Source: Ilumatobacteraceae bacterium (GTDB lineage Bacteria > Actinomycetota > Acidimicrobiia > Acidimicrobiales > Ilumatobacteraceae). Taken from it: a stretch of 64,000 nt of DNA. Of this stretch, positions 1-64,000 are shown piece by piece. How positions within the stretch are numbered: the first letter of the stretch is position 1; every line of letters begins with the position of its first letter. The DNA is taken from positions 53,812-117,811 of the forward strand of contig CAVOQV010000017.1 in assembly GCA_963698435.1 (NCBI GenBank). The letters are read 5' to 3'. The translations under genes were made by a program, and so were the position numbers. The notes under the pieces were generated by a model that saw only the letters and a list, made by a program, of their open reading frames with translations, did not search any database and was not told where the DNA came from.

Positions 1-191
1 CACCAGGTCGAGCATCGAACGTGCGACCGACGCCTCGCCGCTGACGTGTACCGCACCGCCGATCGCCTCGGCGACGTCCGGGATCGAACCACCCGTCCAG
101 CGCCGGACCTCGTAGCGGAACACCCGCCACCGCCGCAGACTGCGCAGGCCGACCGGACCCTCTCTCAACGTTACGTCGACCGGCAACCTCG

Positions 192-244
192 ACGTTTGCG
201 TACAACTTCCGGTGGGGCCGGTCACCGAAATCCGCACGCAAACG
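192..244 (+). repeat. Copy A of a repeated two-helix hairpin element (outer stem CGTTTGCG/CGCAAACG), followed by a G-run tract
   Basis: ACGTTTGCGTACAACTTCCGGTGGGGCCGGTCACCGAAATCCGCACGCAAACG. It aligns with 14678-14735 (minus strand) and 31189-31243. Confidence 0.7.
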
Positions 245-263
245 GGATGGGGAGGGCGTCGGG

Positions 264-335
264 GCGGGGCGGGGTGGGAAGGGCGGTGGGGGTCGGTTCG
301 GGGCGGGGTGGGAAGGGCGGTTCGGGGCGGGGTGA
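264..335 (+). repeat. G-rich direct repeat (unit about TCGGGGCGGGGTGGGAAGGGCGGT, 2-3 copies), G-quadruplex-prone
   Basis: The unit is seen at about 264-287 and 298-321, with a partial copy at 322-335. There are many consecutive GGG/GGGG runs on the + strand. Confidence 0.7.
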
Positions 336-387
336 CTTCGGGCGCTCGACGGTGCTTTTCCTGCCGGGTTCCGGCAGCGTGGGGGAC

Positions 388-1613
388 GTGATTTCCCAAC
401 GAGTCGACATCGCGGTCATCGGTGCCGGTCCGGCCGGCGCGGCGACGGCGATTCAGGCCGCCCGCTCGGGCGCCCGCGTCGTCGTGTTCGAGAAGGGCGT
501 CCACGGTCGCGACAAGGTCTGCGGTGACGGCCTGACCCCGCCGCGGTCGGTGCCCTCAACGAATTGAAGATTCCCCTCGACGACGCCCACCACATCCGTG
601 GCCTGCGGATGATCGCCGGCAAGCAGGTGCGCGAACTCGACTGGCCGACCACCGACCGCTTCCCGAATCACGGCGCCGTATGGCCTCGCCGGCGACTCGA
701 CGCGGCACTGATGGACGCCGCCGTCGAGGCCGGCGCCGACATCGTGTTCGAGACCGAGGCCTCCCCGGTGATCGACGACGACGGGCGGGTCACCGGCGTC
801 GAGGCGAACGGCAACCGGATCGACGCCGACCTCACCGTGATCGCCGCAGGCGCACAGGGCGCCGTGGCGCGCAAGCTCGGCGCCGATCGCGTCCCCGACG
901 AGCCGTTCGGTCTGGCGATCCGCACCTACGCCGCGACGCCGCGGCACACCGACGTGCACCTCGAGGCGTGCCTGTCGTTGAAGGACGAGCACGGCACGGC
1001 CATCCCCGGTTACGGCTGGATGTTCCCGGCAGGCGATGGCACCGTGAACATCGGCGTCGGCGCGCTGTCGACGATGAAGGGGTTCAAGAAGCTCAATCTG
1101 AACACGCTGCTCGAGGCCTACCGCCACCTGGTGCAGGACGACTGGGACATCGGCCCGAACCTCGAACGGCCGCGTGCGTGGCGGCTGCCGATGTCGACGC
1201 AGCGCCGCCACGGTGCGGGATGGGTCGCGATCGGCGATGCCGCCGGACTGGTCAACCCGATGAACGGCGAAGGCATCGACTACGGCCTCGAGTCCGGCAT
1301 GCTGGCCGCCGACCTCTTCCTCGAGAACCCAGCCACCGCACCGGCCCGCTACGACCAACTCGTCGGTGAACGGTTCGACGCGTTCCTCCGAACCGGGCGG
1401 CGGTTCTCATTCCTCATCGGCCATCCCTGGATCCTGAAGCCCGGCCTCCGGCTGTCGGTGAGCACCGACGCGATCGCCAACATCACACTGGCCGTCATGG
1501 GCAACCTGGTCGACAACACGACACCCGGAGCAGCCGGGCGGGTGCTGTCGCTCGCCGACAAGACGCTGGGTCTCGCCGACCCGATCCTGCGCAAGACCCG
1601 CGCGGCCGCCTGA
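388..1613 (+). pseudogene. Geranylgeranyl reductase family FAD-dependent oxidoreductase, with the reading frame interrupted within 528-567
   Basis: The Rossmann motif DIAVIGAGPAGAATA and CGDGLTP lie in the frame of ORF 46..567 (GTG 379 or 388). The protein continues as ALNELKIPLDD...PGYGWMFPAGDGTVNIGVG...GDAAGLVNPMNGEGIDYG in the frame of ORF 564..1613. One extra C in the run at 536-539 would give GDGLTPAAVGALNEL. Confidence 0.75.
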
Positions 1614-1691
1614 TCGGGCACGTGTCACATCGTGGCGGGCCTGACGTGACGCTCGTCCCACGGCACGGCGTCGACGTGCGACACTGATGCC

Positions 1692-2042
1692 ATGAGCCTG
1701 GAGATCTCTGCCATCACGTTCGACTGTGCCCACGCCGAGCGCCTCGCCGAGTTCTGGTCGGCAGCCCTCGATCGTCCGGTCGACCGGGACGGCGACTACG
1801 CGGCATCGCCGTTCTTCGCCCGCCTCCTCGGGACCCCGACGATCATGTTCATCCAGGTGCCGGAGGGGAAGTCGGCCAAGAACCGCGTCCACCTCGACCT
1901 CGATTCGACCGACCGTGCCGGCGAGGTCGACCGGCTGGTCGGGCTCGGAGCCTCGATCATCCACCACAAGGAGGAGTTCGGCTTCGCCTGGACGACGCTC
2001 GCCGATCCCGAGGGCAACGAGTTCTGCATCGCCACCCACTGA
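1692..2042 (+). CDS. VOC (glyoxalase-like) family protein
   Basis: 116-aa ORF with FDCAHAERLAEFWSAAL, NRVHLDLDS and C-terminal ADPEGNEFCI, typical of small glyoxalase-like domain proteins. Confidence 0.7.
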   Translation: MSLEISAITFDCAHAERLAEFWSAALDRPVDRDGDYAASPFFARLLGTPTIMFIQVPEGKSAKNRVHLDLDSTDRAGEVDRLVGLGASIIHHKEEFGFAWTTLADPEGNEFCIATH

Positions 2043-2075
2043 CACCGGCACGCGCCGCGAGGGCCTCGACAGCAG

Positions 2076-2132
2076 TGCATTTCTCGACGGATCTGGTCGC
2101 AACTGCCGCGACACGATCCGAACAGAAATGCA
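2076..2132. terminator. Long three-tier hairpin between convergent genes (candidate bidirectional terminator)
   Basis: TGCATTTCT..GGATC..GTCGC-loop-GCGAC..GATCC..AGAAATGCA. It lies between the VOC stop (2042) and the LLM-fragment stop (2151). Confidence 0.5.
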
Positions 2133-2150
2133 GGCACCGGGCGACGGGGA

Positions 2151-2900
2151 TCAGCGCAGTGCTCGGAGTACGGGCTCGAAGTCGTCGAGTTCGCGCACGG
2201 CGAAGTAGTTGATGCCCCATCGCTCGTTGCAGGTCATCAGGTGCAGCACGATCTCCTCGACGGTGCCGATCAGCAGATACGGCGTCGCCATCGCGTCCTC
2301 CATCGTCAGCCCGTCCACGCGTTCGACCACCTTCGCGAGTGCGGACTCGCGGTCGTCGGTGATCTGGACCACCTGCACCATCGCGTTGAACTCGATGTCG
2401 TCGAAGCGCCCGCCGGCGCCCACGCGCACCTGCGCGATCTGTTCGTCGAGATGCCGCGTCGACCACTTGACCTCGTGACTGTGACCGTCCTCGCGTGTGC
2501 GTCCGACGCCTTGCAGTCCGACGATGTCGGCATGCCGCCCGGCATGGGCGAGCAGCGCGGAGCCGTTGCCGGCGACGAGGATCGGCACGCGCTCCTGGTG
2601 GGCCCGGTCGATGCGGGCGCGATCGACGCGGTGGTACTCGCCCTCGAACTCGACCACCTCGCCGGCGAGGAGGTCGCGGATGATCTCCACGCTCTCCGCC
2701 AGCCGCCGCTTGCGCTCGCCCGGCGCCGACCGTTCGATCCCGGTCGCGTCGTATTCGCTCGGGGTGTGCCCGGCACCGAGACCCAGCTCGAAGCGACCAC
2801 CGGAGATGCGGTCGATCGTCGAGACCTGCCAGGCGAGCTGCACGGGATTGCGCATGTCGTTGTTGAGCACGAGCGTGCCGAGCCGGATCCGTTCGGTCAC
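2151..2900 (-). pseudogene. Luciferase-like monooxygenase (LLM, F420-dependent class) lacking its N-terminal ~60-70 residues
   Basis: It matches LLM proteins from RLGTLVLN onward (FELGLGAGH, VPILVAGNG). The only start is GTG 2900, and an in-frame TGA (2925-2927, the stop of the upstream permease) lies 8 codons upstream. Confidence 0.55.
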
Positions 2901-2924
2901 CGACGCGATCGCCGACGGCGTCGG

Positions 2925-3676
2925 TCAGTCGACGTCCTGGTTGGCGAGGCGCCAGGAGGCGATGGCGAGCGCCGCCACGGCCACGACGACCGGGGTGATC
3001 ACGGCCGTGGCGAGCGAGAAGTCGGCGAGGTCGAGATCGGCGCCGGTGCGGTCGACCAGGATCGAGCGGGTGTACTTGCGCAGCGCGACCCGCGCGACGC
3101 CGGCACCCGCCTGGGCGATGAATCCCTCCCAGATCAGGATGTACGCGAGCCCCCACACGATGAAGCGCTTGAGCCACACCCCGAACAGCGTGAACACCGC
3201 CACGTACGCCACGAGGCCCACGACGGTCGCCAACAGCGTGGCGGCGACGATGCCGTTGCCGGCCCCGGTGAGGATCGCCGCGAGCACGATCGGCACGATG
3301 GTGATCGGAGCGGCGAGGGTGCCGGCAGCGAGCGCCGCGCCGAGGACGATCGGCCAGCGATCCATCGGCCGCAACCACAGGTACACGAGGGTCTTGTCGT
3401 CTCGCAGGTCCCCGATCGCGGCGCCGGCGAACACGAGCGCGACCACAGGGAGCACCAGACCGAGCCCGACGCTCGCGATCAACCGCACCGAGTCGTCGAG
3501 CGAGGGATCGGAGCTGCCGAGTGCGAATGCCGAGATCGGCGCCACGAGCGCGAGCAGCGACAGCCCGATGATGCGCGACCGGCTCGTCAGCTGGCGGAGC
3601 ACGACGCGGTACGACAAAGCGATCGCCGGGCCGGGAGCGACGTGACGCCGCGCTCGGTCGGGGTTGGAGACCACGC

Positions 3677-3680
<4 letters not shown>
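2925..3680 (-). CDS. ABC-2 type transporter permease (second permease of the operon)
   Basis: 251 aa, multi-pass hydrophobic, starting MSVVSNPDR. Its ATG overlaps the stop of the upstream ATPase (ATGA at 3677-3680). Confidence 0.75.
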
Positions 3681-4698
<1,018 letters not shown>

Positions 4699-4702
<4 letters not shown>

Positions 4703-5580
4703 CTGGCGATCACCAGCTTCGAGTAGCGCCACCACACGATCACCACGCCGCCGACGGTCCAGGCGACGTTGCTCGCCAACACCGCCCACGTGGCGAGCTC
4801 GGGGAAGTTGCCGGGGTCGCCGAAGATGCGGAAGACCAGTTCGAACGGCATCGTCGAGATGTCGATCAGCCGCCAGTACGGGGAGAGGTCCGCTCCGTCG
4901 ACCAGGGCCGCGGCGAGGATCGGCGTCGCGAACAGCAGGAGCACGATGCCGATCGCCGCGAACGCCCGACGGTCGGTGAGGCTCGACGCCGCCATCGAGA
5001 CCGCCGCGAGCGCGGCGGAGATCGCCACGCCCGACAGCACGATCCGTCCGAGCGTCGACAGCCAGCCGTTGAGCCCGTCCGGCCCCGCGTTCTCGACGGT
5101 GTACCCGATCAGCATCAGCACCGGTGGCAGCAGCGTGACGAGGCCGAGCATCGTGGCCACCGCCACCGCCTTGGCGACGAGGTAGGTCCGCCGGTCGAGC
5201 GGGGTCGACAGATACATCGCGAGCATCCCGTTGCGGCGATCGGAAACCAGCACCTCGGGTGCGACCAGCGCGGTGAACAGCACGATGGCGAGGATGATGA
5301 AGCCGTAGTAGCCCGGGTAGTCGGCGACTTCCTCGGGCTCGAGGATGTCCGACGGGATGAGCACGGCGATGCCGATGAAGACCACGGCCGGGAGGTACGC
5401 GATCACGACCGAGATCACCGGGAAGATCTTGTGGCGCGCCGGTCGACCGAGGCCGAGCGTGGCACGGATGCTCTCCCAGCTGACGCTGCGGATGGCACCG
5501 GGCACCCCGGATCGGCGACCCTCGTAACGCTGGAAGCCACGCTCGACGATCTGGGCGTCGCCGCGCCCGGAAGCGCTCAT
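4699..5580 (-). CDS. ABC-2 type transporter permease (first permease)
   Basis: 293 aa with about 6 hydrophobic helices. ATGA overlap with the upstream ATPase at 5577-5580. Confidence 0.75.
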
Positions 5581-6530
5581 CGGTCCTCCCCGGCCCCGTC
5601 TCCACCCGGACCGTCATCGGAAAAGATGTCGTCGAGGGTGCGACGGTGGTGGCCGAGGCGACGCAGACGTGCGCCGGCGTCGGTCACGCTGCGCGCAGCG
5701 AGGTCGAACAGCTCGTCGTCGGTCAGGCCCACCACCGACAACACGTTGCCATCGCGGCGGACACCGGCGCCGGCCGCGACGAGACGCGCGGTGACCTCGT
5801 CGACCGAACGTGGTCGATCGGGGATGTCGACGAGTTCCAGTTCGATGCCACCGGAGGCGCCAGCAAGTTCCGTCATCGACCCCTGCGCGACGAGCCTGCC
5901 TTCGGCCAGTGCGACGACGTGGTCGCAGACCCGCTCGACTTCTTCGAGCACGTGCGACGACAGCATCACGTCGATCCCGAAGTTGCGGTTGACCTGCACG
6001 ATGATGTTCAACATCTCGTCGCGCTGCACGGGATCGAGACCGTCGGTCGGTTCGTCGAGCACGATCAGTCGAGGGTCGGCGGCGATCGCCTGAGCGAGCT
6101 TGACGCGTTGGCGCTGGCCGGTGGACATCGTGCCGAGCGCCCGGAATCGTTCCTCGCCGAGCCCGACCAGGTACAGCGAGTCGCTCGCCCGGCTGCGCGC
6201 CTCGTCGCGCGGCAGGCCCTTCACCTCGGCGAGATGGCGTACGAAGTCGTAGGCGCGCAGGTCGTCGGGGAACACGTTCCGCTCGGGGCCGTAGCCGATC
6301 TGGGCGCGCAGCTCCGGTCCCTCGTGGGCGGGGTCGAGACCGAGCACGCTGATCGAGCCCGATGTCGGCGTCAACAGTCCGAGCACGAGCGAGATCAGCG
6401 TGGTCTTGCCGGCGCCGTTGGCTCCGACGAGGCCGGTGACACCGCTCGGGATCGAGACGTCGAGCACGTCGAGCGCTCGGGTCGAGGGGAACTGCATGAC
6501 CAGGCCCCGGGTCTCGATGATCGCCGACAC
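5577..6530 (-). CDS. ABC transporter ATP-binding protein (first ATPase)
   Basis: Walker A GANGAGKTT, signature MSTGQRQR, Walker B IVLDEPTDGLD. GTG start at 6530. Confidence 0.9.
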   Translation of the reverse strand: MSAIIETRGLVMQFPSTRALDVLDVSIPSGVTGLVGANGAGKTTLISLVLGLLTPTSGSISVLGLDPAHEGPELRAQIGYGPERNVFPDDLRAYDFVRHLAEVKGLPRDEARSRASDSLYLVGLGEERFRALGTMSTGQRQRVKLAQAIAADPRLIVLDEPTDGLDPVQRDEMLNIIVQVNRNFGIDVMLSSHVLEEVERVCDHVVALAEGRLVAQGSMTELAGASGGIELELVDIPDRPRSVDEVTARLVAAGAGVRRDGNVLSVVGLTDDELFDLAARSVTDAGARLRRLGHHRRTLDDIFSDDGPGGDGAGEDR

Positions 6531-6556
6531 GAAGGCGAGTCTGCCAGCTCTCGACT

Positions 6557-6583
6557 GTCACACCGTGCCGGGTCAGATGTGAC
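6557..6583 (+). repeat. 27-nt repeated element GTCACACCGTGCCGGGTCAGATGTGAC (copy 1)
   Basis: 26/27 identical to the reverse complement of 46004-46030. The ends form a GTCACA/TGTGAC inverted repeat. It lies in the divergent promoter region between the ABC operon and the PhyH gene. Confidence 0.7.
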
Positions 6584-6602
6584 AGTTCACTACCGTCGAG
6601 CC

Positions 6603-7439
6603 ATGAGTCTCATCCACCTGTCTGCGACAGCGAGCATCGAGGAGATCCACGAGGTGTTGCACCGCGATGCAGCGCTGATCATCGACGGCCTGGCCGACAT
6701 CGAGCAGATCGATGCGATCAACGCCGAGATGGCTCCGTTCGTCGCCGCCACGCCGCCCGGGAGCGACGACTTCTCGGGCCGCAACACCAAGCGAACGGGA
6801 GCACTGATCGCCCGGTCGCCATCGAGCCACGCGCTCGTGCAGCATCCGACCATCCTCGGCGTGACCGAGAAGCTGCTGCATCGGGCGCAGAGCTTCCAGC
6901 TGCACCTCACACAGGTGATCTCGATCGGGCCCGACTCGCCCGGACAGTCGATCCACCGCGACCAGTGGGCGTTCGACTTCTTCGAGTTCCCGGGCGACTA
7001 CGACGTCCAGTGCAACACGATCTGGGCGCTCACCGACTTCACCGAGGCAAACGGCGCGACCCGCCTGATGCCCGGCAGCCAACACCTGCCGGACAGCTTC
7101 GAGCACACCGTCGACGAGACCGTGACGGCCGAGATGGCAAAGGGCTCGTGCCTGCTCTACACCGGCAAGGTGTACCACGGGGGCGGCGCCAACACGTCCG
7201 ACGAGACCCGGATGGGCCTGAACATCACCTATGACGTCGGCTGGCTCCGCCAGGAGGAGAACCAGTACCTGTCGGTTCCTCGCGACGTCGCTGTCGAGCT
7301 ACCCGACGAGCTGTTGCGGCTGATGGGCTATCGCATCGGGGCGTACGCCCTCGGCTACATCGACGACGTTCGCGACCCGATCGAGGCGATACGCGGCGCC
7401 ACGGGCTCGATGTCGTTCGGAGATCTGGCGCCGGGGTGA
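6603..7439 (+). CDS. Phytanoyl-CoA dioxygenase (PhyH) family Fe(II)/2-oxoglutarate oxygenase
   Basis: 278 aa from ATG 6603. Motifs QSIHRDQW (HxD), ATRLMPGSQH and VYHGGGAN. Confidence 0.75.
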   Translation: MSLIHLSATASIEEIHEVLHRDAALIIDGLADIEQIDAINAEMAPFVAATPPGSDDFSGRNTKRTGALIARSPSSHALVQHPTILGVTEKLLHRAQSFQLHLTQVISIGPDSPGQSIHRDQWAFDFFEFPGDYDVQCNTIWALTDFTEANGATRLMPGSQHLPDSFEHTVDETVTAEMAKGSCLLYTGKVYHGGGANTSDETRMGLNITYDVGWLRQEENQYLSVPRDVAVELPDELLRLMGYRIGAYALGYIDDVRDPIEAIRGATGSMSFGDLAPG

Positions 7440-7448
7440 CGGCCGAGC

Positions 7449-8096
7449 GTGGTGGACCACATGGCCGAGCGTGAGCCCGCTGGATCCCGACGTCCGGGAC
7501 CGCGTCGTCCGCCGGGGTCCCCCTCGGGTCCCGACGAGGTCCGGCGCGCCGTCCTCGACGCGGCGGCGAGCCTGTTCGCGCAGCGAGGCCTCGCGGACGT
7601 CTCGCTGCGTGACATCGCCGCTGCGGCGGACACGCACGTGGCGCTGATCGGCAAGTACATCGGGAGTCGGGAGCAGTTGGAGATGGCCGTCTTCGACGAC
7701 CTGTCGGCGCAGCTCGCCGAGAGTGTCAGCAAGCATCCGCTGGAGGGCCAGGGCCACGGCGTCGACACGGTCATGGGCAAGTGGTCGAAGGTGGCGACGG
7801 CGCTGGTCATCCGTGGGCGCTCGCTGGCAGGCCGCCCTGGATTCAACCCGGTCGTCGCCATGGCGAGCACGATCGCCGAGGGCTACGGGATGGATCCCCT
7901 CGCCGCACGAGTACGCAGCGCACAGATCGTCGCAACCGCGATCGGCTGGCGGATCTTCGAGGACTACCTGGTCGAGGCCGGAGATCTCGACCAGGTGCCC
8001 CTGGCGATGCTCCGAGAGGACCTGGTTCACTCGGCGCGGCGCCAGGGCGCCACGCCGTGGCCGTCACCGACCGACCCCGCCCCCGTGTCGCGCTGA
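7449..8096 (+). CDS. TetR/AcrR family transcriptional regulator
   Basis: N-terminal HTH ...RRAVLDAAASLFAQRGLADVSLRDIAAAADTHVALIGKYIGSREQL. The start is uncertain (GTG 7449 or ATG 7461). Confidence 0.8.
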   Translation: MVDHMAEREPAGSRRPGPRRPPGSPSGPDEVRRAVLDAAASLFAQRGLADVSLRDIAAAADTHVALIGKYIGSREQLEMAVFDDLSAQLAESVSKHPLEGQGHGVDTVMGKWSKVATALVIRGRSLAGRPGFNPVVAMASTIAEGYGMDPLAARVRSAQIVATAIGWRIFEDYLVEAGDLDQVPLAMLREDLVHSARRQGATPWPSPTDPAPVSR

Positions 8097-8139
8097 CGGT
8101 CGATCAGGACCATCGGCCCTGGGGAGGATTCGGACAGCA

Positions 8140-8173
8140 GCGCATGATTTGTACAGACGTACAAATCATGCGC
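8140..8173. promoter_or_regulatory. Perfect 15-bp inverted repeat (candidate operator, or alternatively a terminator hairpin)
   Basis: GCGCATGATTTGTAC-agac-GTACAAATCATGCGC. It is AT-rich in a GC-rich context, 44 nt after the TetR stop and 52 nt before the DszB-like ATG. Confidence 0.55.
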
Positions 8174-8225
8174 TTCCGCCACCGTGATCGGGCGGCAGGA
8201 GCAGCCCGAGCAAGGAGGAAGTCGA

Positions 8226-9386
8226 ATGTCCGAGAGGGTGGCGACCACCGTTCCGCTGAGTTGGGACGAGGTGTGGTTCACGAACTGTCCGATGGTGTCG
8301 GCCAACAACGTCGACCAGGAACTCGGGTGGTGTCGTGAGGAGTACAAGAAGCTCGGCGTCGACTACGCGTACTTCCGTTCGTCGCCCGACAACAACTGGT
8401 ACCCGCACTACGTCCACAACCTCGACAATCTGATCCGGTTCGGTGGGCTCTACCCCCCGATCCACGTCAATGCCGACATCCGCCGAACTCGCCTGCTCGG
8501 CGCCACCCAGGTCCACGAGGGCGGCGCGATGTTGGTGCGGGCCCGCGACGACATCTTCCGGATGGACGACCTGCGCGGCAAGAAGATCGGCCTCACCAAG
8601 AGCCTCAACACCATCAAGAACGACTGGTGGCGCATCCAGGAGCACGCCGGCATCGAGTTGATGCTCCGCATGAACGGCATGACCACCGATGACGTCGAGA
8701 TCGTCGAGTTCCCGTATCCGGACGACTGGTACGACAAGCCCGAGATGCTCCAGGTCGAGATGAACAATCCCTCGGAGCTCTGGCTCCGCCGGGATCACAA
8801 GCACGACCTGGCGTTCCGGCCGCTCGAGACCGGTCTCGAGCAAGGGCTCGTCGACGCGATCTACACGCAGAGCAAGGTGTTCCAACACCTGCAGGAGGAC
8901 ACCGGCAAGTTCAAGGCGATCGAGGATCTGTCCAGGTATCCGGACTGGACCCTGCAGATGGCCAACTGCCCTGCGGTCATCACCTGTACCGACGTGATGG
9001 CCGACGAGCATCCCGAGCTGGTCGTGGCGTACATGAAGGCGATGATCAAGGTCGGTCGCTGGGCGAACGAACACAAGCACGCGGCCGCCGCGATCCTCAA
9101 CCGCCAGACGTTCTACCGCGACGTCGAGGACACCTACCAGGGGATCAAGGACGTCGACATGGTGCCCAACCTGTCGCCGAAGAATCTCGTGTCGATCGAC
9201 ATCGGCAAGGACTTCATGTTGCGCAACGGCTACATCCAGAACGACTTCGACGTCAACGAGTGGGCGGCGCCCCAGTTCCTCGAGCAGGCCGCACGCGAGC
9301 TCCTCGAGGAGGAATGGACGGTGAAGTCCACATCGAAGCTCCCCCAACCGACAGAGCTCGGCGCGACCGACGCCCGTCTCGGGTGA
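8226..9386 (+). CDS. DszB-like protein (2'-hydroxybiphenyl-2-sulfinate desulfinase / NMT1-SsuA periplasmic-binding-protein fold, no signal peptide)
   Basis: ATG 8226 is preceded by AAGGAGGAAG. Motifs FTNCPMVSA (DszB YSNCPVPNA), RFGGLYPP (RFGGEIPP), RTRLLG, DLRGKKIGLT (DLAGRRIGVS) and C-terminal WAAPQFL (WAAPEFL). The comparison with DszB is from memory. Confidence 0.55.
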   Translation: MSERVATTVPLSWDEVWFTNCPMVSANNVDQELGWCREEYKKLGVDYAYFRSSPDNNWYPHYVHNLDNLIRFGGLYPPIHVNADIRRTRLLGATQVHEGGAMLVRARDDIFRMDDLRGKKIGLTKSLNTIKNDWWRIQEHAGIELMLRMNGMTTDDVEIVEFPYPDDWYDKPEMLQVEMNNPSELWLRRDHKHDLAFRPLETGLEQGLVDAIYTQSKVFQHLQEDTGKFKAIEDLSRYPDWTLQMANCPAVITCTDVMADEHPELVVAYMKAMIKVGRWANEHKHAAAAILNRQTFYRDVEDTYQGIKDVDMVPNLSPKNLVSIDIGKDFMLRNGYIQNDFDVNEWAAPQFLEQAARELLEEEWTVKSTSKLPQPTELGATDARLG

Positions 9387-9422
9387 ATCGTCGTCTTCAC
9401 GAGCAGAAAGGACGACCCGGCC

Positions 9423-9812
9423 ATGGTCAAGTCAGTTGTCGAGATGATCGGCGCGGCACGCGCCGAGATCGAGTTGGTGTCACCCGAGGCGGTGATGGAG
9501 GAGTTGACGACCGGCGAGCCGGTCCTGGTCGACATCCGGGAACCGATCGAATGGGAACAACACATCGCCGGGGCGCTCCAAGTTCCGCGGGGACTGATCG
9601 AGTTCGTCGCCGACCCGGAGAGCCCCCGCCACAACGCCGACCTCGGACCCACCCGCAGGATCATCGTCTACTGCGCTTCGGGTGCACGCGCTGCCCTGAC
9701 GACCCTCACGCTGCAGAACATGGGCTACGAGAACGTGGCGAACCTGGACGGCGGCCTCAAGGGGTGGATCGCTGCGGGACTCCCGGTGGTCGAACATCAC
9801 GGCGACCTCTGA
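9423..9812 (+). CDS. Single-domain rhodanese-like sulfurtransferase
   Basis: 129 aa with active-site loop YCASGARA and LDGGLKGW. Confidence 0.85.
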   Translation: MVKSVVEMIGAARAEIELVSPEAVMEELTTGEPVLVDIREPIEWEQHIAGALQVPRGLIEFVADPESPRHNADLGPTRRIIVYCASGARAALTTLTLQNMGYENVANLDGGLKGWIAAGLPVVEHHGDL

Positions 9813-9819
9813 ACGGCGT

Positions 9820-9856
9820 CCGGCGGCGCGACGCAGCACTCCTGCGGTGCCGCCGG
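9820..9856. terminator. GC-rich hairpin between convergent genes
   Basis: CCGGCGGC..CGCAG-loop-CTGCG..GCCGCCGG between the rhodanese stop and the DM13 stop. Confidence 0.45.
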
Positions 9857-9866
9857 GCGACGGCCC

Positions 9867-10511
9867 TCAGGCCACGATCAGGTCGGCGGCGGTGAACGGA
9901 GTCGAGAAGCGCACGCACCACACGACCACCGTGTCGTAGACCGACAGGTCGACCTCGGGCGGGATCTCGTAGTTCTGATCGCCGATGTTGCCCTTGAGCA
10001 CGCCGAGGTCGACGAAGTCGTCGTCGAATGCGCCCGAGTCGCCGTTGGCGTCCGAGGCCGTCAGGTACACGCGGAGGTCGGGACCGTTGTCGGTGGAGAA
10101 GTTCTCGAACCGCAGGAAGCGCTGGTCGCTTCCGTCGTTGAGTACCACCGCGGTGCCCTCACCGCTATACCGGCCGCGCGGAACGAACCCGCCCTCGGCG
10201 AGCGTCACGACCTGTGGCGCTGGCGCTTCGGTGACGACAGGCCCGTCGGTCGGTGTTGCTGGCTCGGGCGCCTCCGATGCGCCGTCGCTCGGCGAGGTCG
10301 TCGCCGGCTCGTCGGGACCGGCCGGGACCGGCTCGACCGGGGCGGCCGCCGCTGCGACGCCCGAGTCGAAGACGGGGCCGGCCTCGTCGACCCTGTCGTC
10401 GATGAACAAGGTGTGCACTCCGAACACCCCGAACGCCAGGAAGGCGACGCCGACGAGAGCGACAGCCGTCACGGGAAGGACGATCCTGAGATTGCGTCGA
10501 ATCCAACTCAT
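9867..10511 (-). CDS. Membrane-anchored DM13 domain protein
   Basis: Starts MSWIRRNLRIVLPV with one TM helix. The C-terminal domain has RFLRFENFSTDNGPDLRVYL...VVVWCVRFSTPF. Confidence 0.7.
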   Translation of the reverse strand: MSWIRRNLRIVLPVTAVALVGVAFLAFGVFGVHTLFIDDRVDEAGPVFDSGVAAAAAPVEPVPAGPDEPATTSPSDGASEAPEPATPTDGPVVTEAPAPQVVTLAEGGFVPRGRYSGEGTAVVLNDGSDQRFLRFENFSTDNGPDLRVYLTASDANGDSGAFDDDFVDLGVLKGNIGDQNYEIPPEVDLSVYDTVVVWCVRFSTPFTAADLIVA

Positions 10512-10628
10512 GGACTCAACGTAGGGAGGCCGCCCACCATCACGAACCGGATCCCGGATCGTTCCCGGACCGTTCCCCATTCGGAAAGAACTGCTGTGAC
10601 GCCGGTGGTCCGACCCCTGGCGTGACAG

Positions 10629-13109
10629 TCACGCGTCGACGAGCTGCCTGTCGCGCTCTTCGTTCTCGCGTTGCTCTTCCTCGTGGGCGAGGGCGATGGC
10701 ACTCGTGTGCGTCCCACCCTCGACGTTGAGCGTCGGCAAGATGCGATCGAGCCACCCGGGCAACCACCAGTTCCGGGCGCCGAGCAGTTCCATCGTGGCC
10801 GGCACGAGCAGCATGCGGACGAACGTCGCGTCGAGGAACACCGCCGATGCCAAGCCGAGGCCGAACATCTTGATGATGCGGTTGTCCTCGAGCACGAAGC
10901 CGGCGAACACCACGATCATGATCGCGGCAGCGGCGGTGATCACGCGGGCGGTTGCTGCGAGGCCGTCGGCCACGGATCCCTTCGGGTCGCCCGTGCGGTC
11001 GAACTCCTCCTTGACGCGTGACAGCAGGAACACCTCGTAGTCCATCGAGAGGCCGAACACGATCGCGAACATCATCATCGGCAGGAACGGCTCGATCGGT
11101 CCGCCCGCGGTGTTGAACAGCGACGCACCCCAGCCCCAGCCGAACACGGCGACCACGATGCCGTAGGCGCCGCCGATCGACAGCATGTTCATGATGACCG
11201 CCTTGAGCGGCACCAGCACCGAGCGGAACACCATCATCAGCAACAGGAACGACAGCGAGAGCACGGCGATGAAGAAGATCGGGATCCGTTTCGCGAGGTA
11301 CGAACTGAAGTCGATGTTCGCTGCGACCGCACCGGACACGTTGACGACCACGTCGGTTCCGTCCGTCACCGACGGCACGACGTCGTCGCGCAGCGAGTTG
11401 ACCAGGTCGGCCGTCGCCTCGTCCTGCGGCCCGGTGGTGGGAGTCAGCCGGATGATGGCGGCCTCGGCGGTCGCCGGATCACCCGCGTTCGGGATCGGGC
11501 CGACGACGTCGGCGACGCCCTCGGTCGCCCCCAGGGTCCCGGTCAGCTCGGCGAGCACCTGGAGGTCCTGCGGCGACGACAGCTCGGCGGTCAACAGCAG
11601 CGGACCGTTGGTACCGGGCCCGAACGCCTCGCTGGTGAGGTCGTAGGCGGCACGCGTCGTGGTGCTCTCTGCGAAGTTGCTCTCGTCGGAGAACCCGAGG
11701 CGGAGACCCAGGACCGGCACCGACAACAACAGCAGGAACAGCGTCGTGGCGATCGCGATCGGCCACGGGCGGTGCTGCACGAACCGGCTCCACTTGTACG
11801 CCCAGGTCTGACGCAGCGGCTTCTCCTTGCGTGGCGGCAGCTCCTTGCGCAGCGGCGCAACAGCGAACGACGCGAGCATCACGATGACGGCGAGCGGCAG
11901 GCCGATCAGCAACGGCTGGATGCTGAGCCCCACGCCGACCAGCGCCAGCGCCACCAACCCGGCAGCGATCACCCCGCGCCAGCGCGACACCTCGATCTTG
12001 CGCTGAGCGAAACCGAGCAGCGCCGGGAGCAGGGTGACCGATGCGATCATCGTGATGAGCACGGTGACCGCAGCACCGGTCGCCAGGCCGTTGATGAACG
12101 ACAGGCCCATGATGAACATGCCGAGCAGCGAGATCACCACGGTGAAGCCGGCGAACACGACGGCACGTCCGGCGGTGTCGAGCGCGACGACCGTCGACTG
12201 CTCGGGGTCGAGGCCCGCTTTGAGCCCTTCTCGGTAGCGGGTGACGATGAAGAGGGCGTAGTCGATGCCGACGCCGATGCCGATCATGGCGCCGAGCGTG
12301 ACCGCGAAGTCGGGCACCGAGATGACATTGGACAGCAGCGTGATCAGACCGGCACCGATGCCGACGCCGAAGAGCGCCACGCCGATCGGAAGGCCCATCG
12401 CCAGGACTGAGCCGAACGACAGGATCAAGATGATGATGGCGAAGCCGAGGCCGATCAGCTCGGATTCTGGCGGCTCGAATTCGCCGAGCGCCTGGCCACC
12501 GACCTCGACCTGGAGACCGTCGATGTCGGTCGGCTTCAGGTCGGCGATGTCGGCGCCGATCTCGCCGGTTTGCGTCTCGCTGAGGTTCTCCGACAGATCG
12601 ACCTGCGCATACGCCACCTGTCCGGCGAGCGGTCCCTCGGTGGCGACCAGCCCCAGCGTCGCTCCCGCGGGAGAGTAGGGGCTGGTCAACGTGACGCCGT
12701 CGATCGCCGCGACTTCGTCGAAGAGCTCGGTCATCGCGGCGGTGACCTCGGGATCGTCGACTCCCTGATCGGCGCGGAAGATGATCGTGCCCGAGCGCCC
12801 GCTGCCGGCGCCATCGAAGTAGGCGTCGAGCGTGTCGAAGCCGCTCTTCGACTCGGAGTCGGGAATCGAGAACGAGCTGTCGCTCGAGGCGCCGATCGCG
12901 CCGACGAGTGCGAAGACGGTGACGAGCGCCGTGACCCAGGCGCCGAGCACCCACCAACGGCGGCGGAATCCGAAACGGCCGAGCTTGCCCCATGCCGAGT
13001 CGGGAACCTCGGTGGGAACGTGAGGAGCTCCGTGCGCAGGCTCGTAGGGGCGATCGGCGTCGTCGGGCTGGCCCGATGCGTCCGCGGGGGAAGTGGACGT
13101 CATGTTCAT
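10629..13109 (-). CDS. MMPL family RND-type transporter
   Basis: 826 aa from ATG 13109 (MNMTSTS). It has two 6-TM bundles, each preceded by a large soluble loop, typical of MMPL proteins. Confidence 0.85.
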   Translation of the reverse strand: MNMTSTSPADASGQPDDADRPYEPAHGAPHVPTEVPDSAWGKLGRFGFRRRWWVLGAWVTALVTVFALVGAIGASSDSSFSIPDSESKSGFDTLDAYFDGAGSGRSGTIIFRADQGVDDPEVTAAMTELFDEVAAIDGVTLTSPYSPAGATLGLVATEGPLAGQVAYAQVDLSENLSETQTGEIGADIADLKPTDIDGLQVEVGGQALGEFEPPESELIGLGFAIIILILSFGSVLAMGLPIGVALFGVGIGAGLITLLSNVISVPDFAVTLGAMIGIGVGIDYALFIVTRYREGLKAGLDPEQSTVVALDTAGRAVVFAGFTVVISLLGMFIMGLSFINGLATGAAVTVLITMIASVTLLPALLGFAQRKIEVSRWRGVIAAGLVALALVGVGLSIQPLLIGLPLAVIVMLASFAVAPLRKELPPRKEKPLRQTWAYKWSRFVQHRPWPIAIATTLFLLLLSVPVLGLRLGFSDESNFAESTTTRAAYDLTSEAFGPGTNGPLLLTAELSSPQDLQVLAELTGTLGATEGVADVVGPIPNAGDPATAEAAIIRLTPTTGPQDEATADLVNSLRDDVVPSVTDGTDVVVNVSGAVAANIDFSSYLAKRIPIFFIAVLSLSFLLLMMVFRSVLVPLKAVIMNMLSIGGAYGIVVAVFGWGWGASLFNTAGGPIEPFLPMMMFAIVFGLSMDYEVFLLSRVKEEFDRTGDPKGSVADGLAATARVITAAAAIMIVVFAGFVLEDNRIIKMFGLGLASAVFLDATFVRMLLVPATMELLGARNWWLPGWLDRILPTLNVEGGTHTSAIALAHEEEQRENEERDRQLVDA

Positions 13110-13116
13110 TATTGGA

Positions 13117-13135
13117 CATTCTGACCAGTAGAATG
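13117..13135. promoter_or_regulatory. Inverted repeat CATTCT-N7-AGAATG in the MMPL/TetR divergent spacer (candidate TetR operator)
   Basis: AT-rich palindrome within the 106-bp spacer 13110-13215. Confidence 0.35.
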
Positions 13136-13215
13136 AGCAATGGCAACAACGGACTCTGCAACGTGTCCGACGACACATCGGTTCGCAGCCAGACCAAACG
13201 CACCCTGCAATCCAG

Positions 13216-13821
13216 ATGACGACCCCCTCCGACGTATCCAGCCCTCCCCGTGCCGATGACCCGCGAGTCGAACGCACACGGGCGGCCGTGATCGAGGCAG
13301 CGTCCGATCTCCTCGTCGCCGACGGCCCCGCTGCCATCACCCACGCCAACGTCGCGACGGCGGCGAACGTGAGCCGAACCACCGTGTACACCCATTGGCC
13401 GACACGCGAGGACCTGCTGAGGGCGGCGATCGATTCAGTCGGCCGGGTTGCGCCGAACCTCGACGACCTCGTCGGCCCGATCCGCACCGATCTCGAGATC
13501 CTCTGCGGTCACCTGATCGAGGACCTGATCGACGATCAGCGCGCTCCCATGATCGCCAACATGATGGAACGTGCACTGCACGATCCCACGGTGGTCACCG
13601 TCCGCGACGAGTTCGTCGAGTTGTTCGAGCATGCGTTCGGCGTAGCGATCGAGCGCGGGATCGAGCGCGGCGAACTCCGCTCCGACATCGACGTTCGCCT
13701 CAGCGTGGCATCGATCGTGGGCAGCTTCCTGTTCGCCCGCTTCATGTCGAGCAGCGGCTTCGATCGAGCGCACGCCGAAGCCGTCCTCGACGACTTCGTC
13801 AAGGTCAACGCCCCGCGCTGA
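13216..13821 (+). CDS. TetR family transcriptional regulator, divergent from the MMPL gene
   Basis: HTH ...RTRAAVIEAASDLLVADGPAAITHANVATAANVSRTTVYTHWPTREDLL. Confidence 0.85.
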   Translation: MTTPSDVSSPPRADDPRVERTRAAVIEAASDLLVADGPAAITHANVATAANVSRTTVYTHWPTREDLLRAAIDSVGRVAPNLDDLVGPIRTDLEILCGHLIEDLIDDQRAPMIANMMERALHDPTVVTVRDEFVELFEHAFGVAIERGIERGELRSDIDVRLSVASIVGSFLFARFMSSSGFDRAHAEAVLDDFVKVNAPR

Positions 13822-13883
13822 CACTGCGCCGACCCCTGCGCTGACCCTGGGCCGCCCGTTCGACCCGAACAGAGAAGACAGGC

Positions 13884-14642
13884 TCAGGCGTCGCGACGGG
13901 CGATCAGCGCCTCGATCGGCACCAGGTCGAAGGGGTGGCCGGTCATCACGATCAGGTGCGTCGCCCCGGCCTCCAGGTACTGGTCCGCGATCGGGACGTC
14001 CTCGGCGGAGATGAGCACCGTGCGCTCGATCTCCGACCGATCGCGGCCGAGCTCGTCGCACCAGCGATCGAGCACCGCGTTCTTGTGGGCGAACGTCTCC
14101 GGTGGGCCGAACGAGTTCCAGGCATCCGCGTGTTCTGCGGTCAGCTTCAGTGTGACCTTCTCGCCGGAGCCACCGACGAGGATCGGCAGGCCGCCGATGG
14201 GGGCCGGGTTCAGCTTGCCGAGGCGGGCCTTGAGCCGCGGCAGATCGTCACGCAGCTTGTGCAGCCGGTTGATCGCGGTGCCGAACTCGTAGCCGTACTC
14301 GCTGTAGTCGCGCTCGAACCAACCGGCCCCGATACCCAGGTACATCCGGCCTCCCGACACGTGGTCCGCGGTGCGTGCGATGTCGGCGAGCAGCTCAGGG
14401 TTGCGGTAGCTGTTGCACGTGACGAGCATGCCGAGTTTGGCCCGCTCCGTGTCGGCAGCCATCGCGGTGAGAATCGTCCACCCCTCGAAGTGTGGTGCGT
14501 CGGGATCGCCGTACAACGGGAAGAAGTGGTCCCACGTCCAGATCGAGTCGACCCCCAACGATTCTGCACGTCGCCACGCGTCGCGGAGCTCGACGTACGA
14601 CGTTGCCTGCGGATGGAGCTGGACACCGACGTGAAAGGTCAT
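13884..14642 (-). CDS. LLM class F420-dependent oxidoreductase
   Basis: 252 aa from ATG 14642 (MTFHVGVQLHPQ). Motifs DSIWTWDHFFP, GIGAGWFERDYSEYG and LPILVGGSGEK. Confidence 0.8.
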   Translation of the reverse strand: MTFHVGVQLHPQATSYVELRDAWRRAESLGVDSIWTWDHFFPLYGDPDAPHFEGWTILTAMAADTERAKLGMLVTCNSYRNPELLADIARTADHVSGGRMYLGIGAGWFERDYSEYGYEFGTAINRLHKLRDDLPRLKARLGKLNPAPIGGLPILVGGSGEKVTLKLTAEHADAWNSFGPPETFAHKNAVLDRWCDELGRDRSEIERTVLISAEDVPIADQYLEAGATHLIVMTGHPFDLVPIEALIARRDA

Positions 14643-14677
14643 GTCGCCCAGTGAAGCATCCCCCCCACCCCCCGACG

Positions 14678-14735
14678 CCACGTTTGCGCACGATTCCCGG
14701 TGGACCGCCCCACCGAAATCGCGACGCAAACGTGG
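14678..14735 (-). repeat. Copy B of the repeated hairpin element, followed on the minus strand by GGGGGGTGGGGGG and the LLM start codon
   Basis: The minus strand reads CCACGTTTGCGTCGCGATTTCGGTGGGGCGGTCCACCGGGAATCGTGCGCAAACGTGG, then CGTCGGGGGGTGGGGGGATGCTTCACTGGGCGAC-ATG. Confidence 0.7.
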
Positions 14736-14754
14736 AGAGCCGAGGGCGCGAGCG

Positions 14755-15891
14755 TCAGCGGCGGCGAACGATGACGCTGCCGACGGAGTAGCCGGCACCG
14801 AAGGAACAGAGCACGCCGACGTCACCGGATGAGAGATCGTCACGGTGGCGATGGAACGCGATCACCGATCCGGCCGAGCTCGTGTTGGCGAACTCGTCGA
14901 GGATCACCGGGGCTTCGTCGTCGGTCGGCAGACGACCGAGCACGCCCTTGGCGATCAGCTGATTCATCTTCAGGTTGGCCTGGTGCAGCCAGAACCGACG
15001 CACGTCCTCCGCGGCGAGGTCGAGCTGCGTGAGGTGGTCCATGATGTGCTCGGCCACCATCGGGCAGACCTCACGGAACACCATCTGACCGTTCTGTCGG
15101 AACACGAGTTCCTGCGGGTCGCGCTCGGTGACCTCGGACGAATTGAGGAACCCGAAGTCGTTGCGGATGTTGTTGGAGAACTTGGTGACCAGCTTGGTGC
15201 CGAGCACCTCCCACTGGACCGGGGCCGTCGCATCCTCGGTGCGCTCCAGCACCAGAGCGGTGCACGCGTCGCCGAAGATGAAGTGGAAGTCGCGCATCTC
15301 GAAGTTGTTGTGACCGGACGTGATCTCCGGGTTGACCACGACCACGCAGTTCGCCGATCCGTTGCGCAACGCGTCCACACCTGCTTGCACGGAGAACGTG
15401 GCCGACGAGCAAGCGACATTCATGTCGTATCCCCAACCTTCCGCGCCGAGGGCGTCCTGGATCTCGATCGCCACCGCCGGGTAGGGCCGTTGGAGGTTCG
15501 AGCACCCGACGATCACCGCGTCGACGTCACCCGGATCGCGACCGGCCTGCGCGAGCGCCTCGTGGATCGCCGGCATCGACATCTCGGCCTGGATGCCCAG
15601 CTGATCCTCGCCTCGCGTCTCCAGTCGTGGACGCATCCGAGCGGGGTCGAGCACGCCCGACTTCTCCATCACGTAGCGCCGCTCGATGCCGGACGCCTTG
15701 ACGATGAACTCCTCGTCGGGCACCGCACGCTCGGCCACGTCGCCGCTGGCGATCTCCTCGGCATGCTCGGCGTTCCACTTGAGCACCGCCTCCGTGAGCG
15801 ACGCGACCAACTCCGCGTTGCTGACGGATTCGGGCGGCGTGAACAGCCCGGTTCCGGTGATCGAGACGGACGGCAGGTCGACGAGCGGCAT
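14755..15891 (-). CDS. Beta-ketoacyl-ACP synthase III family protein (long FabH-like form)
   Basis: 378 aa from ATG 15891. Cys-His-Asn contexts NVACSSATF, WLHQANLKM and FANTSSAGS. Confidence 0.85.
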   Translation of the reverse strand: MPLVDLPSVSITGTGLFTPPESVSNAELVASLTEAVLKWNAEHAEEIASGDVAERAVPDEEFIVKASGIERRYVMEKSGVLDPARMRPRLETRGEDQLGIQAEMSMPAIHEALAQAGRDPGDVDAVIVGCSNLQRPYPAVAIEIQDALGAEGWGYDMNVACSSATFSVQAGVDALRNGSANCVVVVNPEITSGHNNFEMRDFHFIFGDACTALVLERTEDATAPVQWEVLGTKLVTKFSNNIRNDFGFLNSSEVTERDPQELVFRQNGQMVFREVCPMVAEHIMDHLTQLDLAAEDVRRFWLHQANLKMNQLIAKGVLGRLPTDDEAPVILDEFANTSSAGSVIAFHRHRDDLSSGDVGVLCSFGAGYSVGSVIVRRR

Positions 15892-15922
15892 GGAACCGAC
15901 GCTAACCCCCGTGCTCACCCGG

Positions 15923-16516
15923 TCATCCCACCCAGGTCCGCACGAGCGACCGCAGCGTGTCGATGCCGTCCCCCTTGGATGCACTCACCCACACGATGTC
16001 GCCCTGGTCGAGCTGGCACCCGGCGGCGAGCTCCTTCTTGCGCGTGGCCCGTTTCGACGACTTCACCTTGTCGAACTTGGTGGCGACCACCGTGTGCGGC
16101 ACGCCGTGATAGCGCAGCCAGTCGAGCATCTGCGCGTCGAGTGTCGTCGGGCCGATCGCACCGTCGACGAGCACGAACACCATCGACAGGTTCTCGCGTT
16201 CGAGCAGATACCCCTCGATCATCTCCGGCCAGTCCCGCTTGACGTTCTTCGCCGCCTTCGCGAAGCCATAGCCGGGAAGGTCGACCATCGTGGCCGTGTC
16301 CGGCCGGGCGCTGTCGACGTCGAACATGTTGATCAGCTGCGTGCGTCCGGGCGTGTTCGACACCCTGGCGAGCTGCTTGCGGTTGGCGAGCGCGTTGATC
16401 AGCGACGACTTGCCGACGTTGGATCGGCCGACGAACGCCACCTCGGCCGGCGATTCGGGGAGCTGATCCACCCGACTCGCCGACTGGACGAACCTCAGAC
16501 GCAGTGGACCACTCAT
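15923..16516 (-). CDS. engB: Ribosome biogenesis GTP-binding protein YsxC/EngB
   Basis: G1 GRSNVGKSS, G3 DLPGYG, G4 TKFDK. 197 aa. Confidence 0.9.
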   Translation of the reverse strand: MSGPLRLRFVQSASRVDQLPESPAEVAFVGRSNVGKSSLINALANRKQLARVSNTPGRTQLINMFDVDSARPDTATMVDLPGYGFAKAAKNVKRDWPEMIEGYLLERENLSMVFVLVDGAIGPTTLDAQMLDWLRYHGVPHTVVATKFDKVKSSKRATRKKELAAGCQLDQGDIVWVSASKGDGIDTLRSLVRTWVG

Positions 16517-16707
16517 GGCATCATCCTCGCACCCCCCAACGCCTCCACCACCCGGACAACCCCACCGGTGCCCAACCGGTGCGATGAGCGAAACGACCGG
16601 AGATGCGCACTTCGCTCATCGCTGACCGAACTCGCATCGGTGGTGACGTTTCCCCGTCAGGAGAGGAATCGCTCGCATCCACGAATGCCGCGTCGTACTG
16701 TTCTCCC

Positions 16708-17334
16708 ATGGCACACAGCACTCCGAAGCGACTCGGGTTCGCGGTCGCCGCGGCCGGGCTGGCCGTGGCGCTCACCGCGTGCGGGAACGCCACCGAGACC
16801 GGCATCGAAAAGCTCATCGAATCGCAAGGCGGCGGCGACGTCGACCTCGACCTCGACGCGGAGGGTGGCTTCTCGGTGGAGACCGAAGAAGGCGGGATGT
16901 CGATCGACGAGGACGGCAACTTCGTGATCACCGACGCCGACGGATCCGTCGTGACCGGCAACGCCGATGCCGAGACCGGCGAGTTCGTCGTCGAGAGCGA
17001 GGACGGCAGCTTCAGCTCCGGCTCGACCACCGAACTCCCCGAGGAGTGGCCCACCGAGATCCCCGAACCGGATGGCCTCGCGATCAGCAGTGCCACGGTC
17101 ATCGGATCGGACACCGAACAGGCGATCACGGTCACGGGCAGCGTCGACAGCGTGGACTTCGTCGACGCCTACGGCAGCACCCTCGAGTCGGCGGGCCTCG
17201 ACGAGGAGTCGACGTTCAAGTCCGACGGCACGGTCAACAACGTGTACCGCAACGACCGGTGGACGGTGGGCGTGCTCTACTACGGCGACGCGGGCGACGA
17301 CCAGGTCACCGTCTCGATCTACTCCAACAGCTGA
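16708..17334 (+). CDS. Lipoprotein of unknown function (acidic, repetitive)
   Basis: MAHSTPKRLGFAVAAAGLAVALTAC gives a signal peptide and lipobox. The mature part is D/E/G/S/T-rich. Confidence 0.6.
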   Translation: MAHSTPKRLGFAVAAAGLAVALTACGNATETGIEKLIESQGGGDVDLDLDAEGGFSVETEEGGMSIDEDGNFVITDADGSVVTGNADAETGEFVVESEDGSFSSGSTTELPEEWPTEIPEPDGLAISSATVIGSDTEQAITVTGSVDSVDFVDAYGSTLESAGLDEESTFKSDGTVNNVYRNDRWTVGVLYYGDAGDDQVTVSIYSNS

Positions 17335-17544
17335 TCAGCCGCTGATCAAGGACGCGAGCGCCCAGATCGCCGCAACGAGGCCGATCCCCGCGTAGACGGC
17401 GCTGCGCAGCACGGGTGCCCGCTCGAGGTTCGTGTCGTCGAGCTGTTTCGCCGGTGGCTTGACGATCGCCAGGAAATTCCCGACGAACAACGCGCCACCG
17501 AACGCCAGGGTCAGCCACGCGAGGAGATCCTCTCCGAGAAACAT
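17335..17544 (-). CDS. Small two-TM membrane protein (hypothetical)
   Basis: MFLGEDLLAWLTLAFGGALFVGNFLAIV...AVYAGIGLVAAIWALASLISG. An alternative start is at 17583. Confidence 0.4.
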   Translation of the reverse strand: MFLGEDLLAWLTLAFGGALFVGNFLAIVKPPAKQLDDTNLERAPVLRSAVYAGIGLVAAIWALASLISG

Positions 17545-17576
17545 GGCCACAGGATGCCGCCTTCTATGCTCATTCG

Positions 17577-18938
17577 GTGCCACGCGGCGGACTGCTCGCT
17601 GAGATCAGGAATCCCGCGCAACTCGTGGTCGGTGCGTTCACCGCCTTCATCGTGTTCGGCACCGGATTGCTCTGGCTTCCGATCGCCGCCGACGGACCTG
17701 GCCACATCGGCCTGGAGGACGCCCTGTTCACCTCCACGTCCGCAGCAACCGTGACCGGCCTGGGATCCACCGACATCACGCGGTTCTCGCTCTTCGGTGA
17801 GCTGGTCATCTTGATGCTGATCCAGATCGGTGGCTTCGGCATCATGACGATCGGGTCGGTGCTCGCCATCGTCGCGTCGAGTCGGGTCGGGTTGCGCCAG
17901 CGCATGCTCGCCCAGGCCGAGATCGGCGCCGTCGACATGGGGGATCTGCGACGCCTGATCCTTGCCATCGCCAAGATCACGCTGGCCGCGGAGGCAACGC
18001 TGGCGACGATTCTCTTCGTGCGGTTCTGGCAGGGCGGCTACGAAGACGGGCCGATCGCGTCGGCGTACTCGGGCATCTTCCATTCCATCGCATCGTTCAA
18101 CAACGCCGGGATCTCGCTGTATCCGGACAACCTGACCCGTTTCGTCGCCGATCCTGTCGTGGTCCTGAGCGTGTCTGCCACGTTCATCATCGGTGGTCTC
18201 GGCTTCCCGATCCTCGTGGAGTTCTGGCGCCGTTCGGCTCGACGGGGCACGACGGCGCGCACCCACTGGTCGCTGCACACCAAGATCACGCTGCTGGTCA
18301 CCGCGGCACTGTTGATCTTCGGACCCATGGTGGTGATGACGTTCGAGTGGACGAATCCAGCCACCCTCGGACCGCTCGACACGTTCGACAAGGTCCTCGC
18401 CGGGTGGTTCCAGGGCGTCACGCCGCGAACCGCCGGATTCAACACCGTCGACATCGGCGGCATGAACGAGCCGACCCTGCTCGTGATCACGACCCTGATG
18501 TTCATCGGCGCCGGCCCGGCGTCGACCGCCGGCGGCATCAAGGTGACGACGTTCGCGGTCCTCGGGTTCGTGCTCTGGTCCGAGGTGCGTGGCAATACGG
18601 ACATGAACGTGTTCGGTCGCCGGTTGCCGGCGAACCTGATCCGCCAAGCCCTCACGGTCGCCCTGCTCGCGATCGGCCTCGTCGTGGGCGCAACGCTGGC
18701 CCTGATGAGCGTCGAGGACCTCTCGCTGACGCCGGCGCTGTTCGAGATCACCTCGGCGTTCGGCACCGTCGGACTCTCGACCGGCGTCACAGGCAGCATC
18801 GGCGCCACCGGGCACCTCCTCCTGGTGATCGTGATGCTTGCGGGCCGCGTCGGACCCGTCACCTTCGTCACCGCACTCGCGCTGCGCGAGCGCATTCCCG
18901 CATACCGTTATCCCGAGGAGCGACCGATCATTGGCTGA
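17577..18938 (+). CDS. trkH: TrkH/KtrB family potassium uptake membrane protein
   Basis: 453 aa, multi-pass, with repeated pore-loop motifs (SAATVTGLG, FNNAGIS, TAGFNT, TAGGIKV). Confidence 0.85.
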   Translation: MPRGGLLAEIRNPAQLVVGAFTAFIVFGTGLLWLPIAADGPGHIGLEDALFTSTSAATVTGLGSTDITRFSLFGELVILMLIQIGGFGIMTIGSVLAIVASSRVGLRQRMLAQAEIGAVDMGDLRRLILAIAKITLAAEATLATILFVRFWQGGYEDGPIASAYSGIFHSIASFNNAGISLYPDNLTRFVADPVVVLSVSATFIIGGLGFPILVEFWRRSARRGTTARTHWSLHTKITLLVTAALLIFGPMVVMTFEWTNPATLGPLDTFDKVLAGWFQGVTPRTAGFNTVDIGGMNEPTLLVITTLMFIGAGPASTAGGIKVTTFAVLGFVLWSEVRGNTDMNVFGRRLPANLIRQALTVALLAIGLVVGATLALMSVEDLSLTPALFEITSAFGTVGLSTGVTGSIGATGHLLLVIVMLAGRVGPVTFVTALALRERIPAYRYPEERPIIG

Positions 18939-18954
18939 CAAAATTCTTCACACG

Positions 18955-19638
18955 ATGCTGGGCGGAATGCGCCCGCAGGTCCAACACCGAGGCGAGATCG
19001 TCGTCATCGGGTTGGGCCGGTTCGGGTCGGCGCTCGCCTCGACGCTGATCGAGATGGGCCACGAGGTCCTCGGCCTCGACGCCGACGAGGACCGCGTCCA
19101 ACAGCACGCCGAGGTGCTCACCCACGTCGCCCAGGCGGACACCACGAACGAGAAGACACTTCGTTCGCTCGGTGTCGCCGATGCGGTCACCGCGGTTGTC
19201 GCGATCGGGGCGGACGTCGAGGCGAGCGTGTTGACGACCGGCGCGCTGGTCGACATCGGTGTGCCCAACATCTGGGCCAAGGCGCTCACCGAATCGCACG
19301 GTCGCATCCTTCAGCGTGTGGGCGCGCACCACGTCGTCTTTCCCGAGGCCGAGATGGGCAGTCGCGTCGCTCGACTCGTGACGGGAGCGCTGATCGAGTA
19401 CTTCGCGCTCGACGACGACTTCGTTCTGATCGAAACGCAGGTGCCGCGCAACCTTGCGGGCAAGAAACTCGGCGACACCGACCTGCGCGCCACGTACAAG
19501 GTGACCGTCGTGTGTATCAAGCCGGAAGGCCAGGCGTTCACGTACGCCGAGAGCGCGACCCTGCTCGGCGAGCACGACCTGATCGTCGTCGCGGGCCACC
19601 GCGGCGACATCGAACGTTTCGCCGACAAGGAGACGTGA
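18955..19638 (+). CDS. trkA: TrkA family potassium uptake NAD-binding protein
   Basis: Rossmann [14 protein letters not shown] followed by a TrkA-C domain. The start is uncertain (ATG 18955/18967, or TTG 18931 overlapping the trkH stop). Confidence 0.85.
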
Positions 19639-19698
19639 CGACTCCCCGACACGGAGACGTGACGACTCCCCGACACGGAGACGTGACGACTCCCCGAC
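19629..19698 (+). repeat. Perfect 24-bp tandem repeat, 2.9 copies (GGAGACGTGACGACTCCCCGACAC)
   Basis: Units at 19629-19652, 19653-19676 and 19677-19698. The first unit contains the trkA stop codon. The array ends 76 nt before the BVMO start. Confidence 0.95.
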
Positions 19699-19774
19699 GA
19701 CGTCCGCGGGCGTGTCGCCGGCAGCGTCTCCGTCCGCGTCGCCACGACTGCGTGCGGTTGGCTACAACCTTTCG

Positions 19775-21583
<1,809 letters not shown>

Positions 21584-21585
21584 GT

Positions 21586-21616
21586 GTGACGTCTGGGGTC
21601 TGACCCCAGACGTCAC
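21586..21616. terminator. Perfect 15-bp-arm palindrome between convergent genes (bidirectional terminator candidate)
   Basis: GTGACGTCTGGGGTC-t-GACCCCAGACGTCAC, 3 nt after the BVMO stop. The core CGTCTGGGG...CCCCAGA is shared with 38277-38317. Confidence 0.6.
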
Positions 21617-21625
21617 CGCCCGGCC

Positions 21626-23290
21626 TCAGGTGGGGGCGGTCGTCGACGTCGCCGTCGTCGTGGTGGTCGTGGCGGTGATGTCGCGACGCTGGATGAACAG
21701 CACCGTGACACGATCGTCGTCGTCGAGCAGCTCGGTGATGTCCGCGACGAGTGCCGAGGCGTCGGGGTCGGCCGGGCCTGCGACTTCGATCACTGCGTCG
21801 ACGCCGTCGAACGTGGTCGACAACACCGAGACGTCCTGCGTCGCGGCCCAGTCCCGGGCGAGCACGCCGATGCGTTCGGCGAGGAGCTCATCGGGAGTCG
21901 GTGTCGGCTCGCGATCGGACACGCTCTCGCGCTTCAGCCACGTCATCTGTACCTCGAAGGTCCGATCGAGCTCGCTGTCGAGGAGTGCCGTGAGCGACTC
22001 GAGCGACGGTGCGTCGATCGTGCCGCTCGCGTCGAGGCGGATCACGTTGTCGCTGATCGAGAGGGCGTCCCGGCGTCCACCGGCATCGGCGCCGAGATCC
22101 GCCAGCCAGCGATCGACGATCGACTGGACGTCGGCGAAGAGGCGCTCCTCGTCGGACACGATCGTCGTCGGCGGCGCTGTCGTGGTCGTCGTCGTGGCCT
22201 GGTCGACGCGATCCCACTCGATCGACACGACCCGCTCGGCACCGAAGCTCGCCTGCAGCGCAGCGACCAGCGGATCGGGGTCAGGCGGCGTGTCGAAACT
22301 GCGAACCGCCACCGTGATGCGCTGATCGTCGAACGACACCTGGGGGGCACCGCGTCGATCGGTCGGGCCGAGCCATGTGGACACGATGTCGAGCGCTTCG
22401 ACCTCCCGCTCGGACCGTTCGACCGCCGCGGTGGATGCGCTGTACAGCGGCAACGCGATCGCCACGACCACGACGCCGACGATGGCCGACACCGCGGCGG
22501 TCCGGCGAAACGTGGTCGCCAGGCGACGCGGTGGAACGAATCCCGTCACCACGAAGACCACGACCCCGGCGAGCACGATGGCGAACAGGTTGGTCGTGTA
22601 CAGCAGCATCGCCCCCCACGCGAACGTTGCGTTGCCGGCCTCGAGTGAGATGCCCACCGCTCCCAACGGCGGAACGAGCGCGACGGCCACTGCCACACCG
22701 GGAAGCGATGCCGAGGCATCCTTGCGCACCGTGGCGTAGGCGCCGGCGGTGCCGGCGGCGAGCGCCACCACGAGGTCGCGGATGTCGGGCGCCGTGCGAC
22801 TGGTCACCTCGTTGGGGAGTTCACCGTTGACGAACAGCGCCGCGAGCACGTACGACAGCAGGATCGCCCACAGCGTGGCAAGCACCACCACGGCGAGCGA
22901 TCGCAGCGACTTGCGGAACAGCGCCATCGCAATGCATGCAGCCGCCCCCAACACCGGCTGCATGAGCGGAGCGAGGAGCATCGCCCCGATGACCACCGCC
23001 GCGGAGTCCGCAGACAGGCCCATGACCGCGACGATCACCGACAAGGTGATCATCACCGTGAACCGATATCCCCAGTGGTCCTGGCGTTTGATGGCGAGTT
23101 CCGCCATCACCCGCTGACGTTCCTCGGAGTTCAGGTGGCGATGCCACCAACGCCGAGTGGCTCGTCGATGGACACCGAGGCTCGGGTCGTCGGTCGACTG
23201 CTCCAACTCCGGCGTGGCATGGGCGTCCTCGGACTCCATTCCGGCGCCTTCGAAGCCGGTGGGGCCCGAGAAACCACGGGGGTTGGTCAC
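21626..23290 (-). CDS. DUF389 (TIGR00341-type) membrane protein with a long C-terminal soluble extension
   Basis: DSAAVVIGAMLLAPLMQPVLG...GVAVAVALVPPLGAVGISLEAGN. The start is uncertain (23290 or 23239). Confidence 0.7.
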   Translation of the reverse strand: MTNPRGFSGPTGFEGAGMESEDAHATPELEQSTDDPSLGVHRRATRRWWHRHLNSEERQRVMAELAIKRQDHWGYRFTVMITLSVIVAVMGLSADSAAVVIGAMLLAPLMQPVLGAAACIAMALFRKSLRSLAVVVLATLWAILLSYVLAALFVNGELPNEVTSRTAPDIRDLVVALAAGTAGAYATVRKDASASLPGVAVAVALVPPLGAVGISLEAGNATFAWGAMLLYTTNLFAIVLAGVVVFVVTGFVPPRRLATTFRRTAAVSAIVGVVVVAIALPLYSASTAAVERSEREVEALDIVSTWLGPTDRRGAPQVSFDDQRITVAVRSFDTPPDPDPLVAALQASFGAERVVSIEWDRVDQATTTTTTAPPTTIVSDEERLFADVQSIVDRWLADLGADAGGRRDALSISDNVIRLDASGTIDAPSLESLTALLDSELDRTFEVQMTWLKRESVSDREPTPTPDELLAERIGVLARDWAATQDVSVLSTTFDGVDAVIEVAGPADPDASALVADITELLDDDDRVTVLFIQRRDITATTTTTTATSTTAPT

Positions 23291-23392
23291 GACCGGATCC
23301 TAGGGACTGCCCACGGTCGACGTACACGATGTGTCCGGCCTGTCGTGGACGTCCAGGTCTCGGTCGTACACGGCGGGGCGCGAGACTGGTTC

Positions 23393-25126
23393 ATGGCCGA
23401 CTACGACCTGATCATCCGAGGTGGTTCCGTCATCGACGGCACCGGCACAGAAGCTCGTACCGCCGACGTGGCGGTCGTCGACGGCATCGTCGCCGAGGTC
23501 GGGGCGGTCGTCGGCAACGCCCGCCGCGAGATCGACGCCGACGGTGCGCTCGTCATCCCAGGCATCGTCGACATCCACTCCCACTACGACGGTCAGGCCA
23601 CGTGGGACGAACGGCTACAGCCGTCGTCATGGCATGGCGTCACCACCGTGGTCACAGGGAACTGTGGGGTCGGATTCGCGCCGGTGCACGACGCCGATCA
23701 CGACAAGCTCATCGAGCTGATGGAGGGTGTCGAGGACATCCCGGGCGCGGCATTGCACGAGGGATTGCGATGGAACTGGAACTCGTTCGGCGAGTTCCTC
23801 GACGCCGTCGACTCGATCCCTCACGACATCGATGTCGCCATGCAGGTACCGCACGGCGCACTGCGCCTCAACGTCATGGGCGAGCGTGGCGCCAACCACG
23901 AGGACGCCACACCGGACGACATCGCCGCGATGGCCGAGCTCGCCCGACAGGGAATCGAGGCGGGCGCTCTCGGCTTCAGCACCAGTCGCACCAGGAATCA
24001 CAAGACCTCGACCGGGGCCTATACCCCGACGCTGACTGCCGCACCGGACGAGCTGATCGGGATCGCCCAGGGTGTCGGTGCAACGGGCACCGGCGTCCTG
24101 CAGGTCGTGTCCGACTTCCTCGATCCCGACGGTGAGTTCGCGATGCTGCGCGAGATGGTTGCCACGTCGGGGCGGCCGATGTCGATCTCGATCGCGCGCA
24201 ACCCGATGGTGCCCGACGCATTCCGTGGCCTGCTCGACCATCTCACCGCTGCGAACGCGGACGGCTTGGCGATGACGGGCCAGGTGGCGCCACGAGCGGT
24301 CGGCCTGATCCTCGGCCTGGAATGCACCCTCAACCCGTTCCTCACCAACCCGGTGTACCGGGAGATCGCCGACCGTCCGCTGAACGAACGGGTCGCGGCG
24401 CTTCGCGACCCCGCGTTCCGCGAGCGCCTCCTCGCAGAGGCCGCTGAACGATCACGGGACAAACTCGGCGGGAATCTGATCGGCCGGTTCGATCTGTTGT
24501 TCGAGATGACCGACGAGCCCGACTACGAGCCATCACCCGACAGCTCGATTCACGCCATTGCCTCGCGTTCGGATCGCAGCCCCGAGGAACTCGCGCTCGA
24601 CGCACTGCTCGCCGACGACGGCCACGGGCTGCTCTATCTGCCCTTCCTGAACTACGTCGACGGCAGTCTCGACGGGTGCCACGAGATGCTCGTGCACCCG
24701 CACACCGTGCCCGGCCTCGCCGACGGTGGCGCGCACGTCGGCACCATCTGCGACGGCAGCTTCCCGACCACCCTGCTCGCCTACTGGGGCCGCGACCGCG
24801 ACCACGATCGGATTCCGTTGCCGTTCCTCGTGCAGCGCCACTGCCGCGACACCGCGCGCACCGTTGGACTGCACGACCGGGGCGTCATCGCCCCCGGCTA
24901 TCGCGCGGATCTCAATGTGGTGGACTTCGACCACCTCCGGCTGCACAAGCCCGAGATCGTCCACGACCTCCCGGCGAACGGGCGGCGGCTCCTGCAGCGC
25001 GCCGACGGCTGGCGCCACACGATCGTGGCCGGCCGCGAGACCTACCACGACGGCGTGGCAACCGATGCCCTGCCCGGCCGCCTGATCCGCGGCGCCCAAC
25101 CCGCACCATCGGGAACGCTTCGATGA
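23393..25126 (+). CDS. N-acyl-D-amino-acid deacylase (D-aminoacylase) family amidohydrolase
   Basis: [18 protein letters not shown]..., metal motif [20 protein letters not shown]. 577 aa. Confidence 0.85.
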
Positions 25127-26178
25127 CCACGGCCGACACACCGACACCGCTGCACGAGGTCGTCGAGCTGGAGACCCACGCCAACTGGACCGCGACCCAC
25201 ATCGGCAACCCCGACGACTGGACGCTGCAGCTCACCGACGCCCATCACACCGAACTCGATGCAGCGCTGGCACGTGCTCGATCGACGACCGACGAACTCC
25301 TCGACGTCACCGCTGACGACTTTCCGCTCCCCACCCTCGGGGCGCGGTTGGCGGCGATGGCCGCGGAGTTGGTGAACGGTCGAGGGTTCGCCAGGATCGC
25401 CGCGCTCGATGTCGATCGGCTCGGCGCGGAGGACGCCTCGTGGATCTACTGGGGCATCGGCCGTCACCTGGGCGAGCCGTGGCCGCAGAACGCGAAAGGT
25501 CACCTGCTCGGCGACGTCACGGATCAGGGCAAGGCGCCGGACGATCCAACCGCCCGCGGCAACGAGATCGGTGGTCATCCGCTCGGTTTCCACAGCGACG
25601 GCTCCGACCTCGTCGGACTGCTCTGCATCGACGACGGTCTCAGCGGGGGGGAGAGCCTGGTCGCCAACGCTGTCGGCGCCTACAACGCACTCGTGCGCAC
25701 CCGGCCGGATCTTGCCGCGGTGCTCTACGAGCCCCTGCCGTACGACTTCCGTGGCGAGCAACGCGACGGGGCCCGACCCTTCTATTCGATTCCGGCGTTC
25801 ACACGCCACGTTGGCCCGACGGGCGATCGACTCTTCGTCCGATACATCCGGCCCTTCATCGAGGCGTCACAACGACATCCCGACGCACCACGGCTGACCG
25901 CCCTCCAGGTCGAGGCGATGGACGCCTACGACGCGCTGATCGACGATCCCGACAACCAGGTGGAGATGGCGTTGCGGCCCGGCGACATCCAGTTCGTCAA
26001 CAACTACCACGTCCTGCACGGCCGTCGTCGGTACGTCGACGACGCCGACTCCGGTCGCGTCCGATGGCTCAAGCGCCTCTGGCTGGCCACCGACATCCTC
26101 GGCCCCGACGACCGTCCCGGCCGCTTCCAACGAGCCGGCGCCATGGGTCATTGGGGCGCTCAGCGCACCAAGGCCTGA
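25123..26178 (+). CDS. TauD/TfdA family Fe(II)/2-oxoglutarate dioxygenase
   Basis: HxD motif in GFHSDGSD, and late NNYHVLHGRR. ATGA overlap with the amidohydrolase stop (25123-25126). Confidence 0.8.
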   Translation: MTTADTPTPLHEVVELETHANWTATHIGNPDDWTLQLTDAHHTELDAALARARSTTDELLDVTADDFPLPTLGARLAAMAAELVNGRGFARIAALDVDRLGAEDASWIYWGIGRHLGEPWPQNAKGHLLGDVTDQGKAPDDPTARGNEIGGHPLGFHSDGSDLVGLLCIDDGLSGGESLVANAVGAYNALVRTRPDLAAVLYEPLPYDFRGEQRDGARPFYSIPAFTRHVGPTGDRLFVRYIRPFIEASQRHPDAPRLTALQVEAMDAYDALIDDPDNQVEMALRPGDIQFVNNYHVLHGRRRYVDDADSGRVRWLKRLWLATDILGPDDRPGRFQRAGAMGHWGAQRTKA

Positions 26179-26218
26179 GGAGCGCCCCCCCCCCCGATGT
26201 ACTCGACCCGTGTTTCGA

Positions 26219-26890
26219 TCAGAGTTCGTCGAGTATCTGCTGGCGCTTCGTGGCGTACTCGGCGTCGTTGACCAGCCCTTGTTCCTTCATGTCCTCGAGA
26301 GCGGCGAGCCGTTCCTGGGGTGTCGGACCCGCCGGTGCCTGCGGATTCGTCTCGACGTGCTCGCGCATCGCCTTGGCCAGCGAGGCCGCGTCGCGATCGG
26401 AGTCGCGCTGTTCGTCGGCTTCGACCTGAGCAAAGATCAGCGTGCGGACCTTCTCAGGGTCGGGAATGTTCTCGAAGACCGAGTCGCCGGTCTCGCCCGC
26501 CGACTCGATCGTGACGACGCCGTTGTTCAGGATCCTGGCGATGAACGACTGCTCGAAGTTGACGTTGTTGATGCGGTTCAACGGAATCGACACACCGCGG
26601 CGCCGGAAGATCCCACTCTGGTACGCAACGCGCTGATCGGTGATGGCAAAGCGCGTGGTCTGCCACTGCACGAACTCGTAGATCGTGTCGAGGATCAACA
26701 CGATGAACGCGATGAGCGTGATCCAGCCGATGACGGTGTCGAGCCAGTCGGCATCGACGGTCCAGAGCAGCAGCAACAACAACAGGACGCCGGCCGCTGC
26801 GGCGACCTGCTTCCAGAAGTAGAACCAGTGGGGGTTCGACGCGAGGATCATCTTCTCGTCGGGCATCAGGTCGATGTCGGGACCAAACAT
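26219..26890 (-). CDS. Membrane bPH (DUF304/YdbT-like) domain protein with a C-terminal SHOCT domain
   Basis: Two TM helices, then TTRFAITDQRVAYQSGIFRRRGVSIPLNRINNV. The C-terminus ERLAALEDMKEQGLVNDAEYATKRQQILDEL is SHOCT-like. Confidence 0.7.
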   Translation of the reverse strand: MFGPDIDLMPDEKMILASNPHWFYFWKQVAAAAGVLLLLLLLWTVDADWLDTVIGWITLIAFIVLILDTIYEFVQWQTTRFAITDQRVAYQSGIFRRRGVSIPLNRINNVNFEQSFIARILNNGVVTIESAGETGDSVFENIPDPEKVRTLIFAQVEADEQRDSDRDAASLAKAMREHVETNPQAPAGPTPQERLAALEDMKEQGLVNDAEYATKRQQILDEL

Positions 26891-26929
26891 GGCGCGAACT
26901 GTAGTACCCGGGGCGGGCGACGCGATCAG

Positions 26930-27238
26930 TCACAGGATCAATCGGGTGAGCGCCGTTGCGGCCGCCGCCAGGAGGATCACCACGATGAACGGAAACTTGC
27001 GCCACAGGGCCAGCCCGGCAACAACGAGTCCGACCAGGCGGGCATCGATCACGATCGTCCGGCCGTCGCTCACCGTCGACACGATCGTGAGCGCCGCGAG
27101 CAACGCCGCAGGGAGCAGATCGACCACCTGCTGCACGCGAAGCGGCAGCGCGCGATCACCGAGCACGAGCGGGCCAGCGGACTTGAACGCAAAGGTTCCG
27201 ACCGTCATCACGATCAGTACGACGGTCGCGTCACTCAC
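26930..27238 (-). CDS. azlD: Branched-chain amino acid transport protein AzlD
   Basis: 102 aa, hydrophobic. Its GTG start overlaps the azlC stop (GTGA at 27235-27238). Confidence 0.7.
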   Translation of the reverse strand: MSDATVVLIVMTVGTFAFKSAGPLVLGDRALPLRVQQVVDLLPAALLAALTIVSTVSDGRTIVIDARLVGLVVAGLALWRKFPFIVVILLAAAATALTRLIL

Positions 27239-27960
27239 GACGTCCTCTTCGTGTCGGGCCGGGGAACAGCGCTCTCGTCGACGCGCTGCGCGCCGATCCG
27301 ACTCGCGGCGACCCCGAGCATCGACACCAGAATCGGCACACCCGGCGGGGCGAACGGGATCAGAACCAGCGCGATCAGCGCACCGGCGATCGCCGTGCGC
27401 CGTTGCGGCGTCGACGACAGGCGTGGCCAGAGGAGTGCGAGAAAGGCTGCGGGTCCGGCAGCATCGAGGCCGAGCTCGTTGATCAGATCGCCGGCACCAG
27501 CGAACGCGACATGGCCGAGAACGGTGGTCACGTTCCACACGACGAACACGCCGCCGCCAGCGACGAGGTACCCGTAACGCCTCCACCGGAGTCCGTGCTG
27601 GGCGGCGCCGACGGCCGTCGATTCGTCGATCATCCACTGCGACATCGACGCGCGCTGCCACCATGTACCAACGAGCGCCGGGGCCATGATCACCCCGAAC
27701 GCGAGCGATCGTACGTTCAGGAGCAGGCCGGCGATCGCGGCGGATGCGACCGAGCCTCCGTCACCGAGGATCTCGACGGCAGCGAACTGCGAGCTGCCAC
27801 CGAACACGAACAACGAGAACCCCATCGCCTGCAGGAGGGAGAGTCCCGCTGTGGCCGCGGCGGCACCGAACACGATGCCGAACGGAGCGACCGAGGCGAC
27901 GATCGAGGCGGCCTGACGGTGGATCGCCCGCTTGCGCGCTGCATCGTCGACCTCGTTCAC
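27235..27960 (-). CDS. azlC: AzlC family branched-chain amino acid permease subunit
   Basis: FGIVFGAAAATAGLSLLQAMGFSLFVFGGSSQFAAVE. GTG start at 27960. Confidence 0.75.
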   Translation of the reverse strand: MNEVDDAARKRAIHRQAASIVASVAPFGIVFGAAAATAGLSLLQAMGFSLFVFGGSSQFAAVEILGDGGSVASAAIAGLLLNVRSLAFGVIMAPALVGTWWQRASMSQWMIDESTAVGAAQHGLRWRRYGYLVAGGGVFVVWNVTTVLGHVAFAGAGDLINELGLDAAGPAAFLALLWPRLSSTPQRRTAIAGALIALVLIPFAPPGVPILVSMLGVAASRIGAQRVDESAVPRPDTKRTS

Positions 27961-27994
27961 GAGGCGCAGTCTTGCGCCGGTAGCGTCCGACGAC

Positions 27995-28693
27995 GTGGTC
28001 GTGACGGGTGGTGACGGTGCTCGCTCGGTTCGGCGCCCGGCAGCGTCGTTCAAGGTGCGCCGCCGGTCACTGTCACCGAAGCGACAGGCCGAGTTCGACG
28101 CGTGGATCCAGCGATGGGGTCTCGACCTCGAAGGTCCGGTGCTCGACTGGGCCGAGGTGTTCGGACATCCGCCCGCTTCGCGTCCGGACGTCGTGCTCGA
28201 CATCGGGTTCGGCCACGGCGAATCGACGATCGAGATGGCAGCCGCCGAGCCCGATCTCGACGTCGTCGGCGTCGAGGTGCACACACCTGGCGTCGTCACG
28301 GTGCTCGACGCGATCGAACACCGCGGCCTCCACCACGTCAGGGTGGTCCACGGAGATCTGCTCCCGTTCCTCGACCGCGTTGCGTCCGAGTCGATCGCGG
28401 TCGTCCGGATCTTCTTTCCCGACCCGTGGACGAAACGCCGCAACTTCCATCGACGGCTCGTCGCGCCCGACGTGGTCGCTGCGCTCACCGATCGCCTCCG
28501 CGTCGGCGGCCAGATGCACCTCGCCACCGACATCGCCGACTACGCCGATTCGATGCGCCAGGTGTGTGACGCGGAGCCGAGACTCACCGGCGGTGTGATC
28601 GATCGACCCGACTGGCGCCCGATGACCCGCTTCGAGCAGCGAGGTCTCGACGCCGGCCGGTCCCCCACCGATCTGCTGTACAGCCGTTCCTGA
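27995..28693 (+). CDS. trmB: tRNA (guanine46-N7)-methyltransferase
   Basis: DIGFGHGES (SAM motif) and FFPDPWTKRRNFHRRL. The start is uncertain (GTG 27995/28001; the ORF opens at TTG 27932). Confidence 0.85.
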   Translation: MVVTGGDGARSVRRPAASFKVRRRSLSPKRQAEFDAWIQRWGLDLEGPVLDWAEVFGHPPASRPDVVLDIGFGHGESTIEMAAAEPDLDVVGVEVHTPGVVTVLDAIEHRGLHHVRVVHGDLLPFLDRVASESIAVVRIFFPDPWTKRRNFHRRLVAPDVVAALTDRLRVGGQMHLATDIADYADSMRQVCDAEPRLTGGVIDRPDWRPMTRFEQRGLDAGRSPTDLLYSRS

Positions 28694-28738
28694 GTGCGGC
28701 AGGGCTCAGCTCGGGGCCGAGGAGCCGACGGCACCGGC

Positions 28739-29983
28739 TCATGCCGCCGGAGTCGGGGCGTGCGGGCGGAGCTCTTCGAAGGTGTCGATCTTGCGGATCG
28801 AGGGAAACACGACAGCGAAGCTCGCAGCGATCGCGACGGTGATGAGGCCTCCACCGGCGATCGCCCACGGCACACCGAACATCCTCGCCGCCACCCCGCT
28901 CTCGAAGGCTCCGAGTTCGTTCGACGCTCCGATGAACACACCTTCGACGGCGCTGACGCGTCCGAGCTGTTCGTCCGGTGTGACCAGAGGGACGATCGAG
29001 CCCCGGATGAACATCGACACCATGTCAGCCGCCGAGATGACGATCAGCGCGATGAACGCCACCAGGTAGTTGTGGGTGAGCCCGAACACCATGGTGCCGA
29101 GCCCGAAGATCGCGACCACGACCAAGAGCGTCGGACCGACACGGCGCGTGATCGGGCGGGTGGCCAACCAGATCGCCATCACAGCGGCACCGATGCCCGG
29201 CGCCGCGCGCAGCCACCCGTACGCGATGTCGCCGACGCCGAGCTGATCGCTCGCGACCGCAGGGATGAGCGCGATCGCCCCGCCGAAGAGCACAGCGAAG
29301 AGGTCCAGCGAGATCGTGCCCAGCACCACCGGGGTTCGCCGGACGAAGCGCAATCCCTCGAGTGCCGAGTGCAGCGTGGGGCGATCGGTGATCCGCTCGG
29401 GCTCGCGGGCGTAGACGATCATGAGGATCGGGACGATCGCCGCGAACTCGAGCAGCGCCGCGAGCGCGTAGGCCTCGCTCGGGCCGACCGAGTAGAGAAA
29501 GCCACCGATCACCGGACCGACGATCGCCGATGCTGTGAAGGTTGCGGTCCACAGGGCGACGACTTGTGGGAAGAGGTCCGGCGCCGTCAGAAGCGGGGCA
29601 ATCGACCGCCGGGACGGACCGATCATCGCGTCGGCGGCGCCGAACACGAATGCAATCACGAACAACGGCCACACCGTTCCGGGGTCGATCTCGCTGTAGA
29701 CGACAAACGCGAGGGCGCAGCCGACCCTCGCCAACAGGAAGACCGACGTCACGCGACGACGGTCGAACCGGTCGGCCACCCAGCCGCTGACGAGCACCAG
29801 CAGGACCGCCGGCACGAACTGGGCCAGGCCGATGAAACCGATGTCGAGCGCGTCGCCGGAGGTGTCGAAGGTCTGCTTGAACAGCACCGTGACCAGGATG
29901 TTCAGCCCCACCGCAGCGAGCGCCGTCGACAGCAGGTACCTGCGTACCGCGGGGAACCGCAGGACCTCACGAGCAGTGGCCAC
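28739..29983 (-). CDS. MFS transporter
   Basis: 414 aa, 12 predicted TM helices, loop motif GWVADRFDRRRV. Confidence 0.8.
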   Translation of the reverse strand: MATAREVLRFPAVRRYLLSTALAAVGLNILVTVLFKQTFDTSGDALDIGFIGLAQFVPAVLLVLVSGWVADRFDRRRVTSVFLLARVGCALAFVVYSEIDPGTVWPLFVIAFVFGAADAMIGPSRRSIAPLLTAPDLFPQVVALWTATFTASAIVGPVIGGFLYSVGPSEAYALAALLEFAAIVPILMIVYAREPERITDRPTLHSALEGLRFVRRTPVVLGTISLDLFAVLFGGAIALIPAVASDQLGVGDIAYGWLRAAPGIGAAVMAIWLATRPITRRVGPTLLVVVAIFGLGTMVFGLTHNYLVAFIALIVISAADMVSMFIRGSIVPLVTPDEQLGRVSAVEGVFIGASNELGAFESGVAARMFGVPWAIAGGGLITVAIAASFAVVFPSIRKIDTFEELRPHAPTPAA

Positions 29984-30119
29984 CGCGGAAACCTACCGAC
30001 ACGACGCCACCGCGAACCCCGGAGTCGTGCGGGACATCGCCACCAGGCGACGATCTGCGCACGTTCGGTCCGAACCGTCCCATTTCATTGCGGACGCAAA
30101 GATATTCGGATAGGATGGG

Positions 30120-31163
30120 GTGATGACCGGCGCACTGCTGCAAACGTTCCCACTCGGCACCCAGTGGCCGACGATCGATCCGTTCCTGTTCTGCGCGCAC
30201 CATCGCGACGACTACCCGACCGGCACGATCGACCTCGGCCCGGACGCACCCCTCGACGGTCGTGACATCGGCATGGACTTCGCCGGCGTCGACGGGTGGA
30301 ACATGTACCACGGGTCGACCGTTCCCGGTTTTCCGCAGCATCCCCATCGAGGCTTCGAAACGGTCACGTACGTGCGCACCGGGTTCTGTGACCACAGCGA
30401 CTCACTCGGCGCCACGGCACGGTTCGGCCGTGGCGACACCCAGTGGATGACCGCCGGCAAGGGGATCGTGCACTGCGAGATGTTCCCGCTGTTGTCGGAC
30501 GACGAGCCGAACCCGCTCGAGTTGTTCCAGATCTGGCTGAACCTGCCCGCGGCCGACAAGATGGTCGAGCCGTACTTCACGATGTTGTGGAGCCACGACA
30601 CGCCGACGGTCGTCGCCGCCTCCGGCGACGGTGACGCCCTGGTCGACATCACGGTCATCGCCGGCTCGCTCGACAACGCCGAGGCGCCGAGCCCGCCGCC
30701 GAACTCGTGGGCCGCGAAGGCCGAGGCCGACGTCGCGATCTGGCACCTCCGTTTCGATCCGGGCGCGCGCTGGACGATGCCGGCCGCCGGGCCCGAGTCG
30801 CACCGGTTGCTCTATGCCTTCTCCGGCTCGTGGCTCACCGTCGACGGCGAGCGCCTCGACGCGGGCAACGGTGCCGCCGTCGACCCGAGCCGACCGCTCG
30901 AACTCGTGGCCGGCGACGACGGCGTGGAATGCATGGTCCTGCAGGGCCGCCCGATCGGTGAGCCCGTTGCGCAGTACGGGCCGTTCGTGATGAACACCCA
31001 GGCCGAGATCCAACAAGCCTTCGAGGACTACCGCCGCACCCAGTTCGGCGGTTGGCCGTGGGGTTCGGATGATCCGAACCACGGGCCGACCACTCGCCGG
31101 TTCGCCCGCCACGCTGACGGCCGCGTCGAGCAGTTCGACGTCGAGCCTGCACCCACCGCCTGA
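30120..31163 (+). CDS. Pirin family protein
   Basis: Cupin metal motif HPHRGFETVTYV...GDTQWMTAGKGIVHCE. 347 aa. Confidence 0.85.
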   Translation: MMTGALLQTFPLGTQWPTIDPFLFCAHHRDDYPTGTIDLGPDAPLDGRDIGMDFAGVDGWNMYHGSTVPGFPQHPHRGFETVTYVRTGFCDHSDSLGATARFGRGDTQWMTAGKGIVHCEMFPLLSDDEPNPLELFQIWLNLPAADKMVEPYFTMLWSHDTPTVVAASGDGDALVDITVIAGSLDNAEAPSPPPNSWAAKAEADVAIWHLRFDPGARWTMPAAGPESHRLLYAFSGSWLTVDGERLDAGNGAAVDPSRPLELVAGDDGVECMVLQGRPIGEPVAQYGPFVMNTQAEIQQAFEDYRRTQFGGWPWGSDDPNHGPTTRRFARHADGRVEQFDVEPAPTA

Positions 31164-31188
31164 CAACTCCGGAGCGCCCCAGCCCCCT

Positions 31189-31243
31189 CGTTTGCGTGAC
31201 ATTTCGGGCGGGACGGGTCACCTGAACCTGCGCGCAAACGTGG
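31189..31243 (+). repeat. Copy C of the repeated hairpin element, followed by ATGGGGTGGGTGGG...GGGGGG-ATG
   Basis: CGTTTGCGTGACATTTCGGGCGGGACGGGTCACCTGAACCTGCGCGCAAACGTGG. It ends 31 nt before the methyltransferase ATG (31275). Confidence 0.7.
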
Positions 31244-31274
31244 ATGGGGTGGGTGGGCCAGCGAAACTGGGGGG

Positions 31275-31871
31275 ATGGACAGCACACAGTGGGACGATCG
31301 GTACTCGACGAGTGAGTTGATCTGGACCGGCCGGGCGAACCAGTTCGTGGAAGCCAACCTCAGCGACCTCGAGCCGGGCACGGCAGTCGATCTCGGGGCC
31401 GGCGAAGGCCGAAACGCCGTCTGGCTCGCCGCGCGAGGTTGGACCGTGACGGCGGTCGACTTCTCACAGGTCGGCCTCGACAAGGCAAACCGTCTCGCCG
31501 CTGAGCAGGGCGTCACGATCACCACCGCATGCGCCGATGCGACGACGTGGCAACCGGACGGCGCAGTCGATCTGGTCGTTCTGTCCTACCTCCAGCTGCC
31601 GGCAGCGCAGCGACGCCTCGTCGTGGAGCGTGCGGCGACCTGGCTGACGCCGGGCGGCACGCTGTTCGTGATCGCCCACGACCGCTCGAACGTGGCCCAC
31701 GGCCACGGCGGACCACCTTCGCCCGACGTCTGCTACACGGTCGACGAGACCGTCGCGGCCCTCGACGCGCTCGACGTCACGACCGCCGAGGTCGTCGAGC
31801 GCCACGTCGACACACCCGACGGCACGAAGACGGCGCTCGACACCCTGGTCATCGCACGACGGCCGCTCTGA
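31275..31871 (+). CDS. Class I SAM-dependent methyltransferase
   Basis: Motif I VDLGAGEGRNAVWLA and post-I TAVDFS. 198 aa. Confidence 0.8.
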   Translation: MDSTQWDDRYSTSELIWTGRANQFVEANLSDLEPGTAVDLGAGEGRNAVWLAARGWTVTAVDFSQVGLDKANRLAAEQGVTITTACADATTWQPDGAVDLVVLSYLQLPAAQRRLVVERAATWLTPGGTLFVIAHDRSNVAHGHGGPPSPDVCYTVDETVAALDALDVTTAEVVERHVDTPDGTKTALDTLVIARRPL

Positions 31872-32985
31872 GTTCCAGCGCTCGCGCGACCGCCAGATTG
31901 GTCGCCGGAGCAGTCACGGTCAGATGTCCCATCTTGCGACCGGGCCGGGCCTCCCGCTTGCCGTAGAGATGGAGCTTGGCGTTCGGATCGTCGAGCACTG
32001 CCGTCCAGTCCGGATCCCCGCCGTCCCACAGGTCGCCGAGCAGATTGACCATAGCGATCGCCGGGGCGGTCATCGCGGTCGATCCGAGCCCGAGACCACA
32101 CACGGCGCGGACCTGCTGTTCGTACTGACTCGTCACGCTCGCATCGAGCGTCCAGTGACCACTGTTGTGCGGGCGCGGCGCGAGTTCGTTCACGAGCAGC
32201 TCACCGTCGACCACGAACAGCTCGACGGCAAGCACCCCGACATAGGCGAGCGCATCCGCGATCGCCATCGCCAGACCGACGGCCCGGTCGGCGTGCTTGC
32301 CCGACACCATCGCTGGGACCGCCGAGACATCGAGGATCCCGTCGACATGGCGGTTCTCGGCAACCGGCCACGCCTCGACATCGCCCGACGCGGTTCGACC
32401 GACGATGACGCTGAGCTCGGTGTCGAGAGCCAAACGCTGCTCGACCACGCAGTCGACGCCACCCAGTTCGGCCCATGCTGCGAGCGTCTCGGGCACGCCG
32501 GACACCGCCCTCTGGCCCTTGCCGTCGTAGCCGAGTCGTGCGGTCTTGACGATCGCTCCCAGATCGACGAGCGCTGGTTCGACCGCAGGGTCGTCACCCA
32601 CCAGCACCTGGTATCGGCCCACCGGGAATCCGTTGTCGACGAGGAACCGCTTCTCCGCGATGCGATCCTGCGCGATGCGAACCGCCGACGGCGCGGGTGC
32701 AACGGTCACCGATGCGGCCAGCGCATCGAGGGCTGCGGCCGGCGGGTTCTCGAATTCGGTGGTGATCACGTCGCAGTCGAACGAGAGCCGACGCAATGCA
32801 TCGGGATCGTCGTAGGCAGCGACGAGGTGTTCGTGCGCCAGCAGGCCAGCGGGCGCTGACGGGTCGGGATCGAGCACGATCGTGCGGTACCCCATCGATG
32901 CCGCCGCCATCACCGCGTACCGACCGAGTTGACCGCCGCCGAGAATCCCCAGGGTCGCCGGGGGCACGATCGCCGCAGCGGTCAT
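31849..32985 (-). CDS. purK: 5-(carboxyamino)imidazole ribonucleotide synthase
   Basis: LGILGGGQLGR and an ATP-grasp body. 378 aa. ATGA overlap with the purE stop. Confidence 0.9.
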   Translation of the reverse strand: MTAAAIVPPATLGILGGGQLGRYAVMAAASMGYRTIVLDPDPSAPAGLLAHEHLVAAYDDPDALRRLSFDCDVITTEFENPPAAALDALAASVTVAPAPSAVRIAQDRIAEKRFLVDNGFPVGRYQVLVGDDPAVEPALVDLGAIVKTARLGYDGKGQRAVSGVPETLAAWAELGGVDCVVEQRLALDTELSVIVGRTASGDVEAWPVAENRHVDGILDVSAVPAMVSGKHADRAVGLAMAIADALAYVGVLAVELFVVDGELLVNELAPRPHNSGHWTLDASVTSQYEQQVRAVCGLGLGSTAMTAPAIAMVNLLGDLWDGGDPDWTAVLDDPNAKLHLYGKREARPGRKMGHLTVTAPATNLAVARALELRAAVVR

Positions 32986-33488
32986 GGTTCACTGCGCGGT
33001 GGGAGTTCCGACGACGCTGCGACTTCTCGACGCTCGGCGCGGTACTCGGCGAGCGCCTCAGCGAGTGCCGGGTCGTCGAGGGCGAGCAACCCGACGGCGA
33101 AGAGGGCCGCGTTCGTCGCTCCAGCGTCGCCGATCGCGAACGTCGCCACCGGCACACCGGCCGGCATCTGCACGATCGAGTACAGCGAATCCTGCCCGGA
33201 GAGATGTCGGGACGCCACCGGCACACCGAGCACCGGCACGGTCGTCTTCGCGGCAAGCATCCCCGGAAGGTGCGCCGCTCCCCCTGCTCCGGCGATGATC
33301 GCTCGCAGCCCTCGCACAGAGGCTGCCTCGGCGTAGGCGAACATCTCGTCCGGCATCCGATGCGCGCTCAGTACCCGCGCCTCGTGAGAGACGCCGAACG
33401 ACGCGAGGACGTCGACGGCCTTGGACATCGTGGGCCAATCGCTCGACGACCCCATGACGACACCGATGACGGGATCAGCTTCGGACAC
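32982..33488 (-). CDS. purE: 5-(carboxyamino)imidazole ribonucleotide mutase
   Basis: IGVVMGSSSDW, VLSAHRMP and GAGGAAHLPGM. GTG start at 33488. Confidence 0.9.
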   Translation of the reverse strand: MSEADPVIGVVMGSSSDWPTMSKAVDVLASFGVSHEARVLSAHRMPDEMFAYAEAASVRGLRAIIAGAGGAAHLPGMLAAKTTVPVLGVPVASRHLSGQDSLYSIVQMPAGVPVATFAIGDAGATNAALFAVGLLALDDPALAEALAEYRAERREVAASSELPPRSEP

Positions 33489-33520
33489 GTTCGAAGCGTA
33501 GGCGTTCCGGGTGGGTCCGG

Positions 33521-35927
33521 TCAGACCAACTGTCGGCGCTCGCTCACCTTGAGGGCGACATACCCCGGGATCGTCGGGAACCAGTAGTTGATCAGTCGGA
33601 ACAACAGCACCGCTGCCCACGCCGTCGCGTCATCGACCCGCGCACCGGTCAACATGAAGACCAGCGCAGCCTCGATCGCGCCGACGCCGCCAGGTGTCGG
33701 CACGGCCGACGCCACCGTGTTGGCCACCATGTACAGCGCTCCGAGTTCCACGAACGCGAGGTCGACGTCGAACGCACGACACGACCAGGCGAACGCGAGG
33801 ATCGTGGAGAGCTTCGCCAGTGCCTGACCACCGAACAACAGCGAGAGCTTCGACGGACGGCGAGCGAGTTCGCCGAAATCCGTTCTGATCTTGGCGAACG
33901 TCGACTTCAGGAACGCGACGACCCAACGTCGCAGCTTCGGAGCCGCCGCAATCACGACCGCCGCAATGGCGATGGCAGCGCCGAACACGGCGATGATCGA
34001 GAGATCCGGACCGCCGCTGTTCACGCTCAGCCCTCCGGTTGGATCGGCGCTCGCCACGACGACGAAGAACACGAAGAAGACCGCCTGCACGACGCCGCTG
34101 GCCGCGGAGGTCAACCCGATCGCCGCCGTGGCCACCGTGCCGTCCGTGCCGCCCTTCTGGAGGTACCGAATGCGCATCGCCATGCCGCCGGAATTCATCG
34201 GCGTGAAGCGGTTGAGGAACGACTGGCCGAACATGACGATCGTCGCCTCGCCGAGCGCGATCGGGCGAACCACCGAACCCGACAGCGACATCGCTCCGCC
34301 GACCGTGCCGAGCAGGGTGACGATCACGATCGGCCCAACCCACACCCAGTCCAGCCCCGACATCGTGTCGACGATCGCCGTCCAGTTGCTGGCAAGGGTG
34401 AGAAGAAAGAACGCCAGGACCGCGAACCCAACCCAGCTGACGGCCTTGGCGACACTGATTCGTTCGAGTTCGGCCAACTCGACCGCGTCGACACCCAGCC
34501 GCACCTGGAGGCCGGTGCGGAGGTCGTCGACGAAGTGCTTCGGCTTCTTCGCCTCGCGACGGGCGTGTGCAGGCAGCGCCGGGAGCTGCACGAACGGCAA
34601 GGTCGCCGCAAGGTCGTGAACGTCCACGTTTCGGACGGCAGCGTCGATGGCGCGATCGGCGCCGACGATCAGCGCCGTCGTCACGAGCAGCTCGGCGCGA
34701 TCGACAGCGCGCGACGCAACGCTCGAAGCGAGCACCGCGGTGTCGAGACCGGCGATCGTGACCCTGTCGCCATCGACCACCAGGTGGTCACGGCTCAGTG
34801 ACCGATGTGCAATCCGGGCATCGTGGAGACGCCCGACCTGTCGCCATCCGTCGTCGAGCGCTGCGTCGCTGATGTCGTCACCGTCGATGGCGGCCATCGC
34901 TCGTCCGGGTGGGACCGACAGACGCGACGATGGCGCTGTCGCGATCGGTCGGAGCGACGCACTCCACTGCGGGGACACGAACGCCGGCTCGTTCGGCCAT
35001 CGTGGTGTTCAGTGCGAGCTGAGCCGCGCGGATCCGCGGCTTCACCGACATGCGCTGCTCGTCGACATCGCGCACACGTACCGATCGAAGAACCCGCGAG
35101 AACAGTTCGAGATCACGGTCGTCCTGATCGAGGTAGATCACCTCGATGGGGGCGCCGTCAGCCACTCCGCGATACGCACGCAGATGACGTCCGGCGTGCT
35201 CATCGCCCAGATCGTCCACCTCGAATCCGGCAGCGGCCAGTCCGGCGCGCAGCGTGGCCGAGCCAGGGCGCCGCTGCGGTGACCCGAACGCCACGAGCAC
35301 CGCCGAGCCGACGGCACTCCCCACGACGAGGGTGACCAGAATGCTCACCGGTGCCTGCGTTGCCGTGATCGCTCGAACGACCGCCGTCACCGCCACCGCC
35401 ACCCAGGCGACCTTGCGCCAGGGCGCCGTCATCATCGGCGATGCGGCGGTCGTCCCGGCCACGAGCGCGGCGAGATACGCGATCGACGGGAAGTCGGTCG
35501 CGATGAACGAATTCGACGGGAGGTCGATGGGCGTGGGTGGCGCGGCCCGATTGAGCCAGTCGGTCAACCACAGCATCACGAGACCGCCGGTGACGCCGGC
35601 GCCGACGACGAGCAGGGTCGCGGGTCGAGTACGGCGGGTGAACAGCCACACCACCGTCACGACCGGCACGATCACGATGGCGAGCTGCGCCACGCCGACC
35701 AGCAGATACCGCAGCGGCGTCGGCATCCTCGTGAACAGCTCGATCAGATCGATCGAGATGTTGGTGAGCGCCGTCGGGAACGCGGCGGTCAGACCCAGTA
35801 CGACGACCAACAGCACCAGTCGCACCGTGAGGCGGGCCACGTCGACGGGGTGGCGCTGCCATTCGCGACGATCGCCCTCACGCAGCGAGGCATCGACGGT
35901 CGAGTACACGGCAACAGCATGGACCAC
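33521..35927 (-). pseudogene. Large membrane protein (N-terminal TM bundle, kinase-like domain, C-terminal LPG-synthase/flippase-like TM domain), apparently split by a frameshift near 34880-34980
   Basis: ORF 34878..36191 (TM region, then IEVIYLDQDDRDLELFSRVL...AERAGVRVPAVECV...DSAIVAS) overlaps ORF 33521..34978 by 101 nt in another frame. The second ORF continues the kinase-like fold (LSVPPGRAMAAIDGDD...LHDARIAHRSLSRDHLVVDGD) and then about 8 TM helices. GTG 35927 is a plausible start. Confidence 0.55.
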
Positions 35928-35962
35928 GACGTCGCCGCGCCTCGGATCCGGCCAGCTGAACG

Positions 35963-37255
35963 TCAGTCGAGAACGTCGGCGAGTACGTCGACGGCACGGT
36001 CGACGTCGCCGGGTGACGTGTAATGCACGAACGACAGCCGTACCACGCCCCGATCGGGGTCGACGCCGAGCCCATCGAGCACCCGCGCCGCGTAGTAGTG
36101 GCCAGAGCTCGTCTGCACGCCGCGCTGCACGAGGTCGCGCGCAACGTCCTGCGGATCCCGGGCGAGCGGGTCGAACGCGACGGTCGGACAACGATGCCCG
36201 CCAACCGCGTCGAGCGTGGCTGGTCCGAGCAGGCGGACGTCGTCGCGGCCGGCGAGCGCGTCGAGCAGGCGCGGGGTCAACGAGTCCTCGTGGGCCCGCC
36301 AGCGCATCGAGGTGCCGGCAACCGCCGTGCGGAGGCCGTCGCTCCGTGATCCACCGTGATGGTGATGGACTGCTTCGACGTAGTCGAGCACGGCACCCGC
36401 CGAGGCGACCTGCGCGTGATCAGGCCCCGCGGGGTTGAGACGCTTGTCGGTCACGCTGTCGTTGAAGAAATGACTCTGGTTCGGGAGCTCGGCCATGAGC
36501 CCAGCGCGCACGACCATCAGGCCCTGGTGAACCGAATACGTCTTGTACAGGCTGAAGAGATAGATGTCGGCGCCGATCTCTCCGACATCGGGCAGCGAGT
36601 GCGGAGCGAACGACACACCGTCGACGATCACGCGGGCGCCGACACCGTGCGCGAGGTGCGTGATCCGCGTGACGTCGTTCTCGGATCCGACGATGTTCGA
36701 TGCGTGCGGCACCGTGACGAGACCGGTCCGCTCACCGAGCATCGCCTCGAACTCGTCGATGTCGAGCAGGCCGGTGTCGGGGTCGATCCGCCACTCCTTG
36801 ATCGTGCAGCCGACCCGTTCGGCGGCCCGACGGATGGCGCCGGTGTTGGCCTCATGGTCCTGGTTGGTGACGATGACCTCGTTGCCCTGCTCGAGAACAT
36901 CGGCAAAGGCGTGGGCGAGCACGTAGGTGTTGGCCGTCGTCGACGGCCCGAACACCACCTCGCGCGCCTCGACACCGAGTGCTTCGGCCCACCGTTCACG
37001 CGACCGATCCATCATCTCGCCGGCGCGTCGTGACGACTCGAACTCGCTGTACGGCTGCACCTTCAGGTCGGTGTAGTACTCGGTGAGCGCGTCGATCGTC
37101 TGACGGCACGCGAACGAGCCGCCGGCGTTCTCGAAGAACGACTGCCCGTCGTTGATCGGGCGACCGAACGCGGGGAACTGGGAGCGGACGAAGTCGAGAT
37201 CGAGCTGCACACCCTCACGGTAACTGCGCTGCGCATCACCCTCGTAGGGCGCCAT
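35963..37255 (-). CDS. Aminotransferase class V-fold PLP-dependent enzyme (cysteine desulfurase-like)
   Basis: FENAGGSF..., TNQDHEANTG, HASNIVG and the PLP-Lys context LFSLYKTY. Start ATG 37255 (alternative GTG 37210). Confidence 0.8.
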   Translation of the reverse strand: MAPYEGDAQRSYREGVQLDLDFVRSQFPAFGRPINDGQSFFENAGGSFACRQTIDALTEYYTDLKVQPYSEFESSRRAGEMMDRSRERWAEALGVEAREVVFGPSTTANTYVLAHAFADVLEQGNEVIVTNQDHEANTGAIRRAAERVGCTIKEWRIDPDTGLLDIDEFEAMLGERTGLVTVPHASNIVGSENDVTRITHLAHGVGARVIVDGVSFAPHSLPDVGEIGADIYLFSLYKTYSVHQGLMVVRAGLMAELPNQSHFFNDSVTDKRLNPAGPDHAQVASAGAVLDYVEAVHHHHGGSRSDGLRTAVAGTSMRWRAHEDSLTPRLLDALAGRDDVRLLGPATLDAVGGHRCPTVAFDPLARDPQDVARDLVQRGVQTSSGHYYAARVLDGLGVDPDRGVVRLSFVHYTSPGDVDRAVDVLADVLD

Positions 37256-37264
37256 GATGGGACG

Positions 37265-38278
37265 ATGAGCACCGACCCGTCGACCACGTCCGAGTTGATC
37301 ACGCCCGCACTCCTGGTGGACGTCCCGATCTTCGATCGGAACCTGGCCGCGATCGATGCCGTGCTCCCGGGCGCAAAGTTGCGGCCCCACGTCAAGGCGT
37401 TCAAGTCAACCGATCTCGCCAAGCGTCTCGACGCCGACGGCCATCACGGCTTCTGCGCAGCGACGCCCCGCGAGATCGAAGGGCTCGTTGCGGCGGGTCT
37501 GACCGACGATCTGCTGCTGGCGAACGAAACGCTGGACGCTGGGCGCCTCGGTGCGCTCGCCGACGAGGCGAGCATCACCGTCGCGGTCGACTCCGGTGAG
37601 ACGCTCGACGCGGCGATCGCCGGCGGCGTGCGATCGGTGCTCGTCGACATCGACGTGGGGCTCCCCCGCTGCGGTTGCGATGTCGAGGAATCAGGACGCC
37701 TCGCCGACCGCGCCCGGGCCGCCGGACTCGACGTGCGCGGCGTGATGGGCTACGAGGGGCACCTGATGATGATCCACGACCGCGACAAGAAGCGGGCCAA
37801 GGTCGAAGAAGCGATGGCGATCCTGCTGCGGGCACACGAGCTGGTCGGCGGGAACATCGTGTCGGGCGGCGGCACCGGCACGTGGGATCTCAACACGTGG
37901 TGCACCGAGATCCAGGCCGGTTCCTACACGCTGATGGACACGCAGTACGACGAGCTCGAGATGCCGTTCGAGAAGGCGCTGTCGGTGCTGGCGACGGTGA
38001 TCTCGGTCAGCCCCAAGGGCTGGATCATCGCCGACTGCGGGCTCAAGGCGCTCGGAATGGACCACGGCAACCCGTCGTGGGACGAGGGTGACGTGCTCTT
38101 CTGCTCCGACGAACACGTCACGCTCATCCCCAGCGAGGCGGGTGCGTGGAAGGTCGGCGACCGCATCCGGATCTGGCCGTCGCACGTCGATCCCACCGTT
38201 GCCCGCCACGAACAGTTCTGGCTCGTCGACGGCGACACGGTCACCGACCGGTGGCCGATCGACCTACGCCACTGGTGA
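37265..38278 (+). CDS. Alanine racemase N-terminal domain / D-threonine aldolase (DSD1)-like PLP enzyme
   Basis: TPALLVDVPIFDRNL, PLP-Lys motif LRPHVKAFKS and C-terminal WPSHVDPT. 337 aa. Confidence 0.75.
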   Translation: MSTDPSTTSELITPALLVDVPIFDRNLAAIDAVLPGAKLRPHVKAFKSTDLAKRLDADGHHGFCAATPREIEGLVAAGLTDDLLLANETLDAGRLGALADEASITVAVDSGETLDAAIAGGVRSVLVDIDVGLPRCGCDVEESGRLADRARAAGLDVRGVMGYEGHLMMIHDRDKKRAKVEEAMAILLRAHELVGGNIVSGGGTGTWDLNTWCTEIQAGSYTLMDTQYDELEMPFEKALSVLATVISVSPKGWIIADCGLKALGMDHGNPSWDEGDVLFCSDEHVTLIPSEAGAWKVGDRIRIWPSHVDPTVARHEQFWLVDGDTVTDRWPIDLRHW

Positions 38279-38317
38279 GGTGGTGCGTCTGGGGCCGAAC
38301 CCCAGATGCACCACCTC
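38277..38317. terminator. 18-bp-arm hairpin spanning both stop codons of convergent genes
   Basis: GAGGTGGTGCGTCTGGGG-ccgaa-CCCCAGATGCACCACCTC (one G:U position). Confidence 0.6.
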
Positions 38318-39701
38318 ACATCGAGCGTGCGGCGTTGTCGAAGCGGGTGTACTGGCCGAGGAAGACCAGGCGCTTGGTGCCGATCGGGCCGGAACGGTGC
38401 TTCGACACGATGACCTCGGCCGAGCCCTTGTCGGGCGACTCTGGGTTGTACACCTCGTCGCGGTACAGGAACATCACGACGTCCGCATCCTGCTCCAGGG
38501 ATCCCGACTCACGGAGGTCGGCCAGCATCGGACGCTTGTCGGAGCGGGCCTCCAGGTTTCGGCTGAGCTGGCTGAGCGCCACGATCGGCACCTCCAACTC
38601 GCGGGCGAGCACCTTGAGGTTTCGGCTGATCTCGCTGACTTCGAGCTGGCGGTTCTCGGAGTTCCCGCTGCCGCTCATCAGCTGCAGGTAGTCGATCAAG
38701 ATCAGCGCGAGCCCACCATGTTGCGCCTTGATCCGCCGCGCCTTCGCACGGATTTCCATCACGGTCACCTGGGGGTTGTCGTCGAGGAACAGCGGAACCT
38801 CGAGCCGTCCGACGGCGAGGCCGATCTTCGACCAATCGCTCTCGCTGAGCTTTCCGGTGCGCAGCTTCGTCGAATCGACCTTGGCCTCACTCGACAAGAT
38901 GCGCTGCGTCAGCTCGGAATGCCCCATCTCCAGCGAGAACACCAACACCGGTCTCGCCGAATGCTTCGCGATGTGTGTCGCCATGCCCAACCCGAAGGCG
39001 GTCTTTCCCATCGCCGGCCGGGCGCCGACGATGTTGAGGGTGCTGGGCTGGAGCCCAGAGAGGAGTTCGTCGAGGTCGTCGTAGCCGGTCGCAGCACCGG
39101 TGATCGTGTCGCCACGCTCGTAGTTCTCCTCGAGTTGGTCCATGGCGATGTTGAGGAGTTCCTGGATCGGCCGCGTCGAGTCGACCACCCGATCCTCGGC
39201 AACCTCGAACATCTTCGACTCGGCCATGTCAACGGCCTTGGTGACGTCGTCCGGTTCGGAGAACGCGAGGTCGGTGATCTCACCCGCGGTGTGGATCAAC
39301 CGACGCAGCAACGCGGTGTCCATCACGATGCGGGCGTAGTGCTCGGCGCCCGACACCGACGGTGTCGCGTTCTGCAGATCGTTCAGCCGTTCGATCCCGC
39401 CGACCTCGTCGAGCAGCCCGTGACGGCGCAACTCGTCGGCGACGGTGACCACGTCGACCGGACCCGACGACGAGTACAGCGAACGCACCGAGTCGAAGAT
39501 GTGCTGGTGCGCCGGGCTGTAGAAGTCTCGGACGTTGAGACCTGCTTCGCCGACGACACCGATCGCATCACGGCTGAGCAGCAGCGCGCCGAGCACGGAT
39601 TCCTCGGCCTGCAGATTGTGGGGAGGAACACGTCCGCCGCGAGTCGACGCAGCGCTTGCTCGTTCGTTCCGGCTGGTTCCGAATTGTTGGTCGATCGACA
39701 T
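38316..39701 (-). CDS. dnaB: Replicative DNA helicase DnaB (no intein)
   Basis: PPHNLQAEESVLGALL, Walker A GARPAMGKTAF, LILIDYLQLM, SQLSRNLE. 461 aa from ATG 39701. Confidence 0.95.
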   Translation of the reverse strand: MSIDQQFGTSRNERASAASTRGGRVPPHNLQAEESVLGALLLSRDAIGVVGEAGLNVRDFYSPAHQHIFDSVRSLYSSSGPVDVVTVADELRRHGLLDEVGGIERLNDLQNATPSVSGAEHYARIVMDTALLRRLIHTAGEITDLAFSEPDDVTKAVDMAESKMFEVAEDRVVDSTRPIQELLNIAMDQLEENYERGDTITGAATGYDDLDELLSGLQPSTLNIVGARPAMGKTAFGLGMATHIAKHSARPVLVFSLEMGHSELTQRILSSEAKVDSTKLRTGKLSESDWSKIGLAVGRLEVPLFLDDNPQVTVMEIRAKARRIKAQHGGLALILIDYLQLMSGSGNSENRQLEVSEISRNLKVLARELEVPIVALSQLSRNLEARSDKRPMLADLRESGSLEQDADVVMFLYRDEVYNPESPDKGSAEVIVSKHRSGPIGTKRLVFLGQYTRFDNAARSM

Positions 39702-39774
39702 GGGGACCCCACTCTTCCAGGGAGTTCCTGTGCAACGGAAGAGGAACAACCCTGGGTTTTCGCTGTTGACCGGC

Positions 39775-39829
39775 TGTGGACAACCACCCGAATCGGTGGA
39801 CAACCTGCTGTGGACAGACCTGTGGACGG
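39775..39829 (-). promoter_or_regulatory. Cluster of four co-oriented DnaA-box-like 9-mers upstream of dnaB
   Basis: The + strand reads TGTGGACAA (39775-39783, a perfect complement of TTGTCCACA), GGTGGACAA (39795-39803), TGTGGACAG (39809-39817) and TGTGGACGG (39821-39829). Confidence 0.6.
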
Positions 39830-39904
39830 ACGCGTTCGGTCACCCTGACTGCCCGCTGTTCGACTACGTGCGCCGGTGCCCATCGGCGCTGGCGGAGGAC
39901 GACG

Positions 39905-40351
39905 TCAGTCGGCGGCGACGACGTCGATGGTGATCGGGAACGACACGTCGCTGTGCAACGACGCGGTCACCGTGTGCTGGCCGGTGGTCTTGATGACCTC
40001 GACGTCGACCTGACGACGATCGAGCTCGATCTGGGTCTGCTCGAGAACGGCGGCGACCACGTCGGCAGACGTGACCGAGCCGAAGAGCTTGCCTTCCGGA
40101 CCGGCCTTGCTGGTGACCGTGATCACCTTCGGCACGAGCGTGCTGGCGATCTGTGTCGCTGCCTCGCGGGCGCTCGAATCGCGCTGGTCACGCGCGCGGC
40201 GCATGCGGCCGGCCTGCTCGATCGCCCCATCGGACGCCGTGATCGCATGTCCCTTGGGCAGCAGGAAGTTGCGAGCGTGACCGTCGGCCACGTCGACGAT
40301 GTCGCCGCGCTTGCCGAGGCCGTCGAGATCGGAGCGGAGAATGACCTTCAT
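39905..40351 (-). CDS. rplI: 50S ribosomal protein L9
   Basis: MKVILRSDLDGLGKRGDIVDVADGHARNFLLPKG. 148 aa. Confidence 0.95.
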   Translation of the reverse strand: MKVILRSDLDGLGKRGDIVDVADGHARNFLLPKGHAITASDGAIEQAGRMRRARDQRDSSAREAATQIASTLVPKVITVTSKAGPEGKLFGSVTSADVVAAVLEQTQIELDRRQVDVEVIKTTGQHTVTASLHSDVSFPITIDVVAAD

Positions 40352-40354
40352 CGC

Positions 40355-40789
40355 TCAGGCCTCCTCGGGCTCGGTGATGTCGGTGATGTCGGTCGACTCG
40401 ATGCCCTCGGCACCGTCGATCGTCTCGTCCACCGTCGTGTCGTTGACATCGTCGGTCAGGCTGGTGTCGCGATCGCGGCCGCCCTCGCGACCTCCGTCAC
40501 GACCACGACCGCCGGTGCGCGTGGAGGCAACACGCTTCGCGTACGGCAACAGCGCCATCTCGCGGGCGACCTTGACCGCGTTGGCGACCTCGCGCTGCTG
40601 CTGCAGCGTGTTGCCGGCGACCCGACGGTTCTTGATCTTGGCACGATCGCTCATGAAGCGCTGGAGCAGGTCGACGTCTTTGTAGTCGACGTACTCGACC
40701 TTCTCGATCACGAGGACACTGGTCTTCTTCTTGAACTTGCGTGGGTTCAGGTCACGGGCGCTGCGCGCCTTGTTCTTCTTGCTTGCCAT
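40355..40789 (-). CDS. rpsR: 30S ribosomal protein S18 with a ~60-aa C-terminal extension
   Basis: The core is [50 protein letters not shown]. The tail is [18 protein letters not shown] followed by an acidic stretch. SD AAGGAAG precedes the ATG. Confidence 0.9.
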
Positions 40790-40840
40790 TGGTGCTTCCT
40801 TACGACTGGAAAATCAGATCTTCGATACTTCGGACGGGTC

Positions 40841-41290
40841 TCAGAACGGCTCTTCGTCGCCGTACACGGGATCGGGGGCGCTGCGTCCGGCGCCGCCGCC
40901 TCCGCCACCTCCACCTCCGCTGGTGGCATCGTCACGGCTGATGCGTTCGACCTGGGCTTGGGCCCAGCGCAGACTCGGGCCGAGCTCGTCGGCGCGGACC
41001 TCGGTGACGCTGCGCTTCTCGCCGTCCTTGGTCTCGTACGAGCGCTGCTCGAGGCGACCGGTGACGATGACGCGCATGCCCTTGCTGAGACTGGCCGCCG
41101 CGTTCTCGCCGAGTTCGGACCACGCCACGATGTTGAAGAAGGAGACCTGCTCCTGCCATTCACCGTTGACCTGGTAGCGGCGGTTGACCGCGAGCCCGAA
41201 GCTTGCGACGCCCGCACCGCTCGGCGTGTACCGCAACTCGGGATCTCGGGTGAGATTGCCGACCAGCGTGACGCTGTTCTCAGATGCCAT
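40841..41290 (-). CDS. ssb: Single-stranded DNA-binding protein
   Basis: OB fold VTLVGNLTRDPELRYTPSG..., a Gly-run linker and the acidic tip DEEPF. Confidence 0.95.
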   Translation of the reverse strand: MASENSVTLVGNLTRDPELRYTPSGAGVASFGLAVNRRYQVNGEWQEQVSFFNIVAWSELGENAAASLSKGMRVIVTGRLEQRSYETKDGEKRSVTEVRADELGPSLRWAQAQVERISRDDATSGGGGGGGGGAGRSAPDPVYGDEEPF

Positions 41291-41319
41291 GTTGTTTCCC
41301 CTTTGCTAGGCCGCTGCGC

Positions 41320-41652
41320 TCAGGCAGCGCTCGCTGCCATACCGCGGCGCTCGGCCTCGGCTTCGGGCAGACGGATGAGCTTGTGACGGACGACGTCGTC
41401 CGCGAGACGGAGCGCACGCTCGAGTTCGTCGAGCGAGCCCGCAGGGGCCACGATCTCGGCGACCATGTAGTAACCCGACGGCTTCTTGTTGATCGGGTAC
41501 GCGAACTGGCGCTTGCCCCACCAATCGATCTTGCCGTGGAGCTCGCCACCGGCGGCGATGACGCCGTCGGTGACCGTCTTCATCCAGGACTGCGCCTTGG
41601 GGTCATCGACGTCGCCGTCGATGATGATCATCATTTCGTATGCACGCATCAT
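41320..41652 (-). CDS. rpsF: 30S ribosomal protein S6
   Basis: RAYEMMIIID...WGKRQFAYPINKKPSGYY. 110 aa. Confidence 0.95.
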   Translation of the reverse strand: MMRAYEMMIIIDGDVDDPKAQSWMKTVTDGVIAAGGELHGKIDWWGKRQFAYPINKKPSGYYMVAEIVAPAGSLDELERALRLADDVVRHKLIRLPEAEAERRGMAASAA

Positions 41653-41856
41653 GCGTGGTTCCTCCCTTCGGATCCCCCACGAGTGCCTGATGACAGCCTC
41701 GGGGCGGGAGCCCCGGTACGGGGCAGGGCCAATATGGACCCACCTACCTTATCGGTGCGCACTGGTGTCGCGTTCGGTGACATGTCGACCACCGTAGAGA
41801 AGGGCTGTCACAGAGTTGTCTGATCCGACGCTCGTCGGCTTCGACGACCTCCAGCG

Positions 41857-42447
41857 CTACGGCGCCGACGGGCAGCCGTCGGCCTCGGAGCCGTCGATCA
41901 ACTCGACGCGGGAACCTGGGACCAGCCCCAGCGAATCCAACCCACCCTCGAACACCTCGATCGCCAGGCCGTACTCGGAGCCCGGCGAGTACGACGGGCA
42001 ATCGCCGGCTGGCCTGTCGAGGCACGGGTCCATGTCCGCCGATCCGATGTAGGAACCGTCCGGGGCGAACCAGGCGATCGAGAGCGCGCTCGGGGTCTGG
42101 AACATGTAGAACGATCCCGAGGTCGGTTCGTCGAAGCTGAACGCCATCCCGACCGGGTCGCCGAGATCGGTCACCCTCATCAAACCTCTCCCGCGTTCGG
42201 CGCTGTCATCGGCGAGCCACAGGCACACCTCACACACCGTTCCATCGGCTTCGGTGATCAGCGCCTGGATCGTCGTGAACCCCTCGGGCTGCCGCCCGCC
42301 AGAGGGTGTCGAGCCGGACCCCGCCGTCGTGGCCGACACCGATGTGTCCGCAAGGGTGGCTCCACCGCCATCGATCCCGGGGTCCGGATCGTCCGCACAC
42401 GCCATCAACGCAACCGCGGCGACGGCAAGGAGGGCAAGCCGACGCAT
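41857..42447 (-). CDS. DUF192 domain lipoprotein
   Basis: MRRLALLAVAAVALMAC lipobox, then RGRGLMRVTDLGDPVGMAFSFDEP...FYMFQTPSALSIAWF. Confidence 0.7.
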   Translation of the reverse strand: MRRLALLAVAAVALMACADDPDPGIDGGGATLADTSVSATTAGSGSTPSGGRQPEGFTTIQALITEADGTVCEVCLWLADDSAERGRGLMRVTDLGDPVGMAFSFDEPTSGSFYMFQTPSALSIAWFAPDGSYIGSADMDPCLDRPAGDCPSYSPGSEYGLAIEVFEGGLDSLGLVPGSRVELIDGSEADGCPSAP

Positions 42448-42461
42448 TGTCGAGAATCCGG

Positions 42462-42878
42462 CTATCGGGATGCGCGTGTGGCCGAACGGCGACCACCGAC
42501 AGGAATGACCCGGAGCAGGTGGTTCCACCGGCACTCCACGCACGCCTCGACCACGTATGCGCTGAGTTCCTCGGCGCGTTCGTTGAGCTGACGCATCTCC
42601 TTCGCCGTCGACACACAACGCCCTTGCGCAGACAGTCGCGGGCCGAACACATAGGTCACCAGCTTGAGGTCGGCCTCCTCGCAGATGGGGCAGGACGTCG
42701 AGGTCTGCGTTCCGACGTTGCGGGCCGCACGAATCAGCTCGGGGTGGGCGTCGCACACCTGGTCGAGGGGAACACGGCCCTTCTTGACCTGGCTGATCAG
42801 CATCCGACGGGCCAGCCGATGGTCGATCAACCCACGCGAACCATCGGACCCGCGGAGTGCGCCGACCGTGAACGCCAT
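42462..42878 (-). CDS. DUF5318 family protein
   Basis: IDHRLARRMLI..., VCDAHPELIRAA, CPICEE, YVVEACVECRWNHL. The start is probably ATG 42878 (the ORF opens at 42956). Confidence 0.65.
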   Translation of the reverse strand: MAFTVGALRGSDGSRGLIDHRLARRMLISQVKKGRVPLDQVCDAHPELIRAARNVGTQTSTSCPICEEADLKLVTYVFGPRLSAQGRCVSTAKEMRQLNERAEELSAYVVEACVECRWNHLLRVIPVGGRRSATRASR

Positions 42879-42965
42879 GGCCGCCGACACTACCGGCTCA
42901 CGACCCCGTGCCGTGATCTGCACTCGATCCCCGATGTCGCCAGGCGGACCGGGCACACTGGCACC

Positions 42966-43536
42966 GTGGTCGCAGACATCAACTACGGACCCGGTACGCC
43001 GGGCGACGACGAACTGAAGCTGTGTGGGGACGTGGGCGACGGCAGGCGCGCCGTCGAGCTCGGTATCTCACCATGGTTCAATTCGATTGCATTCGCACGA
43101 GCCGGTGCGAAGTCGATCGCCGTCGACACCGACACCGAGCGAATCGCCGAGACACGTGCGGCGCGCCACCGCGGCCGAAGTACCGGTGCAGTGCCTGGAG
43201 ACGGACCTCGCCGACCTCGGAGAGGTCGCCTCCGCCTCGTGCGAGGTTGTGCTCGCCGCGCACACCATCGACCGCGTCGACGACCTCGGGCGGCTGCTGC
43301 GCCAGGTGCATCGGATCCTCAAGCCGAGCATGCCGCTCGTGCTGTCGATGCCGCACCCGTACGCCGACATCTCCCCCGAACACCCCTACGGCACCGGCGC
43401 CCGAACGATCGGCGAATGGTTCACGGCGCTGACCCGCTCGAACTTCCGCGTCGACCAGCTCTTCGAGGTCGGCGCAACGGCGCAGAGCCCGGCGCCGGCC
43501 ACCCTGGTCCTGCGCGCCCGCAAGGAAGGCTCCTGA
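42966..43536 (+). pseudogene. Class I SAM-dependent methyltransferase, apparently frameshifted near 43140-43190
   Basis: The N-terminal part (GTG 42966: ...RRAVELGISPWFNSIAFARAGAKSIAVDTDTERIAETRAA) is in one frame. The C-terminal part (AEVPVQCLETDLADLGEV...EVVLAAHTIDRVDDLGRLLRQVHRILKPSMPLVLSMPHP) is in the frame of ORF 43024..43536. Confidence 0.6.
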
Positions 43537-43584
43537 CGAATCGCCGAGCAGGACCACCACGATGTGCCCGACACGTCGTCGACG

Positions 43585-45927
43585 TCAGGCGTCGGCACGT
43601 TCGTTGGCGGTGATTCCGGCAGGGCGGGGGCGACCGAAGAGATAACCCTGGCCCTTGTCGCAGCCCAACTCGCGGAGTCGGTTGAGTTGCAGTGGCGTCT
43701 CGACGCCTTCGGCGACCACCGACAAGCCGAGCGAGTGGCCGAGCCGAACGACCGCTTCGACGATCGAGGTGTCGTCGGCTTCCAGTCCGAGGCCGGTGAC
43801 GAACGACCGGTCGACCTTGATCGCTTCGACCGGGAAGCGCTTGAGATACGTCAGCGACGAGTAGCCCGTGCCGAAGTCGTCGACCGACAGATGCAGACCG
43901 AGGCCGCGAAGATCGCGCAGCGCTCGCCCTGCGGCATTGGTGTCGGCCATCAGGGCGGTCTCGGTGATCTCGAGCCAGAGTGAGTCGGCGTCGATGCCGG
44001 TCTCCCCCAGCGCATCATGGACGACGTCGAGGAAGCGACCGTCGATCAACTGCTGCGTCGCGACGTTGATCGACAACGAGCACGAGGCGAACCGCAGACC
44101 GACGGCCCGCCAGTGCGCGAGTTGCGCGAGCGCATCACGCAGGATGCGAGCACCGAGGTCGACGATCAGGCCCGACTCCTCCGCCATCGACAGGAATTGG
44201 CCGGGCACGAGCAGACCTCGATCGGGGTGCAGCCAACGGGCGAGCACCTCGAAGCCGACGACCTGACCTCCATCGAGGTCGACGATGGGCTGGAAGTAGG
44301 GCACGACCTCACCACGTTCGAGCCCGCGGCGGAGTTCGCTGGAGGTCTGCAGGGCCGCGAGCGAGGCCGCACGCGTCTCCTCGGTGAACGCCTCGACGCG
44401 GTCACGCCCTGCGGCCTTCGCCCGATACATCGCCGCGTCGGCGTCGCGCAGGAGTTCGTCGGCGGTCAGGTCGTCGCTGGAGTTGACGGCGAATCCGATG
44501 CTGGCCGTCACCACCAGTTCGTGGTCGTCGATCAGCACCGGCTTCTGCACGGCTCGACGCAGACGCTCGGCCACGATCGCCGGGTCGACACCGCCGTCGA
44601 CGAACACCACGAATTCGTCGCCACCGAAACGGGCCAACCGGTCGGTGTCGCGCATCACGTGACGCAAACGGCGGGCGACCCGCCGGAGCAGTTCGTCGCC
44701 GATGCCGTGGCCGAGACTGTCGTTCACCACCTTGAAGTTGTCGAGGTCGATGAACAGCACCGACACCTGGCCGACACCAGCGGTGGCGAGCAGTTCGTCG
44801 AGACGGTCCACGAGCGCCGCGCGGTTCGGCAACTCGGTGAGGCCATCGTGCGTCGCAGCATGGGTCAGCTGCTCAGCTGCCATGCGCTGCTCGGTGACGT
44901 CCTCGATGTGGGTGATCGCCAGAGCGACCCCGTCGTCCTCGGTGACCGACACCCGCGTGCGGGCCCATACGAAGTCACCGTCACTGCGCAGGTACCGCTG
45001 CTCCAACAGGTAGGTGTCGGCGATGCCGAGTTCCAGGCGCGCCCGCAACGTCGCCGCCGCACGCAGGTCGTCGGGATGGGTGATCTCGCGAATGCCGGCA
45101 CCGATCAGCGACGACAGCGGCCGCTCGAGCATGTCCGCGAGCGACTGGTTGGCATCGACGATGCGACTGTCGTCGAGACGCACGAGCGCCATCCCCGTCG
45201 GCGCGGAATGGAAGGCCTGCTGGAAACGTCGACGCGCCTGTTCGAGCGCGACGGTCGTACGAGCGCGGTCGGTGACATCGCGGAGCAGCACGACCAGCCC
45301 GTCGCCATGTCCATCGGACACCGAGGGACGGTGCAGTGACGCCTCGACCAGGTGTGGTTCGCCGTCGGCATCGACCAACTCGAACACGACGTGGTTCCCG
45401 ATCGGCCCCGTGATGTCGCTCATGAGGTCGAGCGACCCGGGGTTCGGTTGATCGAAGTGCCAGCGCTCGGTCACCGAGTCCCGGTCGTCGTCGCCGATCA
45501 TCTCGAGAAAGGCGCGGCCGACGAGTTCGTCGATCGTTCGTCCGGTGAGGAGTGCGGCGCGCTGGTTCGCCGACTCGATCACACCTCGGTCGTCGAGTCC
45601 CATCACTGCGTCCGGCAGGTCGTCGAGCAGGCGGCGGATCTCCGCCTGGGTCCGCGAGAGTTCGTCGATCGTTCGCCCGAAGCGCCGCCCGATGCGACGG
45701 GATTCGAGCACCGTGGCGACAACCGCGACCAACGCGAGCACGGCGATGCCGACGACGACGCCGATGGTTCCTGCACCGGGGTCCGAACCCGCTCGCATCC
45801 CGGCGAGAACGACCAGCGCCCCGGACACCGCCACGATCGGCAGGATCAGCCACCAGGCGCGGTACTGGCGCTCGGTCGGCGACAGCAGCGCGGCGAATTC
45901 GGTGTCGTCGACGTTGCCGGAGATCAC
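43585..45927 (-). CDS. Membrane-anchored PAS-PAS-GGDEF-EAL protein (c-di-GMP turnover)
   Basis: Two N-terminal TM helices, two PAS-like segments, RFGGDEFVVF (GGDEF), and EAL motifs GFEVLARW and DDFGTGYSSL. 780 aa. Confidence 0.9.
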   Translation of the reverse strand: MISGNVDDTEFAALLSPTERQYRAWWLILPIVAVSGALVVLAGMRAGSDPGAGTIGVVVGIAVLALVAVVATVLESRRIGRRFGRTIDELSRTQAEIRRLLDDLPDAVMGLDDRGVIESANQRAALLTGRTIDELVGRAFLEMIGDDDRDSVTERWHFDQPNPGSLDLMSDITGPIGNHVVFELVDADGEPHLVEASLHRPSVSDGHGDGLVVLLRDVTDRARTTVALEQARRRFQQAFHSAPTGMALVRLDDSRIVDANQSLADMLERPLSSLIGAGIREITHPDDLRAAATLRARLELGIADTYLLEQRYLRSDGDFVWARTRVSVTEDDGVALAITHIEDVTEQRMAAEQLTHAATHDGLTELPNRAALVDRLDELLATAGVGQVSVLFIDLDNFKVVNDSLGHGIGDELLRRVARRLRHVMRDTDRLARFGGDEFVVFVDGGVDPAIVAERLRRAVQKPVLIDDHELVVTASIGFAVNSSDDLTADELLRDADAAMYRAKAAGRDRVEAFTEETRAASLAALQTSSELRRGLERGEVVPYFQPIVDLDGGQVVGFEVLARWLHPDRGLLVPGQFLSMAEESGLIVDLGARILRDALAQLAHWRAVGLRFASCSLSINVATQQLIDGRFLDVVHDALGETGIDADSLWLEITETALMADTNAAGRALRDLRGLGLHLSVDDFGTGYSSLTYLKRFPVEAIKVDRSFVTGLGLEADDTSIVEAVVRLGHSLGLSVVAEGVETPLQLNRLRELGCDKGQGYLFGRPRPAGITANERADA

Positions 45928-46003
45928 CGCCCAACGTTAGAGCCGTCAGGCCTGACAACCGGGGCATTCCCGACCGACACGGTGCCGCAGCAACGTCGAC
46001 ACC

Positions 46004-46030
46004 GTCACATCAGACCCGGCACGGTGTGAC
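46004..46030 (-). repeat. 27-nt repeated element (copy 2); the minus strand reads GTCACACCGTGCCGGGTCTGATGTGAC
   Basis: 26/27 identical to 6557-6583. It begins 2 nt after the cca stop and ends 76 nt upstream of the GGDEF-EAL start. Confidence 0.7.
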
Positions 46031-46032
46031 GT

Positions 46033-47568
46033 TCAGCGGGTCGACCACCAGCTGTCGAGGCGGCGCCGGATCTCGTCGTCTCCGAGCAGACCTTCGTCGA
46101 GGCGGATGTCCATCAGGAACTTCATCGCGTCACCGACGTCGCGGCCGGGGCCGATGCCCAGGTGTTCCATCACGGCGTTGCCGTCGAGCTCGGGTCGTAG
46201 CGCCGCGAGTTCCTCGGCCGCTTCGAGCTCGTCGATACGGGCCTCCAGCTCGTCCATGCGTCGCGACAGGCGAGCCGCCTTCTTCTCGTTGCGAGTGGTG
46301 CAGTCGCTGCGAGTGAGCACATTGAGTTCGGCCAGGAGGTCGCCGGCATCGCGCACGTAACGCCGTACTGCAGAGTCGGACCACCCCATCGAGTAGGTGT
46401 GGAAGCGCAGGTGCAACGCGACCAGTTCGGTCACCGCAGCCACGTCGTCGTTCGAGTACCGCAGCGCGTTCATGCGCTTGCGGGTCATACGCGCGCCAAC
46501 GGCGTCGTGGTGGTGGAACGTGGTGCCCTTGCCTTCGAGGTAGCCCCGCGTGCGCGGCTTGCCGACGTCGTGGAACAGCGCGGCGAGGCGGGTGAGTCGG
46601 AAGTCGAACGTCGGCCGGTCGCCCGCTGCGATCGCCGGGTACTGGTCGGGTGGCCGGACGTTCTCGACCACGGCGATCGAGTGCGTCAAGACGTCCTTGT
46701 GTCGATGGATCGGATCGTGCTCGAGTCGCATCGCCGGAAGCTCCGGCAAGAACTGGTCGGCCAACCCGGTGTCGACGAGGAACCACAGTCCAGCAGCCGG
46801 ATGATCGGCGACGAGCAGCTTGTCGAGCTCGTCGCGGATCCGCTCAGCCGACACGATCTCGAGCCGCGGCGCCATCTCGCGTACCGCCGCTACCAACTCG
46901 GGTGTCGGCGACAACTGGTACGTGGCGATGAAGCGGGCCGCGCGCAGCATCCGCAGCGGGTCGTCGCTGAAGCTGATCTCCGGTCCGATCGGGGTGCGCA
47001 GGACACGGGTCGCGAGATCGACGGCGCCGTCGAACGGGTCGATCAGCGTGGGGGTGTCGTCACCGCCGGTCAACTCCAGTGCCATGGCGTTCACCGTGAA
47101 ATCGCGGCGCGACAGATCCGCATCGATCTCGTCGGCGAACACGACGTGCGGCTTGCGCGATTCATCGGTGTACGCCTCGGCCCGAAACGTCGTGATCTCA
47201 TAGGTCCGCTCGAACCCGCTCTGGGCATCGCGAACCTGAGCGCCGATCGTGCCGAACTTCTCGCCCTGGGTCCAGATCGCGTCCGCCCATCCGTGCAAGC
47301 AGCGCTTGATCTCCGGCGGGCGAGCGTCGGTCGTCAGGTCGAGATCGAAGTCGCTGCGACCCGACGCGACGAACAGATCGCGCACGGTGCCGCCGACGAG
47401 GTACAACCGGTGTCCGGCCTCACGGAACCGCGTCGCGAGCGGCGCCAACTCGCGCAGGACGGGCGTCAGACGTTCGGGAACCACGACCGCAAGGCTACGA
47501 GGGCCGGGACGTGTCGTCGCGAGCCTGGACGTGACGGTGAGGCCGTACCGATGCCGGAGTACGTTCAT
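46033..47568 (-). CDS. cca: CCA tRNA nucleotidyltransferase
   Basis: LYLVGGTVRD, DLDLTT, RDFTVNA and HD domain FHDVGKP. The start is uncertain (ATG 47568 or GTG 47484). Confidence 0.9.
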   Translation of the reverse strand: MNVLRHRYGLTVTSRLATTRPGPRSLAVVVPERLTPVLRELAPLATRFREAGHRLYLVGGTVRDLFVASGRSDFDLDLTTDARPPEIKRCLHGWADAIWTQGEKFGTIGAQVRDAQSGFERTYEITTFRAEAYTDESRKPHVVFADEIDADLSRRDFTVNAMALELTGGDDTPTLIDPFDGAVDLATRVLRTPIGPEISFSDDPLRMLRAARFIATYQLSPTPELVAAVREMAPRLEIVSAERIRDELDKLLVADHPAAGLWFLVDTGLADQFLPELPAMRLEHDPIHRHKDVLTHSIAVVENVRPPDQYPAIAAGDRPTFDFRLTRLAALFHDVGKPRTRGYLEGKGTTFHHHDAVGARMTRKRMNALRYSNDDVAAVTELVALHLRFHTYSMGWSDSAVRRYVRDAGDLLAELNVLTRSDCTTRNEKKAARLSRRMDELEARIDELEAAEELAALRPELDGNAVMEHLGIGPGRDVGDAMKFLMDIRLDEGLLGDDEIRRRLDSWWSTR

Positions 47569-47573
47569 GGACT

Positions 47574-48299
47574 GTGAGCAGTCTGGCGGCCGCAGGCCCC
47601 GCACGGGCCCGCCTGGGTCGGTGGCCGTACGAGGAGCACGTCGCGCACCTGGTCCTGCTCGACCACCAGATGGTGCCCACCGGCACCGACATCGCAGGTT
47701 GGGTCGACGACGCAGCCGGGCAGGGCGCTCGAGTGGTCCGCACGGGCGCATTGTTTCCGAACGCCACGGCGCCGTTCCTGGACGCCGGGTTCCGGGTCGC
47801 CGACGCGCTGACCCTGCTCGTGCGACAGGCCGATCGCTCGGCCACCGCCGAAGGTGTCCCGCCTGCTCGCACGAGAGGTGCGGTTCGTCTTCGGCGACTC
47901 CGTCCGTCGATGCTCGACGAAGCTGCCAACATCGACCGACGCTCGTTCTCCTCACCGTGGGCCAACGACACGTCCGCACTCGCCGACATCATGACGGCGA
48001 CGCCGTATCACCGTTCACGAAGCGTGCACCTCGACGGTCGGATGGTCGCGTTCTCGATCAGTGGGCGCGCCGATCGATCCGGCTACGTGCAGCGCCTCGC
48101 GGTCGATCCCAGTGCACGGCGCCACGGATTCGCCCGGCTGTTGCTCGGCGATGCGGTGCGCTGGATGTCGCGTCGCGACGTGTCGCAGGTGATGGTGAAC
48201 ACCGCGACCGACAACCACGCCGCCCTGGCGCTCTACGAATCCGTCGGGTTCGAACCGCACCCCGGCGAGCTGCTGATCCTCGAGCGGGCGTTGCGGTGA
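47574..48299 (+). CDS. GNAT family N-acetyltransferase
   Basis: Acetyl-CoA motif QRLAVDPSARRHGFARLLL...ALALYESVGF. Confidence 0.75.
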   Translation: MSSLAAAGPARARLGRWPYEEHVAHLVLLDHQMVPTGTDIAGWVDDAAGQGARVVRTGALFPNATAPFLDAGFRVADALTLLVRQADRSATAEGVPPARTRGAVRLRRLRPSMLDEAANIDRRSFSSPWANDTSALADIMTATPYHRSRSVHLDGRMVAFSISGRADRSGYVQRLAVDPSARRHGFARLLLGDAVRWMSRRDVSQVMVNTATDNHAALALYESVGFEPHPGELLILERALR

Positions 48300-50551
48300 G
48301 CACGCGACGTCCACCGAGACGACACCGGATCGCCGTCGGGAGCATCGCACTGATCCTGGCGGCGTGGCCGACGACCTCGCTGGCCGGGGTCGATACGCAA
48401 CGATCGACGCAATCGTCGAGCGGCGCTCGACTCGAACTGATCGATCAGCGTTTCGCCACCGATCCCAACGGTGACATCCAGCTGCGCTACCTGCTGACCG
48501 GGCTCGTCGGCGACCCGCTCCAGCTCGTACCGCGACCCGCACCCCCACTCACACCCGGGTCGCCCGCCACCGATCCGGCGGCGCCCGTTGATTCCGCGAC
48601 CGTCGAGCCGGTACCCGAACCGCCTGTCCCCGAGTTGCCGACCCTCACGATCGAGGTCACCAACTACCTTCCGCTCAGCGACCCGGACGACGTCGCCGCG
48701 CTCGTCGGCAGCGACGTCGACCCCTCTGCGTTCCGGAGCGTCGGCGACGCCGTGGATGGCGTCGCGTTCGATGCCCGGCCGCTGCTGTCACGAAACGACG
48801 ACGGCACCGTCGAGCTGGCCCTCGACATCGGCACCGACGTCGTCGACAGCATCGAGACTCGACTGAAGATGGAGCGCCCCGGCATCTACCCGTTGCGGAT
48901 CCAGCTGCTGATCGGCGACCGTGCCGACCGGAACGTGGTCGCGACCGCAGGCACGATGATCCAACGTCTTGCGGGCGCCGGTGACACCGATGTCGAGGTG
49001 GCACCGCCGATCGACTTGTCGATCGTCACGGTGACGCCCGCACCCGGGCCGGGAGCTGACGAGGCGACGAACGAGCGCGCGCGGACCCGACTCGACGAAT
49101 CGGTCGATCTGGCCGCCGAGCTCGACCCCCCGGTGACCCTCGAGGTCCCTCCCCTGTTGGTCGCCGACGCCGCTGCGACGCCGGAGGGCGCCGAGCACCT
49201 CGCCAACTCCCTCGCCGACGATGAGCTCGTCGCGTTGCCGCTCATCCCGCTCGACGTGTCATCGGCGGTCGCGGCCGACCGAGCCGACGCCTACACGAGA
49301 CTCGTGGCCGCCGGTGAAGACGTCCTCACCGAGGCCGTGCCCACCACGCCGTCTCGACGCGAGGTCTGGATCACCACCGACGAACTCAGCGCCGGTGGGG
49401 CGCAGCACCTGCGTGACCTGGGAACTCGCTTCGTGATCATCCCAGCCGAGTTGTACGCCGACACGATCAGCAACGACGCTCCCCCGACCGACCGATTCGT
49501 CGAAGCCGCACTCCCCGACGGCGGCACCCTTCCGTTCCTCGTGGTCGATGCGCTGGCCGAGCAACTGACCGAATCGGCCGCCGATCAGATCCTGGCCAGG
49601 TCCACCTCGGTCGAGTGGGGGGTCGAGACGCTCGCCGAGATGCTGGTGGAGCAAGCCGACGAAGATGCTGCCGCCGGATCGGCGTCCGGACGCCCAGCGG
49701 CGCCGCCGCGCCGAAGCCGCATCCTCACGACGCCCGATCTGGCCAGTCCCGATCCGCGCCTGCTCCAGGCACTCGCGGAACTGACGACGACAACCCCATC
49801 GGTCCGGTTCACGCCGGCTTCGGCGCTCACGGGCGCCACCGACGTCGCGCTGGTCGACGGCGAGCCCGTCTCGATCGAGCTGCCGGAGGTCGCCGGGCAA
49901 TCGCTCGACTCTCGCATCGAACTTCTCGACCGCACCGCCCTGCGGCTGGCGAGCGCCGCATCGATGTTGCCACCGGACGACCCTCGGCCCGCGGACTGGT
50001 CCGACGAGCTCGAGAGTCTGATCTCCACCGGCTACTCCGAGACCGAGGTCCAAGTGGCCACGGCCACACTCGTGGCCGAGGCTGACGCGCTCACACAGGC
50101 GGTCGAGCTGCCCGAGCCGTTCACGTTCACCCTGACCGGTCGCAGCGGAACGATCGAGGTCCGCCTCGGCAACACCAGCGACGAGCGACTCGACGTGGTC
50201 GTGGCGCTCGAGTCGGGGAAGATCACGTTCCCGGACGGTGACCAGCGGGTCACACTGCTCCCAAACGACGAGACCAGTGTGATCGTGCCGGTCGAAGCCG
50301 AATCGAACGGAACCTCGTCGATCAACCTGGTCGTGTCGACGCCCGCCGGTGAAGCGCTCGGGGAGCCGGTCACCTTGATCGCCCGCGTCACCGCGCTCAC
50401 CGGTCTCGGCCAGGTGCTCACCGGTGGGTTCATCCTGGTGCTGCTGACGTGGTGGTTCACGCACTGGCGGAATCGACGGCGCGCTGCGCTCGCGGACAAC
50501 GGCCGTGAGCGTCACCCCAGCAACGGCAAAGTAGGCTCGGACGCCCTGTGA
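48296..50551 (+). CDS. Rv3909-like (DUF6049-type) secreted protein with a C-terminal TM anchor
   Basis: GTG 48296 overlaps the GNAT stop (GTGA). It has a signal-like N-terminus and a C-terminal TM LTGGFILVLLTWWF. Its position next to cca matches the M. tuberculosis gene order as I recall it. Family assignment is by synteny and architecture only. Confidence 0.5.
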   Translation: MSTRRPPRRHRIAVGSIALILAAWPTTSLAGVDTQRSTQSSSGARLELIDQRFATDPNGDIQLRYLLTGLVGDPLQLVPRPAPPLTPGSPATDPAAPVDSATVEPVPEPPVPELPTLTIEVTNYLPLSDPDDVAALVGSDVDPSAFRSVGDAVDGVAFDARPLLSRNDDGTVELALDIGTDVVDSIETRLKMERPGIYPLRIQLLIGDRADRNVVATAGTMIQRLAGAGDTDVEVAPPIDLSIVTVTPAPGPGADEATNERARTRLDESVDLAAELDPPVTLEVPPLLVADAAATPEGAEHLANSLADDELVALPLIPLDVSSAVAADRADAYTRLVAAGEDVLTEAVPTTPSRREVWITTDELSAGGAQHLRDLGTRFVIIPAELYADTISNDAPPTDRFVEAALPDGGTLPFLVVDALAEQLTESAADQILARSTSVEWGVETLAEMLVEQADEDAAAGSASGRPAAPPRRSRILTTPDLASPDPRLLQALAELTTTTPSVRFTPASALTGATDVALVDGEPVSIELPEVAGQSLDSRIELLDRTALRLASAASMLPPDDPRPADWSDELESLISTGYSETEVQVATATLVAEADALTQAVELPEPFTFTLTGRSGTIEVRLGNTSDERLDVVVALESGKITFPDGDQRVTLLPNDETSVIVPVEAESNGTSSINLVVSTPAGEALGEPVTLIARVTALTGLGQVLTGGFILVLLTWWFTHWRNRRRAALADNGRERHPSNGKVGSDAL

Positions 50552-51441
50552 CTGACTCGATGAACCCGACCGACGACGATGCCGTGCCGACGGTGCATGT
50601 CGTGACCGACAGCTCCTGCGATCTCCCCGTCGACATCGCCGAAGAACTCGACATCAGCATCGTGCCGCTGACCATCCGATTCGGGGACGAGGAGTTCGTC
50701 GATCGGGACGAGCTGTCAACCGCCGAATTCTGGACCCGCTGTGTCAACTCCGACACGCTGCCGGAAACCGCGGCACCCGCGCCGGGACAGTTCGAGAAGA
50801 CCTACCGGGCGGCAGCAGCCAACGGCGCCTCGGCCATCATCGTGATCTCGTTGTCGTCCGAGTTGTCGGCCACCATGCAGTCCGCCCAGCTCGCCGCCCG
50901 GACGATCAACGACGACGCCGACATCGACCTCGACGTCCGGGTGATCGACAGCCGCACGATCTCGATGGGTGTCGGAACGATCGCCTTGGCGTGCGCCCGA
51001 GCGGCTCGCGGCGGTGCCGACATCGACGAGATCGAGGAACTCGCCACCGACCTCGTCAGCCGCACCAAGGTCTACGGCGCGCTCGACACGCTCGAGAACC
51101 TCAAGAAGGGTGGTCGGATCGGCAACGCCAAGGCCCTGCTCGCGACGGCGCTGTCGATCAAACCGATCATCGAGGTCACCGGCGGCGTGGTCGAGCAGGC
51201 CGGCAAGCAGCGGACCCGCTCGAAGGCGCTCGCCCACCTCGTCGACACCGTCCAGCGTTACCAGGGCAACATCGAGAACCTGGCGGTTCTCCACGCAGAC
51301 TGCAGCGACATCGACCTCTTCGTCGAAATGCTCGCTCCGTACCACACCGACGACATCGTCGTCGGTGAGATCGGGCCCGTGATCGGCACCCACGGCGGAC
51401 GGGGCACGATCGGCGTCGCGTTCCAGGTCATCAACCCCTGA
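50548..51441 (+). CDS. DegV family fatty-acid-binding protein
   Basis: VHVVTDSSCDLP...SIVPLTIRFG...QPAPGQF-like AAPAPGQF. GTGA overlap with the upstream gene. Confidence 0.85.
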   Translation: MTDSMNPTDDDAVPTVHVVTDSSCDLPVDIAEELDISIVPLTIRFGDEEFVDRDELSTAEFWTRCVNSDTLPETAAPAPGQFEKTYRAAAANGASAIIVISLSSELSATMQSAQLAARTINDDADIDLDVRVIDSRTISMGVGTIALACARAARGGADIDEIEELATDLVSRTKVYGALDTLENLKKGGRIGNAKALLATALSIKPIIEVTGGVVEQAGKQRTRSKALAHLVDTVQRYQGNIENLAVLHADCSDIDLFVEMLAPYHTDDIVVGEIGPVIGTHGGRGTIGVAFQVINP

Positions 51442-51515
51442 ATCCGCTCACGCGAACGTTGGCAGCGAATTGACGGCCTCGCGCCGCCTGCCACAGCTAG
51501 CGTTCGTCGGCAGTC

Positions 51516-53300
51516 ATGTCCGCTGCGGCTCCGCCTCCCACTCCAACCGTCATCGCGCAGCGGTACGAACTCCAGCGCATGCTCGCGCAAGGCGGCATGG
51601 CCGAGGTCTGGCTGGCGGTCGATCTCACACTCGATCGCAAGGTGGCCGTCAAGTGGCTCAAGCCCTCGCTCGCCACTGACCCGGTCGTCGCCGAACGATT
51701 CCGCCGCGAAGCGATCGCCGCCGCGAGCCTCAACCACCCGAACATCGTTGCGGTCCACGACGTGTTCGAACAGGACGGCCGTCAAGCCGTCGTGATGCAG
51801 CTCGTCGAAGGCAAGAGCCTGCGCCAAGTCCTCGACACCCAGAAGCGGCTGAGCCCCGAACTCACCTGCCACATCGGCACATGTGTCGCTGCTGCGCTCG
51901 ACCATGCCCACCAAGCGGGATTCGTCCACCGTGACGTGAAGCCCGGCAACATCATGATGACGTCCGACGGCCGGGTCCTGCTCACCGACTTCGGCATCGC
52001 CAAGGGGCTGCAGTCGGCCGAGGCCGACCTCACCAGCGACAACATCATGATGGGCACGGCCAAGTACCTGTCGCCGGAACAGGTGCGCGGCAAGAAACTC
52101 GACGGTCGCGCCGACCTCTACTCACTCGGTCTCGTGCTGTACGAGTGCCTGGCCGGCCGCGTTCCGTTCCTCGGCGAAACCGACGCCGACACCGCGCTGG
52201 CCCGACTCCAGCGCGACCCCACCGACCTCAGCCGCCTGCGAGCAACGCTGCCGACGAAGCTGGTCGTCGCCATTCACCAACTCCTGGCACGAAATCCGGC
52301 CCAGCGACCCGCAACCGGCGCCGACCTGGTGACCACGCTGCGCGACGCCGCGAAGGAGGGCCCACCCGCAATCGATCCGACTCCGTACGAGCAGTCACCG
52401 GTCAGTCCGTTCGGCGGCCGGCGTCTCCGGCGGGCACCGTCGGACATCGCGGGGCGCGCCGGTGACCGGGCGCGGGCCACGCGGCCCGGCGACACGCCGC
52501 ACGCCACGCCGGCAACCGCGCACCGCAGCCAGCCAAGCGGTGCGATCCCCGGCGAAGTCGCACACGTGGCGAACGCGTCGCCCACGCCCCCGGCCACCGC
52601 GGTCCAACGCGACGCGACCCCGCCCGCCGTGGCGCTTCGCGGCAAACCCGCCAAAGGGCTCACGCAGGAATGGCGTCCCGCCTTCACGCTGGTGGCGCTG
52701 TTGCTGGTGGCCGCACTCGTGGTCGGCGTGCTGCTGTGGACCAGCATGAGTTTCGGGGGCGCTGACCCGGTCACGTCGACCACCGCGTTGCCCGAGACCG
52801 AGCCGAGCACGGCACCGAACAACGGTGCACTCGCCGCCGGACCGGCAGCCGTCGCCACCGTGACCGCGTACGATCCCAGCGGTGACGGCACCGAGAACGA
52901 CGGTGACGCCGTGTTGTCGCTCGCGGACGGCAACACCGCCACCTCGTGGCCGACGACCTGCTATTCGTCCCGCTACATGGGTGGCAAACCGGGTGTCGGC
53001 TTGGTCGTCACGCTCGACGATCTGGCCCAACAGGCGATCGCCGTCGATGTCCAGACCGGTCCGTACCAGGTCGACTTCTTCGCCTCCGACGCCGACACCA
53101 TTCCGACATCACTCGACGCGTGGGGTTCCCCACTCGGCGCGACCGCGTTCGCCAACGAGCCCGGGACGGTCGTGTCGCCGGTGCCGCCCGCGCCCGCCAG
53201 ACACATCTTGATCCTGCTCAAGGAGATCGGTCCGGACCCGACGTGCAGCGACGCGAATCCCTACCGCGGACGACTTGGCGAGATCACCGTCGCCAGCTGA
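51516..53300 (+). CDS. Transmembrane Ser/Thr protein kinase with a discoidin-like extracellular domain
   Basis: VAVKWLK, HRDVKPGNIMM, DFGIAKG, YLSPEQ. One TM (FTLVALLLVAALVVGVLLW). The ectodomain carries LADGNTATSWPTTCY. Confidence 0.9.
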   Translation: MSAAAPPPTPTVIAQRYELQRMLAQGGMAEVWLAVDLTLDRKVAVKWLKPSLATDPVVAERFRREAIAAASLNHPNIVAVHDVFEQDGRQAVVMQLVEGKSLRQVLDTQKRLSPELTCHIGTCVAAALDHAHQAGFVHRDVKPGNIMMTSDGRVLLTDFGIAKGLQSAEADLTSDNIMMGTAKYLSPEQVRGKKLDGRADLYSLGLVLYECLAGRVPFLGETDADTALARLQRDPTDLSRLRATLPTKLVVAIHQLLARNPAQRPATGADLVTTLRDAAKEGPPAIDPTPYEQSPVSPFGGRRLRRAPSDIAGRAGDRARATRPGDTPHATPATAHRSQPSGAIPGEVAHVANASPTPPATAVQRDATPPAVALRGKPAKGLTQEWRPAFTLVALLLVAALVVGVLLWTSMSFGGADPVTSTTALPETEPSTAPNNGALAAGPAAVATVTAYDPSGDGTENDGDAVLSLADGNTATSWPTTCYSSRYMGGKPGVGLVVTLDDLAQQAIAVDVQTGPYQVDFFASDADTIPTSLDAWGSPLGATAFANEPGTVVSPVPPAPARHILILLKEIGPDPTCSDANPYRGRLGEITVAS

Positions 53301-53414
53301 CACGACTCGCCGAGATCGCATCGAACACACCCGGACCTTCGACCCGACATCCCGCCGGGCCCGGGGCGGGTTGGGTACGCTCGCAGCATTCCTCGCCAAC
53401 TCGATGACGCCGCC

Positions 53415-54002
53415 TTGGTTGCCGCCGCGCAGGGCGGAGACCGGTTCGCGCTCGATCAGCTGCTGCGCCGCCACTACGACCGGATCCATGCCGTCTGTCG
53501 CCGAGTCGCCGGGAGCACCCGCGACGCCGACGATGCGTGCCAGGAGGCGCTGATCAAGATCGTTCGCAGCCTCCCACGCTTCGACGGGCGGTCGTCCTTC
53601 GGCACGTGGGCCTACCGCATCGCCACCAACGCGTCGCTGGACGAACTTCGCAAACGCCAGCGGCGCCCGGCCCTGCACGCCGTCGGCGAGGACGACCGGC
53701 CCGAAACCGTCGACCCGAAAGCCGACAACTACACCGAACGCTCTGCCGATCGGCTCGTGCTCGATGATGCACTCGAGCACCTTCCCGACGACCTCCGGGT
53801 GGCCGTCGTGCTCCGCGACGTCGCCGACCTCGACTACGCAGAGATCGCCGAGACGCTCGATGTCCCCATCGGCACGGTGAAATCCCGGATCTCCCGGGGC
53901 CGTGCCGCCCTGGCCGCCCACCTCCGACTCGACGACGATCATCAACCGGGAACTCCAGGGAACCGACCAGGCCCCGCGGAACGTCCAACAGATCCGACAT
54001 GA
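53415..54002 (+). CDS. ECF (SigM-like) RNA polymerase sigma factor
   Basis: Region 2 RRHYDRIHAVCRR...DADDACQEALIKI...FGTWAYRIATNASLDELRK. Region 4 DLDYAEIAETLDVPIGTVKSRISRGR. TTG 53415 is the first canonical start. Confidence 0.85.
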   Translation: MVAAAQGGDRFALDQLLRRHYDRIHAVCRRVAGSTRDADDACQEALIKIVRSLPRFDGRSSFGTWAYRIATNASLDELRKRQRRPALHAVGEDDRPETVDPKADNYTERSADRLVLDDALEHLPDDLRVAVVLRDVADLDYAEIAETLDVPIGTVKSRISRGRAALAAHLRLDDDHQPGTPGNRPGPAERPTDPT

Positions 54003-54919
54003 ACGACGACCTGATTCTGCTCGCGAGCGCCTATCTCGACGGTGACGTGACCGCCGACGAGCGCGCCCGGGTAGAGGGCGACCCCGCCCTGCTCGCTGAA
54101 GTCGAGCGGCTGCGATCGGTCCGTGCCCTGCTGAGCGATGTCGAACCGCAGGCCATCTCCGTTCGCGAAGCCCAGCTGGCAACGGCACTCGACATCTGGG
54201 ACCGCATTCCCGAGCCCGAACGCACCGGAGCCCGCCGCGACGTCACCCCGGTCGGCGTCGACCCCGCTGCGGTGGCCGGCGCGGCATCGGTCACCGCTCC
54301 CACACCGCTCAGCGGGCGGCGGCGGGTGTCACGCACGTCATCGACGCGTTGGCTCACCGGGGCCGCTGCGGCGCTGGTGCTCGTGCTCGCCGGTGGCGTT
54401 GCGCTCCAGCTCACCTCAGACGACGGCACCGACGAGACATCCAGCGATCAGGCATCTTCGGCCGGCGACGAGCTCGACGGGACCGAAGCTCTCGCCGCCA
54501 CCGGGCGAGCCGACGACCCGACCGCGGACGAGCTCGCACCGGCAGCGGACGCGACCGAGGAGGCGACGATCGAACTCGACACCGGGATCGACGACGTCGC
54601 ACCACCGGGCGAGAACGCCGGACTCGACCAGCTCGAGAACCTGACCGACCTCGCCGACTTCGCCACCGCGGCCGTTGGCGCACCTTCGGCACCGGACGTA
54701 CCAGCAGCGACGAGCGCGGCGAGCGACGACGAGCTGTCCGAGGTGGAGACGTACCTCGCGGAAGCAGAACTCCCGCGTTGTCTCGGCGTCGATCTGGTCG
54801 TCGGCCCCGCGGTGTACGGCGACGTCCCGGTCGTGGTCGGCATCGACGAGAGCCGGAATCTCGCCATCGCCTACCGCGCCGCGACCTGTACCGAAGTCGC
54901 CCGGGTGCGACTGCCCTGA
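53999..54919 (+). CDS. Anti-sigma factor (single-pass membrane protein)
   Basis: ATGA overlap with the sigma gene. N-terminal LASAYLDGDVTADERARVE, and TM WLTGAAAALVLVLAGGVAL. Confidence 0.7.
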   Translation: MNDDLILLASAYLDGDVTADERARVEGDPALLAEVERLRSVRALLSDVEPQAISVREAQLATALDIWDRIPEPERTGARRDVTPVGVDPAAVAGAASVTAPTPLSGRRRVSRTSSTRWLTGAAAALVLVLAGGVALQLTSDDGTDETSSDQASSAGDELDGTEALAATGRADDPTADELAPAADATEEATIELDTGIDDVAPPGENAGLDQLENLTDLADFATAAVGAPSAPDVPAATSAASDDELSEVETYLAEAELPRCLGVDLVVGPAVYGDVPVVVGIDESRNLAIAYRAATCTEVARVRLP

Positions 54920-54940
54920 GCCGGCGGCTAGCCTCGCCGC

Positions 54941-55264
54941 ATGCCGGCCAACCCGCTCACCGATCCGAACTGGGCCACCGAGACCACCGACAAGCTCGTC
55001 AGTCTGATCGACAACGTCCGGTCCCAGACCACGCAGAAGGTGGTCTACGCAGCCCGCGGCGCGGTGTTCGGCGTCATCGCGGTGATGCTCGGCGCCCTCA
55101 TCGCGATCATCGCCATCGTCGGACTCATGCGCGCCGTGCAGGCGCTCCTGGCGCTCGCGGTCGACTGGCCACAGGCGGTCTACCTCAGCTACTTCATCGT
55201 CGGTGGCATCTTCTGCCTCGTTGGGCTGGTGCTGTTCCACAAGCGCAACGCCGCAGCTGGCTGA
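54941..55264 (+). CDS. Hypothetical two-TM membrane protein
   Basis: 107 aa with two hydrophobic helices (GAVFGVIAVMLGALIAIIAIVGL and YLSYFIVGGIFCLVGLVLF). Confidence 0.5.
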   Translation: MPANPLTDPNWATETTDKLVSLIDNVRSQTTQKVVYAARGAVFGVIAVMLGALIAIIAIVGLMRAVQALLALAVDWPQAVYLSYFIVGGIFCLVGLVLFHKRNAAAG

Positions 55265-55314
55265 CCCGGCCGTCGATCCACCAACGCCGCACAACGACCC
55301 CCAGAGGAAGTGAC

Positions 55315-56268
55315 ATGTCTGACGTTCGTGATGTGATCATCATCGGATCGGGACCTGCGGGTCTCACCGCAGCCGTCTACAGCGCCCGCGCGAATCTGGC
55401 ACCGCTCTTGATCGAGGGCGAGCCGTCGAGCACCAGCGACCAGCCCGGCGGCCAGCTGATGCTGACCACGGAGGTCGAGAACTTCCCCGGATTCCCCGAC
55501 GGGATCATGGGCCCGGAGCTGATGGCCAACATGCGCAGCCAGGCCGAGCGGTTCGGCACCGAGATCCTGACCGAGAAGGTCACCGCGGTCGACTTCTCCG
55601 AGCGTCCGTTTCGCGTCTGGGTTCGTGACACTGAGTACCGCGCGCACGCCGTGATCGTCAGCACCGGCGCGCAATCACTGATGCTCGGTCTCGAGCCCGA
55701 GCAACGACTCATCGGTCATGGGTTGTCGACGTGTGCCACCTGTGACGGCTTCTTCTTCCGCGGCCAGGAGATCGCCGTGGTGGGCGGTGGCGACTCGGCC
55801 ATCGAGGAGGCCACGTTCCTGACCAAGTTCGCCGACAAGGTCACGATCGTGCACCGCCGCGACGAGCTGCGGGCATCCAAGATCATGCAGGATCGGGCAT
55901 TCGCCAACCCCAAGATCGAGTTCCGCTGGAACGCCCGGGTCACCGACATCTTCGGTGACACCTCGGTCTCGGGCATCGAGTTGACCGACACCGTGGACGG
56001 CTCGGTGTCGACGCTTGCGGTCACCGGGCTGTTCATCGCCATCGGTCACCGCCCCAACACCGACCTGTTCGTCGACAAGCTCGCAATGAACCCGGACACC
56101 GGCTACCTGATCACCCGACCGGATTCGTCCTACACCGACGTCGACGGCGTGTTCGCGTGCGGTGACGTGCAAGACGACGTCTACCGCCAGGCGATCACCG
56201 CAGCGGGATCCGGCTGCATGGCGGCGATCGACGCCGAGCGCTGGCTCGAGGCCAACGTTCACCACTGA
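55315..56268 (+). CDS. trxB: Thioredoxin-disulfide reductase
   Basis: IIIGSGPAG, redox centre CATCDG and VVGGGDSAIEEA. ATG 55315 is preceded by AGAGGAAG. Confidence 0.95.
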   Translation: MSDVRDVIIIGSGPAGLTAAVYSARANLAPLLIEGEPSSTSDQPGGQLMLTTEVENFPGFPDGIMGPELMANMRSQAERFGTEILTEKVTAVDFSERPFRVWVRDTEYRAHAVIVSTGAQSLMLGLEPEQRLIGHGLSTCATCDGFFFRGQEIAVVGGGDSAIEEATFLTKFADKVTIVHRRDELRASKIMQDRAFANPKIEFRWNARVTDIFGDTSVSGIELTDTVDGSVSTLAVTGLFIAIGHRPNTDLFVDKLAMNPDTGYLITRPDSSYTDVDGVFACGDVQDDVYRQAITAAGSGCMAAIDAERWLEANVHH

Positions 56269-56390
56269 CGCATCACGTCCGCCGAGGAAGTCCCACCGCA
56301 GCAACAGGGAATGTTCCGACCGCATCGCCGGTTGACCCGTTCCCCCCACGAGTGACGTACGCTGCTCGTGAACTTCGAAAGGAATGCGCC

Positions 56391-56729
56391 ATGGCAGACG
56401 GCATCGTCAACTTGTCCTCCAGCACCTTCGACGAGAGCGTGATCGGCTCGGACAAGCCCGTCATCGTCGACTTCTGGGCCGAATGGTGTGGCCCGTGCAA
56501 GCAGATCGCGCCGATCCTCGCCGAGATCGCCGACGAGCATGCCGGCGACATCACCGTTGCCAAGCTCAACGTCGACGACCATCCCGATCTGGCCATGCGC
56601 TACAACGTCATGAGCATTCCGACGCTGCTCGTGTTCTCGGGCGGTGACGTCTCGAAGCGACTCGTCGGCGCCAAGAGCAAGGGTGCCCTGCTGCAGGAGC
56701 TCGACGAATTCCTGGCGACGACGCACTGA
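56391..56729 (+). CDS. trxA: Thioredoxin
   Basis: DFWAEWCGPCK. 112 aa. Confidence 0.95.
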   Translation: MADGIVNLSSSTFDESVIGSDKPVIVDFWAEWCGPCKQIAPILAEIADEHAGDITVAKLNVDDHPDLAMRYNVMSIPTLLVFSGGDVSKRLVGAKSKGALLQELDEFLATTH

Positions 56730-57703
56730 CGGGTCACTTCCCGCTGACGGAGGGACAACGCGGCGAGGCGGTCCGCGATCTCCAGCGTCGCCTCGGTACG
56801 GCAGGGCTGACACCGTCGGGCGACCCACCCGGCGACTTCGGCGCGTCCACGCGCCAAGCAGTGACCGACTTCCAGCGTCTCCGTGGCCTGCACACCAGTG
56901 GGTCCTGCGACGAGCACACCTGGATGGCGCTGGTCGAGGCTGGCTGGCGTCTGGGCGACCGTCTGTTGGTGCTCGCCGCACCACAATTGCGCGGTGATGA
57001 CATCGCCGAGCTCCAAGACGCCCTCAATCAGCTCGGATTCGACTGCGGTCGCCCCGATGGCATCTTCGGTCCCGCCACCGTGCGTGCACTGGAGGACTTC
57101 CAGCGCAACGGCGGCCTGACACCGGATGGGATCTGTGGTCCCCGAACGATTCGCACCATCGAGCTGCTCCGTCGGCAATCGGGTTCGGGACCCGGCGTCG
57201 CGTCTGTCCGAGAGGCCCTCACCACGCACTCCTCACTGGCCACGCTGCGCATCGTGGTCGGGCAGTTCGGCGGACTGAGCTCGATCACTCGATCGGTGAC
57301 CCGCGCACTGCGCACCAGCGGCGCCACCGTGATGTCGACCGACGAGTACGAGGCGGGCGCCCAGGCAGCCGCGGCCAACCGGTTCGGTGCGCACGTGTAC
57401 ATCGGATTCGAGGCGCGAGTGGACGCACGTTCGCTCATCTCCTACTTTGCCGTACCGACGTTCGAGTCGATCGGTGGTCGAGCCCTGGCGAGCCAGATCG
57501 CTGCCTGCTGGTGTTCCGCGCTCGTGGCGCCACCCGAGGTGCGAGGGATGCGCCTTCCCGTGCTGCGCGAAACGCGGATGCCAGCCGTGCTGTGTTCGCT
57601 TGGCCCCGTTCGGGCTGCTGTCGACGCCACCGACGCCGTCACCGAGGCGATCGTGATGGCGCTCACTGCCTGGACAACCAGCACGTCGTCCACCGACAGC
57701 TGA
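56726..57703 (+). CDS. cwlM: CwlM-like protein: two PG_binding_1 repeats and a degenerate N-acetylmuramoyl-L-alanine amidase domain
   Basis: Repeat 1 is GEAVRDLQRRLG...DFGASTRQAVTDFQRLRGL...TW. Repeat 2 is DDIAELQDALNQLGF...IFGPATVRALEDFQRNGGL. The first canonical start (GTG 56861) falls inside repeat 1. I propose a CTG start at 56726 overlapping the trxA stop (CTGA). Confidence 0.65.
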   Translation: MTGHFPLTEGQRGEAVRDLQRRLGTAGLTPSGDPPGDFGASTRQAVTDFQRLRGLHTSGSCDEHTWMALVEAGWRLGDRLLVLAAPQLRGDDIAELQDALNQLGFDCGRPDGIFGPATVRALEDFQRNGGLTPDGICGPRTIRTIELLRRQSGSGPGVASVREALTTHSSLATLRIVVGQFGGLSSITRSVTRALRTSGATVMSTDEYEAGAQAAAANRFGAHVYIGFEARVDARSLISYFAVPTFESIGGRALASQIAACWCSALVAPPEVRGMRLPVLRETRMPAVLCSLGPVRAAVDATDAVTEAIVMALTAWTTSTSSTDS

Positions 57704-57704
57704 G

Positions 57705-57713
57705 TTGTCCACA
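57705..57713 (+). promoter_or_regulatory. Consensus DnaA box TTGTCCACA (a second, degenerate box TTGTCCGCC lies at 57757-57765)
   Basis: The extended 15-mer AGTTGTCCACAGCCT (57703-57717) is identical to 63902-63916. Confidence 0.6.
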
Positions 57714-57921
57714 GCCTTCCACACAGCCTGTGGGTTTGTCTCGACATGACCTTGAGTTGTCCGCCACGGAGGGTGGGTGAACAACGAGTGAACGCCCGGA
57801 ATCGGTGACCGATCGTGACCAACGCGACCCCGCTCAACTCTCACGCTCACGCGCGAGGTGAGTCCGGCGAGTAGCCGCAACAGGACCGATGCGGGACACC
57901 TCTCCGCCCGGTCCCGATCGA

Positions 57922-58830
57922 TCAGGATGTCATCGTGCGATAGATGCGTTCGAGATCTTCGAGGTCGGCGAACTCAATCGTGACTCGACCCTTCTTCGCC
58001 GTCATCTGGACACTCACGCGCGTGTCGAGGTGGTCGGCCAACAGGTGCTCCAACTCGAGCAACCCGGGCGGACGGAGCCTCGTGGAAGGCGTCAGCCCGG
58101 CACCGTCGACGGTCGAGGACTCCGGAGTCTCGTCGACCACGACCTGCTCACTCGGCGAGTCCGCACGGACGGCCTCTTCGACCATACGCACCGACCAACC
58201 GCCCGTTGCCGCCTCTCGGGCGAGCTGTTCCTGTCGCGTTCGGTCCGGCGTGCCGAGCAACGCACGAGCGTGCCCCGCACTCAGCTGACCGTCGGCAAGG
58301 AGATGCTGGACCGCGGGTGGCAAGCCAAGCAAGCGCAGGCTGTTGGTGATGGCGGAGCGGCTCTTGCCGACCCGCGTGGCGACCTGGTCGTGCGTCAAGC
58401 CGAACTCGTCGAGCAACTGCTGATAGGCGGCCGCCTCCTCGAGAGCAGTGAGATCCTGTCGGTGAAGGTTCTCCACCAGTGCCTGCTCGACCGAGCTGAC
58501 ATCGTCGGTCAACCTGATCACCGCGGGAATCGTCGTCAACCCGGCCCGTTGAGCCGCTCGCCAGCGACGTTCGCCGGCGATCAGTTCGAACGCACCGTCA
58601 TCGAGCGGGCGCACCAGGATCGGCTGCAACACACCCATTTCAGTGATCGACGCCGCCAGCTCGGTGAGACTCTCCTCGTCGAAGTGCACCCGAGGCTGAT
58701 GGGGATTCGGGGAGACCGACGCAATCGGAACATCGGACAGGACGGCACCCTGCGATGTGTCCGTGTCCGGCAGTTCTGCCCCTGGGATGATCGAGCTCAG
58801 TCCCTTGCCGAGCCCACTAGATCGCGCCAT
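57922..58830 (-). CDS. parB: Chromosome partitioning protein ParB
   Basis: MARSSGLGKGLSSII, ISVSPNPHQPR-type box, ENLHRQDL, and HTH QVATRVGKSRSAITNSLRLL. Confidence 0.95.
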   Translation of the reverse strand: MARSSGLGKGLSSIIPGAELPDTDTSQGAVLSDVPIASVSPNPHQPRVHFDEESLTELAASITEMGVLQPILVRPLDDGAFELIAGERRWRAAQRAGLTTIPAVIRLTDDVSSVEQALVENLHRQDLTALEEAAAYQQLLDEFGLTHDQVATRVGKSRSAITNSLRLLGLPPAVQHLLADGQLSAGHARALLGTPDRTRQEQLAREAATGGWSVRMVEEAVRADSPSEQVVVDETPESSTVDGAGLTPSTRLRPPGLLELEHLLADHLDTRVSVQMTAKKGRVTIEFADLEDLERIYRTMTS

Positions 58831-59713
58831 GGTGTACCTCCCGTGCTGCATCTCGGTACGCGATCGCGCCACGGGATGTCGGATCGAATGTGGTGATCGG
58901 TTGACCGAACGACGGCGCTTCGGAGAGTCGGACCGACCGCGGGATCACCGATTTGAGTACCTTGTCACCGAAGTGCTCTCGCACTTCGCGAACGACCTGA
59001 CCGGACAGCTTGGTACGCGCGTCGTACATCACGCACAGGATCGTGCTCATCTCCAGCGTCGGATTGAGGTTTCGCTTGACGAGGTCGACGTTGCGCAACA
59101 ATTGACCGAGGCCCTCCAGTGCGTAGTACTCACACTGAATCGGCACCATCACTTCACCGGCCGCAGCCAGCCCGTTGACCGTCAGCAGCCCCAGCGATGG
59201 CGGGCAATCGATCAGCACGTAGTCGTAGTCGTCGCGCACCGCCTCGATCGCTCGCTTCAACCGTTGTTCACGACTGAATGCGGGGACGAGTTCGATTTCT
59301 GCGCCGGCGAGGTCGAGTGACGCCGGTGCAACGAAGAGATTCCGGACATCGGTGGGCTCGACGACGTTCTCGAGTGGTTCCTCGTGCATGAGGACGTGGT
59401 ACATCGAGAGCTCGAGACCACGGTTCTCGATCCCGAGACCCGTCGAGGCATTCCCCTGAGGGTCGAGATCGATGATCAAGGTGCGCAGACCCATGTCCGC
59501 CAATGCCGCACCCAGGTTCACGGTGGTCGTGGTCTTACCGACACCGCCCTTCTGATTGGCGAGCGCGATCACGCGGGGGAGCGGGTGCGCCTCGGTTGGG
59601 GTGTCGAATTCCGACAACAGGTGCTCCGTTCTACGGCACGACGGTTCGGCACCGACGTGCCGCACTGGGGTGGGGGATGACCACACTCTGCCGGATTCAG
59701 CGGCACAAGACAA
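58817..59713 (-). CDS. parA: Chromosome partitioning ATPase ParA/Soj
   Basis: Deviant Walker A NQKGGVGKTTTT, plus IDLDPQGN and LIDCPPSLG. The start is uncertain (TTG 59713; internal GTG/TTG candidates down to about 59620). Confidence 0.9.
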   Translation of the reverse strand: MSCAAESGRVWSSPTPVRHVGAEPSCRRTEHLLSEFDTPTEAHPLPRVIALANQKGGVGKTTTTVNLGAALADMGLRTLIIDLDPQGNASTGLGIENRGLELSMYHVLMHEEPLENVVEPTDVRNLFVAPASLDLAGAEIELVPAFSREQRLKRAIEAVRDDYDYVLIDCPPSLGLLTVNGLAAAGEVMVPIQCEYYALEGLGQLLRNVDLVKRNLNPTLEMSTILCVMYDARTKLSGQVVREVREHFGDKVLKSVIPRSVRLSEAPSFGQPITTFDPTSRGAIAYRDAAREVHHGAI

Positions 59714-59724
59714 GCATTTCGGAG

Positions 59725-59740
59725 TGTTTCACGTGAAACA
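59725..59740. other. parS centromere-like site (perfect TGTTTCACGTGAAACA)
   Basis: Exact 16-bp palindrome in the parA-rsmG spacer. Confidence 0.9.
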
Positions 59741-59833
59741 CTCGATCTCAGCAACACCTCGCGTCCCCAATCGCCGACGTCGGCACAGAGACCCCGTTCA
59801 CCGCTGGATCCGGGGCCTGTCACCGAACCCGAG

Positions 59834-60811
59834 TCACCGAACACCATCGGCTCCGCTCCCACCAACGGCACAGCAGCTGTACCCCCACAGTACACGTCGA
59901 TCCCGCGGACGGCGGTGCGATGCTCGGGCCCCGGGGGCTGGATCACAGTCGGTCAGATCGAGCCGCAACACGAGCACCCGCTCGATGCTGCGGCGGTCCG
60001 ATCGGCGCCGGCTCATCGTCTCCTGGATCCAGCGGGGCCACCGTGATGCACCGAGTGAGTGAGGACGTGAGTGGGGGACGTGAGTGGGGGACGTGAGTGG
60101 GGGACGTGAGTGGGGGACGTGAGGAGGGGAGTGAGGAGGGGAGAGAGGAGTTGGCTCCGGCAACGGTGTTTCACGTGAAACATCGTCGCCGCCGTGCGAG
60201 GACGGGATCAGTGCTTGACGAACGTGGCCACCAAGCCGTCGAGTTCGCCGTGGGATCCCGCGGCTGCCGGGTGTCCCCGTCTCGTCGGTGCGGTGGCCTG
60301 ACGTCGCCGGCACTCGGCGGAGATCGAGTCGGTCGAGAAGATCATCATCCCAACGATTCGTTCCCGGCGGCTCGCTGATCACGATCGGTTGGCCTGTTCG
60401 AACGAGCCGGGCTGCTTGGGACAGGGTGAACTCAGGGGGGCCGAACCCGCGAGCAACGACCGCGCCGAAGGAGCGTTCCGGCTCGAATGTCGTCACGTCC
60501 TGACACACGACCGACACACGACCAGACCACCCCAGGCGCCGCACGACACGCTCGAGTGCATCCGTCCGCTTCGCGCGGCGGTCCAGAAGTGTGACCCGGA
60601 CAGCCGAGAGATCGTGGGCGATGACCAGTCCAGGGATGCCGGCTCCGCTGCCGAGGTCGAGGACCGAGTCGACCGAGCGGTGCTGCTGGAGCACTCGGAC
60701 GAAGCCGCGAGCATGGTGAATCACCTCGGGAATCGGACGCGATCCCAGGAATCCGAGTCGCTGCGCGTCTTCGAGGGCAGCGATGAGATCCGGCGCGGTC
60801 TCATCGCTCAC
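59834..60811 (-). CDS. rsmG: 16S rRNA (guanine527-N7)-methyltransferase RsmG; the last ~110-120 codons of the ORF look non-coding
   Basis: GTG 60811. Motifs LGFLG and DLGSGAGIPGL, with the core ending around ...PIVISEPPG...RW. The ORF runs on to 59834 through parS and a 13-bp tandem array. Confidence 0.8.
   Translation of the reverse strand: MSDETAPDLIAALEDAQRLGFLGSRPIPEVIHHARGFVRVLQQHRSVDSVLDLGSGAGIPGLVIAHDLSAVRVTLLDRRAKRTDALERVVRRLGWSGRVSVVCQDVTTFEPERSFGAVVARGFGPPEFTLSQAARLVRTGQPIVISEPPGTNRWDDDLLDRLDLRRVPATSGHRTDETGTPGSRGIPRRTRRLGGHVRQALIPSSHGGDDVSRETPLPEPTPLSPPHSPPHVPHSRPPLTSPTHVPHSRPHSLGASRWPRWIQETMSRRRSDRRSIERVLVLRLDLTDCDPAPGARASHRRPRDRRVLWGYSCCAVGGSGADGVR
60064..60123 (+). repeat. 13-bp tandem repeat GACGTGAGTGGGG, about 4.6 copies, followed by a purine-rich GGAGGGGAG tract to about 60150
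   Basis: Units at 60064, 60077, 60090 and 60103, with a partial unit at 60116. Confidence 0.95.
60167..60182. other. parS centromere-like site (perfect TGTTTCACGTGAAACA)
   Basis: Exact 16-bp palindrome inside the rsmG ORF tail, 442 bp from the first parS. Confidence 0.9.
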
Positions 60812-60819
60812 GGTGAGAA

Positions 60820-61713
60820 TCAGGCGGGCTCGACGATGATCCGGCGATCCGGATCTTCTCCGACCGAACGGCTCGAGACTCCACTCTCGTCGTTGAGCAC
60901 GTCGTGCACGACCTTGCGGTCCGACGAGCTCATCGCTTCGAGTGACCGGGCGGTCCCCGACGTCCTGACTTGTTCGGCGACGTCGCGCGCGAAGGACGCG
61001 AGTGCCGCTTCGCGCCGCTCGCGGTACCCGGCGACATCGACCCGGAGGCGAGTTTCGTGATCACCGAGTCGGCGCTGCGCCGACACGCGAGCCAGATCCT
61101 GAATCGCATTGAGGGTCCGGCCGCCCGGTCCAACGAGCAGTCCCAACTCCGATCCGGTCACATCAACGCGAAGCTCGAGGTCGTCGACCTGCAAGGTCGA
61201 CGTCCCCTCGGCGCCGAATGCGGCGGTCAATCCGTCCATGAAGGCCACCGCAGCAGCGCCGACCTCGTCGGGGGTCACGTTCGACTCGGGTCGATTCTCG
61301 TTGCTCATCTTCTGCTCCTCGTTCTGCTTCTGCTTGCTGCGTTGTCTGGTGGTGGATCCGTTGGCGGCCGATCGAGGCGACGTCGCCGGCTCGTCGCGTG
61401 AGCTCGACGATGACTCCGACGATGACTCCGACGGTGACTCCGACGGCTCGTCGGCCGTGGACGACCCACCCTTCGGAGCGCTTCCCGATGCCTTGTCCGA
61501 GCGACCCTTCCGGCGTCGTTCCTGCTTGGGTCGAACTTGAGCCGGCCGAACGCGCGCCCGCAAGCGGGCCTCGCCACGCATGCGGCCGAACAGTCCAGGA
61601 CGGGGTTCTTCGATCACATCGAACTCGGCCTCGTCCGCGCCGACGCCGAGCTGATCCAGCGCTGCTTCACGCGCCGCTTCGATGGTCTTCGCGGTGGTTT
61701 CGACCCACTCCAT
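60820..61713 (-). CDS. jag: Jag/SpoIIIJ-associated RNA-binding protein (Jag_N-KH-R3H)
   Basis: MEWVETTAKTIEAAREAALDQLG, KH GPGGRTLNAIQDL, and R3H ...SSDRKVVHDVL. It has a long S/E/K-rich linker. Confidence 0.85.
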   Translation of the reverse strand: MEWVETTAKTIEAAREAALDQLGVGADEAEFDVIEEPRPGLFGRMRGEARLRARVRPAQVRPKQERRRKGRSDKASGSAPKGGSSTADEPSESPSESSSESSSSSRDEPATSPRSAANGSTTRQRSKQKQNEEQKMSNENRPESNVTPDEVGAAAVAFMDGLTAAFGAEGTSTLQVDDLELRVDVTGSELGLLVGPGGRTLNAIQDLARVSAQRRLGDHETRLRVDVAGYRERREAALASFARDVAEQVRTSGTARSLEAMSSSDRKVVHDVLNDESGVSSRSVGEDPDRRIIVEPA

Positions 61714-61764
61714 GATGGTTGTCTCTTTCTGCTGCTGTGTGACCGGGCGCCCATGCGCCCACCG

Positions 61765-62967
61765 TCACGAGGATTTCTTCGGAGGATTCGGCCGCGTCGA
61801 CTTCGAGGACTTCTTTCCCTTGGCCTTGTTGGCCTGGGCCTCTTGTCGTGTCGGCGTCGGACGACCCTTGGCCCCCGACGAAGGTGTCGGGCGGTTCTTC
61901 GGCGGCGTCACTCGCTTACTCGTCGGGGCAGGTCCGGACTTGGCTGGCTTGGCCGACGTGGCGTCCCGGGTGTCGTTTGTCTTCTTGGCGTTCTTGGCGT
62001 CCTTGCCGCTCGTCGGAGGCTTCTTGGCAGTGCCGCCACCCTTGGCATCGGGCGTCGGGCCCGCGAGATCACGCTTGGCCTGCGCGAAGAAGCCACCACC
62101 GCCGCCATCGGGATTCTTCTTGGCCTCTTCGCGAGCGGCTTCGCCGGCACGTTGTGCCTGACGACCGAGTGACTCGTCGTGGCCGTAGAACGCGCGGGTG
62201 ATGTAGGCCTGCTGCAGGATCCGGAAGATCGTCTGGAAGATGTAGTAAACGACGAGCGCCGCGAGAAAGAAGATCTGGAACACGGCGAAGAACACCGGCA
62301 GGTACTGCATCAGCTTCTGCTGACTCGCCGACATCGTCGGGCTGATCGACGCGCGAGCGGCCACCATGCGCTGCTGCACGAAGTACAGCCCGGCCAGGAA
62401 CACGACCAGCAGGACATACCAGATGCCGTTCCCGAACCCGTCAGCGACGGCCTCAGCGGCAGATTTCGAGAGATCGAGCCCGAGCGACATGATCGACTGC
62501 TCGCCGAACAACGACCGGTACAGCGCCGAGTCGATGGCGAGATAACGGGGAACGAAGCCAGGATCGGCGATCTCATCCGGACGGTTGAACGCCCCCCAGA
62601 CCGCATCCGCAACCGGTGCCGCAGCACCACGAGGCACATAGGCCATGCCACGAAGGACCCGGAACATGATGTAGAACACCGGCGCCTGCGCGAGCAGAGG
62701 CAGACACGAGGCCATCGGGTTGACCTTGTGCTCCTGGTAGAGCTTCATCATCTCTTCGTTGAGCTTGGTGCGGTCGTTGCGGTACTCGTTCTGCAACTTG
62801 CGCATCTCGGGCGCCAACTTCTGCATCTCGAGCATGCCCTTGGTGCTCTTGAGTGTCAGCGGGGTCGTGATCGCCATGACGACCGCGGCGATCATCGCGA
62901 TGGCGATGGTGTAGCTGTTGGTGAGGCCGTAGAACCACGACAGCAGGGCGGCAGGAATCTCGAACAT
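61765..62967 (-). CDS. yidC: Membrane protein insertase YidC with a ~130-aa basic C-terminal tail
   Basis: The core has PLTLKSTKGMLEMQKLAPEMRKLQ...NPMASCLPLLAQAPVFYIMF. The tail is K/P/T/G-rich. Confidence 0.9.
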   Translation of the reverse strand: MFEIPAALLSWFYGLTNSYTIAIAMIAAVVMAITTPLTLKSTKGMLEMQKLAPEMRKLQNEYRNDRTKLNEEMMKLYQEHKVNPMASCLPLLAQAPVFYIMFRVLRGMAYVPRGAAAPVADAVWGAFNRPDEIADPGFVPRYLAIDSALYRSLFGEQSIMSLGLDLSKSAAEAVADGFGNGIWYVLLVVFLAGLYFVQQRMVAARASISPTMSASQQKLMQYLPVFFAVFQIFFLAALVVYYIFQTIFRILQQAYITRAFYGHDESLGRQAQRAGEAAREEAKKNPDGGGGGFFAQAKRDLAGPTPDAKGGGTAKKPPTSGKDAKNAKKTNDTRDATSAKPAKSGPAPTSKRVTPPKNRPTPSSGAKGRPTPTRQEAQANKAKGKKSSKSTRPNPPKKSS

Positions 62968-62971
62968 CGAC

Positions 62972-63262
62972 TCAGTCGACCTCTCGGGTGGACGGCGCGA
63001 TCACGAGATCGTCGCCTGGAGTACCGGCGCGAACGCTCGGCGTTGGATCGGGAACCGGGTCGAAACCGCTGGGGCCGAAGGGACGACAACGCAACAGCCG
63101 GGTCACCGTCAACCACCCACCGCGCAGGGTGCCGTGTCGTTCGAACGACTCGTGCGCATAGTTCGAGCACGTGGGATAGAAGCGGCACGGCGATGGTCGC
63201 CCCGCGAACGCGCGTTGATACGCCTCGATCCACGACAACGCTCGACGTTGCGTCCAGGTCAT
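62972..63262 (-). CDS. yidD: Membrane protein insertion efficiency factor YidD
   Basis: [28 protein letters not shown] overlap with the rnpA stop. Confidence 0.85.
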
Positions 63263-63636
63263 CGGGGCGTCTCCCGACGCTGAGACCCCGACACCCGATG
63301 CAGAGACCCCGACACCTGGTGCTGACGCACCTTGTCGAGCAGCAACGCCACCGTTCGCTCCACCTCGGCGAACGTGTGTTCGCAGGCGGGAACTCGGGCG
63401 CCGATCAGATACAGACCCGGTGGAACGTCGGAGCCGGCCAACACCGCACGCAGCCGACGGCGCAGCCGATTCCGCTGAACGGCGGTACCGACGGCGCGAC
63501 CGATGGCGAACGCCACCTGCGGGGGAGCCAGGTCGGGATCGAGGACGAACGAACACCACAGCGAATCGGCCCGCACGCGGACACCCTCACGCCGAAGGCG
63601 GACGAAGGCGTCGCGTTCGCGGACCCGGTCGATCAA
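63259..63636 (-). CDS. rnpA: Ribonuclease P protein component
   Basis: Position between rpmH and yidD. Motifs [15 protein letters not shown] and [12 protein letters not shown]. The proposed TTG start at 63636 overlaps the rpmH stop (TTGA). Confidence 0.75.
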
Positions 63637-63767
63637 GCCGAAAGTCGGGCCCGGCCCTTGGCCCGGCGGGACTTCAACACTGCACGACCGGCGCGGGTGC
63701 TCATGCGCGCACGGAACCCGTGCTTGCGGGCTCGGCGGCGGTTGTTGGGCTGATAGGTACGCTTCAC
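63633..63767 (-). CDS. rpmH: 50S ribosomal protein L34 (too short for the ORF track)
   Basis: Manual translation from GTG 63767 gives [44 protein letters not shown]. Confidence 0.9.
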
Positions 63768-63903
63768 GGCTGACTCCGGACGGCTCGAGACGAATCATGT
63801 TCCGTCGACGTGCATGGATGCGCGCCTCACGGACTGACCTGGCAAGGCTAGAGGCACCTGTGCACCTGCGCCAACCGTCAACGTCAAACCACAATGATGT
63901 AAG

Positions 63904-63912
63904 TTGTCCACA
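63904..63912 (+). promoter_or_regulatory. Consensus DnaA box TTGTCCACA upstream of rpmH (origin-proximal region)
   Basis: Exact 9-mer. The flanks are identical to the 57703-57717 copy. Confidence 0.6.
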
Positions 63913-64000
63913 GCCTCGCATGGGGGGTGTCGTCCCAGCGTGTTCGACATGTTGACGGTCACCATGACAACGTTCTCGTCAAGTTTTCGACAACAGTCAC

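Follow-up and report, generated by a model that had tools for sequence, protein, structure and literature searches.

Bidirectional intrinsic terminators consist of an A-tract, a GC-rich hairpin and a U-tract and are sited between convergent genes. Intrinsic termination depends on a weak rU:dA hybrid; rG:dC hybrids are strong, and the entry sites of Rho are C-rich and G-poor in composition. MIRU-type mycobacterial repeats are intergenic as well and are defined by their tandem arrays, not by long palindromes. REP elements are short, dispersed intergenic palindromes that lie mainly downstream of coding regions, next to convergent or unidirectional genes, and that form species-specific families of singletons and clusters presumed to be transcribed into RNA hairpins (PMC3733652). 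They are known from Proteobacteria and others, their size is 20-40 bp, with a stem of 5-13 bp in the GTAG and of 8-9 bp in the CGTC super-family, the tetranucleotide of that name tags one of their ends, and they are associated with a RAYT (Y1/HUH) transposase gene that the repeats flank, an arrangement termed a REPtron (PMC3733652). The "tuberculosis Rho-independent terminator" (TRIT) of the RNIE paper has 147 copies in M. tuberculosis and is, as far as the available text of that paper goes, reported only in Mycobacterium (PMC3152330). According to the same text, TRIT sits around position -8 relative to the stop codon and thus inside the coding sequence, its high sequence conservation suggests a factor that binds a duplex motif, and its palindromic nature makes it bidirectional (PMC3152330). 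For the mycobacterial polymerase, the accessible part of another study reports that a U-tract is required (PMC3993855).

We analyzed a 64-kb stretch of DNA (hereafter "the window") in which an initial annotation, made from the sequence alone, had described three similar hairpins with G-rich tails upstream of genes and had suggested a structured leader, an operator or promoter cassette, or a small REP/MITE-like element. The last of these options proved right in kind: the three hairpins very likely belong to a family of REP-like palindromic repeats that is dispersed in the genomes of some Ilumatobacteraceae (Acidimicrobiia, Actinomycetota). The copies in the window are not specific regulators of the genes that follow them. 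With a less certain role at RNA 3' ends discounted in, we put the combined reading of a REP-like repeat that is not a leader at a probability of roughly 0.72.

The pattern CGTTTGCG-N(25-55)-CGCAAACG has exactly 3 matches in the window, each with a spacer of 36 nt, and 0 in 100 dinucleotide-preserving shuffles of it, which bears out the element at all three places where it had been reported; a filter-off covariance-model search of the whole window revealed no further or degenerate copies. Copy A comprises a 52-nt palindromic core, CGTTTGCG-N36-CGCAAACG, at 193..244 whose middle stem has decayed. Like the other two it is strand-neutral, scoring 61.0 bits on the plus and 59.5 bits on the minus strand with R1, a covariance model that we built for the repeat family and used for strand scoring and site searches. 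Its G-rich flank on the 3' side (245..335, plus strand) contains G4-type runs and is expanded by a tandem repeat (254-321; period 34 nt) of a 24-nt unit, TTCGGGGCGGGGTGGGAAGGGCGG, and the near-identical contig L201 has a different number of such units from the window. The minus strand of copy A folds into the full hairpin (-34.6 kcal/mol, z = -3.45). Downstream lies a frameshifted gene of the FAD/geranylgeranyl-reductase type (Pfam), the other side holds a probable small minus-strand ORF, and the gap is probably one between divergent genes.

The 52-nt core of copy B (14681..14732; R1 60.0/59.7 bits) lies between two minus-strand genes identified by Pfam, 22 nt past the stop codon of a KASIII-like gene (14755-15984) and ahead of the start of a luciferase-like monooxygenase gene (13884-14642). 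One flank (14643..14680), G-rich on the minus strand and hence C-rich on the plus strand, fills the gap up to the ATG at 14642, and the other (14733..14754), G-rich on the plus strand, reaches the KASIII stop codon at 14755-14757. Copy B folds stably on both strands (minus strand -47.5 kcal/mol, z = -4.0; plus strand z = -6.9). Copy C (31189..31240; R1 61.8/54.9 bits) has the weakest stem of the three 52-nt cores and separates two plus-strand genes, again assigned by Pfam, with pirin upstream and a SAM methyltransferase downstream. Its C-rich 5' flank (31164..31188, plus strand) spans the 25 nt from the core back to the pirin stop codon (31161-31163), and its G-rich 3' flank (31241..31262, plus strand) is followed by a -10-like hexamer, GAAACT (31263..31268, plus strand), 6 nt before the methyltransferase ATG at 31275, which belongs to this neighboring gene and not to the repeat.

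Distances of 143, 35 and 31 nt from hairpin to start codon had been given for copies A, B and C, and these are correct. A G-rich tail is indeed present at every copy, with 22, 17 (on the minus strand) and 16 G in the 30 nt past the hairpin, and the opposite flank is C-rich at copies B (15-17 C of 30) and C (16 of 30), with copy A as the exception (11 of 30). The description as a two-helix hairpin captures how the window copies look, but in the family the form is one continuous stem of about 24 bp, and the two-helix appearance is the decayed middle of this single stem. With an interior palindromy of 0.44-0.50 the window copies are among the least palindromic of the family, and they look like old, partly decayed ones.

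The same copies are found on the near-identical metagenome contigs L001 and L201, with copy C being identical in L001, and orthologous copies of B are present at the loci L067 (84% nucleotide identity) and L038. More generally, the DNA of the window is syntenic with L067, L038 and L102 at 74-84% identity, which shows that it derives from the same bacterial family as these loci, the Ilumatobacteraceae. A fourth copy lies 2.2 kb to the left of the window, at positions 47-98 of L201, where it is flanked by a TGA on the left (of a gene cut by the contig end) and by the stop of a minus-strand SDR-like gene on the right, so that it appears to be placed between two gene ends.

To collect the family, we scanned one genome per bacterial species with the pattern CGTTTGCG-N36-CGCAAACG, and the ascertainment of the set therefore demands the exact outer motif and the fixed spacer. 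The scan found at least 119 loci, and about 100 of those listed are from Ilumatobacteraceae, comprising metagenome-assembled genomes (MAGs) and the cultured Ilumatobacter nonamiensis in a total of 40 assemblies. Some 15 of the listed matches are in other phyla and have no inner palindrome, which is the number that chance predicts for 16 fixed bases. A search with R1 yielded approximately 141 sites in 748 kb of sequence from 100 family loci. An association with phages was considered and dismissed, given that the five matches on viral contigs (17-22 bits, 47% GC) are due to chance. As the initial annotation had surmised, the element is not a named riboswitch or other Rfam family: Rfam 15 gave 0 hits at gathering thresholds in the window and in five family loci, and a permissive Rfam scan of positions 100-420 returned CRISPR-DR20 (E = 7.3) as its sole match, a chance hit. 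We found no earlier description of the repeat for Ilumatobacter or the Acidimicrobiia in the searchable literature, nor one of a REP in this Acidimicrobiia lineage.

In most copies of the family, all 52 nt form one near-perfect palindrome with a continuous stem of about 24 bp and a loop of 4-6 nt, as exemplified by CGTTTGCGTTGCATTTTCGGTGACC-CG-GGTCACCGAAAATGCAACGCAAACG at locus L003, and a transcribed unit gives a hairpin of -35 to -48 kcal/mol. We aligned 111 copies without gaps (alignment A2) and counted the pairs for one stem. The paired cells amount to 76.5%, compared to 69.1% in shuffles and 35-43% in slid registers, and 424 cells carry a double change where 253 are expected, a number that 0 of 500 shuffles reached. 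This covariation supports the stem and bears out the earlier notion that it is kept through substitutions, with 3-5 different Watson-Crick types seen for each interior pair. Conserved in A2 are the outer box, T15, G22, C26-G27 (the central CCGG), C31 and A38; the invariance of the outer box inside A2 is there by construction, because the scan demanded it. We therefore also examined the box in an unbiased way in copies that were found via the neighboring pirin protein, where identity amounts to 89% over the outer 16 nt and to 58% over the interior. The outer stem had initially been called invariant, but L122 carries a compensatory change within the box (CGTTTGTG...CACAAACG). Taken together, the 8-bp box at the base of the hairpin (CGTTTGCG/CGCAAACG) and the CCGG-centered apex are conserved, and the middle of the stem is variable yet self-complementary.

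In the complete unit, the 52-nt palindrome is preceded by a C-rich tract of about 20-40 nt and followed by a G-rich one that is similarly long. The C content of the 5' flank goes up to 50%, with 10% G, the 3' flank is 44-50% G with 14-21% T, and both skews fade over about 50 nt. This C/G skew is specific to the element: in element-free gaps of these loci, C and G make up 37% and 31% after stop codons and 33% each before start codons, and a general skew of 3'-end hairpins in these genomes is rejected because unrelated intergenic hairpins are nearly unskewed (+0.8 and +0.45 vs +7.7 and +7.2 in the family copies). The flanks are alike in composition only, with sequences that are not conserved and variable, often microsatellite-like lengths, and those of one copy pair no better with each other than flanks exchanged among copies (18.2 vs 17.4 pairs, p = 0.16). 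Canonical G-quadruplex motifs occur on 24 of 216 sides (11%) and in 0.2% of random windows, which is about 50x background; with the motif on only these 24 sides, the flanks were rejected as obligate G-quadruplex motifs.

Because of the inverted-repeat build of the entire unit, C-tract, hairpin and G-tract follow one another in this order on both strands. The element is strand-symmetric, with R1 bit scores that are about equal on the two strands for all copies. The initial annotation had described each copy as co-oriented with the next gene and followed by a G-rich tail, but the flank on the opposite side is C-rich, so the tail cannot orient a copy. Attempts to assign an orientation failed both by the G-rich side of the apex, which bears no relation to the direction of transcription (21 vs 17), and by the G tail, which is equally unrelated to it (flank skews 9.7 vs 10.5). 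In co-directional copies, the transcribed strand carries 64 G-U pairs and 55 A-C mismatches, which is no bias. This missing preference for G-U over A-C speaks against strong RNA-level selection on individual copies.

We then determined the gene context of the copies with a codon-bias gene caller (best-suffix-score) that was checked against the database calls for L001; it is imperfect and misses some genes, so that the counts are approximate. Only 6 of 112 copies lie inside gene calls. The 97 classifiable copies are found in 36 convergent, 46 co-directional and 15 divergent contexts, compared to a background of 72 convergent, 205 co-directional and 112 divergent ones among all gaps of 70 nt or more at these loci (chi-square 24.6, p = 4.5e-6), and the difference holds with high-scoring neighbors only (16, 25 and 5, respectively; p = 0.001). 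In convergent gaps, stop codon and core are separated by a median of 16-22 nt, and the unit with its arms often makes up the whole intergenic region. The copies are thus enriched at the 3' ends of genes. A leader or operator that sits immediately 5' of genes and shares their orientation finds no support in these data, because the 36 copies between convergent genes have no start codon downstream, and across the family the copies show neither an orientation nor a position bias towards start codons, with only 15 of 97 in divergent gaps.

The neighbors of the repeat are equally diverse. The 109 flanking proteins that we scanned match 120 different Pfam families, of which the commonest, luciferase-like monooxygenase, was found 5 times, and this diversity gives no sign of a regulon. 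Neither a transposase nor a Y1/RAYT family is among the Pfam families with at least two members in these 109 proteins, and none of either kind is encoded between five closely spaced pairs of copies. At orthologous methyltransferase loci, a motif nAnACT-N6-7-ATG is conserved, including at loci that do not have the repeat, which suggests that the methyltransferase gene has a leaderless-type promoter of its own past the hairpin. GAAACT is probably part of this promoter, and with a -10-like motif in this position, past the repeat and ahead of the ATG, the hairpin of copy C would not be included in the methyltransferase transcript.

The repeat turns over within and between genomes. The interiors of copies from one assembly share 74% identity and those from different assemblies 55%, a result that none of 2000 label permutations reached. 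The interior consensus is particular to each genome, such as TCGGGATTTCTGAGGACCGGTCCTCAGAAATCCCGA in two MAGs or GGAG...CTCC in a different one. At most sites there is a single unit, but 16 tandem arrays of 2-3 near-identical units are found among the R1 sites, arranged head-to-tail with periods of 68-96 nt (mostly 72). A CRISPR-like nature of these arrays was rejected because the "spacers" are identical within an array and the units are near-identical tandem duplicates. Orthologous sites differ in their content: at metagenome loci with 82-97% pirin identity, the gap between pirin and methyltransferase genes contains one unit, two units in tandem, decayed units or none (L130), and in L102 it contains three. 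Where pirin identity is at most 74%, the gene downstream is a different one and no copy lies within 3 kb. The convergent junction of the methyltransferase gene and purK contains no unit in the window, with the two genes overlapping there, and one or two units in L133-L135, giving an approximate filled/empty pair with the window. Units are therefore gained, lost and decayed at orthologous sites.

A plausible history is that copies arise as near-perfect palindromes, possibly via mobilization or gene conversion that would need the hairpin and the conserved box at its base, and then decay with little selection on any single copy. Birth as a perfect palindrome followed by decay would explain both the covariation between subfamilies and the absent preference for G-U pairs. 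Transcription from either side would leave the message of the upstream gene with a highly stable RNA hairpin at its 3' end. There the hairpin could act as a bidirectional barrier that aids pausing or termination and blocks exonucleases, in the manner of E. coli REPs, and the tract upstream of it, rich in C and poor in G, might serve as a Rho entry site. We infer such a bidirectional function at RNA 3' ends tentatively and put it at slightly below even odds. Given the missing U-tract, the hairpin is not expected to terminate transcription alone, if the requirement found in the accessible part of the work on the mycobacterial polymerase applies (PMC3993855). A canonical intrinsic terminator was rejected, as the tail is rich in G instead of U (the 3' flank has 44-50% G and 14-21% T). 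A terminator scan of positions 13001-33000 did not report copies B and C, and the window has no excess of canonical terminators with hairpin and U-tract (8 vs 6.3 +/- 2.5 in shuffles).

The role at 3' ends could also be what maintains the family. In this scenario the copies would be a selected, factor-dependent and bidirectional terminator family that is kept for termination and is neither selfish nor neutral, much like TRIT, with a lineage-specific protein reading the CGUUUGCG/CGCAAACG box or with the C-tract zipping onto the nascent G-tract and stripping the transcript from the polymerase. The enrichment after stop codons and between convergent genes, the conservation of the base box at orthologous sites and the lack of enrichment of U-tract terminators in the window would all suit such a family, and so would the way in which C-tract, hairpin and G-tract mirror the A-tract, hairpin and U-tract of known terminators, given that the skew is family-specific and that the flanks are able to pair at about 18 of 36 positions in predicted folds. 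TRIT itself, as presented in the available text, sets a precedent (PMC3152330). But copies are decayed or lost at orthologous sites of close relatives, 15 of 97 lie in divergent gaps, G-U pairs are not favored on the transcribed strand, and genome-specific interiors fit amplification better than independent maintenance. The strength of rG:dC hybrids also weighs against it, as does the U-tract described as necessary for the mycobacterial polymerase in the part of that report available to us (PMC3993855). We consider a selected terminator family unlikely on balance. Its most specific version seems less probable still: a U-tract-independent bidirectional terminator, or a module of Rho entry and pausing, of a high-GC lineage, in which a factor would read the CGUUUGCG/CGCAAACG duplex box and the zipping of the C-tract onto the nascent G-tract would replace the role of the weak U:A hybrid.

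The dispersal of an intergenic unit of about 100-130 bp with an inverted-repeat build, its genome-specific subfamilies and its variable presence among orthologous junctions would also be expected of a MITE, i.e., a non-autonomous DNA transposon that is mobilized by a transposase encoded elsewhere and that would here have the C-rich and G-rich flanks as its terminal inverted repeats. We give this little credence, because the flanks are alike in composition only, unconserved in sequence and variable, often microsatellite-like, in length, and because transposases are not enriched among the 109 flanking proteins scanned; true terminal inverted repeats were rejected on the grounds that swapped flanks pair as well as a copy's own (17.4 vs 18.2 pairs, p = 0.16). 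A double-stranded DNA site of a dimeric regulator that governs the adjacent genes as a regulon would account for a palindrome with conserved 8-bp boxes and a CCGG center, and copies B and C do abut the expected -35 position of a leaderless promoter. It would not account for complementarity that is kept across 52 nt by compensatory changes, which a protein on B-form DNA does not need, for the 37% of copies between convergent genes, for neighbors in 120 Pfam families with no dominant function or for the tandem arrays, and an operator is thus very improbable. Hardly any weight is left for a riboswitch or other structured 5' leader that belongs to the downstream gene: the stems do co-vary and each window copy has a gene start 31-143 nt off on its G-rich side, but the element is strand-symmetric, many copies have no downstream start, Rfam gives no match, the downstream genes are unrelated to each other, and copy C is separated from the methyltransferase ATG by a conserved -10-like motif.

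Reading the hairpins as a REP-like repeat has practical consequences, since in annotation they should not be taken for riboswitch-like leaders. They are also a hazard to gene callers, which read through the C-rich arms and produce false or over-extended ORFs such as a 224-aa call across copy A in L201 and a proline-rich tail in L063. Beyond this, a well-defined repeat family, described by R1, is added for a little-studied and mostly uncultured actinobacterial family, and its architecture is unusual in that a long perfect palindrome with a conserved box at its base is flanked by C and G tracts that mirror each other. The repeat bears on how transcript ends are formed in high-GC bacteria without U-tract terminators and on which factor recognizes and spreads such palindromes where no RAYT is evident, both of which are tractable in cultured Ilumatobacter.

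Compared to the described systems, the Ilumatobacteraceae repeat resembles MIRU-type repeats in its intergenic units of 50-100 bp whose tandem number varies among related genomes, as seen in the 1-3 units at the pirin site and in the number of 24-nt units in the tail of copy A, but it differs from them by its long palindrome and by the single unit at most sites. With bidirectional intrinsic terminators it shares a hairpin between two complementary, homopolymer-like tracts, so that each strand reads as a hairpin followed by a tail. Its tails are G-rich instead, with only 14-21% T in the 3' flank, and such a U-poor tail means that the weak rU:dA hybrid is missing. TRIT, in the available text of its description, is likewise a lineage-restricted actinobacterial hairpin, conserved in sequence and structure, palindromic and found at gene termini (PMC3152330). 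It is set apart by position, as the Ilumatobacteraceae core begins at a median of 16-22 nt past the stop codon, and the C/G-skewed flanks seen here are not reported for TRIT in that text (PMC3152330). From REPs, the repeat is distinguished by its larger core (52 nt, with a stem of about 24 bp and a loop of 4-6 nt), by its strongly C/G-skewed flanks and by clusters that are head-to-tail tandem duplications and not head-to-head dimers, and no RAYT was seen among the Pfam families matched by at least two of the 109 flanking proteins. Instead of a GTAG or CGTC end tag, the same 8-bp box (CGTTTGCG/CGCAAACG) stands at both ends; the flank logo past the base box shows only CC.../...GG, and CGTC is only internal (core positions 7-10) and limited to some subfamilies, so the repeat is not a member of the GTAG or CGTC REP super-families. 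What it has in common with REPs is their overall behavior, namely many dispersed and mostly extragenic palindromes (about 141 sites in 748 kb) that are biased to positions downstream of genes and that form genome-specific families of singletons and clusters.

In the tail of copy A, one of the copies of the REP-like repeat, the number of 24-nt units differs between the window (254-332) and the near-identical assembly L201 (2290-2385), and this G-rich tail therefore behaves like a VNTR; the two assemblies also differ by a 3-nt indel at window position 135-137. The FAD/geranylgeranyl-reductase-type gene of this region (388-1613) is split by a frameshift near 536-567 into two ORFs (388-567 and 564-1613), and L201, in which this GC-rich spot reads as a different stretch of 20 nt, is likewise out of frame. 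Either a GC-rich run was misassembled here or the gene is a pseudogene.

The C-rich arm of the REP-like repeat is free of stop codons, and gene calls extend across it in L201 as well as in L063, another of the loci carrying the repeat. The database call on L201 1796-2470 (corresponding to about 1-419 of the window, minus strand) is a 224-aa Arg/Pro-rich “protein” that spans copy A, while the ORF at 2844-3860 of L063 gains a tail ending in HPRNRPPNRPPNHPPNHPP from the C-rich arm. At window 23393-25126 (L001 2116-3849), the database places an Amidohydro_3 gene that our codon-bias caller missed. This gene gets a low score from the codon model, which was trained on these loci, and may be atypical in its codon usage.

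Unrelated to the REP-like repeat is a second family of intergenic palindromic hairpins, the copies of which have the apex GGGGTCWGACCCC in common. Its copy in the window (38279-38315, apex GGGGCCGAACCCC) sits precisely between two convergent genes, with a stop codon on either side, and other copies were found in L079 (1217-1253), L026 (546-580), L054 (5917-5949), L120 (6996-7030), and L105 (301-375). At 19622-19698, the window further contains 3.2 copies of a 24-nt tandem repeat, CCGACACGGAGACGTGACGACTCC (98% match), which starts around the stop of an ORF whose end is at 19638; the next gene, starting near 19712-19775, is downstream of the repeat.

The gene downstream of pirin is preceded by a conserved arrangement of nAnACT, 6-7 nt, and ATG (window 31263-31277; orthologous loci L121-L142), which is kept even in orthologous loci with a different gene at this place and no REP-like repeat. 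The nAnACT motif resembles a -10 element from which a leaderless transcript would start.

Toward the other end of the window, the intergenic DNA between two parS-like sites contains about 6.5 tandem copies of a G-rich 13-nt unit, GGACGTGAGTGGG (60055-60150), with genes nearby at about 59834-61713 (-). These sites are perfect copies of GTTTCACGTGAAAC (59726-59739 and 60168-60181), of which 0.13 matches would be expected by chance. Canonical parS palindromes have GTTTCACGTGAAAC as their core, and the two perfect matches suggest an origin-proximal partition region in this part of the window.
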